This document shows, one piece after another, positions 1-64,000 of a DNA stretch of 64,000 nucleotides. Numbering within the stretch: the stretch's first letter is position 1; every line of letters starts with the position of its first letter. Where the stretch lies: IMG/VR virus record IMGVR_UViG_3300042564_004560; one strand, written 5' to 3'. Under the pieces are notes generated by a model, which saw only the letters and a list, made by a program, of their open reading frames with translations, was not told where the DNA came from and ran no database searches. The DNA comes from an uncultured virus (IMG/VR IMGVR_UViG_3300042564_004560). Taxonomy: Duplodnaviria; Heunggongvirae; Uroviricota; Caudoviricetes. Position numbers and translations under genes: made by a program.

Positions 1-2
1 AA

Positions 3-1385
3 AATGCTCAACGACATTTTAAATTAACAAATGGTTGTGAGGTTAAAGCCGTTGCAACATCCCGAGATGCCTTGAGGGGTTATACCCCAACCATTCTAAT
101 ATTTGATGAGGCTGCGTATATTGAAGCTGACGGAGATTTTTGGGCGGCTTGTATGGCATCCTTATCCACAGGGGGTAAGGTAATTGTAGTATCCACCCCA
201 AACGGATATGACCCAATTTATTATGAAATCTATGACCAATCATTGAGAGGAATGAATGATTTCAAAATTACTGAAATGTTTTGGTACCGTGACCCAAGAT
301 ATACAAAAGATTTGTATATGGTCAAAACAAACGATTTAGTCCATTTTTTATTGAATAGAGAAGAATATAACCTTGATGAGGTAATCATTGATTTATCAAT
401 GAGTAATCCATACGAGAGGGACCATTCAATAGTAACCGATTATGTTGAGCAAGGATACAAACCATGTTCTGCTTGGTTTGAAGGAATGGTTAAAAAATTA
501 AAATATGATAGACGTAAGGTTGCTCAAGAGTTAGAATGTAACTTTTTGGGTTCAGGGGATAATGTATTTGATTCTGAAATGATGACAGACATATCTAAAA
601 ACCAAGTTAAAGACCCAATTGCAAAAATGATGGGTGGTGGACTTTGGATTTGGAAAGAACCTGTTAATGGTCATAAATATGTTATGGGTGTTGATGTATC
701 TCGTGGAGATTCTGAGGATTTTTCTTGTATTCAAATTATTGATTTTGATGCAAGAGAACAAGTTTTAGAATATGTTGGAAAAATACCACCAGATATTTTG
801 GCGGAAATTGCTTATAAATGGGGTACAATGTACAATGCTTATTGTGTAGTTGATTTAACAGGAGGTATGGGAGTTGCAACAGCTAGAAAAATGCAAGAGA
901 TGGGTTATCAGGCAGGAATGTACGTTGATAACGTCGATACAACAAACAAATGGAAGTTTGACCCTAAGATGAATGAGAAGATACCTGGTATTAACTTTAA
1001 CAATAAAAGGGTTCAAATTATCGCATCGTTTGAAGAATCTATGAGACATAAATTTAGAATTTATTCAAGTAGACTTTATAACGAGATGAATACGTTTGTT
1101 TACATTAATGGTAGACCTGACCACCAAAAAAATCATCATGATGATTGTATCATGAGTATTTCTATGGCAATATACGTTGCGGAGAAATCTTTCCAATCTT
1201 TAGAAAAGGTTGTGAACCATACCAAAGCGATGTTAAATTCATGGTCAAGTGTTATGAATGAGAATAAAAACACATCAGAATATTTTAATCCACTTGTTCC
1301 TCAAATGGGAAGACAATTCCCAATAAATCAAGGTCCATCCCGAGCCGACTATGAAAAATACTCTTGGTTATTTCATTCACGATAA
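3..1385 (+). CDS. Terminase large subunit (T4 gp17-like), 5'-truncated by window edge
   Basis: Frame is open from position 3. Walker B ILIFDEAA, coupling motif VSTPNG, RNase H-like nuclease GVDVSRGDSED...HHDD; lies directly upstream of portal. Confidence 0.93.
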   Translation, partial: NAQRHFKLTNGCEVKAVATSRDALRGYTPTILIFDEAAYIEADGDFWAACMASLSTGGKVIVVSTPNGYDPIYYEIYDQSLRGMNDFKITEMFWYRDPRYTKDLYMVKTNDLVHFLLNREEYNLDEVIIDLSMSNPYERDHSIVTDYVEQGYKPCSAWFEGMVKKLKYDRRKVAQELECNFLGSGDNVFDSEMMTDISKNQVKDPIAKMMGGGLWIWKEPVNGHKYVMGVDVSRGDSEDFSCIQIIDFDAREQVLEYVGKIPPDILAEIAYKWGTMYNAYCVVDLTGGMGVATARKMQEMGYQAGMYVDNVDTTNKWKFDPKMNEKIPGINFNNKRVQIIASFEESMRHKFRIYSSRLYNEMNTFVYINGRPDHQKNHHDDCIMSISMAIYVAEKSFQSLEKVVNHTKAMLNSWSSVMNENKNTSEYFNPLVPQMGRQFPINQGPSRADYEKYSWLFHSR

Positions 1386-1386
1386 G

Positions 1387-1394
1387 TATTTATA
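1387..1394 (+). promoter_or_regulatory. Putative late promoter motif TATTTATA
   Basis: Intergenic, upstream of portal; same motif recurs before many structural genes. Confidence 0.65.
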
Positions 1395-1422
1395 TTATCA
1401 GAGTAATAAGTAAATTTACATT

Positions 1423-3279
1423 ATGGCAGAAAACAATAATAATCTGACGGTTTGGCAAAGACTATCACAAACATTTGGACCTAATTCACTTTTAGGACAA
1501 GATTACCCTACTTTCACATTTGATAAGAAGGAACTTTTACGCACAAAAAGTAGAGAAGAATACGAGAAAGAAAAATTACAAGCACAACAAACTTTTTACT
1601 TAACAAACCAATGGGCTAAGGTTGAAAATAACCTTTACTCACAAGCAATATATTATGAACCATCAAGACTGTCTGCACAATATGATTATGAATCAATGGA
1701 ATACACTCCTGAGATTTCAGCAGCCTTAGACATATACGCCGAAGAATCTACAACAACAAATGAAGATGGATTCATCTTACAAATTTATTCTGAATCAAAA
1801 AGAATTAAAGGAGTACTTGCCGATTTATTTAACAATGCTTTAGATATTAATACCAACTTACCAATGTGGACAAGAAACACTTGTAAGTATGGTGATAACT
1901 TTGTTTACTTAAAATTAGACCCTGAAAAAGGTATTGTTGGGGTACAACAACTACCAACAATAGAAATTGAAAGACATGAGGTTGGGGTTAGTGCAAAAAT
2001 ATCAGTTGATATAACACAAGAATTAGAGAAAGACAAAAAATCCCTTCATTTTACTTGGAAGAATAAAAATATGGAATTTCAATCATGGGAGATTGCTCAC
2101 TTTAGATTATTAGGTGACGATAGAAAACTTCCTTACGGAACTTCAATGTTAGAAAAAGCAAGAAGAATTTGGAAACAATTATTACTATCAGAAGATGCGA
2201 TGTTAATTTATCGTACATCAAGAGCTCCTGAGAGAAGAATGTTCAAAGTCTTTGTGGGTAATATGAATGATGATGATGTTGAGGCATACGTAAACCGTGT
2301 TGCAAACAAATTTAAAAGAGAACAAATTGTTGACAAAAATACAGGTAATGTCGATATGAGGTTTAACCAAATGGCGGTTGACCAAGATTATTTTATCCCT
2401 GTTAGAGACCCATCAGCTCCTGACCCAATTACTACTTTACCTGGTGCAACTAACTTATCAGAGATTGCTGATATTGAATATATCCAAAAGAAATTATTAA
2501 CCGCTCTTCGTGTACCTAAAGCATTTTTAGGTTTTGAAGAAGTTGTTGGTGATGGTAAAAACTTGGCATTACAAGACATTAGATTCGCACGTACAATTAA
2601 CAGAATCCAAAAGAGTATGTTAGCCGAGTTAAATAAAATTGCTATTGTTCATTTATTCCTATTAGGATTTGAAGATGAACTTTCAAACTTTACTATTGGT
2701 CTTACAAATCCATCTACTCAAGCGGATTTATTAAAAATTGATGTTTGGAAAGAAAAGGTATTATTATACAAAGACTTAGTATCAGACCCAGGAAATGGTA
2801 TTCAAGCAACCTCATCTACATGGGCTAAGAAACATATTTTTGGATGGTCAGATGAAGAAGTTCGTTTAGATTTACAACAACAAAGAATTGAAAGAGCAGT
2901 TGGGGAAGAACTTAAAGCGACTGCAACAGTTATTACTAAAACAGGATTATTTGATAACATAGACAAATTATACGGAAGTGCAACAGGTGCAACACCAGCA
3001 GTAGGTGCAGAAACAACACCAGGAGGAACTGAAGAATTAAGTTCACCACCATCATTTGGGGGAGGAGAGGAATTACCTGACCTTGGAGCTGAAGCACCAC
3101 CGGCAGGAGAAGCTCCACCGGGAGGGGAGCCTGAATTAGCTCCCGAATCTAAGAAAAAAGACTTAAATATTTTGATAGAAAACAATTTAATTGAGGGGTC
3201 TTCTATGATAAACTTAGGTCATGGACAAGATTCTTTAGGAGAAATTTCAAAAGAACTTGATAAGTTATTAAATTCGTAA
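1423..3279 (+). CDS. Portal protein (T4 gp20-like)
   Basis: Motifs YGTSMLEKARRIWKQL, EDAMLIYRTSRAPERRMF, DYFIPVR, LPGATNL, DIEYIQKKL; acidic Pro/Gly-rich C-terminal tail. Confidence 0.93.
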   Translation: MAENNNNLTVWQRLSQTFGPNSLLGQDYPTFTFDKKELLRTKSREEYEKEKLQAQQTFYLTNQWAKVENNLYSQAIYYEPSRLSAQYDYESMEYTPEISAALDIYAEESTTTNEDGFILQIYSESKRIKGVLADLFNNALDINTNLPMWTRNTCKYGDNFVYLKLDPEKGIVGVQQLPTIEIERHEVGVSAKISVDITQELEKDKKSLHFTWKNKNMEFQSWEIAHFRLLGDDRKLPYGTSMLEKARRIWKQLLLSEDAMLIYRTSRAPERRMFKVFVGNMNDDDVEAYVNRVANKFKREQIVDKNTGNVDMRFNQMAVDQDYFIPVRDPSAPDPITTLPGATNLSEIADIEYIQKKLLTALRVPKAFLGFEEVVGDGKNLALQDIRFARTINRIQKSMLAELNKIAIVHLFLLGFEDELSNFTIGLTNPSTQADLLKIDVWKEKVLLYKDLVSDPGNGIQATSSTWAKKHIFGWSDEEVRLDLQQQRIERAVGEELKATATVITKTGLFDNIDKLYGSATGATPAVGAETTPGGTEELSSPPSFGGGEELPDLGAEAPPAGEAPPGGEPELAPESKKKDLNILIENNLIEGSSMINLGHGQDSLGEISKELDKLLNS

Positions 3280-3286
3280 TATTTAT
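3280..3286 (+). promoter_or_regulatory. Putative late promoter motif TATTTAT
   Basis: 6 nt before ATG 3293. Confidence 0.55.
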
Positions 3287-3292
3287 TTGAAA

Positions 3293-4000
3293 ATGAGTAA
3301 AATGACTTTTGGAAAAATTAAATCCTTTATTGAGAATAATCTGCTAGAATCCTACAAAAATGAGAAGGATTTCAAGAAGACATTGAGAGAATTCAAACAT
3401 AATGTTTTGAGTAATAAATCTATGTCAAAAGCTTATGACCTATACAACCAATTGAGTACACCTCAAGGGTTAAGTGAGTCTGATGCCAAAGAATTTTTGG
3501 ATGAAGGAATTTCTTTATTACAAAAAGTTTTACCGTCAATTAAATTACCAAGAACAATATCAGAATCGGTTAAAAACCGTTATAACGATATTGATACATT
3601 AGTTTATACTCAAAAGTTAAACTTAATAGAAAGAATTGAATCTAAAAAAAATATAGTTTCTATCCTTACCTCTAAACCTAATACGGTTAAAGAATCCATT
3701 AATATTCCCATAAAATCTATGGTTAGTATCGCTAACCAAACATTAAGAAATTATTTGGATAACTTAGATGAAAATTCTAAAAAAGAATTTATACAACTTG
3801 TTTCTGAAGACACTAAAGTTTTGGAAGATAAGTTTGAAGTTATTCGTGAAAGTGCGATTTCTAAACTTCAAACATTATTAGAAAAAGAAGAAGAAAATGA
3901 AATTAAAACAAGAATTTCTGAAACAATTAATAAATTAAAAGACGAAAAGTTTGACCAAATGAATTTTTTAAGATTAAAAAATCTTGAATCATCAATCTAA
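3293..4000 (+). CDS. Hypothetical head-module protein (helical, possible prohead core component)
   Basis: ORF between portal and protease; ATG 3293 preferred over TTG 3287; several (L/I/V)xE-S sites. Confidence 0.6.
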   Translation: MSKMTFGKIKSFIENNLLESYKNEKDFKKTLREFKHNVLSNKSMSKAYDLYNQLSTPQGLSESDAKEFLDEGISLLQKVLPSIKLPRTISESVKNRYNDIDTLVYTQKLNLIERIESKKNIVSILTSKPNTVKESINIPIKSMVSIANQTLRNYLDNLDENSKKEFIQLVSEDTKVLEDKFEVIRESAISKLQTLLEKEEENEIKTRISETINKLKDEKFDQMNFLRLKNLESSI

Positions 4001-4183
4001 ATTATCTTTTTTACTTTGAATATATTTTGCCTTTAAAATCTGTGCTCTTTTAAGTACAGATTTTTTTGTATACTCTTTTCTCAGATTTAATTTTTGGTTT
4101 TGTTTTGTCTTAATGACTTTGGACTTAAGAGTCTTTAAAGCTCTTTCAATATTATCCCCACTATTAATTTTTACTATTATCAT
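3992..4183 (-). CDS. rpsU: Ribosomal protein bS21 (phage-encoded)
   Basis: 63 aa basic protein with IERALKTLKSK...LRKEYTKKSVLKRAQILKAKYIQ, matching the bS21 pattern. Confidence 0.85.
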   Translation of the reverse strand: MIIVKINSGDNIERALKTLKSKVIKTKQNQKLNLRKEYTKKSVLKRAQILKAKYIQSKKDNLD

Positions 4184-4283
4184 ATAATATACAAATATCT
4201 TGTTGTTTTAAAAAAATTTTGACAATTTGAGATATATGTCTTATTTTTTTGTAGAACATAAACACATATAATAATGAAAATTA

Positions 4284-4721
4284 ATGAAAAAGGGAAAAAG
4301 TGTAAAGTTAAATTTATACAATCCAATTAAATCCGTCTACGGTACAGTAGATTCTAAAAATCTAAAATCTGTTTACATAAACATACAATCATGGGTAACC
4401 CCAAAAGAAGATTATGATAATTGGAACCGAATTGTTTCTAATTTAGGAAGAGAAATAAAACATTCTGTCTATGACTCAATAAACACTAAATTATTTCAAG
4501 ATAAAAGTATTGTGGATTTAGACCTTAGAACTAGTGGAATATCTCACGGAAAAAAATCTTTTTTTAATTTAGAAATCAACCTATACACAAACTCTGAATT
4601 AGATTTTAAATCAATTGAAATTAAAGATTCAATTAAAATAATTGTAAAATCAGTATTCAGAAACAACATACTACAAAACAAATATTTTGATTTTTCAACA
4701 TCAAAAAAAACTAATGAATAA
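4284..4721 (+). CDS. Hypothetical protein
   Basis: 145 aa ORF with A-rich leader. Confidence 0.6.
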   Translation: MKKGKSVKLNLYNPIKSVYGTVDSKNLKSVYINIQSWVTPKEDYDNWNRIVSNLGREIKHSVYDSINTKLFQDKSIVDLDLRTSGISHGKKSFFNLEINLYTNSELDFKSIEIKDSIKIIVKSVFRNNILQNKYFDFSTSKKTNE

Positions 4722-4740
4722 TAAACTATTGATTACCGCA

Positions 4741-4747
4741 TATTTAT
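4741..4747 (+). promoter_or_regulatory. Putative late promoter motif TATTTAT
   Basis: 13 nt before the protease ATG. Confidence 0.6.
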
Positions 4748-4760
4748 CATAAAAGATTAA

Positions 4761-5477
4761 ATGAAAAAGTTAAGAATATTAGAGGCAAGTGAGACTGGTC
4801 ACGGAATTTTAATTGAAACAGATGCGGGTTGGGTTTCCCCTAAAGAGAAACACAATGAGATTGTTTTGAAAGAAGCTAAAGAAATGGATTATAGAAACCC
4901 ATTTGAATTTTATGCAGTACTACAAAAATATGATACACCAAACAGAAATGGTAGGTCATACCCTGAAAGAATCCTTAAAAGAGAAGCAGATAACTACAAA
5001 CAAACAATTGCTAAAGGGTTATCAACTTCTGAATTAAATCACCCTGAATCATCTCTTATTGATTTAGATAGAGTAGCCCACATCATTACTGATATATGGT
5101 GGGATAAAAATATTTTAATGGGTAAGTTAAAATTATTAACTTCACCAGGGTTTCACGAAAGAGGGATTGTTTCAACTAAAGGAGACCAAGCAGCAAACTT
5201 AATGAGACAAGGAGTTACTTTAGGGATTTCATCTCGTGGGGTTGGTTCACTTAAAAAAGTTGGGGAAAGAAATGAAGTACAAGATGATTTTGAATTAATC
5301 TGTTTTGACTTAGTGTCATCTCCATCAACACCAGGAGCTTACTTATTTTCAAATGCTGAAGATAGAGATAAGTACGAAGAAAATTTAGACGAAGAAAAAA
5401 AATACAAACAAAATAATGGAGTTGTTGAAAAAGAAGTTGACTTAATGAGAAAATTAAACGATTTTTTAGGAAAATAA
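4761..5477 (+). CDS. Prohead core protein protease (T4 gp21-like)
   Basis: NRNGRSYP, ELNHP, GISSRGVGS, FDLVSSPSTPGA motifs. Confidence 0.92.
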   Translation: MKKLRILEASETGHGILIETDAGWVSPKEKHNEIVLKEAKEMDYRNPFEFYAVLQKYDTPNRNGRSYPERILKREADNYKQTIAKGLSTSELNHPESSLIDLDRVAHIITDIWWDKNILMGKLKLLTSPGFHERGIVSTKGDQAANLMRQGVTLGISSRGVGSLKKVGERNEVQDDFELICFDLVSSPSTPGAYLFSNAEDRDKYEENLDEEKKYKQNNGVVEKEVDLMRKLNDFLGK

Positions 5478-5489
5478 AAAAACACAAAC

Positions 5490-5699
5490 ATGGAAGAAAA
5501 GTATTTTGTTGCAAAAATTCAGTATGATTTACCTGATGAGAATACAGGTAAGATTAGAAAAATCAGAGAAGAGAAGTTAGTTAAAGGTTATTCTGTAACA
5601 GATGTTGAGGCAAAAGTTACAAAAAAATATGAGGGGTTTACTCATGAGTGGAGAATAACGGCAGTATCGGAAAGTAAAATTGACGAAGTTATTGAGTAA
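5490..5699 (+). CDS. DUF4494-like small protein
   Basis: YFVAKIQY..ENTGKIRKIREEKLVKGYSVTDVEAKV resembles Bacteroidota DUF4494 (recalled, not searched). Confidence 0.55.
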   Translation: MEEKYFVAKIQYDLPDENTGKIRKIREEKLVKGYSVTDVEAKVTKKYEGFTHEWRITAVSESKIDEVIE

Positions 5700-5720
5700 T
5701 TAATTAACAATTTAAAAAAT

Positions 5721-5749
5721 AAAAAAGTGGTCTTAGGGCCACTTTTTTT
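5721..5749 (+). terminator. Intrinsic terminator
   Basis: AAAAAAGTGGTC-TTAG-GGCCACTTTTTTT hairpin with U tract. Confidence 0.8.
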
Positions 5750-5824
5750 GTTTAGGTAATATTTATGTAATAAAATAAACTTTGTTTACAATATGGTCAA
5801 ATTGAATTTTTATCATATTGGAAC

Positions 5825-5832
5825 TATTTATA
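5825..5832 (+). promoter_or_regulatory. Putative late promoter motif TATTTATA (second copy at 5760-5766)
   Basis: After terminator, upstream of scaffold and major capsid genes. Confidence 0.65.
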
Positions 5833-5854
5833 AGTTATAAATAATTAATTTTTC

Positions 5855-7483
5855 ATGCAAGAAAATAACAAATTAGTACAAGAGGCACTTATTCAAATGA
5901 GACAAGTTGAAGAAGCGATAGCCGAAAATGCAAAAGGAATACTTGCTTCAACTATGAAGGAAGAAATCAATCAGTTAGTAAAAGAATCTTTATCTGAACA
6001 AGATGATGATGAGGTTGAATTAGATGTTGATATGGATGACGACGACATGGAAGATGTTGACGTTGACATTGATACTGATTATGAAGATGATGACGTAGAC
6101 ATGGATTTTGACATGGATACTGATTCTGAAGAAAGTCCGATAGACTTAACTGACGCTTCTGACGAAGAAATTCTTAAGGTGTTTAAAGCAATGGGTGAAG
6201 AAGATGGCATCATAGTAAAAAAAGATGGTAACGATATTCACTTAACTGACAATGACTCTGATGAAGAATATCTAGTTAAGCTTGGTGAATCTGAAGAAGA
6301 ATATTACGAAGATATGGATGGAGATATGGATGAAGAACACGATGTTGATACAGAAGATGTAATTAACGCAATCTTTTCTAAAGACGGTGACGCTTCAGAT
6401 ATTGAAGTAGACCAAGACGACGAAGAAGTTATGTACGAAATCGAATTTGAAGAGGATGACGATATGTTAGACGAAGAGGATGACGATATGTTAGACGAAG
6501 AGGATGACGATATGTTAGACGAAGAGGATGACGATATGTTAGACGAAGAGGATGACGATATGTTAGACGAAGAGGATGACGATATGTTAGACGAAGAAGA
6601 CGAAGACGAAGATTTGGGCGAATCTTACAACCGAAGAAAAACTGTTAGAGAAGCAAAATCAACAATTAAACCTAAAGGTGTTGGAATTGGCTCAGGACCT
6701 AAATTCACTTACAAAGATAAAGCTGCGGGTGGATTTAAAGAGGACAAAAAACAAGGTCCTAAATCAGTGGGTACTGGTAAAGCAAAATTTGAATACAAAG
6801 CGGGAGCAAATATGGAAGGAAAATCCAAAGTTGTTAAGGCAGAAACAAAAGAAGGTCAAGGATACAAAGACAAAGAAGATGAAAGGTTAGCAATGAAACA
6901 TGGTAAAATTGCTTCAAAAGACCTTAAAACGACTAAAGCTCGTAGAGATGACGCAGGTTTTGAAAAGAGAGAAACTAAAGAAGCTGCTAGAACTTATGGA
7001 ATGGGTTCCAAAGAAGGTAGAGGACTTAGAAAAGGTATTACTAATAACAGAAATTATGTTTATGGTAATAGTGGAGTAAAAGTAGAATCTACTCAACAAG
7101 AAGTTAATATGTTGAGAGAGAAAAATGAAGAATACAGAAAAGCGTTAAATATTTTCAGAGAAAAACTTAACGAAGTTGCAATCTTCAATTCAAACTTAGC
7201 GTATGCGACTAGATTGTTCACTGAACATTCGACTACTAAAAAAGAGAAAATAAATATCTTAAGAAGATTTGACGATGTTGAAACTTTAAAAGAATCTAAA
7301 AATCTTTATCAGTCAATTAAAGGTGAGTTATCTAAACCAGATACAAAATCAATTAATGAATCAGTAGAAACAAGATTAACAAAACAAGTTTCTTCAGGTT
7401 CATCATCTACACTAATTGAATCTAAAACTTACGAAAATCCTCAATTCATGAGAATGAAGGATTTGATGAGTAAATTAGGGTAA
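5855..7483 (+). CDS. Prohead scaffolding/core protein (T4 gp22-like)
   Basis: Highly acidic, coiled-coil C-terminus, immediately upstream of major capsid gene. Confidence 0.75.
   Translation: MQENNKLVQEALIQMRQVEEAIAENAKGILASTMKEEINQLVKESLSEQDDDEVELDVDMDDDDMEDVDVDIDTDYEDDDVDMDFDMDTDSEESPIDLTDASDEEILKVFKAMGEEDGIIVKKDGNDIHLTDNDSDEEYLVKLGESEEEYYEDMDGDMDEEHDVDTEDVINAIFSKDGDASDIEVDQDDEEVMYEIEFEEDDDMLDEEDDDMLDEEDDDMLDEEDDDMLDEEDDDMLDEEDDDMLDEEDEDEDLGESYNRRKTVREAKSTIKPKGVGIGSGPKFTYKDKAAGGFKEDKKQGPKSVGTGKAKFEYKAGANMEGKSKVVKAETKEGQGYKDKEDERLAMKHGKIASKDLKTTKARRDDAGFEKRETKEAARTYGMGSKEGRGLRKGITNNRNYVYGNSGVKVESTQQEVNMLREKNEEYRKALNIFREKLNEVAIFNSNLAYATRLFTEHSTTKKEKINILRRFDDVETLKESKNLYQSIKGELSKPDTKSINESVETRLTKQVSSGSSSTLIESKTYENPQFMRMKDLMSKLG
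6449..6592 (+). repeat. Six perfect tandem copies of 24-bp GAAGAGGATGACGATATGTTAGAC (EEDDDMLD)
   Basis: Read directly; in frame within scaffold gene. Confidence 0.95.
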
Positions 7484-7521
7484 AAAAATAAAAATAAATA
7501 AAATTAATAAAAACCAAAAAA

Positions 7522-9324
7522 ATGGGAGCATTATTAGAATCAGGTCTAGTTGGTAACATCGGGTTAAAACACCTTAAAGTTATCAAAGAAGACACAATCA
7601 ACAAATGGGACAAATTAGGATTCTTAGAGGGTCTTAAAGGTCACATGAGAGAAAACGTAGCACAACTTTACGAAAACCAAGCATCGTATTTAATTAACGA
7701 AGCATCATCTACATCTGATACAGGTGCATTTGAAACTGTGGTTTTCCCAATCGTTAGAAGAGTATTCTCTAAACTTTTGTCAAATGACATCGTTTCAGTA
7801 CAAGCTATGAACTTACCAATCGGTAAATTATTCTACTTCGTACCAAATATTCAAGCATACACTGATGAATCAAACGCAAACACAGGTATCCACTACGCAC
7901 CGTATGGTTCACCAAACGCGTCTGACGCACAAACACCAAACAGTGGTTATGACTATAACAACACTAAAGACCTTTATGATAGATTCTACGAAGGTAATGA
8001 ACCAGCTTTAGACCCACCAGGTTTATTTGACTATTCAAAAGGACAATTTTCTGCAATCACAGCTACGGTTACTACTGTATCATGGTTAGCGGACCAATTA
8101 GTTCCTTCAGGTTATAGTGAAGATAACTATAGAAAAGTTCTTATTGTAATGTCAGGTTTTGCATCTGATGGAGCAGGTAAATTAATCGGTCCTGACGGTC
8201 AACCGATGGATAACGAAGCGTTCTTATCTGATTTAACAGTTTATGGTGTTGCGGGTAACCCTACAACAGCAGCAAATGTTAATAACCCTTACTTATTTAG
8301 AGTTGTAACTCAAAGATATGGTAAAGGTATTGTTCAATATGGTAACAATAACTCAACTTTAGTATTCCCTAACAGTAAAACTGATGGTGGTCAATATGAC
8401 AACTTATGTGATGCTCAAGGTAAAATTTACTTAGAGGTTGATTTACAAGTACCGGTTTGTATCACTTGTGGTGGTTCAATGGACGGTTATACAGGTTCAA
8501 CTTTCTCATCTACAACAGCTTTAGATAGTGCGTTCACTGCTAAATATAGAATCTACAAAAACTTAGAGTTTGAAGATAGAATCGGTGAGGTATCTTTCGA
8601 CCTTATGTCAGTTACAGTTTCTGTAACAGAAAGAAAATTAAGAGCACAATGGTCTCCAGAAATGGCACAAGACGTTGCGGCATTCCACAACATTGATGCT
8701 GAAGCTGAATTAACGGCTTTATTATCTGAACAAGTTGCAGCTGAAATCGACCGTGAAATCTTAAGAGATTTACGTAAAGGTGCAGCATGGAACTTACGTT
8801 GGGATTACAATGGTTGGAAACGTTTAGGTTCTTCTGCAGTTCCTTATACTCAAAAAGACTGGAACCAAACGCTTATCACAGCGATTAACCAAATCTCAGC
8901 TCAAATCCACAAATCTACATTAAGAGGTGGAGCTAACTGGATTGTTGTTTCTTCTGAAATCTCAGCTATCTTTGACGATTTAGAATACTTCCACGTATCA
9001 AACGCTTCTCCTGAGCAAGACCAATACAACATGGGTATTGAAAGAGTAGGTACTTTAGCAGGTCGTTACCAAGTGTACAGAGACCCTTATTTCCCACCAA
9101 ACCAAGTGTTATTGGGTCACAAAGGAACATCATTGTTAGACACAGGTTACATCTACGCACCGTACGTACCTTTACAATTAACTCCAACAATGTATAACCC
9201 ATTCAACTTCACACCAATCAAAGGTATCATGACTAGATACGCTAAGAAAATGGTAAACAACCGTTTCTACGGTAGAATTACAGTTGATGGTGTAAGAACA
9301 TTTGACTTAAGAGAGTTGAGATAA
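7522..9324 (+). CDS. Major capsid protein (T4 gp23-like) with large central insertion
   Basis: VFPIVRRVF, VSVQAMNLPIG, RKLRAQWSPEMAQD, AEIDREIL, YIYAPYVPL, PIKGIMTRY. Confidence 0.95.
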   Translation: MGALLESGLVGNIGLKHLKVIKEDTINKWDKLGFLEGLKGHMRENVAQLYENQASYLINEASSTSDTGAFETVVFPIVRRVFSKLLSNDIVSVQAMNLPIGKLFYFVPNIQAYTDESNANTGIHYAPYGSPNASDAQTPNSGYDYNNTKDLYDRFYEGNEPALDPPGLFDYSKGQFSAITATVTTVSWLADQLVPSGYSEDNYRKVLIVMSGFASDGAGKLIGPDGQPMDNEAFLSDLTVYGVAGNPTTAANVNNPYLFRVVTQRYGKGIVQYGNNNSTLVFPNSKTDGGQYDNLCDAQGKIYLEVDLQVPVCITCGGSMDGYTGSTFSSTTALDSAFTAKYRIYKNLEFEDRIGEVSFDLMSVTVSVTERKLRAQWSPEMAQDVAAFHNIDAEAELTALLSEQVAAEIDREILRDLRKGAAWNLRWDYNGWKRLGSSAVPYTQKDWNQTLITAINQISAQIHKSTLRGGANWIVVSSEISAIFDDLEYFHVSNASPEQDQYNMGIERVGTLAGRYQVYRDPYFPPNQVLLGHKGTSLLDTGYIYAPYVPLQLTPTMYNPFNFTPIKGIMTRYAKKMVNNRFYGRITVDGVRTFDLRELR

Positions 9325-9344
9325 TCAATATCTTATTTAACAAT

Positions 9345-9374
9345 AAAAGGGTTCCTAATGGAACCCTTTTTTTT
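9345..9374 (+). terminator. Intrinsic terminator after major capsid gene
   Basis: AAAAGGGTTCC-TAAT-GGAACCCTTTTTTTT. Confidence 0.88.
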
Positions 9375-9383
9375 ATTATAGAG

Positions 9384-9391
9384 TATTTATA
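9384..9391 (+). promoter_or_regulatory. Putative late promoter motif TATTTATA
   Basis: Immediately after terminator, 13 nt before ATG 9405. Confidence 0.65.
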
Positions 9392-9404
9392 ATAAAATAG
9401 TAAA

Positions 9405-10832
9405 ATGATTAAACAAAATTGGAATATAGATACGAAAGAAGTTAAAAGAATATTGATGATGCATGAGAGTGCAACAAAAAATTTATATTTAATAAAAGAA
9501 CAAAACACTTCTGCAGTTCAATCTTCAACAAATCCCGATGAAATAACCCTCGAAGGAAAAAGTTTTTTCTCAAATGGAAAATGGAAATCTTTATCACCTG
9601 AAGGTAAAGAAGAATTAGATGGTCAATTAGCAAATGCTGCAAAATTTTTAACATCAAAAAAAGGTAGAGTTGTTTATGTAAAAATTATTGCCGGAGAATC
9701 TCAGGTAACTAATACTGATAATGAAAACCCTGCACGCCCAAAAGTTGACCCTGGATATCTTTCAGAAAAAAGAGCAACAACAATGAAAGAATATTTGACC
9801 AAATATTTTGATAACTTAGTAAGTCAAGGTATTATTTCAAATAAACCAATATTTGAGGCACCTGAAGTTATTATTGGTTCAGAGAAATACACTAAAGGAA
9901 TTGATAATCCTAACGACGAAAAATATAAACCTGAAAGATTTGTTAAAGTAGAATTAAAATTAAAATCTCCTGCAGAATGTGTTGTTGGTTTAACTGTAGA
10001 GGTTATGTATAACTCAGTTGAAAACACAAGGTTTCCATGTAGAGGTGACCATAGATGTAATGAAGCTGAATTTGCGATTAAATTAAATGGTGTTGAAATT
10101 GGTATTGCTAATTTAAATAATGAATATGATGGAAAGAGTAAGACCAGCGGACCAATTGTTGTAACAGATGAACAAGCAAAACAAATTATAGGTGACAAAA
10201 GTAAAGATATTATAATTAGTTTACAATGTTTGTCAGGAAATAAATGCCATTCAAGTTCTCCTGAAGTTAAAATCAGTAAAGGAAATTCTATTATTTATTG
10301 GGGATGTTCTCCATCATTAACAGAATTTGGAGACACGGCTGATAAAATTATTTTAGTTTTAGACAACTGTGGTAATTTGAAGAAAAAAGGGACTGAAACC
10401 GAAAATACAGGTGATGAAAAAACCCCGATTAATGTTAAACCTACAGGTAAAGTATTAGAATTCCCTATTGGGGTCACAACAGATATGGTGGAAAGAGTTA
10501 AATTTTTATCCGATAATAAATTTATAAAATCTACACCTGAAAAAGATGGTAGTTATTTGGTAATTCATAATAGATTTGGTAATAATCATGGTGTTAGTCT
10601 TGGAGATAGGGTTAAATTAGTTAAAAAACCACTTATCAGGTTTATTAAATGCCCTATAAATGAAACACCTGAATCTCTTGGTAAATCATTAATGGCTAGT
10701 AAAACAATAACACCAGTTACGGATAAAAGGTCTATAACTATACCAACTCAAGATGTGTATAAAGTATTACAAAGTGCACTTATAAATAAAGTAACCTATA
10801 AAGAGGGTGACTATATTAAACTTGTTAAGTAA
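9405..10832 (+). CDS. Protein with OmpA-C-like (peptidoglycan-binding-type) domain and N-terminal propeptide-like leader
   Basis: FFSNGKWKSLSPEGKEEL...VKIIAGES...YLSEKRATTMKEYL...ERFVKVEL fits the OmpA-C pattern. Confidence 0.5.
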   Translation: MIKQNWNIDTKEVKRILMMHESATKNLYLIKEQNTSAVQSSTNPDEITLEGKSFFSNGKWKSLSPEGKEELDGQLANAAKFLTSKKGRVVYVKIIAGESQVTNTDNENPARPKVDPGYLSEKRATTMKEYLTKYFDNLVSQGIISNKPIFEAPEVIIGSEKYTKGIDNPNDEKYKPERFVKVELKLKSPAECVVGLTVEVMYNSVENTRFPCRGDHRCNEAEFAIKLNGVEIGIANLNNEYDGKSKTSGPIVVTDEQAKQIIGDKSKDIIISLQCLSGNKCHSSSPEVKISKGNSIIYWGCSPSLTEFGDTADKIILVLDNCGNLKKKGTETENTGDEKTPINVKPTGKVLEFPIGVTTDMVERVKFLSDNKFIKSTPEKDGSYLVIHNRFGNNHGVSLGDRVKLVKKPLIRFIKCPINETPESLGKSLMASKTITPVTDKRSITIPTQDVYKVLQSALINKVTYKEGDYIKLVK

Positions 10833-10835
10833 GTA

Positions 10836-11054
10836 TTAGTTACCTGATAAGGTATCTACAGAAATCTTTACATCTTCAAACAATTTTTTGTCTTCTTTTG
10901 ACATTTTACCAAAACTTTTTTTATAAGCTTTATGGCACATTCTTTTGAATTTTTTTTCGGTAACCATCTTACCGTTTGCTAATTCAATAGTTTTTTGACT
11001 TACACATGAAGTTAAAAATATTACTGTGATTAAAATTACGATTAAGTTTTTCAT
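10836..11054 (-). CDS. Small lipoprotein
   Basis: From ATG 11054: MKNLIVILITVIFLTSC, a signal peptide II with lipobox LTSC. Confidence 0.7.
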   Translation of the reverse strand: MKNLIVILITVIFLTSCVSQKTIELANGKMVTEKKFKRMCHKAYKKSFGKMSKEDKKLFEDVKISVDTLSGN

Positions 11055-11078
11055 AGACTGTTTTATTTTTTTATTGTA

Positions 11079-11086
11079 CAAATATA
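11079..11086 (-). promoter_or_regulatory. Bacteroidota-type -7 promoter element TATATTTG
   Basis: Matches TAnnTTTG on minus strand upstream of lipoprotein; TTTG at 11104-11107 (17 nt spacer). Confidence 0.55.
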
Positions 11087-11120
11087 CACATTTTTATTGA
11101 TTCCAAAAATATTTTGAATA

Positions 11121-11127
11121 TATTTAT
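11121..11127 (+). promoter_or_regulatory. Putative late promoter motif TATTTAT
   Basis: About 100 nt upstream of zinc-ribbon gene, ahead of a structured leader. Confidence 0.45.
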
Positions 11128-11229
11128 TATTAGATTTTAGTTTATCAGTCCCCAACCTTAAAGGTTGTTGAGTATTCACGGACACGAAGGTATTGGTAAC
11201 ATAGTCATTAACTATAATAAAATTAAAAA

Positions 11230-12036
11230 ATGAATTACTCAACTACGGTGGGCAAACCGACTGCACACATTACAAAGAAAAAGTCGCGTCTTAAGGTCTA
11301 TAACGGCCACATTATCTTCTTAAATGACAAAGATAATTTCGAATTCGAAATCCATAATCCAAAACAAAAATCGGTACTTGTAAAAATCAAATTGAATGGT
11401 CAATACATCTCAACAAGTGGGGTTGTATTAAGACCAGGTCAGAGGATGTTTTTAGAACGATTCTTGGACACTAACAACAAGTTTGAGTTCAGTACCTATA
11501 AAATTAAAAATACTCCTGAAAACATATCGGCAATCGATTTGAATGGGGATGTTAGAATTGAGTTTTATGATGAACAAGAACCTATTAGAAATAATTTCTA
11601 TTATACAAATGGACTTACTTACACAAATTTACATCACTCAGGTACGGGTTCATTCCAACCTATGGGTGTAACAACAACAAACATTCACAATTATTCTACA
11701 AATACAAGTAATTTAACTTCAGGTATTTCATCAACAGCGTTTAATACTTCAACTAATACTGCTGGCGTTATAACCAATACATTTGCGGGACCAAACATTA
11801 GAAGTAAAAAATCTCTTGAAACCGGCAGAGTTGAGAAAGGTGATAAATCCAAACAAAATTTTACTAATTCATATGAGAATTTTAATTATCACACATCACA
11901 TGAAATTAGTTTTAAATTACAACCATTAAGTACTAAGAATAAAACCACAGAAGACATTAGACAATATTGTACGGAATGTGGTACCAAGACAAAAACAAAT
12001 TTTAAATTTTGTCCGTCTTGTGGAAATAAATTATAA
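11230..12036 (+). CDS. Hypothetical protein with C-terminal zinc ribbon
   Basis: CTECG...FCPSCG at C-terminus; Thr/Asn/Ser-rich linker. Confidence 0.75.
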   Translation: MNYSTTVGKPTAHITKKKSRLKVYNGHIIFLNDKDNFEFEIHNPKQKSVLVKIKLNGQYISTSGVVLRPGQRMFLERFLDTNNKFEFSTYKIKNTPENISAIDLNGDVRIEFYDEQEPIRNNFYYTNGLTYTNLHHSGTGSFQPMGVTTTNIHNYSTNTSNLTSGISSTAFNTSTNTAGVITNTFAGPNIRSKKSLETGRVEKGDKSKQNFTNSYENFNYHTSHEISFKLQPLSTKNKTTEDIRQYCTECGTKTKTNFKFCPSCGNKL

Positions 12037-12038
12037 AT

Positions 12039-12068
12039 AAAAAAAGGGTCCCGTGAGACCCTTTTTTT
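12039..12068. terminator. Bidirectional intrinsic terminator
   Basis: AAAAAAAGGGTC-CCGTGA-GACCCTTTTTTT between convergent genes. Confidence 0.88.
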
Positions 12069-12294
12069 ATTCTTCAGATTTGGTTAAATGAGTATTAACC
12101 ATCCTAATTGATTTGGAAACTAGCTCAGTCTCCCTTAAATCGTACAATCTAGCTTTATGAGCATATTCTATTGCCTGAGCAAGGATGTAAAATGATTGTT
12201 CAATTGTTAAATTATCAGTTAATTTATCAATGTCTTCGGGAGTATAATATGCGATAGAATCAAATAATAACCCCATAGGTTCTTTTTCTGTCAT
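12067..12294 (-). CDS. Hypothetical protein
   Basis: 75 aa ORF ending at the bidirectional terminator. Confidence 0.6.
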   Translation of the reverse strand: MTEKEPMGLLFDSIAYYTPEDIDKLTDNLTIEQSFYILAQAIEYAHKARLYDLRETELVSKSIRMVNTHLTKSEE

Positions 12295-12313
12295 AATTTT
12301 AATAATAAATGGA

Positions 12314-12320
12314 TATTTAT
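12314..12320 (+). promoter_or_regulatory. Putative late promoter motif TATTTAT
   Basis: 15 nt before ATG 12336. Confidence 0.6.
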
Positions 12321-12335
12321 GGTTAAGTTAAATAT

Positions 12336-13037
12336 ATGAATAAAAAATCAATAAGGGAAGCGACAGGGTCAGGTTCATCAGGACATTATAAAGTTCCAAT
12401 TGTTCTTGCACCACAACAATGGAAACCAGACCAATTGGCGCCATTCAATACCCCTGTTTACAAATACACTAATGCGGAATTGGCTTATGAAGAAGCTGAT
12501 GGTGATTATTTAGAAAGTCCTGAAGAAAGAAAAAAAATAGAAGCTAATACTGAAAAATTATCTCGTATTGATACATATCTAAAAAGTTTTTATACAGGAC
12601 AAAATGATGAAGACGGTAGTAGTATATCAGATGTCGAAAGTCCTGAAGAAATAATTAAACGAGATGTTGGTCCACTTAAAGAATCTTTTTTAAAAGAAGA
12701 TTTAGCGGTTTGGTTTGGAACTAAAAAGAAACCAAAAGGAAGTTCACAGCCAAAAGGACCATGGGTTAATATTTGTCGTAAAAAAGAAGGTGGGGGACAT
12801 CCTCCGTGTGGTAGACCTGAGGCTAGTGATAAGGGATATCCTAAATGTCGTGCTGCCGGTGTTGCCAGTAAAATGACCGACTCACAAAAAAGGTCTGCAT
12901 GTCAACAAAAAAGAAAGGCTGAAAAAACACACTCTAAATCAGGTACGGGTAATAAGCCTAAAATGACTTCTTATAAACCAAAAAACGAACAGTTACAAGA
13001 GTTAATAAAAAAAGTTCTCAGAGAGAACTTTCGTTAG
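12336..13037 (+). CDS. Hypothetical protein with basic Cys-containing domain (WF..WV..CG..YPKCR)
   Basis: 233 aa; acidic N-half and basic C-half separated by LKE sites. Confidence 0.65.
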   Translation: MNKKSIREATGSGSSGHYKVPIVLAPQQWKPDQLAPFNTPVYKYTNAELAYEEADGDYLESPEERKKIEANTEKLSRIDTYLKSFYTGQNDEDGSSISDVESPEEIIKRDVGPLKESFLKEDLAVWFGTKKKPKGSSQPKGPWVNICRKKEGGGHPPCGRPEASDKGYPKCRAAGVASKMTDSQKRSACQQKRKAEKTHSKSGTGNKPKMTSYKPKNEQLQELIKKVLRENFR

Positions 13038-13443
13038 TAATTTTTTCTAATATTTTTGATAAAGAGTGTTGAATTTGTCCTTGCATCTCTATCTCAAATT
13101 CCATTCTATTTTTTTCAACTTTTTCATCAAATATTGAAGAGAGTTTATCAAATAAATTTTGGCAAATATCAATATCATAATTATAAATGTGGTTTGTAAT
13201 GTTTAATCTTAAACCATTTAATAAAATGAATATTCCTAATGGTTCGTTTTTAATATATCTTTTTTCGGATAATGGTGCAATTAAAAACGTGGAATCAGGA
13301 TGGTTAATTAATTTTCTAAAAATTGCTGAAGATTTAATTTCATTACGATTATAGTTTTTTTTACGATTTAAAAAATATTGTTTAAAAAGAATATAAATTT
13401 TTAATCTTAATCTTTTAAAAAGTCTGCTATAAAATTTTCTCAT
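13018..13443 (-). CDS. Hypothetical protein
   Basis: 141 aa ORF with upstream TAnnTTTG element. Confidence 0.6.
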   Translation of the reverse strand: MRKFYSRLFKRLRLKIYILFKQYFLNRKKNYNRNEIKSSAIFRKLINHPDSTFLIAPLSEKRYIKNEPLGIFILLNGLRLNITNHIYNYDIDICQNLFDKLSSIFDEKVEKNRMEFEIEMQGQIQHSLSKILEKITNESSL

Positions 13444-13469
13444 TAGTTTATCCTTATTTTTTTATTCAA

Positions 13470-13499
13470 CAAAGATAATTGTTTTTTTTATATTACAAA
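13470..13499 (-). promoter_or_regulatory. Bacteroidota-type promoter (TTTG-N18-TATCTTTG)
   Basis: Plus strand shows CAAAGATA 13470-13477 and CAAA 13496-13499. Confidence 0.55.
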
Positions 13500-13546
13500 C
13501 TATTTTAAATAAAAAAAAGAGTAATTAACTCTCTTTTTTTATCATA

Positions 13547-14011
13547 TTAACAATATGCACCTGAACAATGTTTTTTCCCGTCAAGTCCTGCAATTGTTCC
13601 TTTACAAACTTGAACGGCAAAACCGTTAGAATAAGCTGAAGGGTAAACTTTATATTTTGATTTTGCTGCGGCTAATCCACGAGCACATAATTTAGTACCT
13701 GTTTTTTTACGACCTTCTTCTACCATATCATATTCGTTATTCATCCCTCCTTTTTCTTCATTCATTAAAAAATCAAATACTTGGTCTATATTAGTTTTTG
13801 CTTCGGTTATATGGTCATCAGCCCAATCATGTCCATTTTGAATTATCTCATCAATTTGGTCATGGTCCATCTCTAACATAATCTCACATTGTCTTTTTAT
13901 TTGGACTAAATTACTAAAGAACATATAATTTACTCCTCTTTCTTCAGATAAAACTTTTTTAACTAATCTTGTTAAATCTGATTCTGTTAATTTTACTATT
14001 CTATTTGCCAT
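13547..14011 (-). CDS. Hypothetical protein with N-terminal LTESDL leader and C-terminal basic YPSAY domain
   Basis: 154 aa; AKSKYKVYPSAYSNG motif. Confidence 0.65.
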   Translation of the reverse strand: MANRIVKLTESDLTRLVKKVLSEERGVNYMFFSNLVQIKRQCEIMLEMDHDQIDEIIQNGHDWADDHITEAKTNIDQVFDFLMNEEKGGMNNEYDMVEEGRKKTGTKLCARGLAAAKSKYKVYPSAYSNGFAVQVCKGTIAGLDGKKHCSGAYC

Positions 14012-14016
14012 TGTAT

Positions 14017-14397
14017 TTAAATTTTTATAAAAGTTATGTTAACATTACCACCGTTTTCCATTAAGTTCCAAGGTTGTAATTCAATCCACCCATTTTGAGT
14101 GGCGTTAAAAAGAACACCGTTATAATCTCCACTAGCGGAAATTGTGAATGGTGATTGCCATCCTGGGTCAAATCCACTTCCACCACCTGACCAAGAAGAA
14201 CCTGCAACATCTGTAAAAGTTCCTGGTGTTGATGGGTCGTAAAACCTAATGGCGTTAGTATTGTTTGTGAATGACGAATCAAATTCGTAATCAAATGTTT
14301 CATTATTATTACATCCTCCAATATTACCTATTTGACTATTCATTACAAGTAAACTTAAACCTGAATTATTTGTAATGTGAAATTTAACTGGCCCCAT
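14017..14397 (-). CDS. Hypothetical beta-rich protein
   Basis: 126 aa, Gly/Asn/Trp-rich, in operon. Confidence 0.55.
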   Translation of the reverse strand: MGPVKFHITNNSGLSLLVMNSQIGNIGGCNNNETFDYEFDSSFTNNTNAIRFYDPSTPGTFTDVAGSSWSGGGSGFDPGWQSPFTISASGDYNGVLFNATQNGWIELQPWNLMENGGNVNITFIKI

Positions 14398-14403
14398 ATT
14401 TTA

Positions 14404-15903
14404 TTATTTTCTATTTACGATATTAAATGTTAATTGTTTCTTATAAGTATCTTTTTCACCTGAAGTGTTCACTTGAATATCCACATAATATTGGTTAGGT
14501 ATTTTATCTCTCATATCAAACATGAAAAAATATTCATTTGGTGTTCTACTAAGAGGTGTCCAATCTTGTACTTGTACTTCAGTTGTTCCTTCTTTAACAT
14601 ATACTCTGTAAAACGCCGAAACATCTAATAACATTTGTTGGGCGGTGTAAGCCTTTTTAATTGTCACCCCAACCTTTCTGATATCTGAGTTAAGAATTTG
14701 TTCGTTTTGTAAAATACCATAAAAATTAAACCCATAAATTTGTGGGTCTTTAGATACTGACCCAATTTGAATACCCGCTTTATATTCTTGTAATACAAAT
14801 TGATTTGTTACATTTGAGATACCTTGACCATTAATTGTCAATCCTGACCACACATCATAATATTGACATGGTGTTGCTCCTGTAAATCCATTAGGGACAG
14901 TTACCTCATAGATTCCTTTTGTTTTTAAACAAGTAGATAAAGTTGCCATACCGGAAACAGCATTTCCATTTCGGTCCTCAATTCTAACAATTGGTGTTGA
15001 ATCTAAATTTACTAAATCACCGTTTTGATAAACATATAAATATAGTTTATTAATTTGACTCTTTAAAAATTGATTTCTATCGTCTTTTACAATATCATCA
15101 TAGTTTGTTAAAAGGTATGGTTGGTAAAATGTTTGAGTATGTCTTGAGAAAAACGCTACACTATAACTTTCGGTTAAACCTGTAATATTTTCTATTTGGG
15201 GTAAATAAGCTACTCCCCATCCCGTAACTCCTGTCAATGTCCCATTAAGGATACTATTAATTTCATTTGACATGTCCATGTTAAGGTCTTCATTACCTAA
15301 CTCAAAATGTTGTCTTGCAACAATTGTAAGTCCTGAAAAATTAACATTTCCACTATTTGTGTTACTATAAACACCTGGCTGTGACCAATCATTAATAGTA
15401 GTTGTTTGATACCAATTTGATGGTCTTGTGGAAAATGCTCTACTGTCAACATATGTTAACGGTGCAGAACCACCCACACCACTATTTTTTGCGATATTAA
15501 AATCATTATAATCATACCCAACACCTTCATCCCAATACTGTGAGGTACCTGTTGTTCCTGAAGTTTTTGGTATTCTAAATAATATTAAATCAAATGATGT
15601 TGCTCTTCTTCTTTCATTTGACATAAACGAATTTAGTAATTCATTATCAAATGAAGATGTGTTTGTCATCTTTAATGTATGAGTCATTGCTGAAGTACAT
15701 CCTGTAGATATTACACCTGTAGCAACATTTTGTTCTAACAAAGATAAATCTAAGTTAAAGAGTAATCTTGAGTATCCATAGTTAGGAACTACTAAATCTG
15801 AAGCACCAAAGTTTAACTCAATAACAGGGTTTCTTCCTGTATTAACAAATGAGTTTGATACGATGGTATTATTTTTATCTATGTATGACCTTAAAATTGA
15901 CAT
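14404..15903 (-). CDS. Putative virion structural protein (baseplate/tail region)
   Basis: 499 aa beta-rich; adjacent to spike gene; late motif upstream. Confidence 0.55.
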   Translation of the reverse strand: MSILRSYIDKNNTIVSNSFVNTGRNPVIELNFGASDLVVPNYGYSRLLFNLDLSLLEQNVATGVISTGCTSAMTHTLKMTNTSSFDNELLNSFMSNERRRATSFDLILFRIPKTSGTTGTSQYWDEGVGYDYNDFNIAKNSGVGGSAPLTYVDSRAFSTRPSNWYQTTTINDWSQPGVYSNTNSGNVNFSGLTIVARQHFELGNEDLNMDMSNEINSILNGTLTGVTGWGVAYLPQIENITGLTESYSVAFFSRHTQTFYQPYLLTNYDDIVKDDRNQFLKSQINKLYLYVYQNGDLVNLDSTPIVRIEDRNGNAVSGMATLSTCLKTKGIYEVTVPNGFTGATPCQYYDVWSGLTINGQGISNVTNQFVLQEYKAGIQIGSVSKDPQIYGFNFYGILQNEQILNSDIRKVGVTIKKAYTAQQMLLDVSAFYRVYVKEGTTEVQVQDWTPLSRTPNEYFFMFDMRDKIPNQYYVDIQVNTSGEKDTYKKQLTFNIVNRK

Positions 15904-15915
15904 TTACCTTTTTAA

Positions 15916-15923
15916 TATAAATA
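15916..15923 (-). promoter_or_regulatory. Putative late promoter motif TATTTATA
   Basis: Plus strand TATAAATA, 12 nt before minus-strand ATG 15903. Confidence 0.6.
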
Positions 15924-17459
15924 TCAATTAAGTCGGATATTGCTGTTAAGTATTTTTTCTAATGAATTATTTAATTCTTCAAGAATTTTATCAGCGTTAG
16001 AACCGTCTTGTGTTATAGGTACTGGAGGTAATCCTGGGTATGAGTGTGTATGTGTTAATAGGAATCTAACAATCATATCAATCAACTCTAATAACTCTTC
16101 TCCTCTAACCATACTTGATGTATTGGGCATTATATCGTTGGCAAATTTTTCAGAAGAAATACCATAAAGAGTGTTAGCAAAATTAATTCTTTCTTTACCA
16201 GGTATTTGAGAATTATGAGATAATAAAAATACTTTACTACTACCTAACGCACCATATGAAGATTCGGCATTAACATATTTAAATTGAGGAACAACTTTTT
16301 TAATTGGTGTTCGTGGAATACCAACTTTATTTTTTGAGTAAATTAAACCGGACCCACCTTTAAGTGCGGGACTAAGTTTAATACCTCGGTATATTTCACT
16401 AACATTATTGACAACCGCACTATTTGCAAACGCCCCTTCATCTGTTGATGGTACCAATAATGAGTACATAGCTTTACTTGGTCTATAAAACATAGGGAAT
16501 TTATTATTATCATTGTTATCAGGAAATAATTGTACACCACTTTCAGTAACATTAGTTTTATTACAAGTTTTAATAAAATCATTAATAAAATTAATAGTCT
16601 CTAATTTTGATAACGCCATAAATGGTACTGTCGCAACTAATTTTTTTAAATTTTCAGATACTACGCTGGTTAAAGTTAAATTTTTTGAATTTGTTGTGGA
16701 GTCTGCTTTTAATTGGTATAAATAAACCGCCCCTGTAAATTTATCTAAAAGGTTTTCAGGGTTAATAACAACCCATTCAATTAAATATTTTGTAAGAACC
16801 ACATCTTCTTTTAGTTCATAATAAACTTTGGGAGATAATTCTTCTTTTGTAGATTGAAATTTACTAAGTTGTAAAAACCCTCTTTGTTGATTTGCAACAG
16901 GAATAACATTTTCTTTTAAATATTGACCTTTAAATTTACCCGCTCTTAATAAAACTTCATTTTCTTTTACAATAAGGTCAGCACTACCTCTACCTAAAAT
17001 TGCATTATCTCCAGGTTGGGGAAATACACCTTCATGAACACTATTATCAGTATAGGAACCATCTTGATTTTTTAATGGTTTTGGGTTTTTAATTTGCGTA
17101 CCCGTACCTGTGAATTTATTACCACCATAATAAAATTCTTTAAAGGTTGCTGTTGGAGTTGAAAAAGTGTTTTGAACATAATATTGATTTTGATATTTAA
17201 AATCTTTGTTCATAAAAATAACTTGGACTAATTCATCTACTTTAGGTATTGCGTAAACAAAATACGGTAATAAAGTATTAAAGACTAAAGGGTCTCTTGA
17301 AGTCCAAATATCTTTCTCTTCATTCCATGGTGGGTCAGTGACACTTTTTAAAATATCATCTATGTTATCTATTAGTCTAATACCTCTAATCCTACCTAAC
17401 ATCATAGGGTCTTCAGTATTTAATACTTTACATTGGAAAAATATTGAATTATCAGCCAT
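15924..17459 (-). CDS. Baseplate central spike/hub protein (gp5/gpV-like OB fold)
   Basis: N-terminal KVLNTEDPMMLGRIR...IPKVDELVQV; C-terminal THTHS HxH spike-tip motif. Confidence 0.65.
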   Translation of the reverse strand: MADNSIFFQCKVLNTEDPMMLGRIRGIRLIDNIDDILKSVTDPPWNEEKDIWTSRDPLVFNTLLPYFVYAIPKVDELVQVIFMNKDFKYQNQYYVQNTFSTPTATFKEFYYGGNKFTGTGTQIKNPKPLKNQDGSYTDNSVHEGVFPQPGDNAILGRGSADLIVKENEVLLRAGKFKGQYLKENVIPVANQQRGFLQLSKFQSTKEELSPKVYYELKEDVVLTKYLIEWVVINPENLLDKFTGAVYLYQLKADSTTNSKNLTLTSVVSENLKKLVATVPFMALSKLETINFINDFIKTCNKTNVTESGVQLFPDNNDNNKFPMFYRPSKAMYSLLVPSTDEGAFANSAVVNNVSEIYRGIKLSPALKGGSGLIYSKNKVGIPRTPIKKVVPQFKYVNAESSYGALGSSKVFLLSHNSQIPGKERINFANTLYGISSEKFANDIMPNTSSMVRGEELLELIDMIVRFLLTHTHSYPGLPPVPITQDGSNADKILEELNNSLEKILNSNIRLN

Positions 17460-17661
17460 TATTTCTTTCTTGGTATGCTTTTAACACATTATTATACAAT
17501 TCTTCAAGTTTATCTAAATAAAGAGTTGTATTAATGATTGTTTGTTTAGTGGTTTCAAAATCTGATGATAATAAATCCATAAATTCAACTAACTTATTGT
17601 TAGGTAAAGTTTTTAAATTTTTTTGTTCGTTAATTATATTTTCAAATTCTTCGTTTTTCAT
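17452..17661 (-). CDS. Hypothetical protein
   Basis: 69 aa, overlaps next gene start. Confidence 0.6.
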   Translation of the reverse strand: MKNEEFENIINEQKNLKTLPNNKLVEFMDLLSSDFETTKQTIINTTLYLDKLEELYNNVLKAYQERNNG

Positions 17662-17662
17662 A

Positions 17663-19744
17663 TTACATAAATTTTCCTGTTTGAGTAGCTAATCCAACAG
17701 TGTATACTTTACCATCTTCTGTTATGTTTGACGCCACTGATTTATTTGACGAAGAATTAAATTGTAACATCAAATTTGGACTACCATCGGGCATAGGTCC
17801 TGTTGGCATACCTGACGATTGTAACGCTTGTATTGTTTTCATGGTCATTTGTGTTGCGGATATACCAGGTAATGACCCTGCCAATGCTAAAAGTGGTAAT
17901 GGTATTTCAGGTTGAGCAGTAGGTATAAGTTGTCCAATTGTTGTAAGTAATAATAAAATATTATCTAATAAATTTTTACATTTTCTGTAATCATCAATTA
18001 ATTGGGAAATAAGTAATGCAATTTGAATTAATCGTAAAATCATTGCGATTTTTTTTCCGTATCTTTCTTTAACAAGGTCAATAACTATTTCAGACATTAA
18101 ATTAATAATCTCTTTTTTTAATATTTCAAATAACGCTTTTAAAAATTCTGAATTAACTCTTGATATTACTTGTATTGAAAATGATTTGTATACTTTTAAA
18201 AAATCAGACGCATTTGTTACAACATTACTATTTGGTTGATTAACATTTGCTCCTGTGTTACCAATAGTGTTTACCGATTGTGTCGCAGTGTTTGCACTTG
18301 TAATTGCCTGATTATATGTGTATGTTGCCCCTGATTGAACTACGGATAATAATGTGTATAGAGGTAATAATACTTTTGGGCTTAACACACTGGCTGCAAC
18401 TGCTAACGGTATTTGTTTAATAATATTAGTGTTTATTGAAACTTTAACATCAAAATTTGCAGGAATGGCAAGTTTCCATTCTGGATTTTCAGAAATAGAA
18501 TCTATCATTTGTTCAACAAATGCAACTTGTTGTGCAACCGTCTTCCCTGTTGACTCTCTAAATTCAATTAATTGACTAATAAGTGATTCACTATCGACAG
18601 GTAATTTAATATTATTACAGTCTTCAAATTCCATCACACCATTCTGAATGTTAGAAATTTTAACTTGAATATTTCTTAAATCAACTTCAGTTAATTCATA
18701 AAAACTATCATCAACACCATCTAATTCAGCGATTTTAGCTACCCCACTAACATCAATTTCTCTTCTATTATCAAAACATAATCCTAAAATTCTTTGTATT
18801 AATAATTCAAATTTAGTTGATTGCTCTAATTGTCCAAATCCTGCTTGTAGATTAATACTAACCGCTCCTGAAATAAGGTTTATAAGATTTGCGGTAATAT
18901 CAACATTATCTACTAATTTGATAGAACTATAATAATCAGATAAAAATTCTCCGACTTGGTTACCAACATTACCTGAATCATTTGTACGATTAAGTAATAT
19001 AACTCTGTAATAATCTCCGGTAACTCCAAAACTATTTGTATTTGAATATTGGACATCAAATAAATTTTGACCTGATTTACCTAAATAATTTTGACCATTA
19101 ATATCACTAAAAGACCTACCTTGATTATTTTGAGTCATCAAAGTATAAAGTTGTTTGTTCATTGGAAATGCTACATCACCACCATACGGTTTAAATTTTG
19201 AATCTGCTGAAGGTTGTTCTTTTTCGTAAAAAATTTTACCAAAATCAGTCTCAGGAGATTGTTTTAAATTTGAAAAAAGGTCAATTGAACTAACAGGTAT
19301 GTAAATACCATCGGCTTGCGGTAACAAAGCCATTGGTGTTGATTGTAATGTCGCAGGGTCAGTTCCTTGAAATGTTTGTTCTATTGAACATCCTAAAGCC
19401 TTAATTGTTTCTTCTTTAACAATACCAGCAAGTTTTGGTTCTATTATGGCGGCAATCTCCAACATTTTTTTTTGTATAAATGAAGAAGTACCTGACCCAG
19501 AACCTTTAAGTTGATTTACAAATGCCAACATTTGGGACATTGAATTAGGTGGCTCCCTTTGAAATCTTTTTTGTTGGTCTTTAATCTTATTTAATTGTGT
19601 AGTTAACTGTGTTGTAGATTTTGTAGCAGAATTAGCGGCATTTTTAACTAAATCCTTTCCAGCAGTAGAAACTTCTAAATAAGTTTTTGCTGATTGGATT
19701 TTACTTTGAATGGATTCCGCTGCCGAGTTAATATCTAATTCCAT
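17663..19744 (-). CDS. Hypothetical large protein, probably structural
   Basis: 693 aa in late operon with spike gene. Confidence 0.6.
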   Translation of the reverse strand: MELDINSAAESIQSKIQSAKTYLEVSTAGKDLVKNAANSATKSTTQLTTQLNKIKDQQKRFQREPPNSMSQMLAFVNQLKGSGSGTSSFIQKKMLEIAAIIEPKLAGIVKEETIKALGCSIEQTFQGTDPATLQSTPMALLPQADGIYIPVSSIDLFSNLKQSPETDFGKIFYEKEQPSADSKFKPYGGDVAFPMNKQLYTLMTQNNQGRSFSDINGQNYLGKSGQNLFDVQYSNTNSFGVTGDYYRVILLNRTNDSGNVGNQVGEFLSDYYSSIKLVDNVDITANLINLISGAVSINLQAGFGQLEQSTKFELLIQRILGLCFDNRREIDVSGVAKIAELDGVDDSFYELTEVDLRNIQVKISNIQNGVMEFEDCNNIKLPVDSESLISQLIEFRESTGKTVAQQVAFVEQMIDSISENPEWKLAIPANFDVKVSINTNIIKQIPLAVAASVLSPKVLLPLYTLLSVVQSGATYTYNQAITSANTATQSVNTIGNTGANVNQPNSNVVTNASDFLKVYKSFSIQVISRVNSEFLKALFEILKKEIINLMSEIVIDLVKERYGKKIAMILRLIQIALLISQLIDDYRKCKNLLDNILLLLTTIGQLIPTAQPEIPLPLLALAGSLPGISATQMTMKTIQALQSSGMPTGPMPDGSPNLMLQFNSSSNKSVASNITEDGKVYTVGLATQTGKFM

Positions 19745-19747
19745 ATA

Positions 19748-20113
19748 TTATCTCATTCTGTAAGTTTCTTCGTCATTTGAAACATCTTTATCTATTAGAT
19801 TTTGAATTATATCATCATCTAAATCTGCCATTGAGAATGATTCAGTATTATTATTACTTTTTTCCCAAATTCCTGATTGAAGTTTTGAAAGACTAATTTT
19901 CTTTTCAACACAATCATTAACTATTTTTTGTTGTTTTTCAATGACAGGACCAATAGTGGTCATATCTGCAGGGTCTTTTAACATAGATAACATTTTATTT
20001 TGTATTCTAATTGCAGTCTGTCTTTGTTCTACAAGTTCATTGTAGATTTCTTGCATTAAAGATAATATTGAATCTTTAGTAAAATTAATTTCTTTTCTTT
20101 GAGGTCTAGGCAT
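19748..20113 (-). CDS. Hypothetical coiled-coil protein
   Basis: 121 aa; late motif 4 nt upstream. Confidence 0.6.
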   Translation of the reverse strand: MPRPQRKEINFTKDSILSLMQEIYNELVEQRQTAIRIQNKMLSMLKDPADMTTIGPVIEKQQKIVNDCVEKKISLSKLQSGIWEKSNNNTESFSMADLDDDIIQNLIDKDVSNDEETYRMR

Positions 20114-20116
20114 AAC

Positions 20117-20124
20117 TATAAATA
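20117..20124 (-). promoter_or_regulatory. Putative late promoter motif TATTTATA
   Basis: Plus strand TATAAATA; 7-mer ends 4 nt before ATG 20113. Confidence 0.6.
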
Positions 20125-20132
20125 CTTTTCTA

Positions 20133-20879
20133 TTAGTTTTTCATTTTAATTTGAATAATCATGTACAATTTTTTAAATCTTTTAATAGAACTTCTAATTT
20201 CTTTAGTGCTTAAATTTGTCATTTCTCTTAAAGAAAGTAGAATAACATTTTTATTAAATTTGTTATTATCCGCTCCTGAAAATATTGTTTCATAATTATC
20301 AAATAAATCAACAAGGGCATATCCTAATTTTCGTTCATTCTCATTTAAATTTTCTAATTCAATAAAATCTTTTAATTCTTTTAAATATTCATTGATGACG
20401 ACTTGAGTTTCCACAATATCATCATCAATTCTATAACTCATATCAGCTCTTTCTTCTAAACTAGCCGAAATATCTTCGTATGAAATTTTTCTATTTGTTT
20501 CTTTTTGGTCTTTAATTATTTGACCCATCAAATAATTTTTACAAATAGTACCAAAATAAGAATAGGCCTTTTTATTCTTATCTGGTTTAAATTTATCAAC
20601 CTTTGTCATTAAAAAAGAATGAGTGTCGGTGTGAATTTCAGTAAAGTCCATATCTTTACGATATAATTTATATCGTCGTATGATGGATGAAATCATCTTA
20701 TCGAGAGGGCCTCTTAAAAATTCGTTATAAATTTTATTTTTATCTTGTGAACTTTCAGCAATTAAAAAATTTCTAACCGCTTCTTCTTCTCTTACATCAA
20801 AATAATTTAAATTGACTGGCTTTCTCCCCCTTTTTTTAGATAAAACATCTTCTGTCGTTGCAGATAGAGTTTCTTGCAT
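20133..20879 (-). CDS. RNA polymerase sigma factor, T4 gp55-like (late)
   Basis: KVDKFKPDKNKKAYSYFGTICKNYL resembles sigma region 2 / gp55 FDPEK..PFAYFT motif. Confidence 0.7.
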   Translation of the reverse strand: MQETLSATTEDVLSKKRGRKPVNLNYFDVREEEAVRNFLIAESSQDKNKIYNEFLRGPLDKMISSIIRRYKLYRKDMDFTEIHTDTHSFLMTKVDKFKPDKNKKAYSYFGTICKNYLMGQIIKDQKETNRKISYEDISASLEERADMSYRIDDDIVETQVVINEYLKELKDFIELENLNENERKLGYALVDLFDNYETIFSGADNNKFNKNVILLSLREMTNLSTKEIRSSIKRFKKLYMIIQIKMKN

Positions 20880-21686
20880 TTATACATTTTCAGATTGATA
20901 TTTTATGACTCTATCGTCAGTGAAAAAATATTCTTTTTTTGCGGTTTGAATCCAAAATTTAACTTCATCTTCAACCATTCTTTCATCACCATTTTTGTAA
21001 TTCCAAAAAATTGAACCTTCTCTTAAATTAACATGTTTGTATCCAAGTTTTGGTATTGTCATAATAGATACTGAATTGTAAGTAAGTCTTAATAAAAACT
21101 CATAAATAAATGTAAGTTTCATTGAGGATTTAAACCCTCCAAAGTCTTCAATAATTTCTTTTTTAAATACGGAACCCGCTGTTTGGAAATTTTGATAATC
21201 TTGTAATGTTTCATTAGTTAAAAATCCCATCTCTTGTGTAAAGTTTGCAGCGAATGTTGCCTCATTAGTAAATCCTGCGAAAAGACCTTTTTCATCAGTT
21301 TCAACCACTACAGGTAAAAACATTTGTGTTTCAGGGTAAGCTTCAGAATATGTTTTAACATTTTTAAACCAAATAGACGAATATTCGTCATCAAATTCAA
21401 AAAGGGATACCCAAGTACTCTTTGCGTTTTTTATTCCATAATTCACTTGTTCACAATAGTTAGGAGCTTCTCCCCATGGTAATTTAGATACTTGTAAATC
21501 GCCAAAATCATAATTGTTAAGATGATTAACTAATGATTCTTCATTAGTGTGTACAATGATTAACTCTTCAAAACCAACTTGTTGAGTTTTAAGAGATGAT
21601 ATTGCCTTTTCAAAATAGTCCTCAAAGTTTTTTGCTTTTGAGGATTTAATTGGTAGTATAACCGAAAGTGATAATTTATTGCTCAT
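20880..21686 (-). CDS. Glycosyltransferase family 2
   Basis: LSVILP N-terminus, FEFDDEY DxD-like motif. Confidence 0.75.
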   Translation of the reverse strand: MSNKLSLSVILPIKSSKAKNFEDYFEKAISSLKTQQVGFEELIIVHTNEESLVNHLNNYDFGDLQVSKLPWGEAPNYCEQVNYGIKNAKSTWVSLFEFDDEYSSIWFKNVKTYSEAYPETQMFLPVVVETDEKGLFAGFTNEATFAANFTQEMGFLTNETLQDYQNFQTAGSVFKKEIIEDFGGFKSSMKLTFIYEFLLRLTYNSVSIMTIPKLGYKHVNLREGSIFWNYKNGDERMVEDEVKFWIQTAKKEYFFTDDRVIKYQSENV

Positions 21687-21687
21687 A

Positions 21688-22740
21688 TTATTCTTCTGTT
21701 TTTGAAATTTGTTGTTCGAATGAATCCGCTCTATTGTTTAAGTAACCACTAAATAAGGTTACAACTGATGATTCAAATTTATGTTTATCTGAAAATGGTT
21801 CCACAGTTTTTTTCATTTCATCAAAAACTTCAGGATTTATATTATCCTCAAGCCAATTTTGTACATAATCTGCGATAATGTCTGGAAATAATGTTTGGTC
21901 TGTAATCCAAATACCATTGTTTTCTGTCATCCAATCAGGAGATAGATTTGGTACTTTACCAATCACAGGTACATTACATTTCATAGATTCTAATGGGAAT
22001 GTACCAAACCCACTGTGGTCGTCAATCCAAACACTAACAAAACAATCACTTAAAGAATTGGCAAATTCTTTTTCAGAAAGACCTCTTAAATCTCTAAATG
22101 TGAACCATCTATATTGAGGGAATTTTAAATAAAAAGCTTTAATGATGTTTATAGAATCACTTTGTTCTTTAGTGTGAATACCAATAATTGGCATTGGGGG
22201 TGTTGATTTTGGTTTAAAAAATTCTGTGATATACGGCTCAATAATATCAAAAGACGCTTGTCTCATAATTCTTTCCGCATATTCTTTTTGTTTGTTTGAT
22301 GTTGTTAAACATTTCATAAACCCAAATTGAGACCATGATTGTCCTGGTTGTAATGTTTCTAACATATGTGCGTATTGTTGATTAAATACAATTTTTGCAC
22401 AAGGTAATTGTTTTACTTGGTCCATTACGTACCCAAAAATTTCAGGTATGATTAAAAAATCTTCAGGTGAGATTTCTAAATTTTGTCCCTCAATAGCTCT
22501 ATGAGGTAAAGACATATATTCCTCATTTAACCAAGCAGCGACACCAGCGTATTCTGCCTTTTCGTGTAATATGATTGGATTAAATCCGTTGTCTTTTAAT
22601 GTTTTTGCCATTTGGTAAATAAGTCTGATAGAAGCCTTTGCGTTACCTTTAGTATCTTGTACTAAAAAATATATCCTTGCTTGTTTATCTCTTAATACTT
22701 GGATGGAGTTTAATACTTTTTCTTGAATTGTGTTTTCCAT
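21688..22740 (-). CDS. GT-B fold (GT4-like) glycosyltransferase
   Basis: SGFGTFPLESMKCNVPVIG motif. Confidence 0.7.
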   Translation of the reverse strand: MENTIQEKVLNSIQVLRDKQARIYFLVQDTKGNAKASIRLIYQMAKTLKDNGFNPIILHEKAEYAGVAAWLNEEYMSLPHRAIEGQNLEISPEDFLIIPEIFGYVMDQVKQLPCAKIVFNQQYAHMLETLQPGQSWSQFGFMKCLTTSNKQKEYAERIMRQASFDIIEPYITEFFKPKSTPPMPIIGIHTKEQSDSINIIKAFYLKFPQYRWFTFRDLRGLSEKEFANSLSDCFVSVWIDDHSGFGTFPLESMKCNVPVIGKVPNLSPDWMTENNGIWITDQTLFPDIIADYVQNWLEDNINPEVFDEMKKTVEPFSDKHKFESSVVTLFSGYLNNRADSFEQQISKTEE

Positions 22741-22744
22741 ATTA

Positions 22745-23026
22745 TTAATAATGATTGATTAATTTTTTATTTAAAAGACTATTAAATGCTATTCTAAAGG
22801 GAATACTTGTGTTTGAACTACCTTTCATCCCTAATTTTTCATCAACAGTGTCTTGTTCAGTTAAGATTGTTTCTAATAACATTTTTACCATATCAAATTT
22901 GATAATGTTAATTTTTATTTCTGTCTCTCCTGATAAAGTTTCAGGTATTTCCTTGTCTGACATGTCAAGGTATTGTTCAATTACATCTAAATCAATGTAA
23001 TAATTTTCTCCTAATACACTTATCAT
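22745..23026 (-). CDS. Hypothetical protein
   Basis: 93 aa, ATGA overlap with upstream gene. Confidence 0.6.
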   Translation of the reverse strand: MISVLGENYYIDLDVIEQYLDMSDKEIPETLSGETEIKINIIKFDMVKMLLETILTEQDTVDEKLGMKGSSNTSIPFRIAFNSLLNKKLINHY

Positions 23027-23619
23027 ATTATTTCTTCTATTTTTAATTTGAGTTCTTTAATCTTTGATATTGAATACTCTGTTTTTATATCTGAGTTATA
23101 AGATGTGTCATATTTAACAATGATTTTATCCTCAGGATGGTTTAATAATAGTTTAGGATTTGCTGTAAGTAAAATGTCTACTGAATTCCAAAGTAAATTA
23201 ATTGTACTTTCACTATAAAATCTAACAGATTCAATCAAACATCCAAATTTAGAAATGAAAAATAAAGTCGCTGGTTTAGATTTTCCAATTTCATCTGAAA
23301 CAATTACTATTTCGTGATTGTCTCTCATATCTAAATAAAAATCATTTAAGTCTGACATACTTGAATTTTCTACGGAACCTGAATGTCCAAAAATTTCCAT
23401 GGTATGTTCTTTGTATAAAAAATTATACAAATCATCTTCATCTTTAAAATTAAGATGAGAAAGTATATCTAAAGAAGTTAAGTCAGATATTACTTTATAC
23501 TCAAACTCTTCTTCGTTTTCTTCTTTAAATGGATTATCAATATACCATTTTTCATACTCTTGTTGAATTTTTTTTAAAGTATCTCTAAGTACACCATTTA
23601 CCTCAATACCAATTCTCAT
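23023..23619 (-). CDS. HAD-superfamily 5'(3')-nucleotidase-like protein with degenerate motif I
   Basis: MRIGIEVNGVLRD compared with canonical IGIDxDGVLxD. Confidence 0.6.
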   Translation of the reverse strand: MRIGIEVNGVLRDTLKKIQQEYEKWYIDNPFKEENEEEFEYKVISDLTSLDILSHLNFKDEDDLYNFLYKEHTMEIFGHSGSVENSSMSDLNDFYLDMRDNHEIVIVSDEIGKSKPATLFFISKFGCLIESVRFYSESTINLLWNSVDILLTANPKLLLNHPEDKIIVKYDTSYNSDIKTEYSISKIKELKLKIEEII

Positions 23620-24356
23620 TCTTCGTATCTTTTTAAGATTTTAGAAATTAATGGATTTCTCACAATATCTTCTGGTTTAAATTCAAATACCCCAACATCT
23701 TCCATGTCTTGGAATTTTTTAAGAGCATCCCACAATCCTGTTTGGGTTTTATCTTTATGTCTATCAAATTGTTCTAAATCTCCTGATATAAAAAACTTGG
23801 AGTTAAAACCAATTCGGGTTAATAATAATTTCATTTGACTTGGAGTTGAATTTTGAGCTTCTTCAAAAATTAAAATTGAGTTATCAATATTCATTCCTCT
23901 CATATAAGCTAACGCAAAAACTTCAATCGCTTCAATATCTTTTAGTTTTTCTCTTATGTCTTTACCAATAATTTTATTTAAAAGATAATATGAGGGAAAA
24001 ATATAAGGGTCTAACTTTTCCTCAACCCCACCAGGTAAACTACCTAATTTTTCTTCAGCTTCTACTGCCGGTCTTACAATAATAATTTTTTCATATGGAG
24101 TTGTTGGGTCAATTAATAAGTCCACAGCCGCTTTCATTGCTATGTAACTTTTACCAACTCCCGCAGGTCCTGAACATATTGTAATTTGATTTGTAGATAA
24201 CTTATCATAATATGTTTTTTGACTTTCTGATAAAAATTTTTGTTTTGTCTTTTTAGGGACAATTGAACAAATTAAATCTTTTTTATTGATAGGTTTGTTA
24301 GTTGTTTCAGGTGTAGGTGTTGGTTTAGTGTTCTTTGATTTGCTGTATGTCGCCAT
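23616..24356 (-). CDS. phoH: PhoH-family ATPase
   Basis: GPAGVGKS, RPAVEAEEKLGSLPG, AYMRG, EEAQN, GDLEQ. Confidence 0.92.
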   Translation of the reverse strand: MATYSKSKNTKPTPTPETTNKPINKKDLICSIVPKKTKQKFLSESQKTYYDKLSTNQITICSGPAGVGKSYIAMKAAVDLLIDPTTPYEKIIIVRPAVEAEEKLGSLPGGVEEKLDPYIFPSYYLLNKIIGKDIREKLKDIEAIEVFALAYMRGMNIDNSILIFEEAQNSTPSQMKLLLTRIGFNSKFFISGDLEQFDRHKDKTQTGLWDALKKFQDMEDVGVFEFKPEDIVRNPLISKILKRYEE

Positions 24357-24374
24357 TTAAATTATTTTAATTGT

Positions 24375-24758
24375 TTATTTGTATTCAATATAATCTTTTT
24401 GTTCTCTAACTTCTGAATTGGTTATATCGTTAATTTTATTTTTTAACGAAAACCTTTCATCATTAGTGTAGTATACTTTTCTTGCTAATTCAATAAAATG
24501 GGAATCAAAATTTTTTGTTGATTCAATTGTTCTTAACTCATCCTCAATTTCCCATAAATTTAAATTAACTTCGTTTAGTTCACGGTATAATTTTAAAATT
24601 TCTTCATCATCTAAATAAATTGATGACATATTATAAATTAGTTCAAATTCATTATTAATGAATGATAATTTTTCTTCATTTAAAATCTTTGTTTTTTTTA
24701 CATGGAGAATAGATAATTTATCAATCAACTCTCCAACACTTACAGGTATTGTTACCAT
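24375..24758 (-). CDS. DUF6165-like protein
   Basis: IPVSVGELIDKLSIL...LWEIEDELR...LARKVYYTNDERFSLK. Confidence 0.65.
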   Translation of the reverse strand: MVTIPVSVGELIDKLSILHVKKTKILNEEKLSFINNEFELIYNMSSIYLDDEEILKLYRELNEVNLNLWEIEDELRTIESTKNFDSHFIELARKVYYTNDERFSLKNKINDITNSEVREQKDYIEYK

Positions 24759-24761
24759 AAT

Positions 24762-25742
24762 TTAATTTTTTGTGTAAAAGTTTATCCAATGTTCAATCAT
24801 TTCATCTAACATTGCCTCAAATGTGTATTCAGGTGACCATCCTGTTACCAAATTTAATTTTGATGAGTCTCCCTTTAAATCACGAAGTTCCTCAGGTCTT
24901 AAGAATTTTTCATCAACTGTAACATAGTCTTTATAATTTAACCCTAACTTTGAAAAAGTATACTCACATAAATCTTCTACTGAATGTGAAATCCCTGTCG
25001 AACATACATAATCATCTGGTTTGTCTTGTTGTAATATCATCCACATTGCTTTTACATAATCTTTAGCGTGGCCCCAATCTCTAGTTGCTTCTAAATTACC
25101 TAATTTTAATTCATTTGATAATCCTAATTTAATCTTAACCGCTTCTTTACAAACTTTATTTGTAACAAAGTTTGTTCCTCGTCTTGGAGATTCGTGATTA
25201 AATAAAATACCGTTGGAAATAAACATACCATACGAGTTTCTATAGTTTCTCCCAATATTATAACTAAACACTTTGGCACACCCATAAGGTGATACAGGAT
25301 TTAATGGGGTGGATTCTCTTTGGAACCCATCTTCGTCAATTGAGTTTCCAAACATTTCTGAAGAAGATGCTTGGTATATTTTAATAGACGGTTTAATTAA
25401 TTTAACTGCTTCTAATAAATTAAGAGTTCCAATACCTGTGACATTGGCTGTGTATATTGGTTGGTCAAACGAAATCCTAACATGGGATTGTGCTGCCAAA
25501 TTATAAATTTCATCAGGATTTGTTTTTTGAATTACAGAAATTAATGAAGATAAATCAGTTAAATCCGAGTAGTGTAGGTTAATTTGGTTAAATATGTTAT
25601 CCAATCTTGCAGTTTGGTTTTCTGCTACTGAATTTCTTTTTAAAGTCCCGTGTACTTCATATCCTTTTTCAAGTAAAAATTCTGCTAAATAAGAACCATC
25701 TTGACCATTTATTCCTGTTATAAGTGCAATTTTTTTTGACAT
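24762..25742 (-). CDS. gmd: GDP-mannose 4,6-dehydratase
   Basis: ALITGINGQDGSYLAEFLL, NLAAQSHV, YQASSSEMFG, SPYGCAK, LFNHESPRRG, RDWGHAKDYV. Confidence 0.95.
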   Translation of the reverse strand: MSKKIALITGINGQDGSYLAEFLLEKGYEVHGTLKRNSVAENQTARLDNIFNQINLHYSDLTDLSSLISVIQKTNPDEIYNLAAQSHVRISFDQPIYTANVTGIGTLNLLEAVKLIKPSIKIYQASSSEMFGNSIDEDGFQRESTPLNPVSPYGCAKVFSYNIGRNYRNSYGMFISNGILFNHESPRRGTNFVTNKVCKEAVKIKLGLSNELKLGNLEATRDWGHAKDYVKAMWMILQQDKPDDYVCSTGISHSVEDLCEYTFSKLGLNYKDYVTVDEKFLRPEELRDLKGDSSKLNLVTGWSPEYTFEAMLDEMIEHWINFYTKN

Positions 25743-25743
25743 A

Positions 25744-26532
25744 TTAATTTAATCTTGTGTAGTTTAATTTTGAGTTTGAAAATATTGAGAATGTTGATAA
25801 ATTTGACTTAGTACAAAATAATTTTTTTGTCATACCTAAAGTATACGCACCAAAAACAATTTCTTGAATGTGTTGTTTAATTGACTCCTCATCATTTTTT
25901 AATTTAAAAAATGGATTATCTTCAGTCTTTGATGAAGTAAATTCATCAAAAGTTATTAGTTTATTACCGTATCTTTTTTTAAATTCATTTAAATCATTAA
26001 GATTATCACACATTAAAAACACATTTTCAAACTCTTCTTTTTCTAATGTCTTAAATATTTCTGATAAATCTATTGTTGAAACATAGTGTACACTTGACAT
26101 ATCAGTGGCTCTTCTATGAAATCCTATAGTTTTTGTAAAATCAATTTGGGGATGTCTTGACGAAAATAATTGTTTCATCTCATCATTTAATATAAAGTTA
26201 TCTTTAATAATTGATTCACACATTTTTAAGTCTTTTGGTACAAATGTTTCACTTTCATACGCATTTAATGGTGAAATATAATTAACTAACTCAATGTTAG
26301 AATATTCATTAACATTATTTAAATAATCATCTTTGTCTTGGACAAAACAAACATCATAAATGTTTTGACTACCATAACCAAATATATTTGATAAGTCATA
26401 ATATATTTTTAATTTTTCATCTGGATAATTTAACAATACATTATGTATATGGACAACAGCTTCGGTTATGTATGAAAAATAACCTCTTTGATGAACACCA
26501 TTACCTCTTGCGGGTTTAAAGTACTTCAACAT
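25744..26532 (-). CDS. NodZ/GT23-like fucosyltransferase
   Basis: RGYFSY N-terminus, IGFHRRATD, VFLMCD, SNLSTF motifs. Confidence 0.6.
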   Translation of the reverse strand: MLKYFKPARGNGVHQRGYFSYITEAVVHIHNVLLNYPDEKLKIYYDLSNIFGYGSQNIYDVCFVQDKDDYLNNVNEYSNIELVNYISPLNAYESETFVPKDLKMCESIIKDNFILNDEMKQLFSSRHPQIDFTKTIGFHRRATDMSSVHYVSTIDLSEIFKTLEKEEFENVFLMCDNLNDLNEFKKRYGNKLITFDEFTSSKTEDNPFFKLKNDEESIKQHIQEIVFGAYTLGMTKKLFCTKSNLSTFSIFSNSKLNYTRLN

Positions 26533-26537
26533 CTATA

Positions 26538-27698
26538 TTAATATTTTAGTAAGATATCACAAATTCTATCAATATCTTCTTTTGTCATTTTATCATGATT
26601 TGGAACATAAACTCCTCTTTCATCTATAATTGAACAATTAGGTAATTTATTCTCACCATATAATTTTTTGTAAAATGGTTGAGTCCCCATAGACCCTGAA
26701 ATTAATGGTCTACATGAAATATTATTGTCCGTTAATTCTTTAATTAAATTTTCTTTATCTATTAAAGTTTTAGTGATAACAGGGATTGCAAAATTTGATG
26801 TATAACTATCGTCAAAAGTTTTAGGAAACCATGTCTTACCTTCTAGTTTAGATTTGTAATATAGGAAATTTTCATATCGATTATTAATCATCCCATCAAC
26901 TTTATCTAATTGTTTAACTCCAATTTGTGCTTGTAAATCGGTACTTCTTACATTAAATCCTGGTATGTAAAATGTGTATAACGCAGAGAAATCCGTCACA
27001 TCCCATTCTTTTCTTAATTCTTGTTGTTTTTCAGATGACAAATCTCTATCCCATCCGTGACTTCTAAGTTGTAATAAAGTGTCATAAATTTCGTCATCAT
27101 TGGTTGTAATTACACCACCTTCAATAGTTGACATAGTATGTCCAAAGTACGTTGAGAATGAAGACATTAATCCAAAATTACCAAGTTTAGTTCCTTTAAA
27201 TTTAGTCCCTTGAGATTCGCAATTATCTTCAAGTAAAATCACATCGTATTTTTCACATAACTCAACAATTGAATCCATGTCAGGGGATAATCCCAATACT
27301 GATACCAATATTAATACTGATGGTTGTTCTGTTTTAAACACTTCTTCAAGATGATTTAAATCAACTGAAAGGTTATCTAAATTACAATCAATTAATAATG
27401 GGTGCATATCAAACTGAAGTACTGGTGCTAAATCTGTTGCCCAACATAATGATGGTACACAAACTTTATTGTTCTTCATTTTATTAAGAACTTTTAACGC
27501 GTATAACATAAGCAAATTTGCTGATGAACCTGAGTTAACAAATACTGAATATTTTGACCCCAACCATTGGGACCATTTATTCTCAAATTCAATTGTTTTA
27601 GAACCTTTAGTTAATCTTGGGTAATCTTTTAACCATTCAATCAAGTTATCAATGTCTTGGTTATCAATAGTGTCTTGAATTAAATCAATTCTTTTCAT
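26538..27698 (-). CDS. PLP-dependent GDP-4-keto-6-deoxymannose 3-dehydratase (ColD-like, DegT/DnrJ family)
   Basis: VNSGSSANLL, LEDNCES, FSTYFGHTMSTIEGG (His at the usual PLP-Lys position), LRSHGWDR. Confidence 0.78.
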   Translation of the reverse strand: MKRIDLIQDTIDNQDIDNLIEWLKDYPRLTKGSKTIEFENKWSQWLGSKYSVFVNSGSSANLLMLYALKVLNKMKNNKVCVPSLCWATDLAPVLQFDMHPLLIDCNLDNLSVDLNHLEEVFKTEQPSVLILVSVLGLSPDMDSIVELCEKYDVILLEDNCESQGTKFKGTKLGNFGLMSSFSTYFGHTMSTIEGGVITTNDDEIYDTLLQLRSHGWDRDLSSEKQQELRKEWDVTDFSALYTFYIPGFNVRSTDLQAQIGVKQLDKVDGMINNRYENFLYYKSKLEGKTWFPKTFDDSYTSNFAIPVITKTLIDKENLIKELTDNNISCRPLISGSMGTQPFYKKLYGENKLPNCSIIDERGVYVPNHDKMTKEDIDRICDILLKY

Positions 27699-28618
27699 TT
27701 TCTTAGTGTTTTATAATTTTTAATAAACCAATCAATGGTTTCGGTAATTCCTTGTTCTATGTTAACGTATTCATAATCTTTAGGTATATCTGATTTTGCT
27801 GGTTTTCTAAACTGTCCTCTTGGTTTTGTTTCGTCAAAAAGTAATTTATCATCCTCAATACCAAATTTTTTGACAACAATTTTAACAATGTCCATAACTG
27901 AATGTTCATTATCATTAACCGCCATAAATGGAACATCACTATTCCAATTATCAATTGACCATAAAATAATTTTAGCTAAATCTTTTGAATGTATAAATTG
28001 TCTTAATGGACTTCCGTCTCCCCAAACCACAAAGTCTTCATCATTTTCTTTACAATTATATGCTCTGTGAATGATACCAGGAATCATATGACTATGGTCA
28101 GGATGAAAATTGTCATGAGGCCCATAAACATTTGTAGGTACAATCGTAATCCAATTGTTACCTGTTAATTGTCTAATAATTTTTGTTTGATATCCCGATA
28201 ATCTTTTGGCGTAAGAATACCCATGATTAGATGGGTGAGGAGGTGCAATATCTATTTGGTCTGCAGTTAATGGATAAGTAATGTTTGTGTCAGGAAAAAT
28301 ACAAGTGGAAGATAAATTTACAAAATTTTTAATTCCATTTTCAAATGATGAAGTGATAACATTGTTATTTATTTTATAGTTTTCTATAAAAAAAGTTTCG
28401 TTATTTGTTGAATTTGCTTGAACTCCACCAACCATTGCTGCACAATGTATGATTGTGTCAACACCTGAATTTTTTACATGATAAGTAATATACTCATTGG
28501 TTGATTTTTCATCAGTTAAATCGGCATCTTTTCTTGTGTGATACACATGGTTCTCCCCTAATAATTCTCTTAACGCATTTCCAACTAATCCGTTGGAACC
28601 TGTTACTAATACTTTCAT
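27695..28618 (-). CDS. GDP-L-fucose/GDP-colitose synthase (Fcl/WcaG/ColC family)
   Basis: VTGSNGLVG, AAMVGG, LSSTCIFP, YSYAKR, PTNVYGPHDNF, WGDGSPLRQFIHS. Confidence 0.88.
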   Translation of the reverse strand: MKVLVTGSNGLVGNALRELLGENHVYHTRKDADLTDEKSTNEYITYHVKNSGVDTIIHCAAMVGGVQANSTNNETFFIENYKINNNVITSSFENGIKNFVNLSSTCIFPDTNITYPLTADQIDIAPPHPSNHGYSYAKRLSGYQTKIIRQLTGNNWITIVPTNVYGPHDNFHPDHSHMIPGIIHRAYNCKENDEDFVVWGDGSPLRQFIHSKDLAKIILWSIDNWNSDVPFMAVNDNEHSVMDIVKIVVKKFGIEDDKLLFDETKPRGQFRKPAKSDIPKDYEYVNIEQGITETIDWFIKNYKTLRK

Positions 28619-29397
28619 ATTTTAATCCAATTTTCACAATATAAATCGTCAGTATTAAATGACGAATAGTTAACACCAAACCATTTAGTTGGAGCTACTA
28701 CTTTTTTATTTTCATTTTTATTTAACCACGCTCCCCACCAGCTAAATGTTGAGTTTGCAATTATATTATTTTTACACATAGACATTAAATATAAGTCTTG
28801 GTAATCTAAATTATTTGAGATAAATGTTTTGTTTTTAATAAACCCAAAATTTTCTTCACACCATTTAATATCGTCTGAAAATATTAAAAAATGTTTATCT
28901 TCCCCAATAATTTTAACAGCATTTTCAAAATAGTCAATTGGTTGTGACGGATGATGATTTGGTAAAGAAATATAATCTCCTCTTCTAACATGAATAGAAC
29001 AAGTATCTTGATTTAAAATTTCATTATATTTTTCTAACAAATATGAATTTGTGTTTTCATCAATTTTAAAAAGGTCCAATATCTCATTTTTGTAATCTAT
29101 AAAATATTTTTCACTTTGAAAGTGTCCTATTAATTTTATATTTCCTTCTAATTTTGGTATTGGAAAATATTGAAATCCGCCTTCCCCTGAATGTTGTTGA
29201 TTAGTTATTGTGTCTGAAAATTTTATTTTTCTAAAAATATTATTAATATAAAATTGGTATGATTTGTGAGGTATCATCATGTCCCGAGTGTCACAAATCA
29301 TTTCTTTATTATCTCTAAGTGATACACTATAAGTTGCAGCAATTTGAAACATTAGATTTCCTAACCCTCCCATTAATCTTGTTGATGCAATATTCAT
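28615..29397 (-). CDS. GT11 alpha-1,2-fucosyl/colitosyltransferase
   Basis: GGLGNLMFQ, SIHVRRGDY, FSDDIKWC, NSTFSWWGAWL. Confidence 0.9.
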   Translation of the reverse strand: MNIASTRLMGGLGNLMFQIAATYSVSLRDNKEMICDTRDMMIPHKSYQFYINNIFRKIKFSDTITNQQHSGEGGFQYFPIPKLEGNIKLIGHFQSEKYFIDYKNEILDLFKIDENTNSYLLEKYNEILNQDTCSIHVRRGDYISLPNHHPSQPIDYFENAVKIIGEDKHFLIFSDDIKWCEENFGFIKNKTFISNNLDYQDLYLMSMCKNNIIANSTFSWWGAWLNKNENKKVVAPTKWFGVNYSSFNTDDLYCENWIKI

Positions 29398-29401
29398 AAT
29401 T

Positions 29402-30202
29402 TTAATTATTTTTTATAAATGATTTAACCTCGTCTTCAACTCTTTTTCTAAAATCATGGTAATTCATGGATTTTTCATAATTTATATTAACATATTCTAA
29501 CATATTTTGATATGTTTCAGGAGTAATTGTATTACACACATCTACCATTTCGTCTAATGTTTTTACATGGAACATACCTCGTAAATCAAAATAATCACCA
29601 ATATTATCACACCCAATATAAATAGGAATTGTTTTTGTTTGAAAACAATCAATTATTTTTTCTGTAAACCAATTATCTGATGTCACATTTTCAATAACAA
29701 TATGAAATTGGGAATAAAATAATTCGTTTTTCCAAAGATTACTTTTCATTTGTTTTAATTCAGGTGATTGAGTAAATGACGTGTTAACACTATTATACAA
29801 ATGAATTGGTATAGATGTTATTAATTTACTTTTTTCGGGTACAGAATGTCTTAATCTATGACCAGTACATTGAGATTTACCACCAACTAATGTTGTAATA
29901 CAATATTCTTTTTGTTCAGGAAATTCAAAGTCTTTAATCCAAGTTGTTCCATATGGAAACAGTTTGGCGTTTGGACACAATGATAAAATTTCTTTATCCC
30001 ATGTTAAAATTAAATCAAACTTACTATGATTAGTTATTGCGTTTTGTCTAAATCCTGAAACTTCATTTGGTTCCATAACCCATAAAACTCTGATAGATTC
30101 TTTAGGTGTGTGAGGAACTATATCGGCATAAAGTTCACAAAATTTGTCTGTTTGGAATGATACATCTAATCCGAAACTAGATATTACTGATAAATTATGC
30201 AT
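29402..30202 (-). CDS. GT10-like alpha-1,3-fucosyltransferase
   Basis: FHIVIEN...NWFTEKIIDCFQTKTIPIYIG. Confidence 0.78.
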   Translation of the reverse strand: MHNLSVISSFGLDVSFQTDKFCELYADIVPHTPKESIRVLWVMEPNEVSGFRQNAITNHSKFDLILTWDKEILSLCPNAKLFPYGTTWIKDFEFPEQKEYCITTLVGGKSQCTGHRLRHSVPEKSKLITSIPIHLYNSVNTSFTQSPELKQMKSNLWKNELFYSQFHIVIENVTSDNWFTEKIIDCFQTKTIPIYIGCDNIGDYFDLRGMFHVKTLDEMVDVCNTITPETYQNMLEYVNINYEKSMNYHDFRKRVEDEVKSFIKNN

Positions 30203-30203
30203 A

Positions 30204-31301
30204 TTATTTATTTATTAATGTTTTTACGGTATCCAAAGCACTTTTAATTACTTGGTGCATATCGTAATATTTATACTGTCCTAATCTACCACCAAAAATG
30301 TGTTTTGATTGTAACTCTGACAATTCTTTATATTTTGAATATTTTAAATTGTTTTCAGAATCATTTACCGGGTAATATGGTTCAGTTTTATCCGCTTGAT
30401 ATTCAATTGGATATTCATAAGTTAACCAAGTTACCGGTGATTCGGTTTTTTCAAAATGTTTATGTTCAATTATTCTGGTATATGGTATGGCCTCATCAGT
30501 ATAATTTACCATTACAACTCCTTGAAAATTTTGAACATCTTTTTTTACATGTTTAAACTTTGTTGTTTTATATTCAAGTTCTCCAAATTGATAATTATAA
30601 AATTTATCAATAGGACCTGTATAAATTATATTTTTACCAATACTATCCCAATATTCTTTATCATTAAAATAATCAGTATTTAACTTAACTTCAACACCAT
30701 CTAATAATTTTTCAAAAATTTGAGTATAACCACCAATTGGTATTCCTTGGTATGTATCATTAAAGTAATTATTGTCGTATGTAAACCTAATTGGTAATCT
30801 TTTAATAATCTCTTTTGGTAATTCTTTTGGGTCTTTTCTCCATTGTTTTGCGGTGTAACCTTTAATCAATTTTTCATACACATCTTTACCAACTAATTTT
30901 ATTGCCTGTTCTTCTAAATTTTTAGGCTCATCAATATCTATTGATTGGGACTTAATAATTTCTTGAGCTTCTTCAGGTGTTGTTACATTCCATAATTTAT
31001 TGAATGTCCACATACTAAAAGGTAATGAATATATTTCGCCTTTATAATTTGCTACAGGAGTTAAAATAAAATTATTAAATTTAACATATTGGTTAATCCA
31101 ATTCCATATCTCCTCATCTGAAGTGTGAAATATGTGAGGACCGTATGTGTGTATGTTTATATTGTCTTTTTTTTCTGTATGACAATTACCACCAATATGG
31201 TTACGATTTTCAATTACCAAACATTTATATCCGTTATCAGTTAGTTCTCTTGCGCAAATAGAACCAAAAAACCCACTACCAACTATTACATAATCATACA
31301 T
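30204..31301 (-). CDS. glf: UDP-galactopyranose mutase
   Basis: IVGSGFFG, HIGGNC, YGPHIFHT, YQGIP, EPYYP, GRLGQYKYYDMHQ. Confidence 0.95.
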   Translation of the reverse strand: MYDYVIVGSGFFGSICARELTDNGYKCLVIENRNHIGGNCHTEKKDNINIHTYGPHIFHTSDEEIWNWINQYVKFNNFILTPVANYKGEIYSLPFSMWTFNKLWNVTTPEEAQEIIKSQSIDIDEPKNLEEQAIKLVGKDVYEKLIKGYTAKQWRKDPKELPKEIIKRLPIRFTYDNNYFNDTYQGIPIGGYTQIFEKLLDGVEVKLNTDYFNDKEYWDSIGKNIIYTGPIDKFYNYQFGELEYKTTKFKHVKKDVQNFQGVVMVNYTDEAIPYTRIIEHKHFEKTESPVTWLTYEYPIEYQADKTEPYYPVNDSENNLKYSKYKELSELQSKHIFGGRLGQYKYYDMHQVIKSALDTVKTLINK

Positions 31302-31965
31302 TTAATACTAAGTCAATTTTAATATTTGATTTATTTTCTTCGTTCCAAAAAAGACTAATTAAATGATTTCTTCCATCAATGATTTCTTTCCAATTAGGTA
31401 GTTCAGATATGTAATCTTTTTTCTTTTTAATTTCAACAATTGTCAGACCATAAGACTCAGGATAGTTACTCATTTTAATAAACTCATCTTCATAGTTTAA
31501 TGAATCAACATTAAAAAATAATTTAACCCCTTCTTCAACTCTACCCCAAGTAATATCTCCATACTTATCATGTTGCCCTATCGGCCAATTTGTGTCATGG
31601 AATGCAATAAACCCGCCCTCTTCAAGATGAGGATACCAAAAATATAATTCAGATAAAACTTGGTCTTTGATGTGAAAAGTGTCAACAAATAATCCACTTA
31701 TTTTTTTATCCCAATATTTTCCAACGGTAGACGAATCGCCTAAAATTGTAGTATAATTAGGATGAGAACTAATTTCAGAGTTTAACATACTCCAATCAAC
31801 ATCAACACCAAATACTTTATTATTATTTTTAACAGAATCTGATAACATTATTTTAGACGAAAGACCTTCTCTAACACCTAAGTCAACAAATATTGATTCA
31901 GTATATTTTGATGTAATATCGTATAAAACATTTTTATTTACTCCTAAGTCGTCATTTAAAATCAT
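31294..31965 (-). CDS. Class I SAM-dependent methyltransferase (Methyltransf_24-like)
   Basis: VDLGVREGLS, LFVDTFH, GGFIAFHDT. Confidence 0.75.
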   Translation of the reverse strand: MILNDDLGVNKNVLYDITSKYTESIFVDLGVREGLSSKIMLSDSVKNNNKVFGVDVDWSMLNSEISSHPNYTTILGDSSTVGKYWDKKISGLFVDTFHIKDQVLSELYFWYPHLEEGGFIAFHDTNWPIGQHDKYGDITWGRVEEGVKLFFNVDSLNYEDEFIKMSNYPESYGLTIVEIKKKKDYISELPNWKEIIDGRNHLISLFWNEENKSNIKIDLVLNV

Positions 31966-32846
31966 TATAAAAAATATTGTTTAGTTAAATTATGTAATTG
32001 TTCTTTTTGGTTTTTAATTGAAGACCTGTATAAAGAATACTCGTCAATAACGGATTCAAAGTTTTCAAAACAATTACGAATTGTATTTCCAATTTCTTCA
32101 ACATTAGATGTTTTAAATTGTTTACTAACAGGAATATCATTATAAAAACCAGCAGACCCTGTAGAATTAGTTATTACACAATTTCCAAGTATTGCAGATT
32201 CTCTCGGGATTCTATCTCTACCAGGATGATGACCAAAATCAATATAAATTTTACTTGTTTTTAATAATTCAATTATTTGATTTTCATCCATACCCACAAT
32301 AGGTACAAGTTCAATATCAGGATTTAATGATTTAATTTGATTGGTAACTCCAAGACCCTTAACAGGGTTATAACAAACAATATTTTTCTTTTGGTTTATA
32401 TCGTAAGTTGATTCAATATATTTTGATGGGATATAGTCAAATAATGGAAGATATTTTTCCACACCATTTTTTTGTAAAAAATCCAAGGCATAAAAAGATT
32501 GGTAAAAATGAGTAATATTTGAATTTGAAAAATCTTGAAATTTACCATGGTTATTGTCAACACTTAACCACCATATGGCTTTTTTCATATTTTTATAGGT
32601 GTCTAATTTTTCGGTCCAAACTTCAGGATAGATAACCCAATTATCAGAAATGTCTTCAACATCTTTTGAATGTTGAATATTATAATGTTTATATTTTGCA
32701 GGGATTGGGTCAGCATATGGGATATCCCATAATACAATTGATTCCCCACCAACATTGTTAATTGCATCCGCTAATTGAAATAGGGATTCAACACCACCCG
32801 CAGCTACTCCGGCTGGAATGTTAATGTACACTTTACTTGTTTTCAT
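31965..32846 (-). CDS. GT-B fold glycosyltransferase-like protein
   Basis: AGGVESLFQL, YPE, YIDFGHHPGRDRIPRESAILG. Confidence 0.65.
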   Translation of the reverse strand: MKTSKVYINIPAGVAAGGVESLFQLADAINNVGGESIVLWDIPYADPIPAKYKHYNIQHSKDVEDISDNWVIYPEVWTEKLDTYKNMKKAIWWLSVDNNHGKFQDFSNSNITHFYQSFYALDFLQKNGVEKYLPLFDYIPSKYIESTYDINQKKNIVCYNPVKGLGVTNQIKSLNPDIELVPIVGMDENQIIELLKTSKIYIDFGHHPGRDRIPRESAILGNCVITNSTGSAGFYNDIPVSKQFKTSNVEEIGNTIRNCFENFESVIDEYSLYRSSIKNQKEQLHNLTKQYFL

Positions 32847-33532
32847 ATGTTATGTTTGTTTCTTACGTGATTTATTTCCAAATGCATATCTTTTTTGTAT
32901 AAACTACTAATTTGATGTTGATGCATTCTATTTGTGATTAAACAATTAGTAATAATTTTAGGAAAACCATATCTGATGTAAAGTTGATAATACATTTCAC
33001 AATCCATTAACATAGTTAATTCTTCGTCAAATAAACAAGGGGTTTCATTTTTGAAAGATAAAACCGACGGGGAACTAATTGTATTAACACCTATTGCAAT
33101 TTTATCATTCCATGAAGGGCTCATAAAATTATAAAAAGTATTTCCATCATCATTCGTATGATTACACCCATTAACTAACCATTTACATTCATCTTTTTTA
33201 AATTCCTCACTAATTAATTCTAATGATGTATCATCATAAAAAAAATCGTCTTGGAACATTATTTTAATAATTTCACCATCGGCGTGAATAATTGAGTTAT
33301 TGGTATTCGCCGGTCCATTACCTAATAATTTATCATTTTTAAAATATTTAATTTCAAATTTATCGGAATATGACTCACAAAGATTTTTAATCTCATTATT
33401 TTTACTATGGTCGGAAATAATAACATTAAAATTCTTATATGTTTGATTTAAAAATTTGTCAAAATTATTTTTTAAAAATCCAGTCCCATAACCATATTGT
33501 TCCCAAGTAGGAATGCAGATTGAAATTTTCAC
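32843..33532 (-). CDS. Glycosyltransferase family 2
   Basis: ISICIPTWE, ISDHS, MFQDD; GTG start. Confidence 0.85.
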   Translation of the reverse strand: MKISICIPTWEQYGYGTGFLKNNFDKFLNQTYKNFNVIISDHSKNNEIKNLCESYSDKFEIKYFKNDKLLGNGPANTNNSIIHADGEIIKIMFQDDFFYDDTSLELISEEFKKDECKWLVNGCNHTNDDGNTFYNFMSPSWNDKIAIGVNTISSPSVLSFKNETPCLFDEELTMLMDCEMYYQLYIRYGFPKIITNCLITNRMHQHQISSLYKKDMHLEINHVRNKHNI

Positions 33533-34245
33533 TATTGTAATTTATTATATGATGGTTTATTTCTAATGATATTTGCTGTTGATGACACTTTTGGTAAATC
33601 AACTTTATGCTCGTTTAGAGGATTTAAATCATTATAGATATAATTAATTGACGATACAAATTTAAAATGTTCCTCACCCGCCATTTCAACCATAGGGAAC
33701 ATAAACGCCAAATCACAAGCAATATCCCATCTATTACCATCATCGTCTCTTAAATCTTCTTCTTTGATTTTTTTCCATAACCAAGATTTCCAAGTTCTTA
33801 AATGCGATAGAGTAAATGCTTGCTTTCTTATGTTTGTAAAATTTGTGGGTGGATTTGCAAATCCTGGTCTACCATCATGGTATTTAAATGAACCACTTGT
33901 AATCCATACATTAGGGTCTTGATATACTTCATTAACTAAAGTAAGAACATTTGAATTTGGTAACCAATCATCACCATCTACCTCAACACAAATTTCATTA
34001 TCAGGTATTTCTCTAAGTCTTATTACTTGGTCATAGTTACCTGCTTGATACATTTTTGATTGATTCTCAATTAAAATAAAACGAGAATCACCATTAATTG
34101 TATTTTTTATTATATCAACAGTATTATCAGTTGACATATCATCAGTGATATAACATGTAAAATCTTTAAAATTTTGACTCATTATAGACAATAAAGATTT
34201 TTCTACATATTTTTCACAATTATAAGTTGTTGTTAAAATTATCAT
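33532..34245 (-). CDS. Glycosyltransferase family 2
   Basis: TTYNCEKYV, DDMSTD, VDGDDWL. Confidence 0.85.
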   Translation of the reverse strand: MIILTTTYNCEKYVEKSLLSIMSQNFKDFTCYITDDMSTDNTVDIIKNTINGDSRFILIENQSKMYQAGNYDQVIRLREIPDNEICVEVDGDDWLPNSNVLTLVNEVYQDPNVWITSGSFKYHDGRPGFANPPTNFTNIRKQAFTLSHLRTWKSWLWKKIKEEDLRDDDGNRWDIACDLAFMFPMVEMAGEEHFKFVSSINYIYNDLNPLNEHKVDLPKVSSTANIIRNKPSYNKLQ

Positions 34246-35402
34246 TGTATATCAATTTTTAATCCCTCAGGACTTGTCCCCCTTGGGAAAAATTTTAAAC
34301 GACCATTGTAGGATTCGCTTAAAGTGTTTAAGTTTTTTATAATCTCGGGTCTCTCAATTAAATTAACCATATACCCCTCATCTAATAAATCTATACATAG
34401 TTTATATTGTTGAGATTCCTCTAAACTATCAGAACCTTTTTTATAAGTAATATAATTCATAACAAAAGGAACCTCTTTATTTGGGTTTAAGGAAATGTAA
34501 TGATTCTTTAAAAACAAAAAATGTTCTTCATTAAATTTGTTTATTGCGATGGGTAATGTTAATTCCATATCTAAATTTTCTCCAAATTTAACTAATGCTC
34601 GATTACCTTTTGGTAAGTAAGGTCCACCAAATCCAAACCCATATTTCATATTTTTTTTACCAATCCTTGAATCTCCTCCAATTGCATTTAAAACAAGGTC
34701 AATTTCTTCATTTAATCCAGATTTCATTAAAACATTTCCTATCATATTCGCATAACTAATCTTTGATGCGACCATACAATTAATACTAATTTTAGTAATT
34801 TCAGCGGCTTTATAACTCATAATATGGGCGTTTAGCTGGCCTGTTTGGATTCTTCCATAAATTTTTATTAACTCATTTGATAATTCTTGATATTCAGTAC
34901 CTATTAAAAGAATATCTAAATTTTCAAGACCACTGACGGTACTATTTTGAGAAATAATTTCAGGACAATACGCAACTTGAATATCAAACATTCTAAGTTT
35001 ATTCTGTATTTGTTCAACATCACCAGGATTAGTTGTACTTCCCACAACAAATTTTTTATTATAAATTGGTATCTCTAATTGAGATGCGGTAAAAAACTCG
35101 TTAGTAATTTCAAAAAGGGTTGTTGTGTCATAATCACCATCTAAAGTTGGTGGGGTTGGCACAAACGTAAAAATTATATCAGATTTTTCAATGACTTCCA
35201 CATTTGAAGTTGTTGCACTAAAATCATAAACCTCAAATAACATTTTCTGAATTAAAGGCTCATTTGTTTTACAAATACCTTGATTTAAATTATAAACATA
35301 ATCCTCATTAGTGTCGGATACCAAAACATTGTATCCCGCCTTTTCACATAATAATGCGAAAGATAATCCTAAATTTCCTACCCCGATAACGCCTATAGTC
35401 AT
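34242..35402 (-). CDS. UDP-glucose/GDP-mannose dehydrogenase family protein, catalytic Cys replaced
   Basis: GVIGVGNLG, FVPTP, AAEITKISIN, DSRIG, GFGGPYLPKG. Confidence 0.8.
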   Translation of the reverse strand: MTIGVIGVGNLGLSFALLCEKAGYNVLVSDTNEDYVYNLNQGICKTNEPLIQKMLFEVYDFSATTSNVEVIEKSDIIFTFVPTPPTLDGDYDTTTLFEITNEFFTASQLEIPIYNKKFVVGSTTNPGDVEQIQNKLRMFDIQVAYCPEIISQNSTVSGLENLDILLIGTEYQELSNELIKIYGRIQTGQLNAHIMSYKAAEITKISINCMVASKISYANMIGNVLMKSGLNEEIDLVLNAIGGDSRIGKKNMKYGFGFGGPYLPKGNRALVKFGENLDMELTLPIAINKFNEEHFLFLKNHYISLNPNKEVPFVMNYITYKKGSDSLEESQQYKLCIDLLDEGYMVNLIERPEIIKNLNTLSESYNGRLKFFPRGTSPEGLKIDIQ

Positions 35403-35403
35403 A

Positions 35404-37032
35404 TTATAAATTTTTAAGGTATTCTTCTTTTATTTGTTTTGCGACATTAGACGCGTAATATTTTTCCATATCTGTAGGAGGGTTAAATTTTTCTTTTGAT
35501 AAAATAAAACCACCCGAATCTACTTTATAAATCCAACTCGGTTTTCCACACATCCAACCTTCAATAGTTGTTCTACCTAATTGAATACCTGCGGTTTCCT
35601 CACATTTGTAAATAAAATTTTCAACAGACCAAGTAGTTGGGAAATGTTTCACATGTTTTTCAAATAATACTTGTTGTAAATAATTTCCTTTATCCTCACC
35701 GACTAACCAAAGTTCTTTACCTTCTTCTTTAGTTCTTTCCATTAAATCCAAAATTGTTTCTTTTCGTAAGTAATCAATTGTCCCAACAAATAAAACCGCG
35801 TTTTCAGTTTTAATTAAAGGATTTGGTTTAAACTTATCACTATCAATTGGATTATAAATTATGTCAACTTGTTCTTCAGGTATTTCAAATTTATTTACAA
35901 TGTAATCCTTAATCTCAGGTCTGATTGCAATATATTTTTTAATTGTATCATCTTTTATTGGATTTTCTAATTCAATAACTTCAGAATGTATTGAGTATAT
36001 TTTATTTAATTCAGGATAAAATTGTAACATTCTTTCCGCAACAGGTTTGTGTTGCATATGTATGATGTCATAATTAACTTCAGATATTCGGTACATTGAA
36101 TTTTCTTTTGAAACTTCATAACCATTAGGTCCATTAACCCCCCATTTACCATCACCCATCTTAAATCCGGGGGCTTCTTCAAATGATAAACATTTAATAC
36201 CAAGTTTCTTTGCCATATCAGTTAATGGGCCACCTATTTGGGATAAAACTGTTACACTACAATTAAGTTTTTTTAATTCTTTTGCCAATTCAAAAACATA
36301 TAATTCAGAACCTGTTAAAGTTTTAAAATTTAAACAAGATAATAAAACTCTAACCTTATCATTTAAATTATATGGAATTTTACAAGGTAAATTTTCTTTA
36401 TATTTTTCTGCAAATAATAATTTGTTATCTTCCCATTGTTGGTTAGTCTGACCAATTGATTTATGAGTCATTCTTATATTAGTTATTACACCAACTTTAA
36501 CACCATCAATATGATTTTGAAAACAAAACGGGATATCGTAAAAATGGAATCCTTTAAAGTCCTCAACAAAATTATGTTTAATTCTTTTTTTACTAATGGC
36601 AATAAAAAGACCATCAACAATTACGGTCTCTTTAATTTTATTATTTAAATCATCAGAATATTTTGATACCCATTTTTTTCCATCACTTTCGTGATTAACA
36701 ATACCAATCATTTTTTTTCTGTTTTCCCACCACATACCGCTAGAAGGCATTTCGGTAGTTCCTGCCATTCCTATAATTCCAAAATCACTTTTTTCAAAAT
36801 GTTTAAGTAATTTGTGATACCAAGAACTGGTGTCAAAATAAATGTCGTCATGACAAAGAACAACTATGTCAGTCTTTGCTTCAGATAATATTTCGTTATA
36901 CACTTGAGAAAGAGATTTCTCACCATTATTAACTTTTTCAATAACCTCAAGTTTTTTAAATCCTGAACTTTTTTTCAAGTATTCAATAAACTCTGGGTTA
37001 GATTCTCTTGTTGAATATCCTACTGTAATCAT
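35404..37032 (-). CDS. Two-domain glycosyltransferase (GT2-like + GT4-like)
   Basis: N-terminal LCHDDI, DGLFIA, FHFYD; C-terminal TGSELYVFELA, GRTTIEGW. Confidence 0.75.
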   Translation of the reverse strand: MITVGYSTRESNPEFIEYLKKSSGFKKLEVIEKVNNGEKSLSQVYNEILSEAKTDIVVLCHDDIYFDTSSWYHKLLKHFEKSDFGIIGMAGTTEMPSSGMWWENRKKMIGIVNHESDGKKWVSKYSDDLNNKIKETVIVDGLFIAISKKRIKHNFVEDFKGFHFYDIPFCFQNHIDGVKVGVITNIRMTHKSIGQTNQQWEDNKLLFAEKYKENLPCKIPYNLNDKVRVLLSCLNFKTLTGSELYVFELAKELKKLNCSVTVLSQIGGPLTDMAKKLGIKCLSFEEAPGFKMGDGKWGVNGPNGYEVSKENSMYRISEVNYDIIHMQHKPVAERMLQFYPELNKIYSIHSEVIELENPIKDDTIKKYIAIRPEIKDYIVNKFEIPEEQVDIIYNPIDSDKFKPNPLIKTENAVLFVGTIDYLRKETILDLMERTKEEGKELWLVGEDKGNYLQQVLFEKHVKHFPTTWSVENFIYKCEETAGIQLGRTTIEGWMCGKPSWIYKVDSGGFILSKEKFNPPTDMEKYYASNVAKQIKEEYLKNL

Positions 37033-37035
37033 AAA

Positions 37036-37653
37036 CTATATTAATCCTGTACTTCCAAAACCATTATCACCTCTATCTTTGTCTTCGATTTTATCTAATC
37101 GATTTAATCTAACATATTTTCCTGTGAATACAGGACATAAAACGGCTTGAGCAATTTTCATACCTTTATTAATACTAATCGCTTCTCCACCTGCGTTCAA
37201 GACAATAACTTTAATTTCACCATTATATCCTGAATCAACAGTACCAGGGGTGTTTAATACTGTTAGGCCATGATTAATTGCCAACCCACTTTTAGGTCTT
37301 ACTTGAACTTCACAATCGTCAGGGATTGATAATTTAATACCTGTCGGAATAAGAGCCCTACCTGATGGTGGAATAATACAATCAACAACTGAATGTAAAT
37401 CAAATCCTGAATCAGATTTATATGCGTATGATGGAAACTTGGCGTCAGGGTGAATTAACTCAACACCTAAAACTTTACTTTTAATTGCGGTTTCAGTATC
37501 ACGATTCATTTCTTCTATAGACATACCAAAAATTTCTTCTAACTCTTTTTGATAAGTTTCCTCAGGTTCAACACCCGCTTCCGATATTATGTTTTTAAAT
37601 TGTTCTTGTATTTGAGCCCACCCTTCTGGACTTATACCTAAATTTTCAGTCAT
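37036..37653 (-). CDS. dut: dUTPase (trimeric type)
   Basis: SGFDL, RPKSGLA, GTVDSGYNGEI, IAQAV, RGDNGFGSTG. Confidence 0.93.
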   Translation of the reverse strand: MTENLGISPEGWAQIQEQFKNIISEAGVEPEETYQKELEEIFGMSIEEMNRDTETAIKSKVLGVELIHPDAKFPSYAYKSDSGFDLHSVVDCIIPPSGRALIPTGIKLSIPDDCEVQVRPKSGLAINHGLTVLNTPGTVDSGYNGEIKVIVLNAGGEAISINKGMKIAQAVLCPVFTGKYVRLNRLDKIEDKDRGDNGFGSTGLI

Positions 37654-38354
37654 TACTTTAATTTTAATAATTTATTAATTACGTCGATTAATACCGACAC
37701 ATCTTTTTCACAATATTTTACAATACCTTCAATATCTTTTTTAACCCAAAAAGCGTCATGAACTTTATTACCTGTGATTTCCATTGTTTTAGAAGATTCA
37801 ACCCCTAAACAAACACACATAAGTTCTAACGATGCAATAGACCCATAACCACCATATTGCCAAAGTTCTTTAGTGTCAAGAGCTTTGATTTCCCATGGCT
37901 TGGTATCGTGACCTGGTAATATTTTAGGAGGAAGAACTCCATTCATAATCATTCTTTTTGCCAACATTGGTATGTCAAAACCTTTAACATTATGACCACA
38001 TAAAAAGAAACCTAATTCACCAACTCTATGTAAGAGTTTTTGAACATCTTCTAATAGTTTTTTTTCATCAGGGTCACTGAATGATTGCATCTTAGTTTCA
38101 CCTTTTTCAGTAACAAAGGCAACACTAACACAAGCAATTCTTGCAAACTCAGGAACTAATGCAGCTCTGTTTACAAACATTTCACCCACAGGTTTGTCAG
38201 CGTCTTCAGGGAATCTTTTTTGAAACCAATCGTGGTAATTTCTAAATTGGAATGCCAATTCAGGTCTATTAGATTCAAGTGACTCCCAATCAGGTTGGAC
38301 ACCGACAGTTTCGATATCCAAGAATAAAATTTTAGTTAAAGGTATGTTTATCAT
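37653..38354 (-). CDS. PolB-like 3'-5' exonuclease (DEDD)
   Basis: FLDIETV, GHNVKGFDIP, YCEKDV. Confidence 0.85.
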   Translation of the reverse strand: MINIPLTKILFLDIETVGVQPDWESLESNRPELAFQFRNYHDWFQKRFPEDADKPVGEMFVNRAALVPEFARIACVSVAFVTEKGETKMQSFSDPDEKKLLEDVQKLLHRVGELGFFLCGHNVKGFDIPMLAKRMIMNGVLPPKILPGHDTKPWEIKALDTKELWQYGGYGSIASLELMCVCLGVESSKTMEITGNKVHDAFWVKKDIEGIVKYCEKDVSVLIDVINKLLKLK

Positions 38355-39565
38355 TATACAATTGATTTATAGAATTCCGCTCTTGTTTTTGTTACGATGT
38401 TAAGGTCATATTTGTCTTTTACAGTCTCATATAGTCTTTCACCCATATCTTTTGCTAAGTTAGGGTTTTTTACTAACTTTTCAATAAATTTCGCCCAATC
38501 AGAATGATTTCTATTTTCATCAACTAACATAGCGTTTCCATCAACAAACTCTCCATTTTTTAAACAATGTTTTAAGTCGATAGTATATGGTCCTAAATCA
38601 GATGCTATTAAAGCCTTTTTATAGAATCCCGCCTCAATTACTTTTAATTGAGATTTCATTCTATTAAACATAGTGTTTTTAATTGGTGATAAAGAAACAT
38701 CAAACTTAGAATAATTTTTAGCATATGATGTTACAGGTTTTGTCCAAACTCTAACATATGATTCATCTAAATCACCTGTATAGATATCTTGATTGTAGTT
38801 TACCAAATGTTTTTTATATTCATCTGATACAATAGAATAATCTTGTGTAAATATTTTTTCATATTGAGCCCAAACGGTTTCATGTGGAAGAATATTTCGT
38901 TTTGTTTGTTCTCCTGTTTGAGCGTTAATTTCAGTAACAGTTCCTCTTGTGTCAAAACCACAAAGAACATATTGAACTTTATCTTTAAGAGATTTTATTT
39001 TACTAAACCCTTGGTCTAACAATTGTATGTCGTGTAAGTGAGAAGAACCACCTAACCAACCAATTCTAAGTTTATTAGACTCTAATGTTGGTTCTTTAAA
39101 TTGAGATTCGTTAGGGTTAATTGCGTTAGGGAATACAACAACATTCTTGTTTAATTTTTTGATTTCATCGGCAAATATTGTGGTTGTAGTTGTTACATAC
39201 TTTGCAACTTTTAAATTCTCAACAATCTTTTCGTTGATTTTGTGAACTTTAATAATATCGTGAATTGGGTGCTCTTTTCCTGGCATCCAATAATCGTCAA
39301 TATCACAAATAGTAATTACCCCTAAAGAATTTAATTTTTCAATAAGTTGTTTGGCCCTTTCAAAATCAGGCCCAATACTTCTATGGAATGATACTATTTG
39401 GTATTGAGTCCAATAATTAATATCGTCAAATGGTGGGTCATATACAATATCGACATAAAAATCATCAGGATATTGATTTTGTAAAAAAATGTGAGGGTCT
39501 ACTGACCTAAACTTACCAACTCCTGTTCTATCGGATGGTACTACTAGTACTTTAATTTTTGACAT
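38354..39565 (-). CDS. GT-B fold glycosyltransferase
   Basis: DIDDYW, IGWLGGSSHLHD, FNRMKSQLKVIEAG. Confidence 0.8.
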   Translation of the reverse strand: MSKIKVLVVPSDRTGVGKFRSVDPHIFLQNQYPDDFYVDIVYDPPFDDINYWTQYQIVSFHRSIGPDFERAKQLIEKLNSLGVITICDIDDYWMPGKEHPIHDIIKVHKINEKIVENLKVAKYVTTTTTIFADEIKKLNKNVVVFPNAINPNESQFKEPTLESNKLRIGWLGGSSHLHDIQLLDQGFSKIKSLKDKVQYVLCGFDTRGTVTEINAQTGEQTKRNILPHETVWAQYEKIFTQDYSIVSDEYKKHLVNYNQDIYTGDLDESYVRVWTKPVTSYAKNYSKFDVSLSPIKNTMFNRMKSQLKVIEAGFYKKALIASDLGPYTIDLKHCLKNGEFVDGNAMLVDENRNHSDWAKFIEKLVKNPNLAKDMGERLYETVKDKYDLNIVTKTRAEFYKSIV

Positions 39566-39581
39566 AAATTTATTTTATACT

Positions 39582-39589
39582 CAAAAGTA
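39582..39589 (-). promoter_or_regulatory. Bacteroidota-type -7 element TACTTTTG heading the glycosylation operon
   Basis: Plus strand CAAAAGTA, 16 nt before ATG 39565; no well-spaced -33 element. Confidence 0.45.
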
Positions 39590-39618
39590 TAAGAATTTAA
39601 GTCAAATAAGAAAAGGCG

Positions 39619-40254
39619 TTAAGATAATTTTTTAATTTTGGTTACTTTACCTTCAAACACATGTTTACCAACTTTAAAACTAAAGATTTCATTAGATTTT
39701 TCAGCACTTTCTGTGACTAACCCATTTTCTTTTAACGCTTTGGTAATCGCCTCATTAATCATTTTTTGAATTAATCTGTAGTTAATTCCCTCTCCTGTAC
39801 TTTTTTGAGTTTGAGATACAGGTTGTTGTGTGGTTTTTGTAGATTCGGAAACATAGTTGCCTTCATTTCCAGTTTTCATTAACCTTGTAGCCCTTTCAAT
39901 TAAATCATTAGATAATGTTGCTTCTTGTTGTTGTGGTTGATTAATAGGATGTTCCATCATTAATCTTTTAATTTCGTCAGGTAGTTTTGAATTTTTAATG
40001 GCATCAACACTTGTATTACCTACTGGTTTTGTATTCACTCTTGGAAGTTCTGACAAATAAGGTTGTTGACCTTGTCCCATAGATGGTTGTTCTTGTAGAA
40101 ATTCTTGAGGTATATTATATTTTGCTTGTGGCATACTAAATTCTTGAACCATATTTTGTGGTTGTGAATTGGTAGGACTACCCTTAATATTGTCTGTTTT
40201 GTCCATAATAGCCTTAGACGCTACTAATCTACTCATTAAATCATTTTCGTTCAT
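39619..40254 (-). CDS. Hypothetical Gln/Pro-rich protein
   Basis: ATG 40254 (MNENDLM) lies just after the stop of the upstream gene. Confidence 0.6.
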   Translation of the reverse strand: MNENDLMSRLVASKAIMDKTDNIKGSPTNSQPQNMVQEFSMPQAKYNIPQEFLQEQPSMGQGQQPYLSELPRVNTKPVGNTSVDAIKNSKLPDEIKRLMMEHPINQPQQQEATLSNDLIERATRLMKTGNEGNYVSESTKTTQQPVSQTQKSTGEGINYRLIQKMINEAITKALKENGLVTESAEKSNEIFSFKVGKHVFEGKVTKIKKLS

Positions 40255-40255
40255 A

Positions 40256-40726
40256 TTATGTAATGTTTTCTTCTGGTGTTGGTGTTGTTGTTGGCGTTGC
40301 AGGTGTTGGATTAGTTGGTAATGGTTGTGGGACTGTTGGTTGATTATCAAATTTTGCATTGATAATTACACTGACCATACTCTTATCACCGTTAAAATTA
40401 TAATTAGGTCTTGGAGTATTGTAAACTTCACCTGTTGGTTTAATTGATAATATCTTATCTAATCTAAAAAGTCTCCACCCTGGTAAGGGCTGTTCACCTT
40501 TATATGCGGTATGGGAAGCACCTTCATCATCCCATGCTCTTAAAACTTTATTACCTGCTTTACTTACCCCTAGACAAACAGGTTCAATTTCTCTAATACC
40601 CCTACCTCCTGGTTCATCACCATCGTAATAAACAATAACTTTTTGTCTCTGTTTAATAGCGTCAACAACACTATCAATAGAGGCAATTTCGCATATTAAA
40701 CCTTTAAGAGTATCTTTTAATTTCAT
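40256..40726 (-). CDS. Stand-alone WYL-domain protein
   Basis: AIKQRQKVIVYY...REIEPVCLG...LRAW...WRLFRLDKI; Pro/Thr tail. Confidence 0.7.
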   Translation of the reverse strand: MKLKDTLKGLICEIASIDSVVDAIKQRQKVIVYYDGDEPGGRGIREIEPVCLGVSKAGNKVLRAWDDEGASHTAYKGEQPLPGWRLFRLDKILSIKPTGEVYNTPRPNYNFNGDKSMVSVIINAKFDNQPTVPQPLPTNPTPATPTTTPTPEENIT

Positions 40727-41019
40727 TAGAAATTAGGATATGTTTTTGATGAGTTAAATTTATTAATTTTGATTTCGCTTTTTCTTTCTATCACATCATT
40801 AATAGTACCTGCGTTTACATTGTAAACATCTAAAAATGAGCCTGTTCCTCTTCCCATTGAATCTCCGTCCGCAACCGCGTCTTTGTTTACTGAAGAATAT
40901 GGATTACCTGCTTCGTTGTAATCATTTTTAGGTATTAATTTTGCTCTTTCGGCATCAGCTATCGCGGTAAGAGCGTTTGGTTCATTTTGACTTAAATCAA
41001 CAATTAGTTCGTTTGCCAT
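40726..41019 (-). CDS. Hypothetical protein
   Basis: 97 aa, TAATG coupling to next gene. Confidence 0.6.
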   Translation of the reverse strand: MANELIVDLSQNEPNALTAIADAERAKLIPKNDYNEAGNPYSSVNKDAVADGDSMGRGTGSFLDVYNVNAGTINDVIERKSEIKINKFNSSKTYPNF

Positions 41020-41021
41020 GA

Positions 41022-41498
41022 TTATAGTTTTGAAATTATTTCGTTTATTCTTTTAAGACTTTCAGTGACTGCCGAATTATATCTGTCAACAGTTCTTGTA
41101 TGTTCTTGAGAAGGTCTTACATTTGTAAAATTTTTCTTTTCGTGAGGTTTAATAAATTGGTTTTGCATTCCAGCATCCATTTTATTAGTTTTGGTCATTT
41201 TATTGTAATCCCTCATTTTTCTTAATTCATTCTCAACCCAATTCTTTATTACAACTCCACCATTTAATATAAATGGAGCTTCATGGTGATTACCTTTAAA
41301 ATTATCAAAAAAGTTTTTTATTCTTTTTAATTGTCGGTATTCAATGAAATTTTGTGTTTGTAATTCTTGGTTTCTATTAAATCCTTCGGTATTTTCATCA
41401 GCATTTTTAACTATACGAAAACATTTTTTCATATGTTCTTGTTTGTCTTTAGGAAATTCAATTTCCCCTTTCGCCGAACCGTATAAATCTTTATTCAC
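41022..41498 (-). CDS. Hypothetical protein
   Basis: 158 aa in operon. Confidence 0.6.
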   Translation of the reverse strand: MNKDLYGSAKGEIEFPKDKQEHMKKCFRIVKNADENTEGFNRNQELQTQNFIEYRQLKRIKNFFDNFKGNHHEAPFILNGGVVIKNWVENELRKMRDYNKMTKTNKMDAGMQNQFIKPHEKKNFTNVRPSQEHTRTVDRYNSAVTESLKRINEIISKL

Positions 41499-42297
41499 TC
41501 TTTAATAATTTAATTAATTCAGAAATAGACAAACCTTCTTTTTCTGCTTGTTTTTTCAGACTATTTATATTTCTTTTTAATATTTTAGAAGCATCAAGTT
41601 CTTTTTTATTAACATCGGCATCATCAGACGAACTTTTTTTAGTTAATAAATACTCAACCATTTTGATGGCTTTTTGTTTTTGTATTTCAGATAATGTCGC
41701 TCTTGTAATAAAATTCTTATCTTTATAGTAAGGTGATTTTTTATCTTTTTTACCTGAAGGGTCTTTACCTTGTTGTTTTGTTCTTTCCTTTGCATCATCA
41801 GGTTCCATACCCATATTTTTAATTAAATATTCATATGTTTCTGGCCCATCCATATTTTCAGTTTCTTCATATCCAAAAGCTCCTGACATATCAATTTCTT
41901 TCATTTCACTTTCACCATAGTAAGTTCTATATCCACGAGAGATTGGGTCATTTGTAATTCTGGCGGCAGCTACCGTTTGGTCCATTGTTTTTCTTGGATG
42001 AAGTTTTGGGTCCAAAATAGGAATTGCGGAATTTGACATTGCACCATCATCATTTACTAATTCTTCCAAATCAGTTTTTAATGTTTTGGTATCTTTGATT
42101 TTTTTCTCCTGTGCAATTTTTTTCAAATGTTTTTTTACCTTCTCACCCTTACTTTTTTCAAAGTGAATTACCTCGTCTTTTTTACGAGCTTCAGTCAAAT
42201 TACCCTCTACAGAGAAATATAGAGAATATTTGCTCCCTTTATCTCTTAGGAGAAAATAATACGGTGATGAGTAAAATTCGTTATCTGTGGCAATCAT
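41491..42297 (-). CDS. Hypothetical protein
   Basis: Start at 42297 (MIATDNEF) chosen because it lies downstream of the late motif at 42312. Confidence 0.6.
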   Translation of the reverse strand: MIATDNEFYSSPYYFLLRDKGSKYSLYFSVEGNLTEARKKDEVIHFEKSKGEKVKKHLKKIAQEKKIKDTKTLKTDLEELVNDDGAMSNSAIPILDPKLHPRKTMDQTVAAARITNDPISRGYRTYYGESEMKEIDMSGAFGYEETENMDGPETYEYLIKNMGMEPDDAKERTKQQGKDPSGKKDKKSPYYKDKNFITRATLSEIQKQKAIKMVEYLLTKKSSSDDADVNKKELDASKILKRNINSLKKQAEKEGLSISELIKLLKSE

Positions 42298-42311
42298 CTT
42301 TTCTTTTAACA

Positions 42312-42339
42312 TATAAATACTCTGAAACAAGGTATTTAT
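42312..42339. promoter_or_regulatory. Back-to-back divergent late motifs
   Basis: TATAAATA 42312-42319 (minus-strand TATTTATA) and TATTTAT 42333-42339 (plus) between divergent genes. Confidence 0.7.
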
Positions 42340-42348
42340 CATTAGTTT

Positions 42349-45300
42349 ATGGCATATCAAAATATTAATCAATATAATTTTAGGAGATGGGGTATTAAAC
42401 CCGTCAACGAAATCACGGACATATGTCTCGCATCAGATGAGAAAGACTATGACCAAGAGGTGATATTCTCCCCATTATTAATAGGTGAGGACGATGGTAA
42501 TAGAATGCCATTTAAGTTTGACTTTAATAGTTCGGGTACCACAATTTGTCAAACAGGTGGATGTAATTTTGATACCAATACTATCGTATCTGAAAATTAT
42601 TGGAACCCTGACCACCTTGACCCAAACTTTTGTCCTGTAGTTACAAATTTATGTGACGTTGGGTTAACTGGTATAGATAATGGTCTTGTTAAGAATATGT
42701 CAGGTGAGACAATTCAAATTACTACAGGACTTTATACTTCATCTGCTGACACATATAGTAGATACAAATACGATAGGAGAATGAAAATGCATCCTATCAC
42801 AGGATTTACTACAACTCAAAATAGATTATGGAACGATAATTCATATTCATATGACATGTCTTATGTCACCAATGGAACACCTGTTGGATATTTTGCAAGA
42901 TTAAATGGTGGGTTCTTCCAAGGATTTTATAAATTATCTGATTATGATTATCAAGTATTCCCTCAAAGAGTTTCATTAGGTTGGACTGCGGAGTTTGTAT
43001 TGAAATATAGATGGACAGGTGATACTAATGTTGGATTAAACGCTCGTTATCCTGACAATAAAGGAACATTCTTTTATATGGGGGCAAGAGCTGAAAATAA
43101 ATTCTATCATTATGCTGACGGTTCACCAAAACAAGACACAGGTTATACAAGAGTAACATCAGGATTAACTTGTATGCATACTTGTGGATGTGCAAGTAGT
43201 GCCAATACCTCATCAGAGTGTCTTCAAGTCTATCAACCATCAGGAGGAACAATAACACATTGTACTTGTGGATGTCCTTGTGATTGCCAAACAACCGCCA
43301 AATACCCTGAAAAAGACCCATTATATGATGGAGTCTCAAATGGTATATCTCTTAGACTTAGTGGTGATACAGGAAACCCAAGGTTATGTGTTAAGACTTA
43401 TAGAATTACCGGAGGATGTGAACATAGTGGAACTTGTCTTACAGGATTAACATATCATACAGGAACCTCAGTTACCGAATGGTGTTCAACCAGAGGTATC
43501 TTTAGTGATTGTAGTGGAACCACATACCCTAATGTAGAACATTGGGTTCAAATTGATGCGGTATTCCAAAGAAAAGAATGGTTTGATAAATGTGACCTAT
43601 ATGAAAAGGGTGGTCTTGGGTTATTAGTTAAACAAGAATATTTTGCAACTATTGAAAACAGAAGTCCTACATTAGTTGAACCACCTTTGACACACGAACA
43701 ACCTTATAACCCACCATATACCGAAGTCGTTACATTTAACGATATGTGGACCGAAGAACAAAAATATAGATTAGGTAATCTTAAATTTTATGTTAACGGT
43801 AAATTGTTTATGGTTGCGGAAAACTTTGAAGAAATTATCCCAAGACTTCTTAATGTTGAAAAAGAAAAACAAATTGGTGTTGGATATAACATCTCTGTGG
43901 GTGGGGGAACTCAAGGATTACATGATAATCTTACTTTTTCTGCAGGATGTCCTGCCGAGTTAAGTGGTATTACATATCAACAAGACCCTGAATGTTTAAC
44001 AACAAATGATTTAACACATACCGAATATTCAGGACTTACAACTCAAATTAGGTTGGAAGAAATATTTGGAGGTAGTTTGATTGGGGATATCAGTGCATTT
44101 AGAATGTACACCGAACCATTAAATGCCTCTCAAATTAAACATAATTTTAGAATATTAAAATATAAGTATGACCTACTTGACCCTAATTGTTTAAATTGTA
44201 GAATCATTATTCCAAATAATGATTTAATTTACATTTCAGTACCATGTAATGACTTAGGATATACATTATATCCATGTCCAACCGTGACACCAACAATGAC
44301 TCAAACTCAAACTCCTACTCCAACAAATACACAAACTTCTACTCCAACAAATACACAAACACCAACAAATACGCAAACTTCTACCCCAACAAACACAAAA
44401 ACACCAACTCCTTCAGTTACTGTAGGATTAACACCTACCGCAACTCCAACTAATACTGAGACGCCAACTAAGACGCCAACAAACACACCAACCAATACTA
44501 AAACTCCAACAATGACACCAACTAACACAACAACACCTACGGTAACACCAACTAATACTAAAACCCCAAATCAAACTCCAACTAACACATCAACTCCTAC
44601 AATAACACCAAGTAATTCTTCATGTAAGAGTTATTTGTTATTTGGTGGAATTCAAAATCAAACAACCTTTGTTGGTATTGATTGCGATGGATTTGCTTTT
44701 GATACCTTCTTAGATGTGTATGCTACTCAAGTTATTTGTGCTGAATCTGTTCAAATTGCCGACGGGGATGGTAATATTACACTATTAGGTAGTTGTCCTT
44801 TACCAACCCCAACTCAAACCCCTACTAATACCGTAACAAAAACTCCAACTCAAACTCAAACCCCAACTCAAACTAATACAAAAACACCAACTCAAACTCC
44901 AACCAATACAATGACTCAAACACCAACTAATACAATGACACCAACTCAAACCTCAACTAATACAATGACACCAACTCAAACCCCTACTAATACAATGACA
45001 CAAACCCCAACTAATACAATGACACAAACCCCAACTAATACAATTACACAAACCCCAACTAATACAGAAACTCCAACGCAAACACCAACACCTACAAGGT
45101 CTAGAACCGAATTTGTTAGTTGTTATGGATTGACACAAGTTGATGCATGTTCATGTTTAGATAATTCTACAATATGGGGGGATAACTCTAATTTTGATGA
45201 AAACGCATTTTTCTATGATTCAGAATTTGGTGGTAATACAACAGATTTAATAGGTTATTACAATTATTCAAATGTTGTTGTTGAACTTAATTCAAATGGG

Positions 45301-46062
45301 GATATTGTGGGTAATTATAATCTATGTCCAATTCCAACCCAAACTCAAACACCAACTCAAACTCAGACTCCTACGAATACTGAGACAGGAACTTCTACCC
45401 CAACCCCAACAAACACGGAAACTCTGACTCAAACACCTACACCTACAAATACCAAAACACCAACTCAAACACCAACTCAAACAAATACAGAGACCCCAAC
45501 TAGTACACCAACACCAACACCTACACCTAATTATAATGTAACATTTATCAATAATTCAACAAACGGAATAATAGAAGCCTTTGCGGATAACAGTGGACAA
45601 ATACCATTATTTGATTCAACAAGTTCATTGCCTTTGAATGGTGGTGGCCAAGTACTTTTTGCAAATCATGGGTTAACTTCTAATTCACCTCAAATTGCGT
45701 TAAATGGTACAGGTTCTGTAACAATTCAAATTAAAATTAATGGAAATGTTTTAGTGGATTCAGAGACTGTTGTACCTAGCTCAATTGGTGTAACACCAGG
45801 AGGTGTTCCATTGCAAGCATCTGATGTTTTAATTATAACAATTGGAGATATTCCACCAACACCGACACCAACTCAAACAGAAACTCCAACTCAAACACCA
45901 ACAAATACTGAGACCCAAACTCCAACTCCAACAAATACTAATACCCCGACTAACACCGAAACACCAACACCGACACCAACACCAACTGAATTAGTTTTCT
46001 TGGCTCAAGAAAATTATTTTACCATACAACAAGAAGATGGTTTTAATATTTTCGTAACCTAA
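42349..46062 (+). CDS. Large virion protein: Cys-rich, LamG/concanavalin-like N-terminal region plus four Thr/Pro-rich mucin-like tracts
   Basis: HWVQID...LKFYVNGK...GDISAFRMYTEPLNASQIKHNF (LamG-like); TPTxT repeats. Confidence 0.7.
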   Translation: MAYQNINQYNFRRWGIKPVNEITDICLASDEKDYDQEVIFSPLLIGEDDGNRMPFKFDFNSSGTTICQTGGCNFDTNTIVSENYWNPDHLDPNFCPVVTNLCDVGLTGIDNGLVKNMSGETIQITTGLYTSSADTYSRYKYDRRMKMHPITGFTTTQNRLWNDNSYSYDMSYVTNGTPVGYFARLNGGFFQGFYKLSDYDYQVFPQRVSLGWTAEFVLKYRWTGDTNVGLNARYPDNKGTFFYMGARAENKFYHYADGSPKQDTGYTRVTSGLTCMHTCGCASSANTSSECLQVYQPSGGTITHCTCGCPCDCQTTAKYPEKDPLYDGVSNGISLRLSGDTGNPRLCVKTYRITGGCEHSGTCLTGLTYHTGTSVTEWCSTRGIFSDCSGTTYPNVEHWVQIDAVFQRKEWFDKCDLYEKGGLGLLVKQEYFATIENRSPTLVEPPLTHEQPYNPPYTEVVTFNDMWTEEQKYRLGNLKFYVNGKLFMVAENFEEIIPRLLNVEKEKQIGVGYNISVGGGTQGLHDNLTFSAGCPAELSGITYQQDPECLTTNDLTHTEYSGLTTQIRLEEIFGGSLIGDISAFRMYTEPLNASQIKHNFRILKYKYDLLDPNCLNCRIIIPNNDLIYISVPCNDLGYTLYPCPTVTPTMTQTQTPTPTNTQTSTPTNTQTPTNTQTSTPTNTKTPTPSVTVGLTPTATPTNTETPTKTPTNTPTNTKTPTMTPTNTTTPTVTPTNTKTPNQTPTNTSTPTITPSNSSCKSYLLFGGIQNQTTFVGIDCDGFAFDTFLDVYATQVICAESVQIADGDGNITLLGSCPLPTPTQTPTNTVTKTPTQTQTPTQTNTKTPTQTPTNTMTQTPTNTMTPTQTSTNTMTPTQTPTNTMTQTPTNTMTQTPTNTITQTPTNTETPTQTPTPTRSRTEFVSCYGLTQVDACSCLDNSTIWGDNSNFDENAFFYDSEFGGNTTDLIGYYNYSNVVVELNSNGDIVGNYNLCPIPTQTQTPTQTQTPTNTETGTSTPTPTNTETLTQTPTPTNTKTPTQTPTQTNTETPTSTPTPTPTPNYNVTFINNSTNGIIEAFADNSGQIPLFDSTSSLPLNGGGQVLFANHGLTSNSPQIALNGTGSVTIQIKINGNVLVDSETVVPSSIGVTPGGVPLQASDVLIITIGDIPPTPTPTQTETPTQTPTNTETQTPTPTNTNTPTNTETPTPTPTPTELVFLAQENYFTIQQEDGFNIFVT
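44977..45066 (+). repeat. 24-bp tandem repeat encoding QTPTNTMT
   Basis: CAAACCCCAACTAATACAATGACA-like units, about 3.7 copies, imperfect. Confidence 0.8.
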
Positions 46063-46071
46063 ACTTAATAA

Positions 46072-46079
46072 TATTTATA
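46072..46079 (+). promoter_or_regulatory. Putative late promoter motif TATTTATA
   Basis: 13 nt before ATG 46093. Confidence 0.65.
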
Positions 46080-46092
46080 AAATAAAAAGAAT

Positions 46093-46662
46093 ATGCCGAA
46101 TTTACCAATATCACAATTACCTGAAATAACCGCCACGACATCGAATGCTGAATATGTTGTTGCTCAAGATGGTGTTACATATAAAATTAAAAGAGGTTAT
46201 ATGGCGAGCGGTAAATTATATGGTTCGTTTTATCAAGAAAATAGTATATCAGGATTAACACCTGATACTGCATATTCTATGAGTGCTTCGACAACATCCT
46301 CTAATAATGGGATAACGGTTGTTGATGGGTCAAAAATGACAGTTCAAAGTGGTGGAACATTTAATATACAATTTTCCGCTCAATTACAAAAACAACAAGG
46401 AGGGTCATCAGAAAGTATTACAATATGGTTGAGGAAAAATGGTGTTAATGTTGATTGGTCGTCAACTGATATTACATTCGCTAATAATAATCAACTTGTG
46501 GTGGCAGCTTGGAATTTTGTGGAAACATTATCAGCGGGTGAAAATTTGGAAATTATGTTTTCAATAACGGATACTGAAATAATCATATACGGAAACCCAT
46601 CAAGAATAACACCAATAAGACCGGCAATTCCATCTGTTATTATAACAATGGTTCAAATATAG
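46093..46662 (+). CDS. Fiber/decoration-like protein (ISxLP N-terminus, C1q/BclA-like beta domain)
   Basis: PISQLP...; GTFNIQFSAQL, IWLRKNG, RPAIPSVIIT; paralog of 47826. Confidence 0.55.
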   Translation: MPNLPISQLPEITATTSNAEYVVAQDGVTYKIKRGYMASGKLYGSFYQENSISGLTPDTAYSMSASTTSSNNGITVVDGSKMTVQSGGTFNIQFSAQLQKQQGGSSESITIWLRKNGVNVDWSSTDITFANNNQLVVAAWNFVETLSAGENLEIMFSITDTEIIIYGNPSRITPIRPAIPSVIITMVQI

Positions 46663-46664
46663 AA

Positions 46665-47237
46665 ATGAACACAACAGACTGTAATTATTTTAGGATAACA
46701 AATTATAATACCGTACAAGAAGGTTATTATAGATGGACAGGATGTACTGATATTGTTAGTGTTAGTACTATAGACCCACTTAAAACCGAATATGTTTGTG
46801 CAAAAGATATTCTTGTTGAAAGTTATAGTGCTCCTTTAGATATTGTCTTTGTAGGATTATGTCCGTCAACAACACCTACACCAACCGTCACCTCAACTCC
46901 AACACAAACATCAGTAACACCAACACCAACATCTACTTCTCCCACACCAACTGTTACACCAACACCAACTGTTACACCAACAACTGTTTTTATGTATAAT
47001 TTACGAACAGGAGGTTGGTATCAAGATGTTTGTGGTTCTGTTAATATGACGGCTAATCCAGCAAATGTGACCATTTATACATCAAAACTTTTTTCAAATT
47101 TAGTTAAAGGTGATTATGTTTATGGTGATAAATCTTTAACAATACCACCAAATGGTACCAATTTTACAATATCCGATGGTGCCACATTTATACAATTAGG
47201 GGGTAATCAAGTTATTAATGTCGGAATTTGTGGATAA
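46665..47237 (+). CDS. Thr/Pro-rich virion-associated protein
   Basis: Two Cys-bracketed domains joined by TPTPTVT tract. Confidence 0.6.
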   Translation: MNTTDCNYFRITNYNTVQEGYYRWTGCTDIVSVSTIDPLKTEYVCAKDILVESYSAPLDIVFVGLCPSTTPTPTVTSTPTQTSVTPTPTSTSPTPTVTPTPTVTPTTVFMYNLRTGGWYQDVCGSVNMTANPANVTIYTSKLFSNLVKGDYVYGDKSLTIPPNGTNFTISDGATFIQLGGNQVINVGICG

Positions 47238-47262
47238 TGAATTATAAAGTAAAAAGTGTCTA

Positions 47263-47269
47263 TATTTAT
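47263..47269 (+). promoter_or_regulatory. Putative late promoter motif TATTTAT
   Basis: 4 nt before ATG 47274. Confidence 0.6.
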
Positions 47270-47273
47270 TAAC

Positions 47274-47813
47274 ATGGCAGATTGTGGTGTATTAATTTCT
47301 AGTGTAAATTTGAGTGGATTAACAACCGAAGTTACGTTCTTTCCTCAAACGGGAGGTACCGTAGATTTAGGGTATCAAGTTTTTCCATTTAGCTATGTTG
47401 CGGATTATTATTATGGGACATATAATTGTTATGTACCAACATATGCGTATACCTATACAATTGCCATATTAGGACCAACTCCAACTCCAACACCAACCAA
47501 TACGACAACACCTACTGTGACTCCGACTCAAACACCTAGTGTAACTCCAACTAATACGGAAACTTTAACACAAACTCCAACCCAAACGACTACTCAAACT
47601 CAAACACCTACTAATACAGGAACACCTACTCAAACACAAACGACTACTCAAACTCAAACACCTACTAATACAGGAACACCTACTCAAACGCCAACCTACA
47701 CTCAAACCCCAACCCCAACAGAAATACCTATAGTTCTTATAAACCCAATCCTAATTGATATTCCAAACGAATATCTTAGTGTTGGGAATGACGAATATCT
47801 AAAATTTAATTAA
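47274..47813 (+). CDS. Thr/Pro-rich virion-associated protein
   Basis: ATG 47274 (MADCG); long TPTQT tract. Confidence 0.6.
   Translation: MADCGVLISSVNLSGLTTEVTFFPQTGGTVDLGYQVFPFSYVADYYYGTYNCYVPTYAYTYTIAILGPTPTPTPTNTTTPTVTPTQTPSVTPTNTETLTQTPTQTTTQTQTPTNTGTPTQTQTTTQTQTPTNTGTPTQTPTYTQTPTPTEIPIVLINPILIDIPNEYLSVGNDEYLKFN
47583..47689 (+). repeat. 54-bp tandem duplication
   Basis: CAAACGACTACTCAAACTCAAACACCTACTAATACAGGAACACCTACTCAAAC occurs at 47583 and 47637. Confidence 0.85.
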
Positions 47814-47825
47814 AAACACAAAAAT

Positions 47826-48404
47826 ATGTTGACAGGAAAAACAATTAGCGAATTACCACAATTAACAGGAGTGACCGATACTATGGTACTACCCGTAGAA
47901 TTAAGTGGAGTGACTTATCATGTTGATTATGTTCAGATTGCACATAAAGCAAATGCTGCCTACTATAATACCGAGACACAAATAGTTTCTGGGTCTAATA
48001 CACCATCAATTGTATTACTAAACACTATTGTAAATGAATCAAATATTAGATTGGTTAACAATTCAAAAATTTATGTTGACTTAGACGGTACCTACCAATT
48101 GGGAGTATCTTATCAATTAGGGAAAGCAACACTTGCAGGTGGTGCAGCAACAATTGTTTTTTGGGTTAGAGTTGATGGTGTTGATGTAACAGATAGTGCA
48201 GGGGAAATTGTTTTAGTTAATAATACAGATAAAACATTACCTTTTATCCCATATTATTTTGATTTAACCGCTGGTCAATACATTGAACTTGTCTTTGCAT
48301 CGGCGGATGACACCGCTAAAGTCTTCACCGTACCCGCTTCATCATCACCATATGTTAGACCTTTAATTCCATCGACATATGTTACAATAAACCAATTATC
48401 TTAA
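47826..48404 (+). CDS. Fiber/decoration-like protein (ISELP N-terminus, C1q/BclA-like domain)
   Basis: KTISELP; GTYQLGVSYQL, FWVRVDG, RPLIPSTYVT; paralog of 46093. Confidence 0.55.
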   Translation: MLTGKTISELPQLTGVTDTMVLPVELSGVTYHVDYVQIAHKANAAYYNTETQIVSGSNTPSIVLLNTIVNESNIRLVNNSKIYVDLDGTYQLGVSYQLGKATLAGGAATIVFWVRVDGVDVTDSAGEIVLVNNTDKTLPFIPYYFDLTAGQYIELVFASADDTAKVFTVPASSSPYVRPLIPSTYVTINQLS

Positions 48405-48463
48405 TAATAGGTAATAAAAATATAAAATTTAAACCCTATTTAATAAATTAGAATAAATCGTAG

Positions 48464-48471
48464 TATTTATA
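48464..48471 (+). promoter_or_regulatory. Putative late promoter motif TATTTATA
   Basis: 18 nt before ATG 48490. Confidence 0.65.
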
Positions 48472-48489
48472 AGAAAATAGAAATATACC

Positions 48490-50400
48490 ATGGCATGTAG
48501 TAAATATACTTTAACGAACACCGGTTCAACAATTGTGAACTTTAATTATAGAAGATGCGATGACTCTCTTTGGGAGTATCAAGTTGAATTGAACCCTAAC
48601 CAAACAAAAAACATTTGGTTAATTAATAATACATATTCAATATCTCCTGTTTATGTTAATTCGGTTTCTTTGTTTAATCAAGGTGCGTTTCCTCCTGTTG
48701 GTCAAACGGCAACGCCAACTCCAACTGCGACTCAAACCCCAACTATAACTCCAACTCAAACTCAAACTCCTACGCCGAGTACGACTGCGACTCAAACCCC
48801 AACTCAAACTGGAACACCAACTCAAACTCCTACTAATACGCAAACTCAAACTCAAACTCCTACTAACACCGAAACTCCAACTCAAACTCAAACCCCTACT
48901 AACACCGAAACTCCAACTCAAACTCCAACTCAAACACCAACCCAAACTCAAACACAAACTCCAACTAATACAGAAACCCCAACTCAAACTCAAACTCCAA
49001 CTAACACAGAAACTCCAACTCAAACACAAACACAAACAGTGACAGGAACGGCGAATGTAACTCCAACAGTAACTCCAACTCAAACTCAAACACCAACTTC
49101 ACCTCTTCAAGTATTTAACATATTTTCAGGAGACAGTTCAAATGAAGCTTGTAATTCTGGAATTTCAACAACACTATACGCATTTAATCCAACATTTGAT
49201 GCAAATACTCAATTCTATAATGACCCATCAGGAATTGTTACAATTGATTTAACAGGATTCTATAGTAACAATTCATCTGTTACTGAATTAAGTTCAGGTG
49301 GAACTCAACTAGGGTTCTATAGTCTTTGCTCATTATTACCAACTTCAACTCCAACAGCGACAACTACTCAAACACCTACAAATACACCAACACAAACAAC
49401 AACACCAACAGCAACATTTGGTTATTATACCTATAGTTTAGGTACGGGTAGCACAACAAATGAAGCATGTGCTGATTTTAGTTCAGCCCCTAATACAGTT
49501 TATGGAACAGTTGCGGGTGGAGTAGGACCAAATTTAGGTGAATACTTATACGTTAATACATCATTGACAACACCTGTTGCTGATGGTTATTACTCTAACG
49601 GTGTTGATTGGTATCAAGTATCAGGTGGAGCAGGACAAATTACTACAACAGACCCTAATGGATGTGTGGGATTAATTACTCCAACTCCAACATCAAGTAA
49701 TACTCCAACCCCTACAGAAACACCAACTAATACACCAACAGTAACAGAGACACCAACAGGAACACCAACCCAAACACCAACTAATACTGAAACTTCAACA
49801 CCAACTCCAACTCAAACACCAACTCCAACATCTCCTCTTTTCGCATTTAATGTGTTCTCAGGAAGTACTTCAAATACTGCATGTACGTCTGGAGTTGCAA
49901 TAACACTACACGGATTTAACGCATTGTTTGACGCAAATACTCAATTCTATAATAATTCAGACGGAACTGTTACGATTGATTTAGCAGGTTTCTTTAGTGA
50001 TGGAACATCTGTTACACAATTAAGTTCAGGTGGAGCTCAAATAGGTTCTTTCACACTTTGTTCAGTAGTACCGACAGTAACTCCAACAGTAACTCAAACT
50101 TCAACACCAACAATGACACCAACACAAACAACAACACCAACAGCTACATTTGGTTATTACACTTATAGTTTAGGTACAGGTACAACGGCAAATTTAGCAT
50201 GTATTGACTTTGGTTCCGCACCTAACACAATTTACGGAACAGTTGCAGGTGGTGTAGGTCCTAATGTTAGTGAATATTTATATGTTAATACTGCACTAAC
50301 AATCCCAGTAACGAATGGTTATTACTCTAACGGTGTAGCTTGGTATCAAGTAACAGGTGGTGCAGGACAAATTACCTCATCAGACCCTAACGGTTGTTAA
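48490..50400 (+). CDS. Mucin-like Thr/Pro-rich protein with duplicated Cys-bracketed domains
   Basis: ~130 aa TQTPT tract followed by an A-PT-B-PT-A'-PT-B' architecture. Confidence 0.7.
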
Positions 50401-50431
50401 TAATTTAAAATAAAAATAAAATATATTATTC

Positions 50432-50461
50432 AAAACCCTCGACATTCTCGGGGGTTTTTTT
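50432..50461 (+). terminator. Intrinsic terminator
   Basis: AAAACCCTCGA-CATTC-TCGGGGGTTTTTTT. Confidence 0.82.
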
Positions 50462-50486
50462 ATGTTTATCATAAAATATACAATAT

Positions 50487-51752
50487 ATGAAAATTTTTAT
50501 TCAGATTGCGTCCTATCGAGACCCACAATTAGTACCAACTATTAAAGATATGTTGGCAAACGCCAAAAGACCCAAAAATTTAGTGTTGTCAATTGCAAGA
50601 CAATTTGCTGAAGAAGACGGGTTTGATAACTTAGATGAATATAGAGATGATAAGAGATTTAAAATCTTAGATATCCCATATCAAGAAGCCAAAGGAGTTT
50701 GTTGGGCAAGAAACTTAACTCAACAACTTTATGACGGTGAAACATATACCTTACAAATTGATTCTCATATGAGATTTGTTAAGGATTGGGATGATATCCT
50801 AATCAAAATGATTAAGGGTCTACAAAAAGATGGTTATAAGAAGCCTCTACTTACGGGTTATGTACCATCTTTTGACCCTGAAAATGACCCAGCAGGAAGG
50901 TCTCAAGAAGCTTGGAGAATGGTGTTTGATAGATTTATTCCTGAAGGAGCAGTATTCTTCTTACCTGAAACAATTCCAGGTTGGAAAGAAATGAAAAAAC
51001 CTGTTACCGCAAGATTCTATTCTGCCCACTTCTGTTTTACATTAGGAGAATTTTCAAAAGAAGTTCAACACAACCCTGAATATTATTTCCACGGAGAAGA
51101 GATTTCAATTGCTGCTAGAGCTTACACTTGGGGTTATGATTTATTCCATACTCACATACCTGTTGTTTACCACGAATACACTCGTAAAGGTAGAACAAAA
51201 CAATGGGACGATGATAAAACTTGGGGTGATAAAAACAAACATTCTCACCATACAAATAGAAAACTATTTGGAATGGATGGTGAAAAACAAGAAGGACATG
51301 ATGGACCTTACGGATTTGGAACTGTTAGGACTTTAAAAGATTATGAAAAATATTCAGGTCTTTTATTTGAAAAGAGAGCAATTGACAAATATACTTTAGA
51401 TAAAAATTATCCACCAAACCCATATAACTTTGAAACAGAACAAGAATGGAAAGATAGTTTCTGTATGGTGTTTAAACATTGTATTGATATTGGATATTCT
51501 CAAGTTACTGAAACTGATTATGACTTTTGGGTTGTTGCGTTCCACGGTAAAGAAGATAAAACATTATTTAGAAAAGATGCCGATAAGAATGAAATTGCAG
51601 GATTTATGAGAGACCCTGATAAATATTGTAAAGTTTGGAGAGATTTTCAAACAGACGAATTACCAGAATACTGGGTTGTGTGGCCACACTCAGAATCAAA
51701 AGGGTGGTGTGATAGAATTACAGGTCAATTAAACCACAATGTTGTAAGTTAA
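50487..51752 (+). CDS. GT60-like polypeptide alpha-N-acetylglucosaminyltransferase (Skp1/mucin GlcNAc-T family)
   Basis: IFIQIASYRDP, GVCWAR, LQIDSHMRF..WD, YFHGEEISIAARAYTWGYD. Confidence 0.82.
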   Translation: MKIFIQIASYRDPQLVPTIKDMLANAKRPKNLVLSIARQFAEEDGFDNLDEYRDDKRFKILDIPYQEAKGVCWARNLTQQLYDGETYTLQIDSHMRFVKDWDDILIKMIKGLQKDGYKKPLLTGYVPSFDPENDPAGRSQEAWRMVFDRFIPEGAVFFLPETIPGWKEMKKPVTARFYSAHFCFTLGEFSKEVQHNPEYYFHGEEISIAARAYTWGYDLFHTHIPVVYHEYTRKGRTKQWDDDKTWGDKNKHSHHTNRKLFGMDGEKQEGHDGPYGFGTVRTLKDYEKYSGLLFEKRAIDKYTLDKNYPPNPYNFETEQEWKDSFCMVFKHCIDIGYSQVTETDYDFWVVAFHGKEDKTLFRKDADKNEIAGFMRDPDKYCKVWRDFQTDELPEYWVVWPHSESKGWCDRITGQLNHNVVS

Positions 51753-52486
51753 TGAATATTACCGATATACCTAAATTTATTGTTAATTTAGAAAGAAGAC
51801 CTGACCGATTAGAACACATCAAAAAAGAGATGGAATATATCGGTTGGGATTATGAAATATTTAAAGCAGTTGATTTAAATAATCATGGGGGGTGTACATT
51901 ATCCCATGTAGAAATATTAAAAATTGCTAAAGAAAGAGGTTATGAATCAGTAATGGTTATTGAGGATGATTGTACATTCTTACCATATTCAAAAGATTTG
52001 ATAAATAAAATTGAAACTGAAACAGGTGAATTTGAATTTGGGATTATTAATCTTGCTCCCACTTTAAATAGACCTGTAAATCGTAGTGAGGAATTACCGT
52101 TATTTTTAGACATAACAAATCTTCCACCAAAAAAAGAACACGAACGAGGGATATTTGCAACTAATATGATATTATATCATAAGTCAATTTATGATAATGT
52201 TATTGAAATGGAGAAACCTGAAATTTTAGGGTATTATGCTATTGATGATTATATCTATCAATTTATTTTACCAATCAAACAAAGTTATTCTCCAATATTA
52301 CCAATCGCCCCTCAAATGAGTAGTTGGTCCGATGTATCTCAGGGTCAGTATAATAATTTTTATACTCAAACTTATAATTGGAATGGGTATAGTCCTTGTA
52401 AAATACCTTCGGAATATTTAAACGGAACATTAACACAAGATTTAAAAAACAATAAAGAACACAAACAATTTACATATGTCAGTTAA
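51752..52486 (+). CDS. Glycosyltransferase family 25
   Basis: VNLERRPDRL, GCTLSH, VIEDDC. Confidence 0.82.
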   Translation: MNITDIPKFIVNLERRPDRLEHIKKEMEYIGWDYEIFKAVDLNNHGGCTLSHVEILKIAKERGYESVMVIEDDCTFLPYSKDLINKIETETGEFEFGIINLAPTLNRPVNRSEELPLFLDITNLPPKKEHERGIFATNMILYHKSIYDNVIEMEKPEILGYYAIDDYIYQFILPIKQSYSPILPIAPQMSSWSDVSQGQYNNFYTQTYNWNGYSPCKIPSEYLNGTLTQDLKNNKEHKQFTYVS

Positions 52487-53363
52487 AGTTAAATTTATTA
52501 CATCAATTTATAGTGATTTATATGGTACAGAATTTGGAGGTAGAATGAGTAGGGGAGGGCACTATAGTTATAGTTTACTTTCTTTATTAAAAATGACCGA
52601 CGCAGATTTTTTATGCTATACCTCAGATAGAGAAATAGAACCATTAAAACAATTTTTTTATGAGACCCATTCAATATCTCCTGAAAAATTAAAATTTGAA
52701 ATTTTTGATATTTCAAAAACAAAATTCCAACATTTAATTGAAGAATATAAAGATGTTGAAATGACTAAAAGGTCTGATAGATGTGTTGAAATTCAATACT
52801 CTAAATTTCATTGGTGGTGGAACGAAGATAAGTCCTACGATTATTATTATTGGATTGACGCAGGATTATCTCATTGTGGGTTAGTACCTAACAAATATTT
52901 AAGTGGAACTCATCCTGAACAAAGATATTATGAATGTAGTTTATTTAATAATGATTTCTTACATAATATGATTGAAGATACTGGTGATAAATTCTTAATT
53001 ATTGGTAAAGATAACGATAGAAACTTTTGGTCTCAAACTTTAGACCCAAAATGGTACACAGAGTATGATAGGTCTCTTCATATTATAGGAGGATTGTTTG
53101 GTGGCCATAGAGATAAATGGGATAAAATAGTTAATATGTTTGAAGACTATGCGGAAAAAACTATTGTTGATGCAAAAAATTTACATCACGAAGAACCAAT
53201 TATGACTTTGATGTATTTTAACCATAAAGAATTATTTGAAAGAAAACATTTTGATATTTGGTGGTGTAGAGATAATGCACCCGCAGGAGTAACGGATGAA
53301 ATGTTTACATTAAACATAAGCTTTTTTAAAATTTTAGAAGAATTAAATAGAATATATGAGTAA
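52476..53363 (+). CDS. HtrL/YibB-like putative glycosyltransferase
   Basis: YYWIDAG, IIGGLFGG, HEEPIM; paralogous to N-terminal domain of next gene. Confidence 0.55.
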   Translation: MSVKVKFITSIYSDLYGTEFGGRMSRGGHYSYSLLSLLKMTDADFLCYTSDREIEPLKQFFYETHSISPEKLKFEIFDISKTKFQHLIEEYKDVEMTKRSDRCVEIQYSKFHWWWNEDKSYDYYYWIDAGLSHCGLVPNKYLSGTHPEQRYYECSLFNNDFLHNMIEDTGDKFLIIGKDNDRNFWSQTLDPKWYTEYDRSLHIIGGLFGGHRDKWDKIVNMFEDYAEKTIVDAKNLHHEEPIMTLMYFNHKELFERKHFDIWWCRDNAPAGVTDEMFTLNISFFKILEELNRIYE

Positions 53364-55029
53364 TATAACTTTAGTAACGGGTATTTGGGATATAGGTAGA
53401 GGAAACCTAACAGAGGGATGGAGTAGACCATTCCAACATTATTTAGACAAATTTGAAAAATTATTAGAGGTTGAAGAAAACCTTATAATTTTTGGTGATG
53501 AAGAATTAAGAGAATTTGTTTTCCAAAAAAGAAAACACGAAAATACACAGTTTATTGTTAGACCTTTAAGTTGGTTTACAGATTCAGAGTTTTTTCCTTT
53601 AATTCAAAACATTAGGACTAACCCTGAATGGTATAATCAAGTTGGTTGGTTATCAGAGTCAACTCAAGCAAAATTAGATAATTACAATCCTTTGGTGATG
53701 TCTAAAGTTTTTTTATTAAATGATGCCAGAATTATGGACCAATTTAATTCAGAATATATGTTTTGGATTGATGGTGGATTAACAAATACGGTACATCCAG
53801 GATATTTTACACATGATAAAGTTTTAGACAAGTTATCAAAATATGTTTCTAAATTTTCATTTGTTAGTTTTCCATACGATGCAGAGACTGAAATACACGG
53901 GTTTAATTACCCAAAATTAAATGAATATGCAGGAAACAAAGTAACTAAAGTTTCTCGAGGAGGATTTTTTGGTGGACCAACACATACAATCTCAGATATT
54001 AATGGGATATATTATGGGTTATTAAAATCTACATTACAAGAGGGGTATATGGGTACTGAAGAATCAATCTTTAGTATTATGTCATATAAACATTCTGATT
54101 TAATTAACTATTTTGAAATAGAATCAAATGGATTAATTGGTGGGTTTTTTGAAAGTTTAAAAAACGATGAACTTAAAGTAAAAAATGAAAATGGGACTAA
54201 AGAAATTAATTCATTGGACACAGGTAAAGTTGGATTATATGTCATTACCTTTAATAGTCCAAAACAATTTAGAACTCTTATTGATTCTATGTTGGCGTAT
54301 GACGGAGATTACATTTTAAAAACTAAAAAGTTTTTATTAGATAACTCTTCTGATTTATCAACTACTGAAGAATATTTGAAAATTTGTGAGGAATATGGGT
54401 TTGAACATATTAAGAAAGATAATTTAGGTATATGTGGAGGAAGACAATGGATTGCAGAACATTTTGAAGAAACAGATTTAGACTATTATTTGTTTTTTGA
54501 AGATGATATGTTTTTTTATCCAAATGAAGGTGCCGTTTGTAGAAATGGATTTAGCAGATATGTACCAAACTTATATTCAAAATCTTTAGAAATAATGAAA
54601 AAAGAAAACTTTGATTTCTTAAAGATGAATTATTCTGAGTTCTATGGTGATAATGGAACCCAATGGGCGTGGTACAATGTACCTCAATCAGTTAGAGATG
54701 AATTTTGGCCGGGTAAACCAAGACTTCCTGAGATGGGACTTGACCCTAATGCACCAAAAACCAAATTTAACTCGGTATTATCACACAAAAGTATTCCATA
54801 CGCTGTTGGTGAAGTTTACTATTGTAATTGGCCTCAAATTGTTAGTAGACCTGGTAATAAAAAAATGTTCTTGGATACAACATGGGCACACCCATTTGAA
54901 CAAACTTGGATGAGTCATATGTATCAATTGGTTAAAAAAGATGAATTGTATCCAGGTTTATTACTTATGACACCAACAGAGCATGATAGATTTGAACATT
55001 ATAGTAGAGAGTTGAGAAAAGAATCATAA
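53356..55029 (+). CDS. HtrL/YibB-like domain fused to GT-A glycosyltransferase domain
   Basis: TLVTGIWDIGR, FWIDGG, GGFFGG, GTEESIF; C-terminal FFEDD. Confidence 0.6.
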   Translation: MSNITLVTGIWDIGRGNLTEGWSRPFQHYLDKFEKLLEVEENLIIFGDEELREFVFQKRKHENTQFIVRPLSWFTDSEFFPLIQNIRTNPEWYNQVGWLSESTQAKLDNYNPLVMSKVFLLNDARIMDQFNSEYMFWIDGGLTNTVHPGYFTHDKVLDKLSKYVSKFSFVSFPYDAETEIHGFNYPKLNEYAGNKVTKVSRGGFFGGPTHTISDINGIYYGLLKSTLQEGYMGTEESIFSIMSYKHSDLINYFEIESNGLIGGFFESLKNDELKVKNENGTKEINSLDTGKVGLYVITFNSPKQFRTLIDSMLAYDGDYILKTKKFLLDNSSDLSTTEEYLKICEEYGFEHIKKDNLGICGGRQWIAEHFEETDLDYYLFFEDDMFFYPNEGAVCRNGFSRYVPNLYSKSLEIMKKENFDFLKMNYSEFYGDNGTQWAWYNVPQSVRDEFWPGKPRLPEMGLDPNAPKTKFNSVLSHKSIPYAVGEVYYCNWPQIVSRPGNKKMFLDTTWAHPFEQTWMSHMYQLVKKDELYPGLLLMTPTEHDRFEHYSRELRKES

Positions 55030-55034
55030 CAGTA

Positions 55035-55041
55035 TATTTAT
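55035..55041 (+). promoter_or_regulatory. Putative late promoter motif TATTTAT
   Basis: 4 nt before ATG 55046. Confidence 0.6.
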
Positions 55042-55045
55042 TGTT

Positions 55046-55423
55046 ATGGAATTTTATATTAAAAAGAATGCAACATTACCTGTGTTAAAAATGCAGGTAG
55101 TTAAAGATGGTAGGGCCGGTTACATGCAACTAATGCAAGACTTGGAGGTCTCTACTATTTTTTTTACTATGATTGAAGAGGAGACAGGTATTCCTAAAAT
55201 TGTCTCCGCTCCTGCTGAAATAGTTAATTTAATTTTACCTGAAGGTTCTGACCCCGAATATTATATCTATTTTAAATTTACAGAAAGAGATACAAATACA
55301 CCGGGTCGATATCAAGGACAATTTTTAATTAAAAACGACGAAGGAAATTTAATTCTTCCGATTAGAGAAGAACTTTATATTAATATCCAAGATAGTTTTA
55401 TTTCAGAAACTGCTTGTTGTTAA
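55046..55423 (+). CDS. BppU-N-like (baseplate upper protein-type) small structural protein
   Basis: FYIKKNATLP...DTNTPGRYQGQF pattern. Confidence 0.5.
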   Translation: MEFYIKKNATLPVLKMQVVKDGRAGYMQLMQDLEVSTIFFTMIEEETGIPKIVSAPAEIVNLILPEGSDPEYYIYFKFTERDTNTPGRYQGQFLIKNDEGNLILPIREELYINIQDSFISETACC

Positions 55424-55426
55424 CTT

Positions 55427-55912
55427 ATGAAACTAACTAATTTATTAACAAAGATAATTTTAGAGGAAGTAGGTACTACTATTCCTGTTACTAAATTTGT
55501 AACTGATGGTTATTTGATAACACTTAATGCCAGTAAACATCAGTGGAAAGATAGACAAGGAAGTAAATCTCTTGAAGATATTGTTGAAATATATGAGGAT
55601 AATTTTTTAAACAATCCTAAATTTTATGATAGAGTTGGCGTTCCAAACAGGTTAATTAAAAATGTATTTATTAATGATTTTTATATTATTAAAAAAAGGA
55701 TGTCAAATTTAAATAATCCCAAAAATTCAGTGGTTTTTATAAAAGAAGTTGGTGATGAATTAAATTTACCTCAATATATGAATTTTATTGAATTTTTGTT
55801 ATTCACGGAAGACTTAATAAACTATACAATAGTTACTTCCGTATTTTCAGAATATGGTGATTACCTAAAAACTTTTGGAAAAACTAAAAATAGTCCAAGA
55901 TTTATGTTGTAG
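55427..55912 (+). CDS. Hypothetical protein with MKLTNLLTKIILEE leader
   Basis: 161 aa, very AT-rich. Confidence 0.6.
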   Translation: MKLTNLLTKIILEEVGTTIPVTKFVTDGYLITLNASKHQWKDRQGSKSLEDIVEIYEDNFLNNPKFYDRVGVPNRLIKNVFINDFYIIKKRMSNLNNPKNSVVFIKEVGDELNLPQYMNFIEFLLFTEDLINYTIVTSVFSEYGDYLKTFGKTKNSPRFML

Positions 55913-55936
55913 GTTTAAAATAGTTTACTATCTTTG
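55906..55936 (+). promoter_or_regulatory. Bacteroidota-type promoter (GTTG-N19-TATCTTTG)
   Basis: Upstream of small ORF at 55974. Confidence 0.6.
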
Positions 55937-55973
55937 TACTCAATAACAACAACCCCTAACACCCACAGAAATC

Positions 55974-56087
55974 ATGACAACAGTAACTTTCACAATGCAA
56001 GAAATATGGGCAGCTTCAAGACCATCAATTCAAAAAAGTAAAAAAACTTACAATAGAAAACCAAAACACAACATCAACAAATATTAA
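55974..56087 (+). CDS. 37-aa basic ArfA-like small protein (not in ORF track)
   Basis: MTTVTFTMQEIWAASRPSIQKSKKTYNRKPKHNINKY; own promoter and terminator. Confidence 0.65.
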   Translation: MTTVTFTMQEIWAASRPSIQKSKKTYNRKPKHNINKY

Positions 56088-56093
56088 TGAATG

Positions 56094-56120
56094 ACCCAAC
56101 ATAAAAGTGTTGGGTTTTTT
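56094..56120 (+). terminator. Intrinsic terminator
   Basis: ACCCAACA-TAAAAG-TGTTGGGT-TTTTT. Confidence 0.85.
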
Positions 56121-56131
56121 AGTTAATAGAA

Positions 56132-56162
56132 TTTGACTAACCATTTTAATTTTCTATATTTG
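56132..56162 (+). promoter_or_regulatory. Bacteroidota sigma-A promoter TTTG-N19-TATATTTG
   Basis: Exact match to the -33/-7 consensus, upstream of DNA polymerase. Confidence 0.75.
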
Positions 56163-56226
56163 TATACAATGAGTAAGGTGAACTTCACAATGACGTGATT
56201 GCCAATAAACCACTCCTACACAAAAT

Positions 56227-59022
56227 ATGTTTACAGACCAATACATTGAGTCGTTCCTACATGGAAACGACCCAGAAGAATTTATAGTTGCCATTGAGTA
56301 CGACTATCGTGAGAACTGCATCTACAAAATTAAAGAGATTCCTGGTAAAGGAAAAGAAATCCGTAAAGATACATTTACCCCATTTGCTTGGGTAGGTGAC
56401 TTACGTCAAATTAATTTTTACAAAGGTTCCAAAGCAGCTCAAAAAGAAGCCATGACCAAACATGGTATTATGATTGAAAAATTAGAAACCCACGGTAATG
56501 AAAGATTACAAAAGGGTATGACTTTCATGGTTAAATCACTTAAAGGTTATAGAGAACTTATCCAATTCTTTAGAGAAGGCGGATGTGACCCATGGGGAGA
56601 TAAAACCAAAGACAAAGTAATAATTCTACCTCCTGTAGAACAATATTTAATATCCAAAGAAAAAAGATTATTCAAAGGATTTGAGAATTACGAAGAAGTT
56701 ACCCGAATGGTATATGACTTGGAGACGACTGCTCTTGAACCTCAAGATGGTCGTATCTTCATGATTGGAATTAAAACCAATAAAGGTTACCATAGAGTTA
56801 TTGAATGTGTGGATGAATCTGAAGAGAGAAATGCCATCATTGAATTTTTCAAAGTAATTAACGAACTTAAACCAAGTATTATTGGTGGTTATAATTCTGC
56901 AAACTTTGACTGGCATTGGATATTTGAAAGATGTAAGATTTTAAATATTGACCCAAAGAAAATTTGTAAATCATTGCATCCCGACCATTCATTTACAAGA
57001 AAAGATAGTATGTTAAAACTCGCCAATGAGGTTGAGTCTTATACTCAAACTTCTATTTGGGGTTACAATGTTATTGATATAATTCATGCTGTTCGTAGAG
57101 CGCAAGCAATTAACTCAAGTATCAAAGCTGCTGGTTTGAAATACATTACCCAATACATTAATGCGGAAGCACCTGACCGTGTGTATATTGACCATTTAAA
57201 TATTGGTCCATTCTATACAAAGAAAGAAGACTTTTGGTTAAACATTCAAAATGGTAAGTATAAAAAAGTTGGTATTGATTCTAAAATTGATGCGGTTTGT
57301 GAGAAACGAAGTGATATCTACAATAAAATAACAGGAGATAAGTTAGTTGAGATGTATCTTGACGATGACTTAGATGAAACCCTTAAAGTTGACCAAGAGT
57401 TCAACCAAGGTTCATTCTTGTTGGCTGCAATGATTCCAACAACATATGAAAGGGTTTCAACAATGGGTACCGCAACATTGTGGAAAATGTTAATGTTAGC
57501 ATGGTCTTACAAACATGGACTTGCAATCCCTGCCAAAGAATCAAAGACTGACTTCGTAGGAGGTCTTTCTAGACTACTTAAGGTTGGTTATAGTAAGAAT
57601 GTACTTAAACTGGATTTCTCGTCCCTATATCCTTCTATTCAGTTGGTACATGATGTATTTCCTGATTGTGATGTGACGGGAGCTATGAAAGGGATGTTAA
57701 GTTATTTCCGTAATACTCGTATTAAGTACAAACAACTTGCTGAAGAATATTATAACATTGACCGTAATAAATCTGAATCGTATGGTAATAAACAATTACC
57801 AATTAAGATTTTTATTAACTCTATGTTTGGTGCCTTGTCTGCCCCTCAGGTTTATGCTTGGGGTGATATGTACATGGGAGAACAGATTACTTGTACGGGT
57901 AGACAATATCTTCGTCAGATGATTAAATTCTTTATGACCAAAGGATATGTACCATTGGTTATGGATACAGACGGTGTTAACTTTTCAACACCTGATGATG
58001 CAAAAGACCGAGTTTATGTTGGTCGTGGATTGAATTGGAAAGTTGAAGAGGGTAAAGAGTATTATGGACCCGAAGCTGATGTTGCGGAGTATAATGATAT
58101 TTTTATGAGAGGTGAGATGGCTCTTGATACTGATGGTGTTTGGCCGTCAACCATTAATTTGGCTCGTAAAAACTATGCGGTTATGGATGCCAAGGGTAAG
58201 ATTAAATTAACAGGTAATAGTATTAAATCTAAAAAATTACCATTGTACATTGAGGCGTTTTTGGATAAAGGTATTAAAATGTTATTGGAAGGTGATGGTA
58301 AAGCATTTGTTGAATATTACTACGAGTATCTTCAAACCATTTATGATAAAAAAATTCCATTGTCTAAAATTGCACAAAGAGCTAGAGTTAAGTTAAGTCT
58401 TGATGATTATAAAAAAAGGTTAACAACAAAAACTAAAGCAGGTAATAGTATGAGTAGAATGGCTCATATGGAATTGGCATTACAAAATAGTCTAAATGTA
58501 AGTTTAGGTGATGTTATTATGTATGTTAATAATGGAACCAAATCATCACAAGGAGATGTGCAAAAGATGACGGTAAAACAAATCAAAGATGCAAACGCTT
58601 TTAACTTGTTTAATGACCCGAAATCAAAATCAATCAGTGATGGTGTAATGATTAATTGTTATATGTTAGATAAAGACATTTTAGATAATAATCCTGATTT
58701 GACAGGCGACTATAATGTACCACGAGCAGTTGCAACATTCAATAAAAAACTTCAACCTTTAATGGTTGTTTTTAAAGATGAAGTTAGAAATGGGTTAATT
58801 GTTAATACCCCTGAGGAAAGAGGTATTTTTACAACGGCACAATGTGAATTAATCAATGGTTATCCATTAGGTAATGGGGACCAAGATAGTTTGGAAGAAG
58901 TTATGACATTATCAGATGGTGAATTATCTTATTGGGAAAAAAGAGGTCTTAATTCTGATTATATGTATGAAATGGCAGAAGAAAATTGGGAAGAAAAATT
59001 AGGATTGCTTCAAACCGTCTGA
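56227..59022 (+). CDS. DNA polymerase family B
   Basis: Exo motifs YDLETT and GYNSANFDW; polymerase motifs LDFSSLYPS, KIFINSMFG, MDTDG, KNYA. Confidence 0.95.
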   Translation: MFTDQYIESFLHGNDPEEFIVAIEYDYRENCIYKIKEIPGKGKEIRKDTFTPFAWVGDLRQINFYKGSKAAQKEAMTKHGIMIEKLETHGNERLQKGMTFMVKSLKGYRELIQFFREGGCDPWGDKTKDKVIILPPVEQYLISKEKRLFKGFENYEEVTRMVYDLETTALEPQDGRIFMIGIKTNKGYHRVIECVDESEERNAIIEFFKVINELKPSIIGGYNSANFDWHWIFERCKILNIDPKKICKSLHPDHSFTRKDSMLKLANEVESYTQTSIWGYNVIDIIHAVRRAQAINSSIKAAGLKYITQYINAEAPDRVYIDHLNIGPFYTKKEDFWLNIQNGKYKKVGIDSKIDAVCEKRSDIYNKITGDKLVEMYLDDDLDETLKVDQEFNQGSFLLAAMIPTTYERVSTMGTATLWKMLMLAWSYKHGLAIPAKESKTDFVGGLSRLLKVGYSKNVLKLDFSSLYPSIQLVHDVFPDCDVTGAMKGMLSYFRNTRIKYKQLAEEYYNIDRNKSESYGNKQLPIKIFINSMFGALSAPQVYAWGDMYMGEQITCTGRQYLRQMIKFFMTKGYVPLVMDTDGVNFSTPDDAKDRVYVGRGLNWKVEEGKEYYGPEADVAEYNDIFMRGEMALDTDGVWPSTINLARKNYAVMDAKGKIKLTGNSIKSKKLPLYIEAFLDKGIKMLLEGDGKAFVEYYYEYLQTIYDKKIPLSKIAQRARVKLSLDDYKKRLTTKTKAGNSMSRMAHMELALQNSLNVSLGDVIMYVNNGTKSSQGDVQKMTVKQIKDANAFNLFNDPKSKSISDGVMINCYMLDKDILDNNPDLTGDYNVPRAVATFNKKLQPLMVVFKDEVRNGLIVNTPEERGIFTTAQCELINGYPLGNGDQDSLEEVMTLSDGELSYWEKRGLNSDYMYEMAEENWEEKLGLLQTV

Positions 59023-59334
59023 ACTTAAAATATACCAATTACCACCAACAAACCTAAATTCAATACAAGCATATCTTTCTGCGACTACTTCATCATAGTC
59101 CTCATCAATTTTACCGGTGTCAGGTATGATTGTAAGTCTTGTCATTGATTTTACTACAACATGGTCTGTTGTTTTTGAGTCTAAAATAACTGTTGAGTCG
59201 GAAACTCCCCTAACAACTATACAAGATTCACCATTGGTTTGGTAATTTGTTTCAGAAACTATTGAGATTTCTGATGTGTCTATAACTAAACCATTAATGA
59301 TTTTTCTTGAGGGTATTGTTTTTATAATTGCCAT
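58999..59334 (-). CDS. Hypothetical beta-rich protein
   Basis: 111 aa downstream of neck gene; 3' end overlaps polymerase gene. Confidence 0.6.
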   Translation of the reverse strand: MAIIKTIPSRKIINGLVIDTSEISIVSETNYQTNGESCIVVRGVSDSTVILDSKTTDHVVVKSMTRLTIIPDTGKIDEDYDEVVAERYACIEFRFVGGNWYILSSDGLKQS

Positions 59335-59338
59335 AAAT

Positions 59339-60463
59339 TTAAATTACATATATTTGACGAGGCATTGCTCTAAACTTCATTTGTTTGTTTAAGTTTTCTG
59401 CGATTAACGCTTCTCTTTCCATTACTTTATCGGGTCTCATTCTTGTTAACCATCCTTCAGCTCCTGTTAATTCTTCTATTAATTTAGATTTTTCATCTTT
59501 GGCCTCGGTTAGTAAACTTTGGTAATCCATTACAATTTCAGAATCAGGTGTCTTTAAGTTCCCACTATATTTACCTCTAACTCTCGCCAAAGTTTCTTTA
59601 CAATATGCTGTAAACCATCTTCTCACCCATTGTTGACCAGGGACATTTAAGTCTTCCCAAGATAATTCTTCAATAGGTACATCTGTTGGTAATTTAATAA
59701 TATCAGGATTATTTTTTAAACAATCGGCTCTACTATCAGGTTCAACATCATAGTACCAATACCATACGGCTTTACCCACGTATTGACTATAACTTGACCA
59801 ATTAAATTTACCACCAGGGGTATTCATTAAGTGAATTAACTTTTTACCATCAGGTAATCCTGTTATTCTATATGTCATTGAACCACCTAATATTCTATTA
59901 AGAATATTTGCTTCTTGCATTCTAATTAAATAATCAAAACCTGACATCATAAAATAAGAACCTTGATTACCCATTTGAGCAAATCCTGCTTGGTCGGCAC
60001 CTAAACCGATACCACCAAAACCACCACCCATACCACCTATTCCAAAGGCGGTCCAAGGTTGGTCACTAAACCATAGTAATTCGTTAACCTCTCTACCTGC
60101 GGGAATTTCGTATGTTTGAACATTCTTTTCAAGAACAAAATAATCTTTCTTTAAAACCCAAGGACCTTCAGTTTGAAGACCAACAATTTTAGAATAAGCA
60201 TAACTGAACTGTTGTTCAAAATCCATAGTTCTTGTGACTAAGGCTCTTGCAACTGACCTTTCGTTCATGTTTAAATTCACAAGATTAACCCATTGTGAAT
60301 CAATTAACCATTGAAGAATATACTCTTCGTAATCCCCAAGGGCTAACTCCATTAATGAATCCATCATCTCATCTTCAAGTTCAACACTTCTTAGTGGTGC
60401 ACCTAACTGATGTTTAATTCTTGTATAAATTTTACTTCTTTCTGGTTCCGGTATTACTGCCAT
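59339..60463 (-). CDS. Neck/head-completion protein (T4 gp13-like)
   Basis: IKHQLGAPLRSVELEDE; WVRRWFTAYCKETLARVRGKY. Confidence 0.75.
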   Translation of the reverse strand: MAVIPEPERSKIYTRIKHQLGAPLRSVELEDEMMDSLMELALGDYEEYILQWLIDSQWVNLVNLNMNERSVARALVTRTMDFEQQFSYAYSKIVGLQTEGPWVLKKDYFVLEKNVQTYEIPAGREVNELLWFSDQPWTAFGIGGMGGGFGGIGLGADQAGFAQMGNQGSYFMMSGFDYLIRMQEANILNRILGGSMTYRITGLPDGKKLIHLMNTPGGKFNWSSYSQYVGKAVWYWYYDVEPDSRADCLKNNPDIIKLPTDVPIEELSWEDLNVPGQQWVRRWFTAYCKETLARVRGKYSGNLKTPDSEIVMDYQSLLTEAKDEKSKLIEELTGAEGWLTRMRPDKVMEREALIAENLNKQMKFRAMPRQIYVI

Positions 60464-60467
60464 GTCA

Positions 60468-60474
60468 ATAAATA
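60468..60474 (-). promoter_or_regulatory. Putative late promoter motif TATTTAT
   Basis: Plus strand ATAAATA, 4 nt before ATG 60463. Confidence 0.6.
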
Positions 60475-60480
60475 TATTAG

Positions 60481-62019
60481 TTATTCTATTTCGTGAATTA
60501 ATGATGAATCATTAAACACATATTGGTTATGGTTTTTTATTGGTTTATTATCAAAAATCAAAATTTTATTTGTTTTTGTATTAATAAATATCATCCAATC
60601 TACACTATATGGTTGAACATTACCAGTATCTTTAACCGTAATTGTGTTGTTTTCTTTTGTGATTGAGGAATATGGTTTAACTTGTGTTCTATATCTTTTA
60701 CCATTTAAAGTGATTGCCAAATCTTCCCCTTTAAATGCGTCTATTTTTTGACCATGACCCCCAAGTTTTTCAAGTTTTGCAGAATCTCCAAAATATTTTT
60801 GGAATTTATCTAATACCTCATCTTCAGACTTTTGTCCTCTATCCCATAGTTTTTTTAATACTTTGATGATATTAATAAATTCTTCGTTATTTTTTGTGAA
60901 TATTTTTGTTTTAAAATGATTTAACGCTTTAACCAATCGGTTAATTTCTGTAATTGTTCTGTTTTCTTTTTTAGAAAAATCAAATTTCTTTTCGGGTTTA
61001 CCTAATTTCTCAATTTGAATATTGATTGCTCGGGTTAACAAACAAAATGTGTTGAAGTTTGTGTTTAAATTATTAAGGATTGACCTTCCTTCTTTAGACT
61101 CTAATCCGTAAAACCCTGACATTTCTTTATCAGTACTCTCAACCCAAAATTGATGGAATACTTGTTTTAGTGAGTCAGTTACTCCGTCTTGATAAATTTT
61201 CTTAATTTTTGTATTGTTGATAAGTTCTCTGTAGAATTGAACTTCTTTGGCATCACAGAATTTTGCCTCTTTAGATTCGGTTATTAATTTCTCAAGTTTA
61301 ACAGATTCCATTAGTTTTGTTTCTGTTTTCATTTCATATAATTTAGAAACAAAATCCCAATTTACAACTTTCCAAAAGTTTACAATATATTCATCTCTTT
61401 TGTTTCTATACTTTAGATAATAAGCGTGTTCCCATAGGTCTAACCCTAAAAGTGGAAATCCACCACCTTCAATAACATTCATTAAAGGATTATCTTGATT
61501 TGGAGTTGACATAATCTTTAATGTGTTTTTAGCTGTGAGTACTAACCATACCCAACCTGAACCGAATCTATCTTTAGCAACAGTATCAAATTGTTTTTTG
61601 AAAGAGATAAAACTTCCAAATTGTTTTGTTATTTTTTTTAAAAGTTCCCCTTCTAATTTCTTAGGGGTCGGGGTTAACATGTTCCAAAATAATGCGTGGT
61701 TAAAGGCTCCACCGGCATTATTTCTAATTGTTTTATCAAAACGACCTATTGTTTTAATAATTTGTTCTAACTCTAAGTCCCCGTATTTTTTCTTGGATAA
61801 AGCATCGTTTAGTTTATCTACATACCCTTTGTAATGTTTGTTGTAGTGGAAGTTCATTGTTTCGGGGTCAATAAACTGTTTGAGGGCTGAATAGGAGTAT
61901 GGTAATTTTTCTATTCCTATTTTTTTCATTTCGGTAATCAATAACTCTTTTTCTTTGGTGATGTGGTTTTCAAGTATTTGTGTTTCGAGTTGTTGAATTT
62001 TCTCTTCTATTTTTTTCAT
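60481..62019 (-). CDS. sod: Fe/Mn superoxide dismutase fused to a C-terminal PD-(D/E)XK-like domain
   Basis: LPYSYSAL, FHYNKHYKGYV, NHALFW, FGSGWVWL, NQDNP, DLWEHAYY; extra ~270 aa with GEDL...TQVKP. Confidence 0.85.
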   Translation of the reverse strand: MKKIEEKIQQLETQILENHITKEKELLITEMKKIGIEKLPYSYSALKQFIDPETMNFHYNKHYKGYVDKLNDALSKKKYGDLELEQIIKTIGRFDKTIRNNAGGAFNHALFWNMLTPTPKKLEGELLKKITKQFGSFISFKKQFDTVAKDRFGSGWVWLVLTAKNTLKIMSTPNQDNPLMNVIEGGGFPLLGLDLWEHAYYLKYRNKRDEYIVNFWKVVNWDFVSKLYEMKTETKLMESVKLEKLITESKEAKFCDAKEVQFYRELINNTKIKKIYQDGVTDSLKQVFHQFWVESTDKEMSGFYGLESKEGRSILNNLNTNFNTFCLLTRAINIQIEKLGKPEKKFDFSKKENRTITEINRLVKALNHFKTKIFTKNNEEFINIIKVLKKLWDRGQKSEDEVLDKFQKYFGDSAKLEKLGGHGQKIDAFKGEDLAITLNGKRYRTQVKPYSSITKENNTITVKDTGNVQPYSVDWMIFINTKTNKILIFDNKPIKNHNQYVFNDSSLIHEIE

Positions 62020-62040
62020 ATAATTAGATTATTCATTACA

Positions 62041-62048
62041 TATAAATA
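62041..62048 (-). promoter_or_regulatory. Putative late promoter motif TATTTATA
   Basis: Plus strand TATAAATA upstream of SOD fusion. Confidence 0.6.
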
Positions 62049-62061
62049 ATCCAGTTTTTAT

Positions 62062-63816
62062 TTAATTACGCATTTGGTTAATTCGTTTCAAAATTTCTTC
62101 GGCAGCATCTGCGGTATTTTGATTATCACCCATCACAGTTGCAATGACTTGTTTCTTGTTATTGAGTATGTCATAGATAATTCCTTCAATTGTATTTTCA
62201 AATATTGGGTAATAAACTAATACATTATTTTTTTGACCGTATCTATAACTTCTATCTTCAGCTTGAGCGTGGTCTGAAGGAAGAAACGATAAATCATTAA
62301 AGATTACCGCTTCGGCGGCGGTTAATGTAATACCAACACCAGCAGCTTTAATATTACCCACAAATACTTTTATTTTATCATTCTCTTGGAATTGGTCAAC
62401 ACTATATTGTTTTTCTGTTTTAGACATTGTCCCATTAAGTTTAACAGCCATTTTTCCAAAATGTTCTGTTATTTTTTCTAATGAATCAGTAAAATTACAG
62501 AAGATAATAACTTTTTTACCTTGTTCAATAATGTTCTCGGCAAGTTCTATTGTTTGGGTGATTTTTTCATCAGCAATAACTTGTCGTATTTTTGTTAATT
62601 TAGTAAATTGAACCGTAAGTGATTTTGACTCTTCGGGGTTTTTATCATACCAATCATAATACTCACCCATAATTGCTTCATACATTTTAGATTTTAACCT
62701 AAGATATACAGGTGTGATAATTTTGTCGGGAAGGTTAAGGACATTTTCTTTGAGTCGTCTTAATGTAAGACCCGCAGTTCGGTCTCTTAATTCTTCAAGA
62801 TTGGATGCTCCTGTTACATTCCATATTTTTCTACCGCCAGCATTAAATTGATAACCTTGACAATATCTAATAGCGTATGCCATCCAATTCTTTGCAACGG
62901 GGGAATCAACTAAACTTAATAGATTAAAATAATCCATTGGTCTTGATGTCATTGGGGTACCTGTTAATAACCAAAGTCGGTCTACTTTTTTAACAAGGTC
63001 ATTGATTAATTTTGTTCTTTGGGCGGTGGCGTTTTTAATGTAGTGGGCTTCATCAACAATTACTAAATCAAAATTAGAATCAAGAATTTGGGAGTTTTCT
63101 TTCTTTTTTGTGGTGTGAAAGTTTTTAATAATATCGTAATTAATAATGACAAAATCCGCATCACCATTAAAATTTTTACCTTCTGAGATGTAGATAGATT
63201 TATCTGAATAATTTTCTATCTCTCTTTTCCAGTTAATCTTTAAAGTTGCGGGACAAATAATTAAAACTTTTTTAGAACCTGATTCTAATGCGGCAATGAT
63301 TGTTGAGGTTGTTTTACCCAATCCCATATCATCGGCAAGAATAAACTTTTTGTTTTCTACTAATTTTTGGATTGATTCTTTTTGATGGTCAAGTGGTGGA
63401 CGGTGAGAATATTTGTCGTAATTTATAACAACATTTTTTACCGTATTATCTTTAATGATTGCCGCTTTTGGTAACCAAAAATCATGAAATTCTTGTGTCT
63501 CTGTTATTCTACCCCAAATGTGAAACGCTTTTTCTTTGTCTGCCAATAACTTTTCAACCCACACCCTTTCAGGTATTTCAGTCATAAGTTTATCATCCGC
63601 CAATTTTTGTGCAAAATAGGCATCAAGTATTACCCATTTTTTTGCAACCTTTGGTTGTTTGTCATGGTTATTAATTATGTATTCTGCCTGACTTCTTGTT
63701 GGATAAAATCTTCTATTTATTTGAGATTTTCTTTTAAGTTCAATAAGATAATTATTTCCCCCTTCGTAAGTCTCCAATAAGGTCATCGCCTTAGACTCTA
63801 AACTTGCTTCACTCAT
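62062..63816 (-). CDS. SNF2-family helicase (HARP/SMARCAL1-like)
   Basis: LADDMGLGKT, VDEAH, LTGTP, AAGVGITLT, QAEDRSYRYGQ. Confidence 0.92.
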   Translation of the reverse strand: MSEASLESKAMTLLETYEGGNNYLIELKRKSQINRRFYPTRSQAEYIINNHDKQPKVAKKWVILDAYFAQKLADDKLMTEIPERVWVEKLLADKEKAFHIWGRITETQEFHDFWLPKAAIIKDNTVKNVVINYDKYSHRPPLDHQKESIQKLVENKKFILADDMGLGKTTSTIIAALESGSKKVLIICPATLKINWKREIENYSDKSIYISEGKNFNGDADFVIINYDIIKNFHTTKKKENSQILDSNFDLVIVDEAHYIKNATAQRTKLINDLVKKVDRLWLLTGTPMTSRPMDYFNLLSLVDSPVAKNWMAYAIRYCQGYQFNAGGRKIWNVTGASNLEELRDRTAGLTLRRLKENVLNLPDKIITPVYLRLKSKMYEAIMGEYYDWYDKNPEESKSLTVQFTKLTKIRQVIADEKITQTIELAENIIEQGKKVIIFCNFTDSLEKITEHFGKMAVKLNGTMSKTEKQYSVDQFQENDKIKVFVGNIKAAGVGITLTAAEAVIFNDLSFLPSDHAQAEDRSYRYGQKNNVLVYYPIFENTIEGIIYDILNNKKQVIATVMGDNQNTADAAEEILKRINQMRN

Positions 63817-64000
63817 TTAAGTAACATTAGTATGTGTCCTACCGTCGCTCCAATAACTCATATCACCATAATATGTGAAAATTTCTTCGTTAGGATTTAT
63901 TTCTTTTATTGCGTAAAATTCAAAAGTGTTGTTTTCCAAATTTGACCTCCAACTTGAATTTGGGTTATCACTATGATTATACAACATTCCATAACCTGTA
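63817..64000 (-). CDS. SET-domain protein, C-terminal part (5'-truncated; not in ORF track)
   Basis: Manual translation: TGYGMLYNHSDNPN...FYAIKEINPNEEIFTYYGDMSYW...VT*; stop abuts helicase ATG. Confidence 0.85.
   Translation of the reverse strand, partial: TGYGMLYNHSDNPNSSWRSNLENNTFEFYAIKEINPNEEIFTYYGDMSYWSDGRTHTNVT

Follow-up and report, generated by a model that had tools for sequence, protein, structure and literature searches.

We analysed a 64,000-nucleotide stretch (the window) from the genome of an uncultured T4-like lake phage. The genome is of lytic type, and its record comprises 129.6 kb and is 43% complete, so every absence reported here for this phage spans less than half of the genome. 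Four + strand genes with tracts rich in Thr and Pro (PT genes, 42349-50400) are followed by an 86-nt gap containing a terminator-like hairpin, and then by an operon of overlapping glycosyltransferase (GT) genes. Gene content, enzyme family and fold, solubility, synteny, genome-level co-occurrence and operon structure were all computed for this phage.

PT genes and interleaved genes

The four PT-rich genes named in a preliminary description of the locus are all present as + strand open reading frames in the ORF listing. PT1237 (42349-46062, 1237 aa) has a 641-aa N-terminal anchor followed by five PT tracts (residues 642-1217), which are set between small Cys-bracketed modules, and is a candidate fibre-like acceptor. 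In PT190 (46665-47237, 190 aa), a 46-aa PT tract links two small globular modules, while PT185 (47256-47813; 185 aa from a GTG, or 179 aa from an in-frame ATG at 47274) consists of an N-module and two PT tracts totalling 88 residues. PT636 (48490-50400, 636 aa) has five PT tracts between duplicated modules, the copies of module B (residues 207-281 and 452-527) being 63% identical and those of module C (312-395 and 556-636) 80% identical. A fifth PT gene, encoding 453 aa with 225 tract residues, occurs 4.4 kb ahead of the window (genome positions 38429-39790).

Defining tracts as 12-aa windows with at least 66% Thr plus Pro, we find 723 tract residues in the four genes, including 337 Thr, 146 Pro, 69 Gln, 43 Asn and 24 Ser, against a proteome background in this phage genome of 7.4% Thr and 4.2% Pro. 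Another Thr stands at +2 for 307 of the 337 tract Thr, and a Pro at -1, +1 or +3 for 287 of them (85%). On the + strand of the 129.6-kb record, the codon pattern for TxTPTxTxTPTxT is matched 36 times, against no match on the reverse strand, hence the tracts are far beyond chance. At the DNA level, they are degenerate minisatellites with periods of 6-66 and matches of 64-100%.

Two non-PT genes that are paralogues of each other (29% identity, E 5e-20) lie among the PT genes, namely p189 (46093-46662, +) and p192 (47826-48404, +). The C-terminal ~145 residues of p189 match the C-termini of proteins in 12 phage records, one annotated 'C1q-like roll fold' and another 'hyaluronidase-like', and in phiAC-1 the gene of the p189 homologue follows the capsid gene. 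For p192 there is a weak LamG_3 hint (E 0.032).

Several features bear on the nature of the PT proteins. Among the 120 PT1237 homologues listed, the N-terminal region is 81-95% identical, total lengths range from 687 to 1496 aa, and the distal domains are swapped (LamG_3, PF03382, PF21722). The anchor has no homologue among 50,697 phage records, and its predicted fold is of low confidence (pLDDT 33.9). An upstream motif, [AG]TATTTAT, is common to the PT genes and the portal, protease, sheath and tube genes; it precedes 24 of 153 genes, whereas its reverse complement precedes 5 of them, and it lies 17 nt upstream of PT1237, 27 nt upstream of PT636 and 12 nt upstream of p125 (see below). In the Xanthomonas jumbo phage XacN1, the gene of a protein combining PT tracts with a ConA-like domain sits between 'structural protein' and head-completion genes. 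Judged from the conserved anchor with its swapped distal domains, the XacN1 neighbourhood and the motif common to structural genes, the PT proteins look structural.

The exact late-type motif [AG]TATTTAT is absent upstream of the GT60 gene, which follows a hairpin and T-run of the intrinsic terminator type (50432-50458, +; 11 pairs, 5 of them GC), the top-scoring terminator site of the region. A second terminator-like hairpin (56093-56116, +) closes the GT unit ahead of a DNA polymerase gene. The GT operon is a transcription unit separate from the PT genes.

GT60 enzyme and operon partners

The first gene of the operon (50487-51752, +) had been described as GT60-like from the motifs IASYRDP, QIDSHMRF and HGEE, all of which lie within its product. 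The profile search agrees, with matches to PF11397 (GlcNAc; E 1.2e-64, 219 bits, cut-off 21) and to phrog_24687 (E 4.5e-166), and residues D92-x-H94, E204/E205 and H229 do not vary across 44 sequences of 34-90% identity. No sequence match to PDB chains was detectable. The predicted GT-A model (pLDDT 94.9) is nearest to the GT27 polypeptide GalNAc-transferases (ppGalNAc-Ts), which make up the first ~45 Foldseek matches and ranks 1-29 in VIA (Z 18.9-22.2, rmsd 3.2-4.3 Å over 260-279 residues), whereas GT-A folds outside GT27 reach Z values of at most 17.9. Identity in the structural alignments with GT27 is about 10-17%. The enzyme has no transmembrane segment, indicating that it is soluble, and the model shows an extra β-rich C-domain at 326-414. 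We regard it as a candidate initiating polypeptide HexNAc-transferase.

Pro amounts to 20% of the tract residues, and one could imagine that glycosylation follows hydroxylation of these Pro, as in the Dictyostelium Skp1 pathway, which uses a GT60 enzyme, or by comparison with plant Hyp-rich glycoproteins. Two GT60-positive relatives (G019, G021) indeed encode PF13640 oxygenases. We nevertheless consider a hydroxyproline acceptor very improbable, since no prolyl-hydroxylase gene and no PF13640 or PF03171 match was found in our 43% complete record, two 100% complete genomes with both GT60 and PT repeats (G002, G020) lack such an oxygenase, and the oxygenase genes, where present, are tens of kb away from GT60.

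The start of the next gene (51752-52486, +) overlaps the GT60 stop. The GT25 assignment made earlier stands (Pfam GT25, E 4e-14, 53.4 bits, cut-off 24); this gene is variable among relatives, and its product is a candidate elongating enzyme. Two HtrL/YibB-like genes had also been proposed. The second, HtrL557 (53356-55029, +), is supported by Pfam (HtrL_YibB, E 2.3e-19; N-domain 3-252), whereas p295 (52476-53363, +) has no Pfam match even at E <= 1 and shows only a remote likeness. This likeness consists of a BLASTP match to the HtrL557 N-domain (E 0.039), the common motifs WID[AG]GL, GG[LF]FGG and EE, and an atlas feature match (score 0.97) to a cluster in which 51% of the members carry PF09612. 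HtrL557 is the most constant partner of GT60, with a homologue in 121 of 126 viral loci whose fetched flanks include at least 5 kb downstream. It is followed in most relatives by the small conserved protein p125 (55046-55423, +), syntenic and 45-93% identical, for which Pfam and PHROG-type profile searches gave no family; p161 (55427-55912, +) is the last ORF ahead of the second terminator. Between GT60 and HtrL557, relatives carry a cassette with GT10, GT11, GT25, GT7-like, GT34, PLOD-type GT and RXYLT1-like genes, as well as methyl-/acetyltransferases, UGM and sugar-activation genes.

The C-domain of HtrL557 is weakly GT-A-like, matching GT2 (E 0.006), phrog_842 'beta-glucosyl-HMC-alpha-glucosyltransferase' (E 4e-4) and TAGT (E 0.11). 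The latter two matches raise the idea that the enzymes glycosylate hypermodified bases of the phage DNA, as in T-even phages and other DNA-glycan viruses, and there is precedent for phage GTs acting in DNA hypermodification (Pyle 2024, cited in PMC12619734). This idea seems to us hardly credible: the sole protein of the thymidylate synthase family scores 294 bits with the ThyA equivalog model TIGR03284 (cut-off 108), no hydroxymethylase gene was found in the 43% of the genome on record, both the fold and the family of GT60 are directed at polypeptides, and the link between GT60 and PT genes would be left unexplained.

The preliminary description also placed glycan genes at 20.9-39.6 kb, and profile matches locate them on the - strand at 20.1-39.6 kb (20133-39565). 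They comprise four GT2 genes, a GT1/4-like gene, GMD, an RfbH/ColD-like (DegT) aminotransferase, an Fcl-like reductase, GT11, GT10, UGM, a methyltransferase, UGDH and a GT2_5+GT4 gene, with PhoH, dUTPase and exonuclease genes interspersed. The products are soluble, and their families recur inside the GT60-HtrL557 cassette of relatives. The cluster is a candidate donor and capping toolkit, whose tie to the PT proteins is inferred. With its GMD, ColD/RfbH-like, Fcl-like, GT11, GT10, UGM, UGDH and GT2 genes, it is reminiscent of an O-antigen toolkit, and HtrL/YibB and GT25 take their names from LPS loci, so that the GTs might instead alter a glycan of the host envelope (LPS, capsule or surface glycoprotein), for example in a superinfection block, acting peripherally on lipid-linked intermediates of the host. 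We judge this improbable, as no lipid-carrier gene (flippase, polymerase or initiating phosphoglycosyl transferase) was found in the 43% complete record and none of the 61 window ORFs, those of the cluster included, encodes a polytopic membrane protein. Moreover, GT60/GT27-type enzymes are polypeptide transferases, the genome is lytic-type and T4-like, and here too the GT60-PT gene link would go unexplained.

Co-occurrence of GT60 and PT repeats

The association of GT60 with PT repeats was examined in 136 viral loci, many of them near-duplicates. PT ORFs are found upstream in all 73 loci with a GT60 at least 75% identical and at least 3 kb of upstream sequence, and downstream of GT60 in 0 of 99 loci. 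The PT genes of relatives differ greatly in number and length, their GT60 being 86-100% identical. Below 75% GT60 identity the adjacency decays: 8 of 17 and 1 of 8 loci have PT ORFs upstream, and eight records in this range, all 9-56% fragments, have no PT pattern. One 97% complete genome (G010) has no PT tract within 10 kb of GT60 and 59 PT-pattern matches elsewhere, the GT60 and PT genes being more than 100 kb apart.

Among cultured phages, the pattern is present in all four that are GT60-positive (XacN1, 34 matches; Xoo-sp13, 34; RAS14, 9; CM1, 9) and in none of six GT60-negative relatives (immuto, Mel-JY01, LR756508, RsoM2USA, XbC2 and 121Q, 0 each); reversed-pattern controls in the cultured phages were all 0. 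The four positives form one lineage, so these are few independent contrasts. Starting from the repeats, 6 of the 47 PT-repeat viral contigs listed have GT60 in the fetched flanks, and a whole-contig search of 9 long ones left 5 without GT60. At least three near-complete PT-rich phages have no GT60 (G001, 100% complete; G005, 94%; G007, 100%); G001 has no glycan gene flanking its PT gene, and in G005 a GT1 about 7 kb away is the only glycan gene near. The co-occurrence anticipated earlier therefore holds among close relatives and in the cultured set, and does not extend to all PT-rich phages.

Such phages without GT60 or an adjacent GT would fit PT tracts that are unglycosylated stiff spacers, like the linkers of many secreted enzymes, their adjacency to GT60 reflecting only a shared hypervariable accessory region; the GT60 operon and glycan cluster would then decorate another soluble phage acceptor (capsid, tail or fibre). 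The decay of adjacency with divergence points the same way, as do the terminator between the PT genes and the GT operon and the difference in their upstream motifs. Bacterial GT60 homologues occur in mixed contexts, with VgrG, Rv2525c-like and PqqD-like neighbours, and the PT tract found close to GT60 in Burkholderiaceae is part of a VgrG and may be a mere linker. We hold unglycosylated spacers to be possible, although rather unlikely, because the co-occurrence persists at a gene separation of more than 100 kb in G010, the cultured lineage divides 4/4 against 0/6, the nearest folds of the enzyme act on just such Thr/Pro-rich sequence, and no second Thr-rich acceptor besides the PT proteins was seen in the 43% complete record.

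Proposed pathway and known systems

We favour, as reasonably probable on the genomic evidence, a phage-encoded mucin-type O-glycosylation system acting on candidate PT-stalk fibre-like proteins. The preliminary description had read the locus in this way; the GT60/PF11397 identity, the GT27-like fold and the PT co-occurrence speak for it, but the co-occurrence is not obligatory. We infer that Thr in the PT tracts is the acceptor, and likewise the identity of the sugar, the sequence of steps, the virion location and the involvement of the 20-39 kb cluster. Late in infection, the phage would make fibre-like proteins in which small globular modules are strung on (TPTxTx)n stalks. The soluble, presumably metal-dependent DxH GT-A enzyme of family GT60, a probable sister of the animal polypeptide GalNAc-transferases, would add the first sugar to stalk Thr, most likely a HexNAc from the host UDP-sugar pool. 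Extension of the chain would fall to GT25, whose gene is translationally coupled, to the HtrL-like p295 and to the two-domain HtrL/GT-A enzyme, and sugars from the cluster (fucose- and colitose-type, Galf, uronic, methylated) might cap it. Such a system would be self-contained and cytoplasmic, in a large T4-like phage. The roles suggested earlier for the coat, such as a shield against proteases or bait for SusC/D foragers, are speculative.

The phage enzyme shares PF11397 and the DxH motif with the protist GT60s, which are polypeptide α-GlcNAc-transferases (T. cruzi pp-α-GlcNAcT/TcOGNT-2, Dictyostelium Gnt2 and Skp1 Gnt1). Known members of this family initiate mucin-type chains on peptides that are rich in Thr and flanked by Pro. 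The phage enzyme differs in its extra β-rich C-domain and in being encoded by a bacterial virus. Protist mucin GT60s are described as membrane-bound Golgi proteins, whereas the phage enzyme is predicted to be soluble and cytoplasmic, which is more like Skp1 Gnt1. The T. cruzi enzyme acts on Pro-flanked Thr runs and needs Mn2+, and Galp and Galf are then added to the chains (PMC3769586); the phage encodes a UGM. With the GT27 enzymes of animals and Toxoplasma, the nearest solved folds by a clear margin, it has in common the DxH motif and the layout of GT-A plus C-terminal β domain, but it belongs to GT60 and its β domain is not assigned as a ricin-type lectin.

Giant viruses, which infect eukaryotes and use other linkages and enzymes, also bring along soluble glycosylation machinery, with nucleotide-sugar genes, for their structural proteins. 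Mimivirus fibres, for instance, are glycosylated by virus-encoded machinery, and to our knowledge no GT60-led Thr/Pro-repeat system has been described in giant viruses. Chlorovirus Vp54 is a further structural protein with virus-encoded glycosylation, as cited in the XacN1 paper (PMC5852040). Mycobacteriophage GTs put O-linked glycans on their own structural proteins, at the C-termini of capsid and tail-tube subunits (Freeman et al. 2023, cited in PMC12619734), whereas the candidate acceptors here are long PT stalks, and the phage has a GT60/GT27-type initiator and a large swappable cassette.

The closest parallel is XacN1, which has at least two virion glycoproteins, tentatively ascribed to phage GTs, of which ORF334 is named as one of two (Yoshikawa et al. 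2018, PMC5852040). ORF334 is the GT60 homologue (46% identity), and XacN1, besides its many PT-repeat genes, has homologues of p295 (31% identity) and of HtrL557, the latter also in RAS14 (41-42%, full length). In XacN1, the cassette contains a carbamoyltransferase, and GT25 is not detectable by tblastn. The accessible sections of the XacN1 paper do not tie ORF334 to GT60, mucin-type initiation or PT proteins (PMC5852040).

Relatives appear to swap glycan-tailoring genes between GT60 and HtrL557, and the glycan would thus differ between strains. Given that Thr-Pro-stalk fibre-like proteins are encoded next to soluble enzymes that add sugars, the first of them related to mucin initiators, the phage probably sugar-coats its own appendages.

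A predicted initiating transferase and its candidate acceptors

The gene at 50487-51752 (+) had been proposed to encode a GT60-like enzyme, and profile comparison agrees: with Pfam PF11397 as a proxy for the CAZy family model, its product (hereafter GT60) scores 219.4 bits against a cut-off of 21 (E 1.2e-64), in two stretches which cover most of the 352-position model, and the model matches none of 14 control genomes. A DxH motif is present, as D92-S-H94 inside 'QIDSHMRF', and residues D92, H94, E204/E205, and H229 are invariant in an alignment of 44 sequences of 34-90% identity. In GT27, a C-terminal His is the third metal ligand, and members of the GT60 family are retaining enzymes that use UDP-GlcNAc to attach GlcNAc to Thr/Ser or Hyp in polypeptides. 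The presence of DxH in place of the GT-A DxD is stated for both GT27 and GT60 by Taujale et al. (PMC7185993).

The structural comparison leads to the same clade, since the AlphaFold2 model (pLDDT 94.9) shows the GT-A fold of GT27/GT60. The first ~45 Foldseek matches in the PDB are all polypeptide GalNAc-transferases, and ranks 1-29 in VIA-align are all GT27 ppGalNAc-Ts (Z 18.9-22.2, rmsd 3.2-4.3 Å, 260-279 residues), followed by a step down to polysaccharide-type GT-A enzymes (Z <= 17.9). No GT60 structure is found among the PDB fold matches, and searching the PDB by sequence gives nothing for the single sequence and a best E of 0.42 for the profile. On sequence and model, 50487-51752 encodes a homolog of the GT27/GT60 initiating enzymes, with a predicted initiating activity. 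Of 7,999 scored candidates for the PF11397 family, 7,401 proteins reach E <= 0.001, and the family has 4,366 representative clusters. Some representatives are giant (P0122, P0123, P0124, and P0128 among others), with up to 2,461 aa and 2-4 GT60-like domains. None of the 150 representatives listed has a long Thr/Pro-rich (PT) tract, and one has 35 such residues.

The four PT-rich ORFs described upstream of GT60, encoding PT1237, PT190, PT185, and PT636 (42349-50400, +), are all present; of their 723 tract residues, 47% are Thr and 20% are Pro. Another Thr occurs at +2 for 307 of the 337 tract Thr, and a Pro at -1, +1, or +3 for 287. The coding strand of the record has 36 matches to the codon pattern for TxTPTxTxTPTxT, and the opposite strand has none. 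At the DNA level, the tracts are degenerate minisatellites, in keeping with how widely close relatives differ in the number and length of their PT genes. The proteins resemble beads on a string, with Cys-bracketed modules of ~60-85 aa, belonging to at least three recurring types, and PT stalks between them. Two paralogous non-PT genes, p189 (46093-46662) and p192 (47826-48404), are interleaved with the PT genes, and a fifth PT gene, PT453, lies just before the window. Ten pieces of the PT proteins, namely the 641-aa N-terminal anchor of PT1237 and nine modules, gave nothing usable in Pfam at E <= 1, and the atlas search assigned such pieces to orphan clusters found only in phages, with LamG_3 as a weak lead. 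Outside the PT cluster and on the opposite strand, 40256-40726 (-) encodes a WYL-domain protein with a 30-residue PT-rich tail.

Operon partners and a variable cassette

The GT25 assignment for 51752-52486 (+) is upheld, with PF01755 at 53.4 bits against a cut-off of 24 (E 4e-14, two stretches). Of two HtrL/YibB-like genes claimed to follow it, HtrL557 (53356-55029, +) passes PF09612 with 70.5 against 24.1, and p295 (52476-53363, +) is at best a remote relative, with no Pfam match at E <= 1, a BLASTP E of 0.039, and an atlas lead of 0.97. HtrL557 scores 76.8 with the NCBIfam equivalog TIGR02192, far under the cut-off of 264.9, and is therefore better seen as a family relative than as a YibB equivalog; its N-domain is HtrL/YibB-like and its C-domain weakly GT-A-like.

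The GT60, GT25, p295, and HtrL557 genes overlap start to stop. With two small ORFs added, this unit is flanked on both sides by terminator-like hairpins, the two best in the region. An HtrL557 homolog is found near GT60 in 121 of the 126 loci with at least 5 kb downstream, and also accompanies GT60 in the cultured phages XacN1 and RAS14 (41-42% identity, full length). HtrL557 is the most constant partner of GT60. Between the two, relatives have 2 to 10 same-strand genes, some of which encode GTs (GT10, GT11, GT25, GT7-like, GT34, PLOD-type GT, and RXYLT1-like), methyl- and acetyltransferases, an aminotransferase, UGM, and a HAD phosphatase accompanied by a nucleotidyltransferase. Similar functions occur in this window in a separate cluster at 20-39 kb (-).

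Such enzymes might also serve a lipid-carrier pathway (Wzx/Wzy or ABC) for surface polysaccharide. We consider this unlikely, as each of the 61 window ORFs has at most one hydrophobic 19-mer and hence none encodes a polytopic membrane protein; the single hydrophobic 19-mers are Rossmann N-termini. Pfam families for a membrane initiating transferase, a flippase, and a polymerase were also not found in the window.

The source phage and the setting of the PT proteins

The window is part of a single virus record of 129,618 bp, which is 43% complete according to CheckV, so that the whole genome is probably near 300 kb. By gene content, this is a T4-like myovirus, with a T4-type terminase, Gp20 portal, prohead protease, and Gp23 capsid protein as well as a family B DNA polymerase in the window and, past its downstream end, genes for sheath, gp19-like tube, and baseplate. 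The GC content is ~0.30. By capsid, Flavobacterium phage immuto and Microcystis phage Mel-JY01 (~42% identity each) come nearest among cultured relatives. The phage also encodes a 512-aa protein (60481-62019, -) with Fe/Mn superoxide dismutase domains at 36-226 and ~290 unassigned C-terminal residues and, on two further loci of its own genome, a ClpP-type protease (L083:15567-16247, -) and a 670-aa ClpB/Clp-ATPase-like protein (L085:4487-6499, -).

The glycosyltransferases could also act on DNA, as in T-even phages. This is unlikely, given that the only TS-family protein is an ordinary ThyA by equivalog cut-off; no hydroxymethylase for DNA glycosylation is seen in the record, which represents 43% of the genome. 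The thymidylate synthase (L083:647-2071, -), encoded beyond the window, has 474 aa and is matched by models of ~266-296 positions in 3-5 stretches, so that it carries large insertions. A Skp1-type route, with hydroxyproline as the acceptor, would suit the known GT60 activity but also seems improbable, because the prolyl-hydroxylase families PF13640 and PF03171 have no match in the record (the same 43%), and a P4H-type oxygenase was not found in two of four near-complete GT60-positive relatives, both of them complete. We prefer Thr of the phage's own PT proteins as the candidate acceptor.

Several features suggest, indirectly, that the PT proteins are structural or fiber-like. The PT1237 anchor shows 81-95% identity among the 120 homologs listed, while the total length of these homologs varies from 687 to 1496 aa and their distal domains differ. 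Fibers and receptor-binding proteins usually combine a conserved anchor with variable distal parts, and PT1237 resembles them in this respect. The anchor has no match in 50,697 cultured-phage records, and its AlphaFold2 model (28-sequence alignment) has a mean pLDDT of 33.9, with no usable fold. The C-terminal domain of p189 is common to the C-termini of other phages' proteins.

Of 153 genes, 24 have the sequence [AG]TATTTAT in sense orientation in the 50 nt upstream of them, compared to 5 for its reverse complement, and these 24 of its 55 genome copies fall in ~3% of strand positions. The distance to the start is 8-43 nt for head, tail, and PT genes (e.g. those at 42349, 46093, 48490, 55046, 1423, and 4761), and the 24 include the genes for portal, prohead protease, sheath, tube, PT453, PT1237, p189, PT636, and p125 (55046-55423, +); GT60 does not have it. 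We propose it as a candidate late-type promoter motif. The classical T4 late promoter TATAAATA is not enriched, with only 4 of 38 copies within 60 nt upstream of a start, and was dropped in favor of [AG]TATTTAT for this reason.

Small shares (0.06-0.15) were found in the RNA libraries of nine metatranscriptome runs, and RNA contigs from four runs of four studies include pieces with 0-2 differences over 151-316 nt on PT1237, PT636, p295, HtrL557, and p125. On GT60, the pieces are diverged; the repeats cross-map, DNA carry-over is possible, and a lack of coverage carries no information. At most, RNA libraries of lakes hold sequence near-identical to phage genes. The closest 'bacterial' GT60 matches (loci L327-L332 and L341, 68-71% identity) are on contigs which are short or have a GC content of 0.34-0.39, with HtrL557 alongside, and their MAG labels are Saprospiraceae, Bacteroidia, or Melainabacteria. 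These contigs probably stem from phages and were binned into MAGs, or they hint at the host.

Co-occurrence of GT60 and PT repeats and its possible meaning

The predicted co-occurrence of GT60 with PT-repeat genes was surveyed from GT60 outward in 136 viral loci, many of them from near-identical contigs, and is borne out among close relatives: where GT60 is at least 75% identical, PT ORFs lie upstream on the same strand in 73 of the 73 loci with at least 3 kb upstream, and downstream in 0 of 99. At 65-75% identity, they are found upstream in 8 of 17 and downstream in 11 of 19, and at 55-65% in 1 of 8 and 2 of 8, respectively. The adjacency loosens below 75% identity. Nine GT60 records that lack a PT tract within 10 kb were searched over their full length. 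In the sole near-complete record (G010, 97%), the PT pattern matches 59 times, at distances of more than 100 kb from GT60, and the other eight, which are 9-56% fragments, have no PT pattern.

In the reverse survey, GT60 occurs in the fetched flanks of 6 of the 47 distinct viral contigs among the PT-pattern matches listed. Nine long PT contigs among these matches were searched whole, with GT60 found elsewhere in four and absent from five, three of which are genomes 94-100% complete. PT repeats thus do not require GT60, and the PT genes of these near-complete GT60-negative genomes have no obvious adjacent GT. The tracts could then be plain spacers, with the glycans attached elsewhere, which we regard as a serious rival to glycosylation of the tracts themselves. 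An extreme phage 'mucin' without GT60 occurs on a 202-kb phage contig (61% complete), where a 5,472-aa ORF (L216:3325-19740, -) has 5,051 residues in PT tracts; PF11397 has no match in the available sequence.

Returning to a link between GT60 and the tracts, among 50,697 phage records only four (XacN1, Xoo-sp13, CM1, and RAS14) have a GT60 homolog, and they form one lineage by DNA polymerase. TPTxTxTPT matches number 34, 34, 9, and 9 in these four cultured phages, and 0 in six GT60-negative relatives from one or the other lineage (immuto, Mel-JY01, LR756508, RsoM2USA, XbC2, and 121Q), with reversed-pattern controls at 0 throughout. The Fisher probability for 4/4 against 0/6 is 1/210 at face value, the positives being one clade, so that this amounts in effect to one extra independent contrast. 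XacN1 ORF350, which has both PT/PS tracts and a ConA/LamG-like domain, is located between 'structural protein' and head-completion genes. The XacN1 paper (PMC5852040) reports at least two unnamed glycoproteins in the virion, which it tentatively ascribes to ORF328 and ORF334; ORF334 is the homolog of the GT60 studied here. These glycoproteins are indirect evidence for dense O-glycans on the repeats.

In bacterial loci, a PT-tract ORF lies within 10 kb of GT60 in 29 of 78, a count without matched control which alternative frames at high GC can mimic, and the partners of GT60 are heterogeneous. Four Burkholderiaceae loci (L343, L361, L374, and L391) have a GT60-like gene ~4-5 kb from a PT-tract gene for a VgrG-type T6SS spike (Phage_GPD and gp5 C-domain), a neighborhood conserved in several genera. 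In two Gemmatimonadota loci, a PqqD-like ORF (peptide-recognition type; L336:8438-9232 and L338:9212-9952) is directly upstream of adjacent GT60 and HtrL557 homologs, which hints at peptide glycosylation in bacteria.

The joint encoding of a GT27/GT60-type initiator and Thr/Pro tandem-repeat candidate acceptors leads us to favor, with moderate confidence, a phage-encoded mucin-type O-glycosylation system. To our knowledge, glycosylated phage particles have been documented chemically in few cases, namely mycobacteriophages and the unnamed XacN1 bands. Phage virion glycosylation as such is already known (mycobacteriophages, as cited in PMC12619734), and suspicion already falls on the phage GTs in the XacN1 paper (PMC5852040). 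Our literature search found no publication linking GT60 to phage PT-repeat proteins, and one virome preprint names GT60 among viral auxiliary genes, without further analysis. As far as this search reaches, three elements appear to be new in print: recognizing the initiator as a GT60/GT27-type polypeptide transferase, tying it to fiber-like proteins with PT repeats, and describing the bracketed swappable cassette.

We give even chances to a broader scenario, in which large lake phages and an independent lineage on Xanthomonadaceae carry out a complete eukaryote-like mucin-type O-glycosylation in the bacterial cytoplasm. The GT60 initiator would load Thr of the (TPTxTx)n stalks on the phage's own fibers, and the swappable cassette between GT60 and the HtrL/GT-A enzyme would diversify the glycan by strain, much as O-antigens vary. 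With stalk glycans varying by strain, virions would wear a variable glycocalyx affecting adsorption, stability, or recognition. If true, very abundant environmental phages build mucin-like, densely O-glycosylated appendages with their own soluble enzymes, which would change models of host recognition, particle stability, and grazer or mucus interactions, and would offer a compact toolkit for mucin-type glycoproteins in the bacterial cytoplasm. In this scenario, the GT27/GT60 clade of polypeptide transferases would have a large prokaryotic reservoir in phages. The reading would also bear on the origin of this clade, of which GT60 is described as restricted to prokaryotes and protists (PMC7185993).

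Follow-up and report, generated by a model that had tools for sequence, protein, structure and literature searches.

A conserved stand-alone phage gene for a 37-residue basic peptide with a possible ArfA-like role in ribosome rescue

A short ORF encoding 37 amino acids in the DNA of an uncultured virus (IMG/VR record IMGVR_UViG_3300042564_004560; the whole 64,000-nt stretch analyzed is called the window here) is a real, conserved stand-alone phage gene (Table 1). Profile searches place its product in a large, mainly phage-borne family of basic mini-proteins of 35-60 aa at the periphery of DUF7230, and outside the ArfA family PF03889. Among the functions considered, ArfA-like ribosome rescue is suggested as the best reading of the gene, and we give it a probability of about one half. 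Since the basic tail of the peptide resembles the part of ArfA that plugs into stalled ribosomes, its probable role during infection is to bind or free ribosomes that have become stuck.

The first-pass annotation of this DNA had described a stand-alone phage gene, and conservation confirmed it: the ORF has been kept in 34 viral loci that differ in their neighboring genes and terminators. Among 22 distinct core DNA sequences from loci chosen by protein motif, a choice that favors conserved proteins, mean pN was 0.17 and mean pS 0.66, and pN was lower than pS in all 231 pairs, indicating purifying selection. An identical peptide is contained in the ESM Atlas, and relatives of the window peptide are listed as 'hypothetical protein'. 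The AlphaFold2 model of the 37-aa peptide (pLDDT 83) has a helix at residues 8-15, and the layout comprises an extended stretch (residues 1-7), this helix and a basic tail (residues 16-37) bearing a K-x-K-K-x-Y-x-R-K-x-K-H core.

Table 1. The 37-aa gene and its putative transcription unit in the window
Feature	Position	Strand	Basis
-33-like TTG of a Bacteroidota-type promoter	55907..55909	+	Sequence, pattern TTG-N19-TATCTTTG; predicted function
-7 box TATCTTTG (TAnnTTTG type), 45 nt upstream of the ATG	55929..55936	+	Sequence, pattern match
A/C-rich leader lacking a Shine-Dalgarno sequence	55937..55973	+	Sequence
37-aa ORF MTTVTFTMQEIWAASRPSIQKSKKTYNRKPKHNINKY, ATG start	55974..56087	+	Letter-for-letter identical to the peptide of the first-pass annotation
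Stop codon TAA	56085-56087	+	Sequence
Second in-frame stop TGA, directly 3' of the TAA	56088-56090	+	Sequence
Intrinsic terminator, hairpin GACCCAACAT-AAAA-GTGTTGGGTT followed by a T-run	56093..56120	+	Hairpin scan and RNA folding

The gene appears to have its own promoter and terminator, both of which had been proposed before and were found again. TAnnTTTG is a consensus of Bacteroidota promoters, and a box of this form lies upstream of the ATG, separated by a spacer of 19 nt from a TTG that overlaps the 3' end of the upstream 161-aa gene. The complete pattern TTG-N19-TATCTTTG occurs 18 times in the window versus 13.6 +/- 3.8 times in shuffled sequences, so that a single match is little proof. 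Among 22 distinct contexts of relatives, 20 have a TAnnTTTG box at most 90 nt upstream of the ATG and 17 have a TTG 17-21 nt before the box, and the leader is also partly kept (...TAACAC.YACAGAAAYY-ATG). A scan for sigma-70 TTGACA/TATAAT promoters listed nothing at the putative promoter site. On the 3' side, the terminator hairpin (56093-56116; 10 pairs, four of them G-C, with a loop of 4) begins 5 nt past the first stop, and its T-run reaches position 56120. Terminator-like sites in the 2-kb region numbered three, compared with 0.6 +/- 0.7 in shuffles. In relatives, hairpins of four other sequences lie 4-7 nt past the stop, and the L093 and L109 types also have tandem stops (TAA TAA and TAA TAG, respectively).

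Small shares of the sequence were found as contigs in four metatranscriptome runs. One of these RNA-library contigs, belonging to a relative of about 91% identity (X20, record 16), spans positions 55965-56242 across the terminator and may be DNA, and the contigs from the other three runs leave the gene uncovered; such contigs cannot show transcription, transcript ends or level. The source of the window is a large lake phage of Flavobacterium-type bacteria. The 129.6-kb phage record contains 22 tRNA genes, a context in keeping with the rescue reading; the tRNA/tmRNA scan of the window gave none, and a blastn search of positions 55400-56700 against 50,697 phage records returned no match.

The window peptide carries the whole core of its family, [TS]-x-Q-E-I-W-x-A-[TS]-[RK]-P-x-[VI]-x-K-[SN]-K-K-x-Y-x-R-K-x-K-H, in which T-x-Q-E-I-W-x-A is a strongly conserved N-terminal motif. 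A profile built from the window peptide and three relatives retrieved the family with E values down to 6e-20. Out of 1.84 billion, this four-sequence profile retrieved 140 cluster representatives at E<=1e-3, of which P0047 and P0088 are, judged by eye, false hits to repeat proteins. A wider profile applied to 1448 candidates collected 982 proteins at the same threshold. With DUF7230 (PF23876; no assigned function) the family has the basic core in common, profile positions 15-37 corresponding to the K-K-x-Y-x-R-K-x-K-H tail, and 96 of 139 family members match this model at E<=10. Because the best of them, with 27.2 bits, is only just at the 27-bit cut-off, we regard the window family as a wider halo around the curated model. 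The window peptide itself matches neither PF23876, staying short of that cut-off, nor any other Pfam family at E<=10; an NCBIfam search returned nothing, and our literature search found no paper mentioning DUF7230. The nearest ESM Atlas clusters are unnamed and serve as leads only: a DUF7230 cluster scored 0.90, and a 46-aa cluster in which 23% of the members carry PF03889 scored 0.89.

The first-pass annotation had also called the gene ArfA-like, quoting an ArfA motif that agrees with the E. coli ArfA sequence. Membership of the ArfA family was not borne out by profile search, as the window peptide and its three closest variants (alignment A1) gave no PF03889 match at E<=10 (cut-off 25.5 bits). 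BLASTP against E. coli ArfA yielded nothing, phmmer with the single peptide and a search with the four-sequence profile yielded nothing related in the PDB, and the ArfA model found nothing in the phage record while recovering the E. coli control. In a scan of 139 family members, ArfA was absent among the 25 families listed out of 44. When the family profile was run against 177,635 PDB sequences, 10 matches were obtained at E<=10, six of which are ArfA constructs; ArfA (E 0.16; aligned part ArfA 26-54) was the best natural match, and only a designed coiled coil scored better. BrfA had likewise been suggested for comparison; its structures are present in the PDB, and no BrfA chain was among these matches at E<=10.

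Family residues 16-37 were aligned by hhalign with ArfA 26-50 (P 6.4e-4, Prob 28%; 11-29% across runs). Lys/Arg bias, which had been named beforehand as a trivial explanation, does not suffice to account for the likeness: the score of 20.3 was reached by 0 of 200 full, 1 of 200 ArfA-segment and 0 of 200 family-segment shuffles (all composition-preserving). On the other side, reversed ArfA still scored 15.1. An ArfA profile supplemented with six phage PF03889 members gave a P of 6e-4, reached by none of 200 shuffles, and reciprocal HMM matches between the family and ArfA amounted to 10-17 bits. Both hhalign and HMMER placed window residues Y26-N-R-K-P-K-H32 on ArfA Y39-H45; HMMER aligned the family members P0266, P0048 and P0042 to ArfA ungapped, the window row being set by eye in the same register, whereas the hhalign alignment has a 3-residue gap. 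In the columns of the Lys-His pair, K is found in 109 and H in 90 of 127 aligned family sequences. The tunnel motif reads K-S-K-K-T-Y in the window peptide and K-N-K-K-K-Y in the family consensus, compared with KGKGSY in E. coli and phage ArfAs. All alignments to ArfA end at family residue 12-16, and T-x-Q-E-I-W-x-A is not similar in sequence. The ribosome-rescue or ribosome-binding role proposed at first pass is partly supported, being favored by ArfA as the best natural PDB match and weakened by the extent of the similarity, which covers a basic motif of only about 22 residues at twilight significance and may be due to chance or convergence.

From these comparisons we infer ribosome binding, release-factor recruitment, rescue and a benefit to the phage. 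Transcription from the host-type promoter would yield a short monocistronic message that ends at the gene's own terminator, and the 37-residue basic peptide translated from it may act in the manner of ArfA and BrfA, which rescue ribosomes with the help of a release factor. Where a broken mRNA has left a ribosome stalled at its 3' end, the tail (residues ~16-37, core K21-S-K-K-T-Y-N-R-K-P-K-H32) would thread into the vacant mRNA channel, and its Lys-His pair would contact 16S rRNA. The N-terminal strand-plus-helix (TVTFT-MQEIWAAS) would then sit in the A site and recruit or activate a class-I release factor, which would hydrolyze the peptidyl-tRNA and free the ribosome. The segment of ArfA to which the family aligns is the functional one, as residues 31-48 are described as lying in the mRNA tunnel and truncation after Met40 kills activity (PMC5378476). 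A point against the reading is that residues 2-16 and 15-31 of ArfA are given as the parts acting on RF2 (PMC5378476, PMC6299226), whereas the N-terminal half of the family does not align to ArfA. The Lys-His pair common to ArfA and BrfA is reported to contact U534 of the 16S rRNA, and both factors use a short beta-strand on RF2 (PMC6881298). A complex prediction that paired RF2 from a Flavobacteriales MAG (L137) with the peptide family, run without controls, gave a score of 0.00 ('no answer') and is evidence neither way.

Further examination of the family loci revealed two arrangements of terminator and stop codon. In six sister loci (L148-L153), including gp147 of the cultured Flavobacterium phage immuto, a GC hairpin and T-run lie inside the ORF, directly after the KHK tail; the stop follows past the T-run, at the end of a stretch whose residues are not conserved. 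Four of these in-ORF terminators were found by an automated position scan, and those of L149 and L150 were confirmed by eye. One stem pair of the hairpin is altered on both sides, from GC to AU, in two of the six sequences. According to PMC8012679, both ArfA and BrfA are translated from messages of the non-stop type, and the layout of L148-L153 probably represents the same tmRNA-linked design, which had been named for arfA at first pass. The window copy is organized otherwise, with stops at 56085-56090 ahead of the hairpin at 56093. Since the stop codon stands before the terminator, its message is not a non-stop mRNA, in agreement with the first-pass annotation, and the peptide should therefore be made constitutively, its double stop allowing synthesis without tmRNA gating, unlike in the sister subgroup with the in-ORF terminator. 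In the family as a whole, 47 of 66 distinct loci have no nearby terminator; this and the layout of the window copy speak against the rescue reading.

The ArfA-like tail would apply equally to a peptide that binds the mRNA channel without rescue, blocking tmRNA-SmpB or ArfB or holding free 30S subunits and so retuning host translation or quality control. Basic tails occupy the mRNA channel in SmpB, ArfB, ArfA and BrfA, a peptide copying the SmpB tail is reported to inhibit trans-translation (PMC8012679), and the N-terminal half of the window peptide is unlike the RF2-activating part of ArfA. However, the conserved T-x-Q-E-I-W-x-A points to a specific partner and not to a mere plug, a plug would also hurt translation of the phage itself, and the tmRNA-gated non-stop design of the relatives is known only for back-up rescue factors; we consider plain channel binding an unlikely alternative. 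It is just as unlikely, in our judgment, that the gene encodes a generic small basic early protein that binds nucleic acid or regulates (DNA, RNA polymerase or mRNA), with the ArfA likeness arising by chance between lysine-rich motifs. Such a coincidence would have to produce a score not reached in 599 of 600 shuffles, a top natural match in the PDB set and conserved columns that coincide with Y-x-R-K-x-K-H of ArfA, and the in-ORF terminators of the relatives would be hard to account for in an ordinary regulator. Nevertheless, all ArfA statistics are in the twilight range (PDB E 0.16; Prob <30%), ArfA had been chosen in the first-pass annotation ahead of any database search, and the neighbors of the gene are replication or early genes (PolB, DnaB, DUF932).

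The gene order of small ORF, terminator and polB could suggest a leader peptide or attenuator governing terminator read-through into the DNA polymerase gene at 56227. This reading is very improbable and has been largely refuted: past the terminator, polB is preceded by a conserved promoter and leader of its own, also in relatives that do not have the ORF; of 80 polB-anchored loci, only 7 contain the ORF, with 9 of the 80 reaching <330 nt upstream of polB and so not fully judgeable; the same peptide adjoins unrelated genes elsewhere; and its amino-acid sequence is under purifying selection. More improbable still is a chance ORF that happens to lie in an intergenic spacer or small non-coding RNA, although its very short length, the absence of a Pfam match and the finding of 0 Rfam matches in the window at gathering thresholds could be cited in favor. 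It was rejected because substitutions are biased to synonymous ones, the protein family has hundreds of members, and the RNA of the gene region, terminator aside, shows no excess structure (z -0.73).

For the ArfA-like reading, comparison with the known rescue factors brings out both shared and divergent traits. ArfA (YhdL; Pfam PF03889), the RF2-dependent alternative rescue factor of beta- and gamma-proteobacteria, is small like the window peptide and has an extended basic C-terminal tail with the same residue order (K-S-K-K-T-Y-N-R-K-P-K-H in the window), and the Lys-His pair is present in both, as is a hydrophobic N-terminal part, which in the window family is not similar in sequence to that of ArfA. 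The in-ORF terminator before the stop is shared by ArfA with relatives of the window peptide but not with the window copy, which has an ordinary double stop. Moreover, the glycines of KGKGS are missing from the window peptide, its N-terminal part falls short of that of ArfA by about 10 residues and is not alignable, and ArfA is a chromosomal core gene whereas the window family is phage-borne, sporadic and associated with Bacteroidota hosts. BrfA (YqkK of Bacillus subtilis) is also described as RF2-dependent: its basic tail occupies the mRNA channel, a Lys-His pair contacts 16S rRNA, a short beta-strand lies on RF2, and the gene has a rho-independent terminator ahead of the stop, as in the layout of the immuto-type relatives (PMC6881298, PMC8012679). 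Unlike the window peptide, BrfA has 62-72 aa, is known from Bacillus only and has a tail that these papers describe as helical. ArfT of Francisella, with about 40 aa, has a basic C-terminal stretch likened to that of ArfA; its message is described as not being of the non-stop type, and either RF1 or RF2 can serve as its partner (PMC6299226); it belongs to a KGG-type repeat family of stress proteins (PMC6514570). An assignment to ArfT/KGG fell away, as the ArfT motif KKGGSTNKK (PMC6299226) is absent from the window peptide and no Pfam match was obtained.

Only a few bacterial lineages are known to have rescue factors that depend on a release factor (ArfA, BrfA, ArfT), and a review expects further small ones that are invisible to homology searches (PMC8012679). 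We tentatively propose, with less confidence than we have in rescue by the window peptide, that phages of Bacteroidota and other ArfA-less hosts carry their own miniature release-factor-recruiting rescue peptides (the DUF7230 halo), either ArfA-related or convergent. These would exist in two interconverting designs, tmRNA-gated (immuto gp147 type) and always-on (window), by which the phage would control rescue when infection or host RNA-cleaving defenses flood the cell with broken messages. Countering host defenses that cleave mRNA or tRNA, suggested at first pass, is a purely speculative role. None of 301 genomes searched from the phylum of a Bacteroidota MAG that carries the family contained PF03889, which fits the rescue reading. 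The bacterial pattern scan of genomes from 185,579 species confirmed only 11 loci, all of them in MAGs or uncultured records, and 2 of 401 genomes of one phylum match the family at E<=1e-4; because the family is so rare in bacterial genomes, the idea of a rescue factor of the hosts' own was dropped. Neighbors across the family loci include DUF932, DnaB, thioredoxin, CCA/polyA polymerase and helicase, as well as recN/pirin in one MAG, and the neighbor analysis of these loci found neither a recurrent partner nor a consistent translation-related neighbor. If true, the proposal would provide a function for about 1000 sequence clusters of 'hypothetical' phage mini-proteins and for a Pfam DUF, would mean that phages bring rescue factors to hosts without ArfA, and would offer a natural gated/ungated pair for the study of tmRNA control of back-up rescue. 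Phage immuto, being cultured, makes the reading testable at the bench.

With regard to phage ArfA-like factors, our literature search found only annotations of true PF03889 genes. Such phage ArfAs (pelagiphage HTVC027P gp30; IMG/VR loci L140-L143, L145 and L146) are short genes with the ArfA tunnel motif; with 30.8-81 bits they lie above the PF03889 cut-off, and they retain KGKGSY, neither of which holds for the window family. HTVC027P gp30 is reported to be highly expressed (PMC12753301). Among the seven viral loci that we found via the ArfA alignment, six pass the Pfam cut-off and L144 lies below it (22.8 bits). The shortest phage ArfA forms, L141 and L145/L146, have 45 aa and ordinary stops, and L145 and L146 also match DUF7230 at E 0.24.

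The small ORF and its signals make up a real gene. Its translation is identical to the 37-residue peptide of the first-pass annotation, and the TAnnTTTG box and strong terminator that were described there as flanking it are both present in the sequence. The reading frame closes with TAA and an in-frame TGA immediately after, and the terminator hairpin begins 5 bases past the stop; a 2-kb stretch has 3 terminator-like sites, this one included, compared with 0.6 ± 0.7 in shuffled sequences. TAnnTTTG is the -7 consensus of Bacteroidota. Because the TTG/TAnnTTTG pattern is unenriched across the AT-rich window (18 matches versus 13.6 ± 3.8), the single match found here has little weight. Unlike the lone match, conservation of the box among relatives can be given weight: it lies within 90 nt of the ATG in 20 of 22 distinct relative contexts, with the TTG as well in 17. 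Terminator aside, no excess RNA structure was found in the small ORF transcript (z -0.73), and an Rfam scan of the window returned 0 matches.

Coordinates of the small ORF and its expression signals
Feature	Position	Strand	Description
Promoter TTG	55907-55909	+	19-nt spacer, then box
Promoter box TATCTTTG	55929-55936	+	TAnnTTTG type
Small ORF	55974-56087	+	ATG start, 37 residues
Intrinsic terminator	hairpin 56093-56116, T-run to 56120	+	10 pairs, loop of 4

A four-sequence alignment retrieved 34 further viral loci, which have peptides of 36-49 aa, other neighbours and, where terminators are present, terminators of different sequence. Across 22 distinct core DNA sequences, from loci chosen by protein motif, mean pN was 0.17 and mean pS 0.66, and every one of the 231 pairs had a lower pN than pS. 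Searched against 1.84 billion clusters, the four-sequence profile found 140 representatives at E≤1e-3, from which two repeat proteins (P0047 and P0088) were dropped; a wider profile found 982 proteins among 1448 candidates, and all source-given names are 'hypothetical protein'. The family consensus is K-T-I-E-V-T-M-Q-E-I-W-x-A-T-R-P-N-V-x-K-N-K-K-K-Y-T-R-K-x-K-H-K. DUF7230 (PF23876) was touched at E≤10 by 96 of 139 members (27.2 bits at best, against a cut-off of 27), the peptide of the window gave no match to this Pfam family, and a literature search for the word DUF7230 found no paper. Four PHROGs families, all of unknown function, are matched among the 139 members, by 21, 14, 7 and 3 of them. 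Among the carriers found, only Flavobacterium phage vB_FspM_immuto is cultured; its gp147 (49 aa) is named 'hypothetical protein'. The window peptide is new to this large, uncharacterised family of phage mini-proteins and sits at its periphery.

A pattern search of bacteria, with one genome per species (185,579 species), confirmed 11 loci, all in MAG or uncultured records and mostly on short contigs or at contig ends. One locus (L123), with recN on one side and a pirin gene on the other, appears chromosomal; of 401 genomes in the phylum of its MAG, 2 match at E≤1e-4, one of them that MAG. On this distribution, the family is a phage gene and not a host gene. Its neighbours vary and include DUF932, DnaB, thioredoxin, CCA/polyA polymerase and helicases. 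On two Flavobacteriales/Crocinitomicaceae MAG contigs (L118, 1824-4041, and L119), the family gene is directly upstream of a DnaB-like helicase, followed in L118 by a reverse transcriptase gene; the L118 layout suggests a replication module from a phage or mobile element. In L158 (~1001-1470) and the family protein P0084, the mini-protein frame runs stop-less into a downstream lipoprotein-like gene having a signal peptide with ...LFSGC, giving an apparent 'fusion' of 134-156 aa, which may be a true fusion, a case of read-through or a further stop-less arrangement; in three other loci (L096-L098) a lipoprotein gene begins 2 nt past the mini-protein stop.

The ArfA-likeness claimed in the first-pass annotation stands for the tail and fails as family membership. 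PF03889 (ArfA) at E≤10 gave no match for the window peptide and its three closest variants, none was found in the phage record, and BLASTP against E. coli ArfA produced no alignment; where ArfA has KGKGSY, the window peptide has KSKKTY. Despite this, the tail likeness is specific by the profile comparisons. When the family profile was searched against 177,635 distinct PDB sequences, six of the 10 hits at E≤10 were ArfA constructs (best E 0.16), and the sole hit above ArfA was a designed coiled coil matching the family's N-terminal helix. With ArfA represented by 121 close enterobacterial sequences, hhalign placed family positions 16-37 on ArfA 26-50 (P 6.4e-4, Prob 28%). Its score of 20.3 was reached by 0/200 full column shuffles, 1/200 shuffles of the ArfA basic segment and 0/200 of the family basic segment, and reversed ArfA scored 15.1. 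An ArfA profile with six phage PF03889 proteins added gave the same outcome (P 6e-4, with 0/200 shuffles reaching the score). In HMMER, three other family members (P0266, P0048 and P0042) align gap-free to ArfA as K-x-x-K-[GS]-K-x-[ST]-Y-x-R-K-x-K-H.

As aligned, the family tail matches the functional segment of ArfA. Excerpts of PMC5378476 place ArfA residues 31-48 in the mRNA tunnel and report that truncation after Met40 abolishes activity; in those of PMC6881298, a Lys-His pair common to ArfA and BrfA touches 16S U534, and both factors lay a short beta-strand on RF2. Among 127 aligned family sequences, the Lys-His columns hold K in 109 and H in 90. In an AlphaFold2 model of the window peptide (pLDDT 83), residues 8-15 form a helix between an extended stretch, 1-7, and a tail that is also extended.

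The candidate in-ORF terminators of some relatives, as read from their DNA, are an independent line besides the tail likeness. A subgroup with Q-E-R-W has a C-terminal extension (...KHKKKGSxQGPSFL...), which in six loci (L148-L153, including immuto gp147) is a translated GC-rich hairpin plus T-run, located within the ORF directly past the basic tail, with the stop further on. The stems vary by locus, with both bases of one pair changed (GC to AU in 2/6), and neither the residues after the T-run (FLPKAFL, FFITRY, FLFI) nor the stop position is conserved. If these hairpins terminate transcription, the six messages would have no stop codon. According to the available portion of a review (PMC8012679), arfA mRNA becomes non-stop through a stem-loop leading to termination or RNase III cleavage, brfA mRNA through a rho-independent terminator ahead of the stop, and both genes are under tmRNA control because they are made from non-stop mRNAs. 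Among 66 distinct family loci, a scripted call put the terminator just past the stop in 13 (at 4-7 nt in 11 of them), overlapping the stop in 2 and inside the ORF in 4, to which L149 and L150 were added by eye; 47 had no terminator nearby. The window copy belongs with those that have the terminator just past the stop: its hairpin occupies the same position but follows a double stop, from which the escape from tmRNA gating proposed earlier follows.

Phages also carry true ArfA homologues: 6 of 7 IMG/VR loci found by an ArfA alignment pass the Pfam cut-off. Among these six, forms of 45 aa with ordinary stops occur in L141 and in L145 and L146, the latter two weakly touching DUF7230 over the same residues (E 0.24). 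An ArfA annotation is also given to gp30 of pelagiphage HTVC027P, which is reported as highly expressed in the available text of PMC12753301; a term search of the available text of a jumbo-phage survey discussing ribosome rescue (PMC7824862) gave 0 mentions of ArfA. In the phylum of the carrier MAG, none of the 301 genomes searched yielded ArfA. ArfT differs in belonging to a KGG-type family, as excerpts of PMC6299226 and PMC6514570 describe.

We put at about 0.5 the probability that the window peptide would sense the empty mRNA channel and recruit a release factor in the manner of ArfA and BrfA, here with constitutive expression. Binding of the mRNA channel without rescue is an unlikely alternative, and an unrelated basic regulator is equally unlikely. 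That the small ORF attenuates polB, the family-B DNA polymerase gene (56227-59022) which flanks it opposite a 161-aa ORF of unknown function, is highly improbable. Only 7 of the best 80 of 498 polymerase-anchored matches carry the small ORF, and in L009 the 161-aa gene and the same terminator occur without it, so by this comparison it is an accessory module outside polymerase control. Most of these relatives run from a 125-aa gene ('...ETACC') straight into a conserved polB promoter and leader. Slightest of all, beside the pN and pS values, is the probability of a chance ORF or sRNA.

The 161-aa gene is, like the small ORF, accessory (window 55427-56122 versus L006, L008, L009 and L017). At 56133-56226, polB has its own promoter, TTGACT-N16-TATATTTG, and its leader, AAGGTRAAYTTCAC-N5-6-GTGAWWGCYAATAAACCACT, is kept in 24/24 aligned relatives; this leader contains a small hairpin whose loop varies and whose stem shows no compensatory changes, and it may serve autoregulation of the polymerase, either as a translational operator or as a site where a protein binds. 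Residues 60-116 of polB match Pfam BofC_C (E 2e-6, 28.3 bits, cut-off 21), which is odd for a polymerase. The window belongs to a 129.6-kb viral record, estimated to be 43% complete, in which no tmRNA gene was found; its 22 tRNA genes are clustered outside the window (G000:C1:17881-27357), a heavy phage investment in translation. Just upstream of the module, the gene at 53356-55029 encodes a 557-aa, probably glycosyltransferase-like protein, the first 250 residues of which match HtrL_YibB (E 2e-19).
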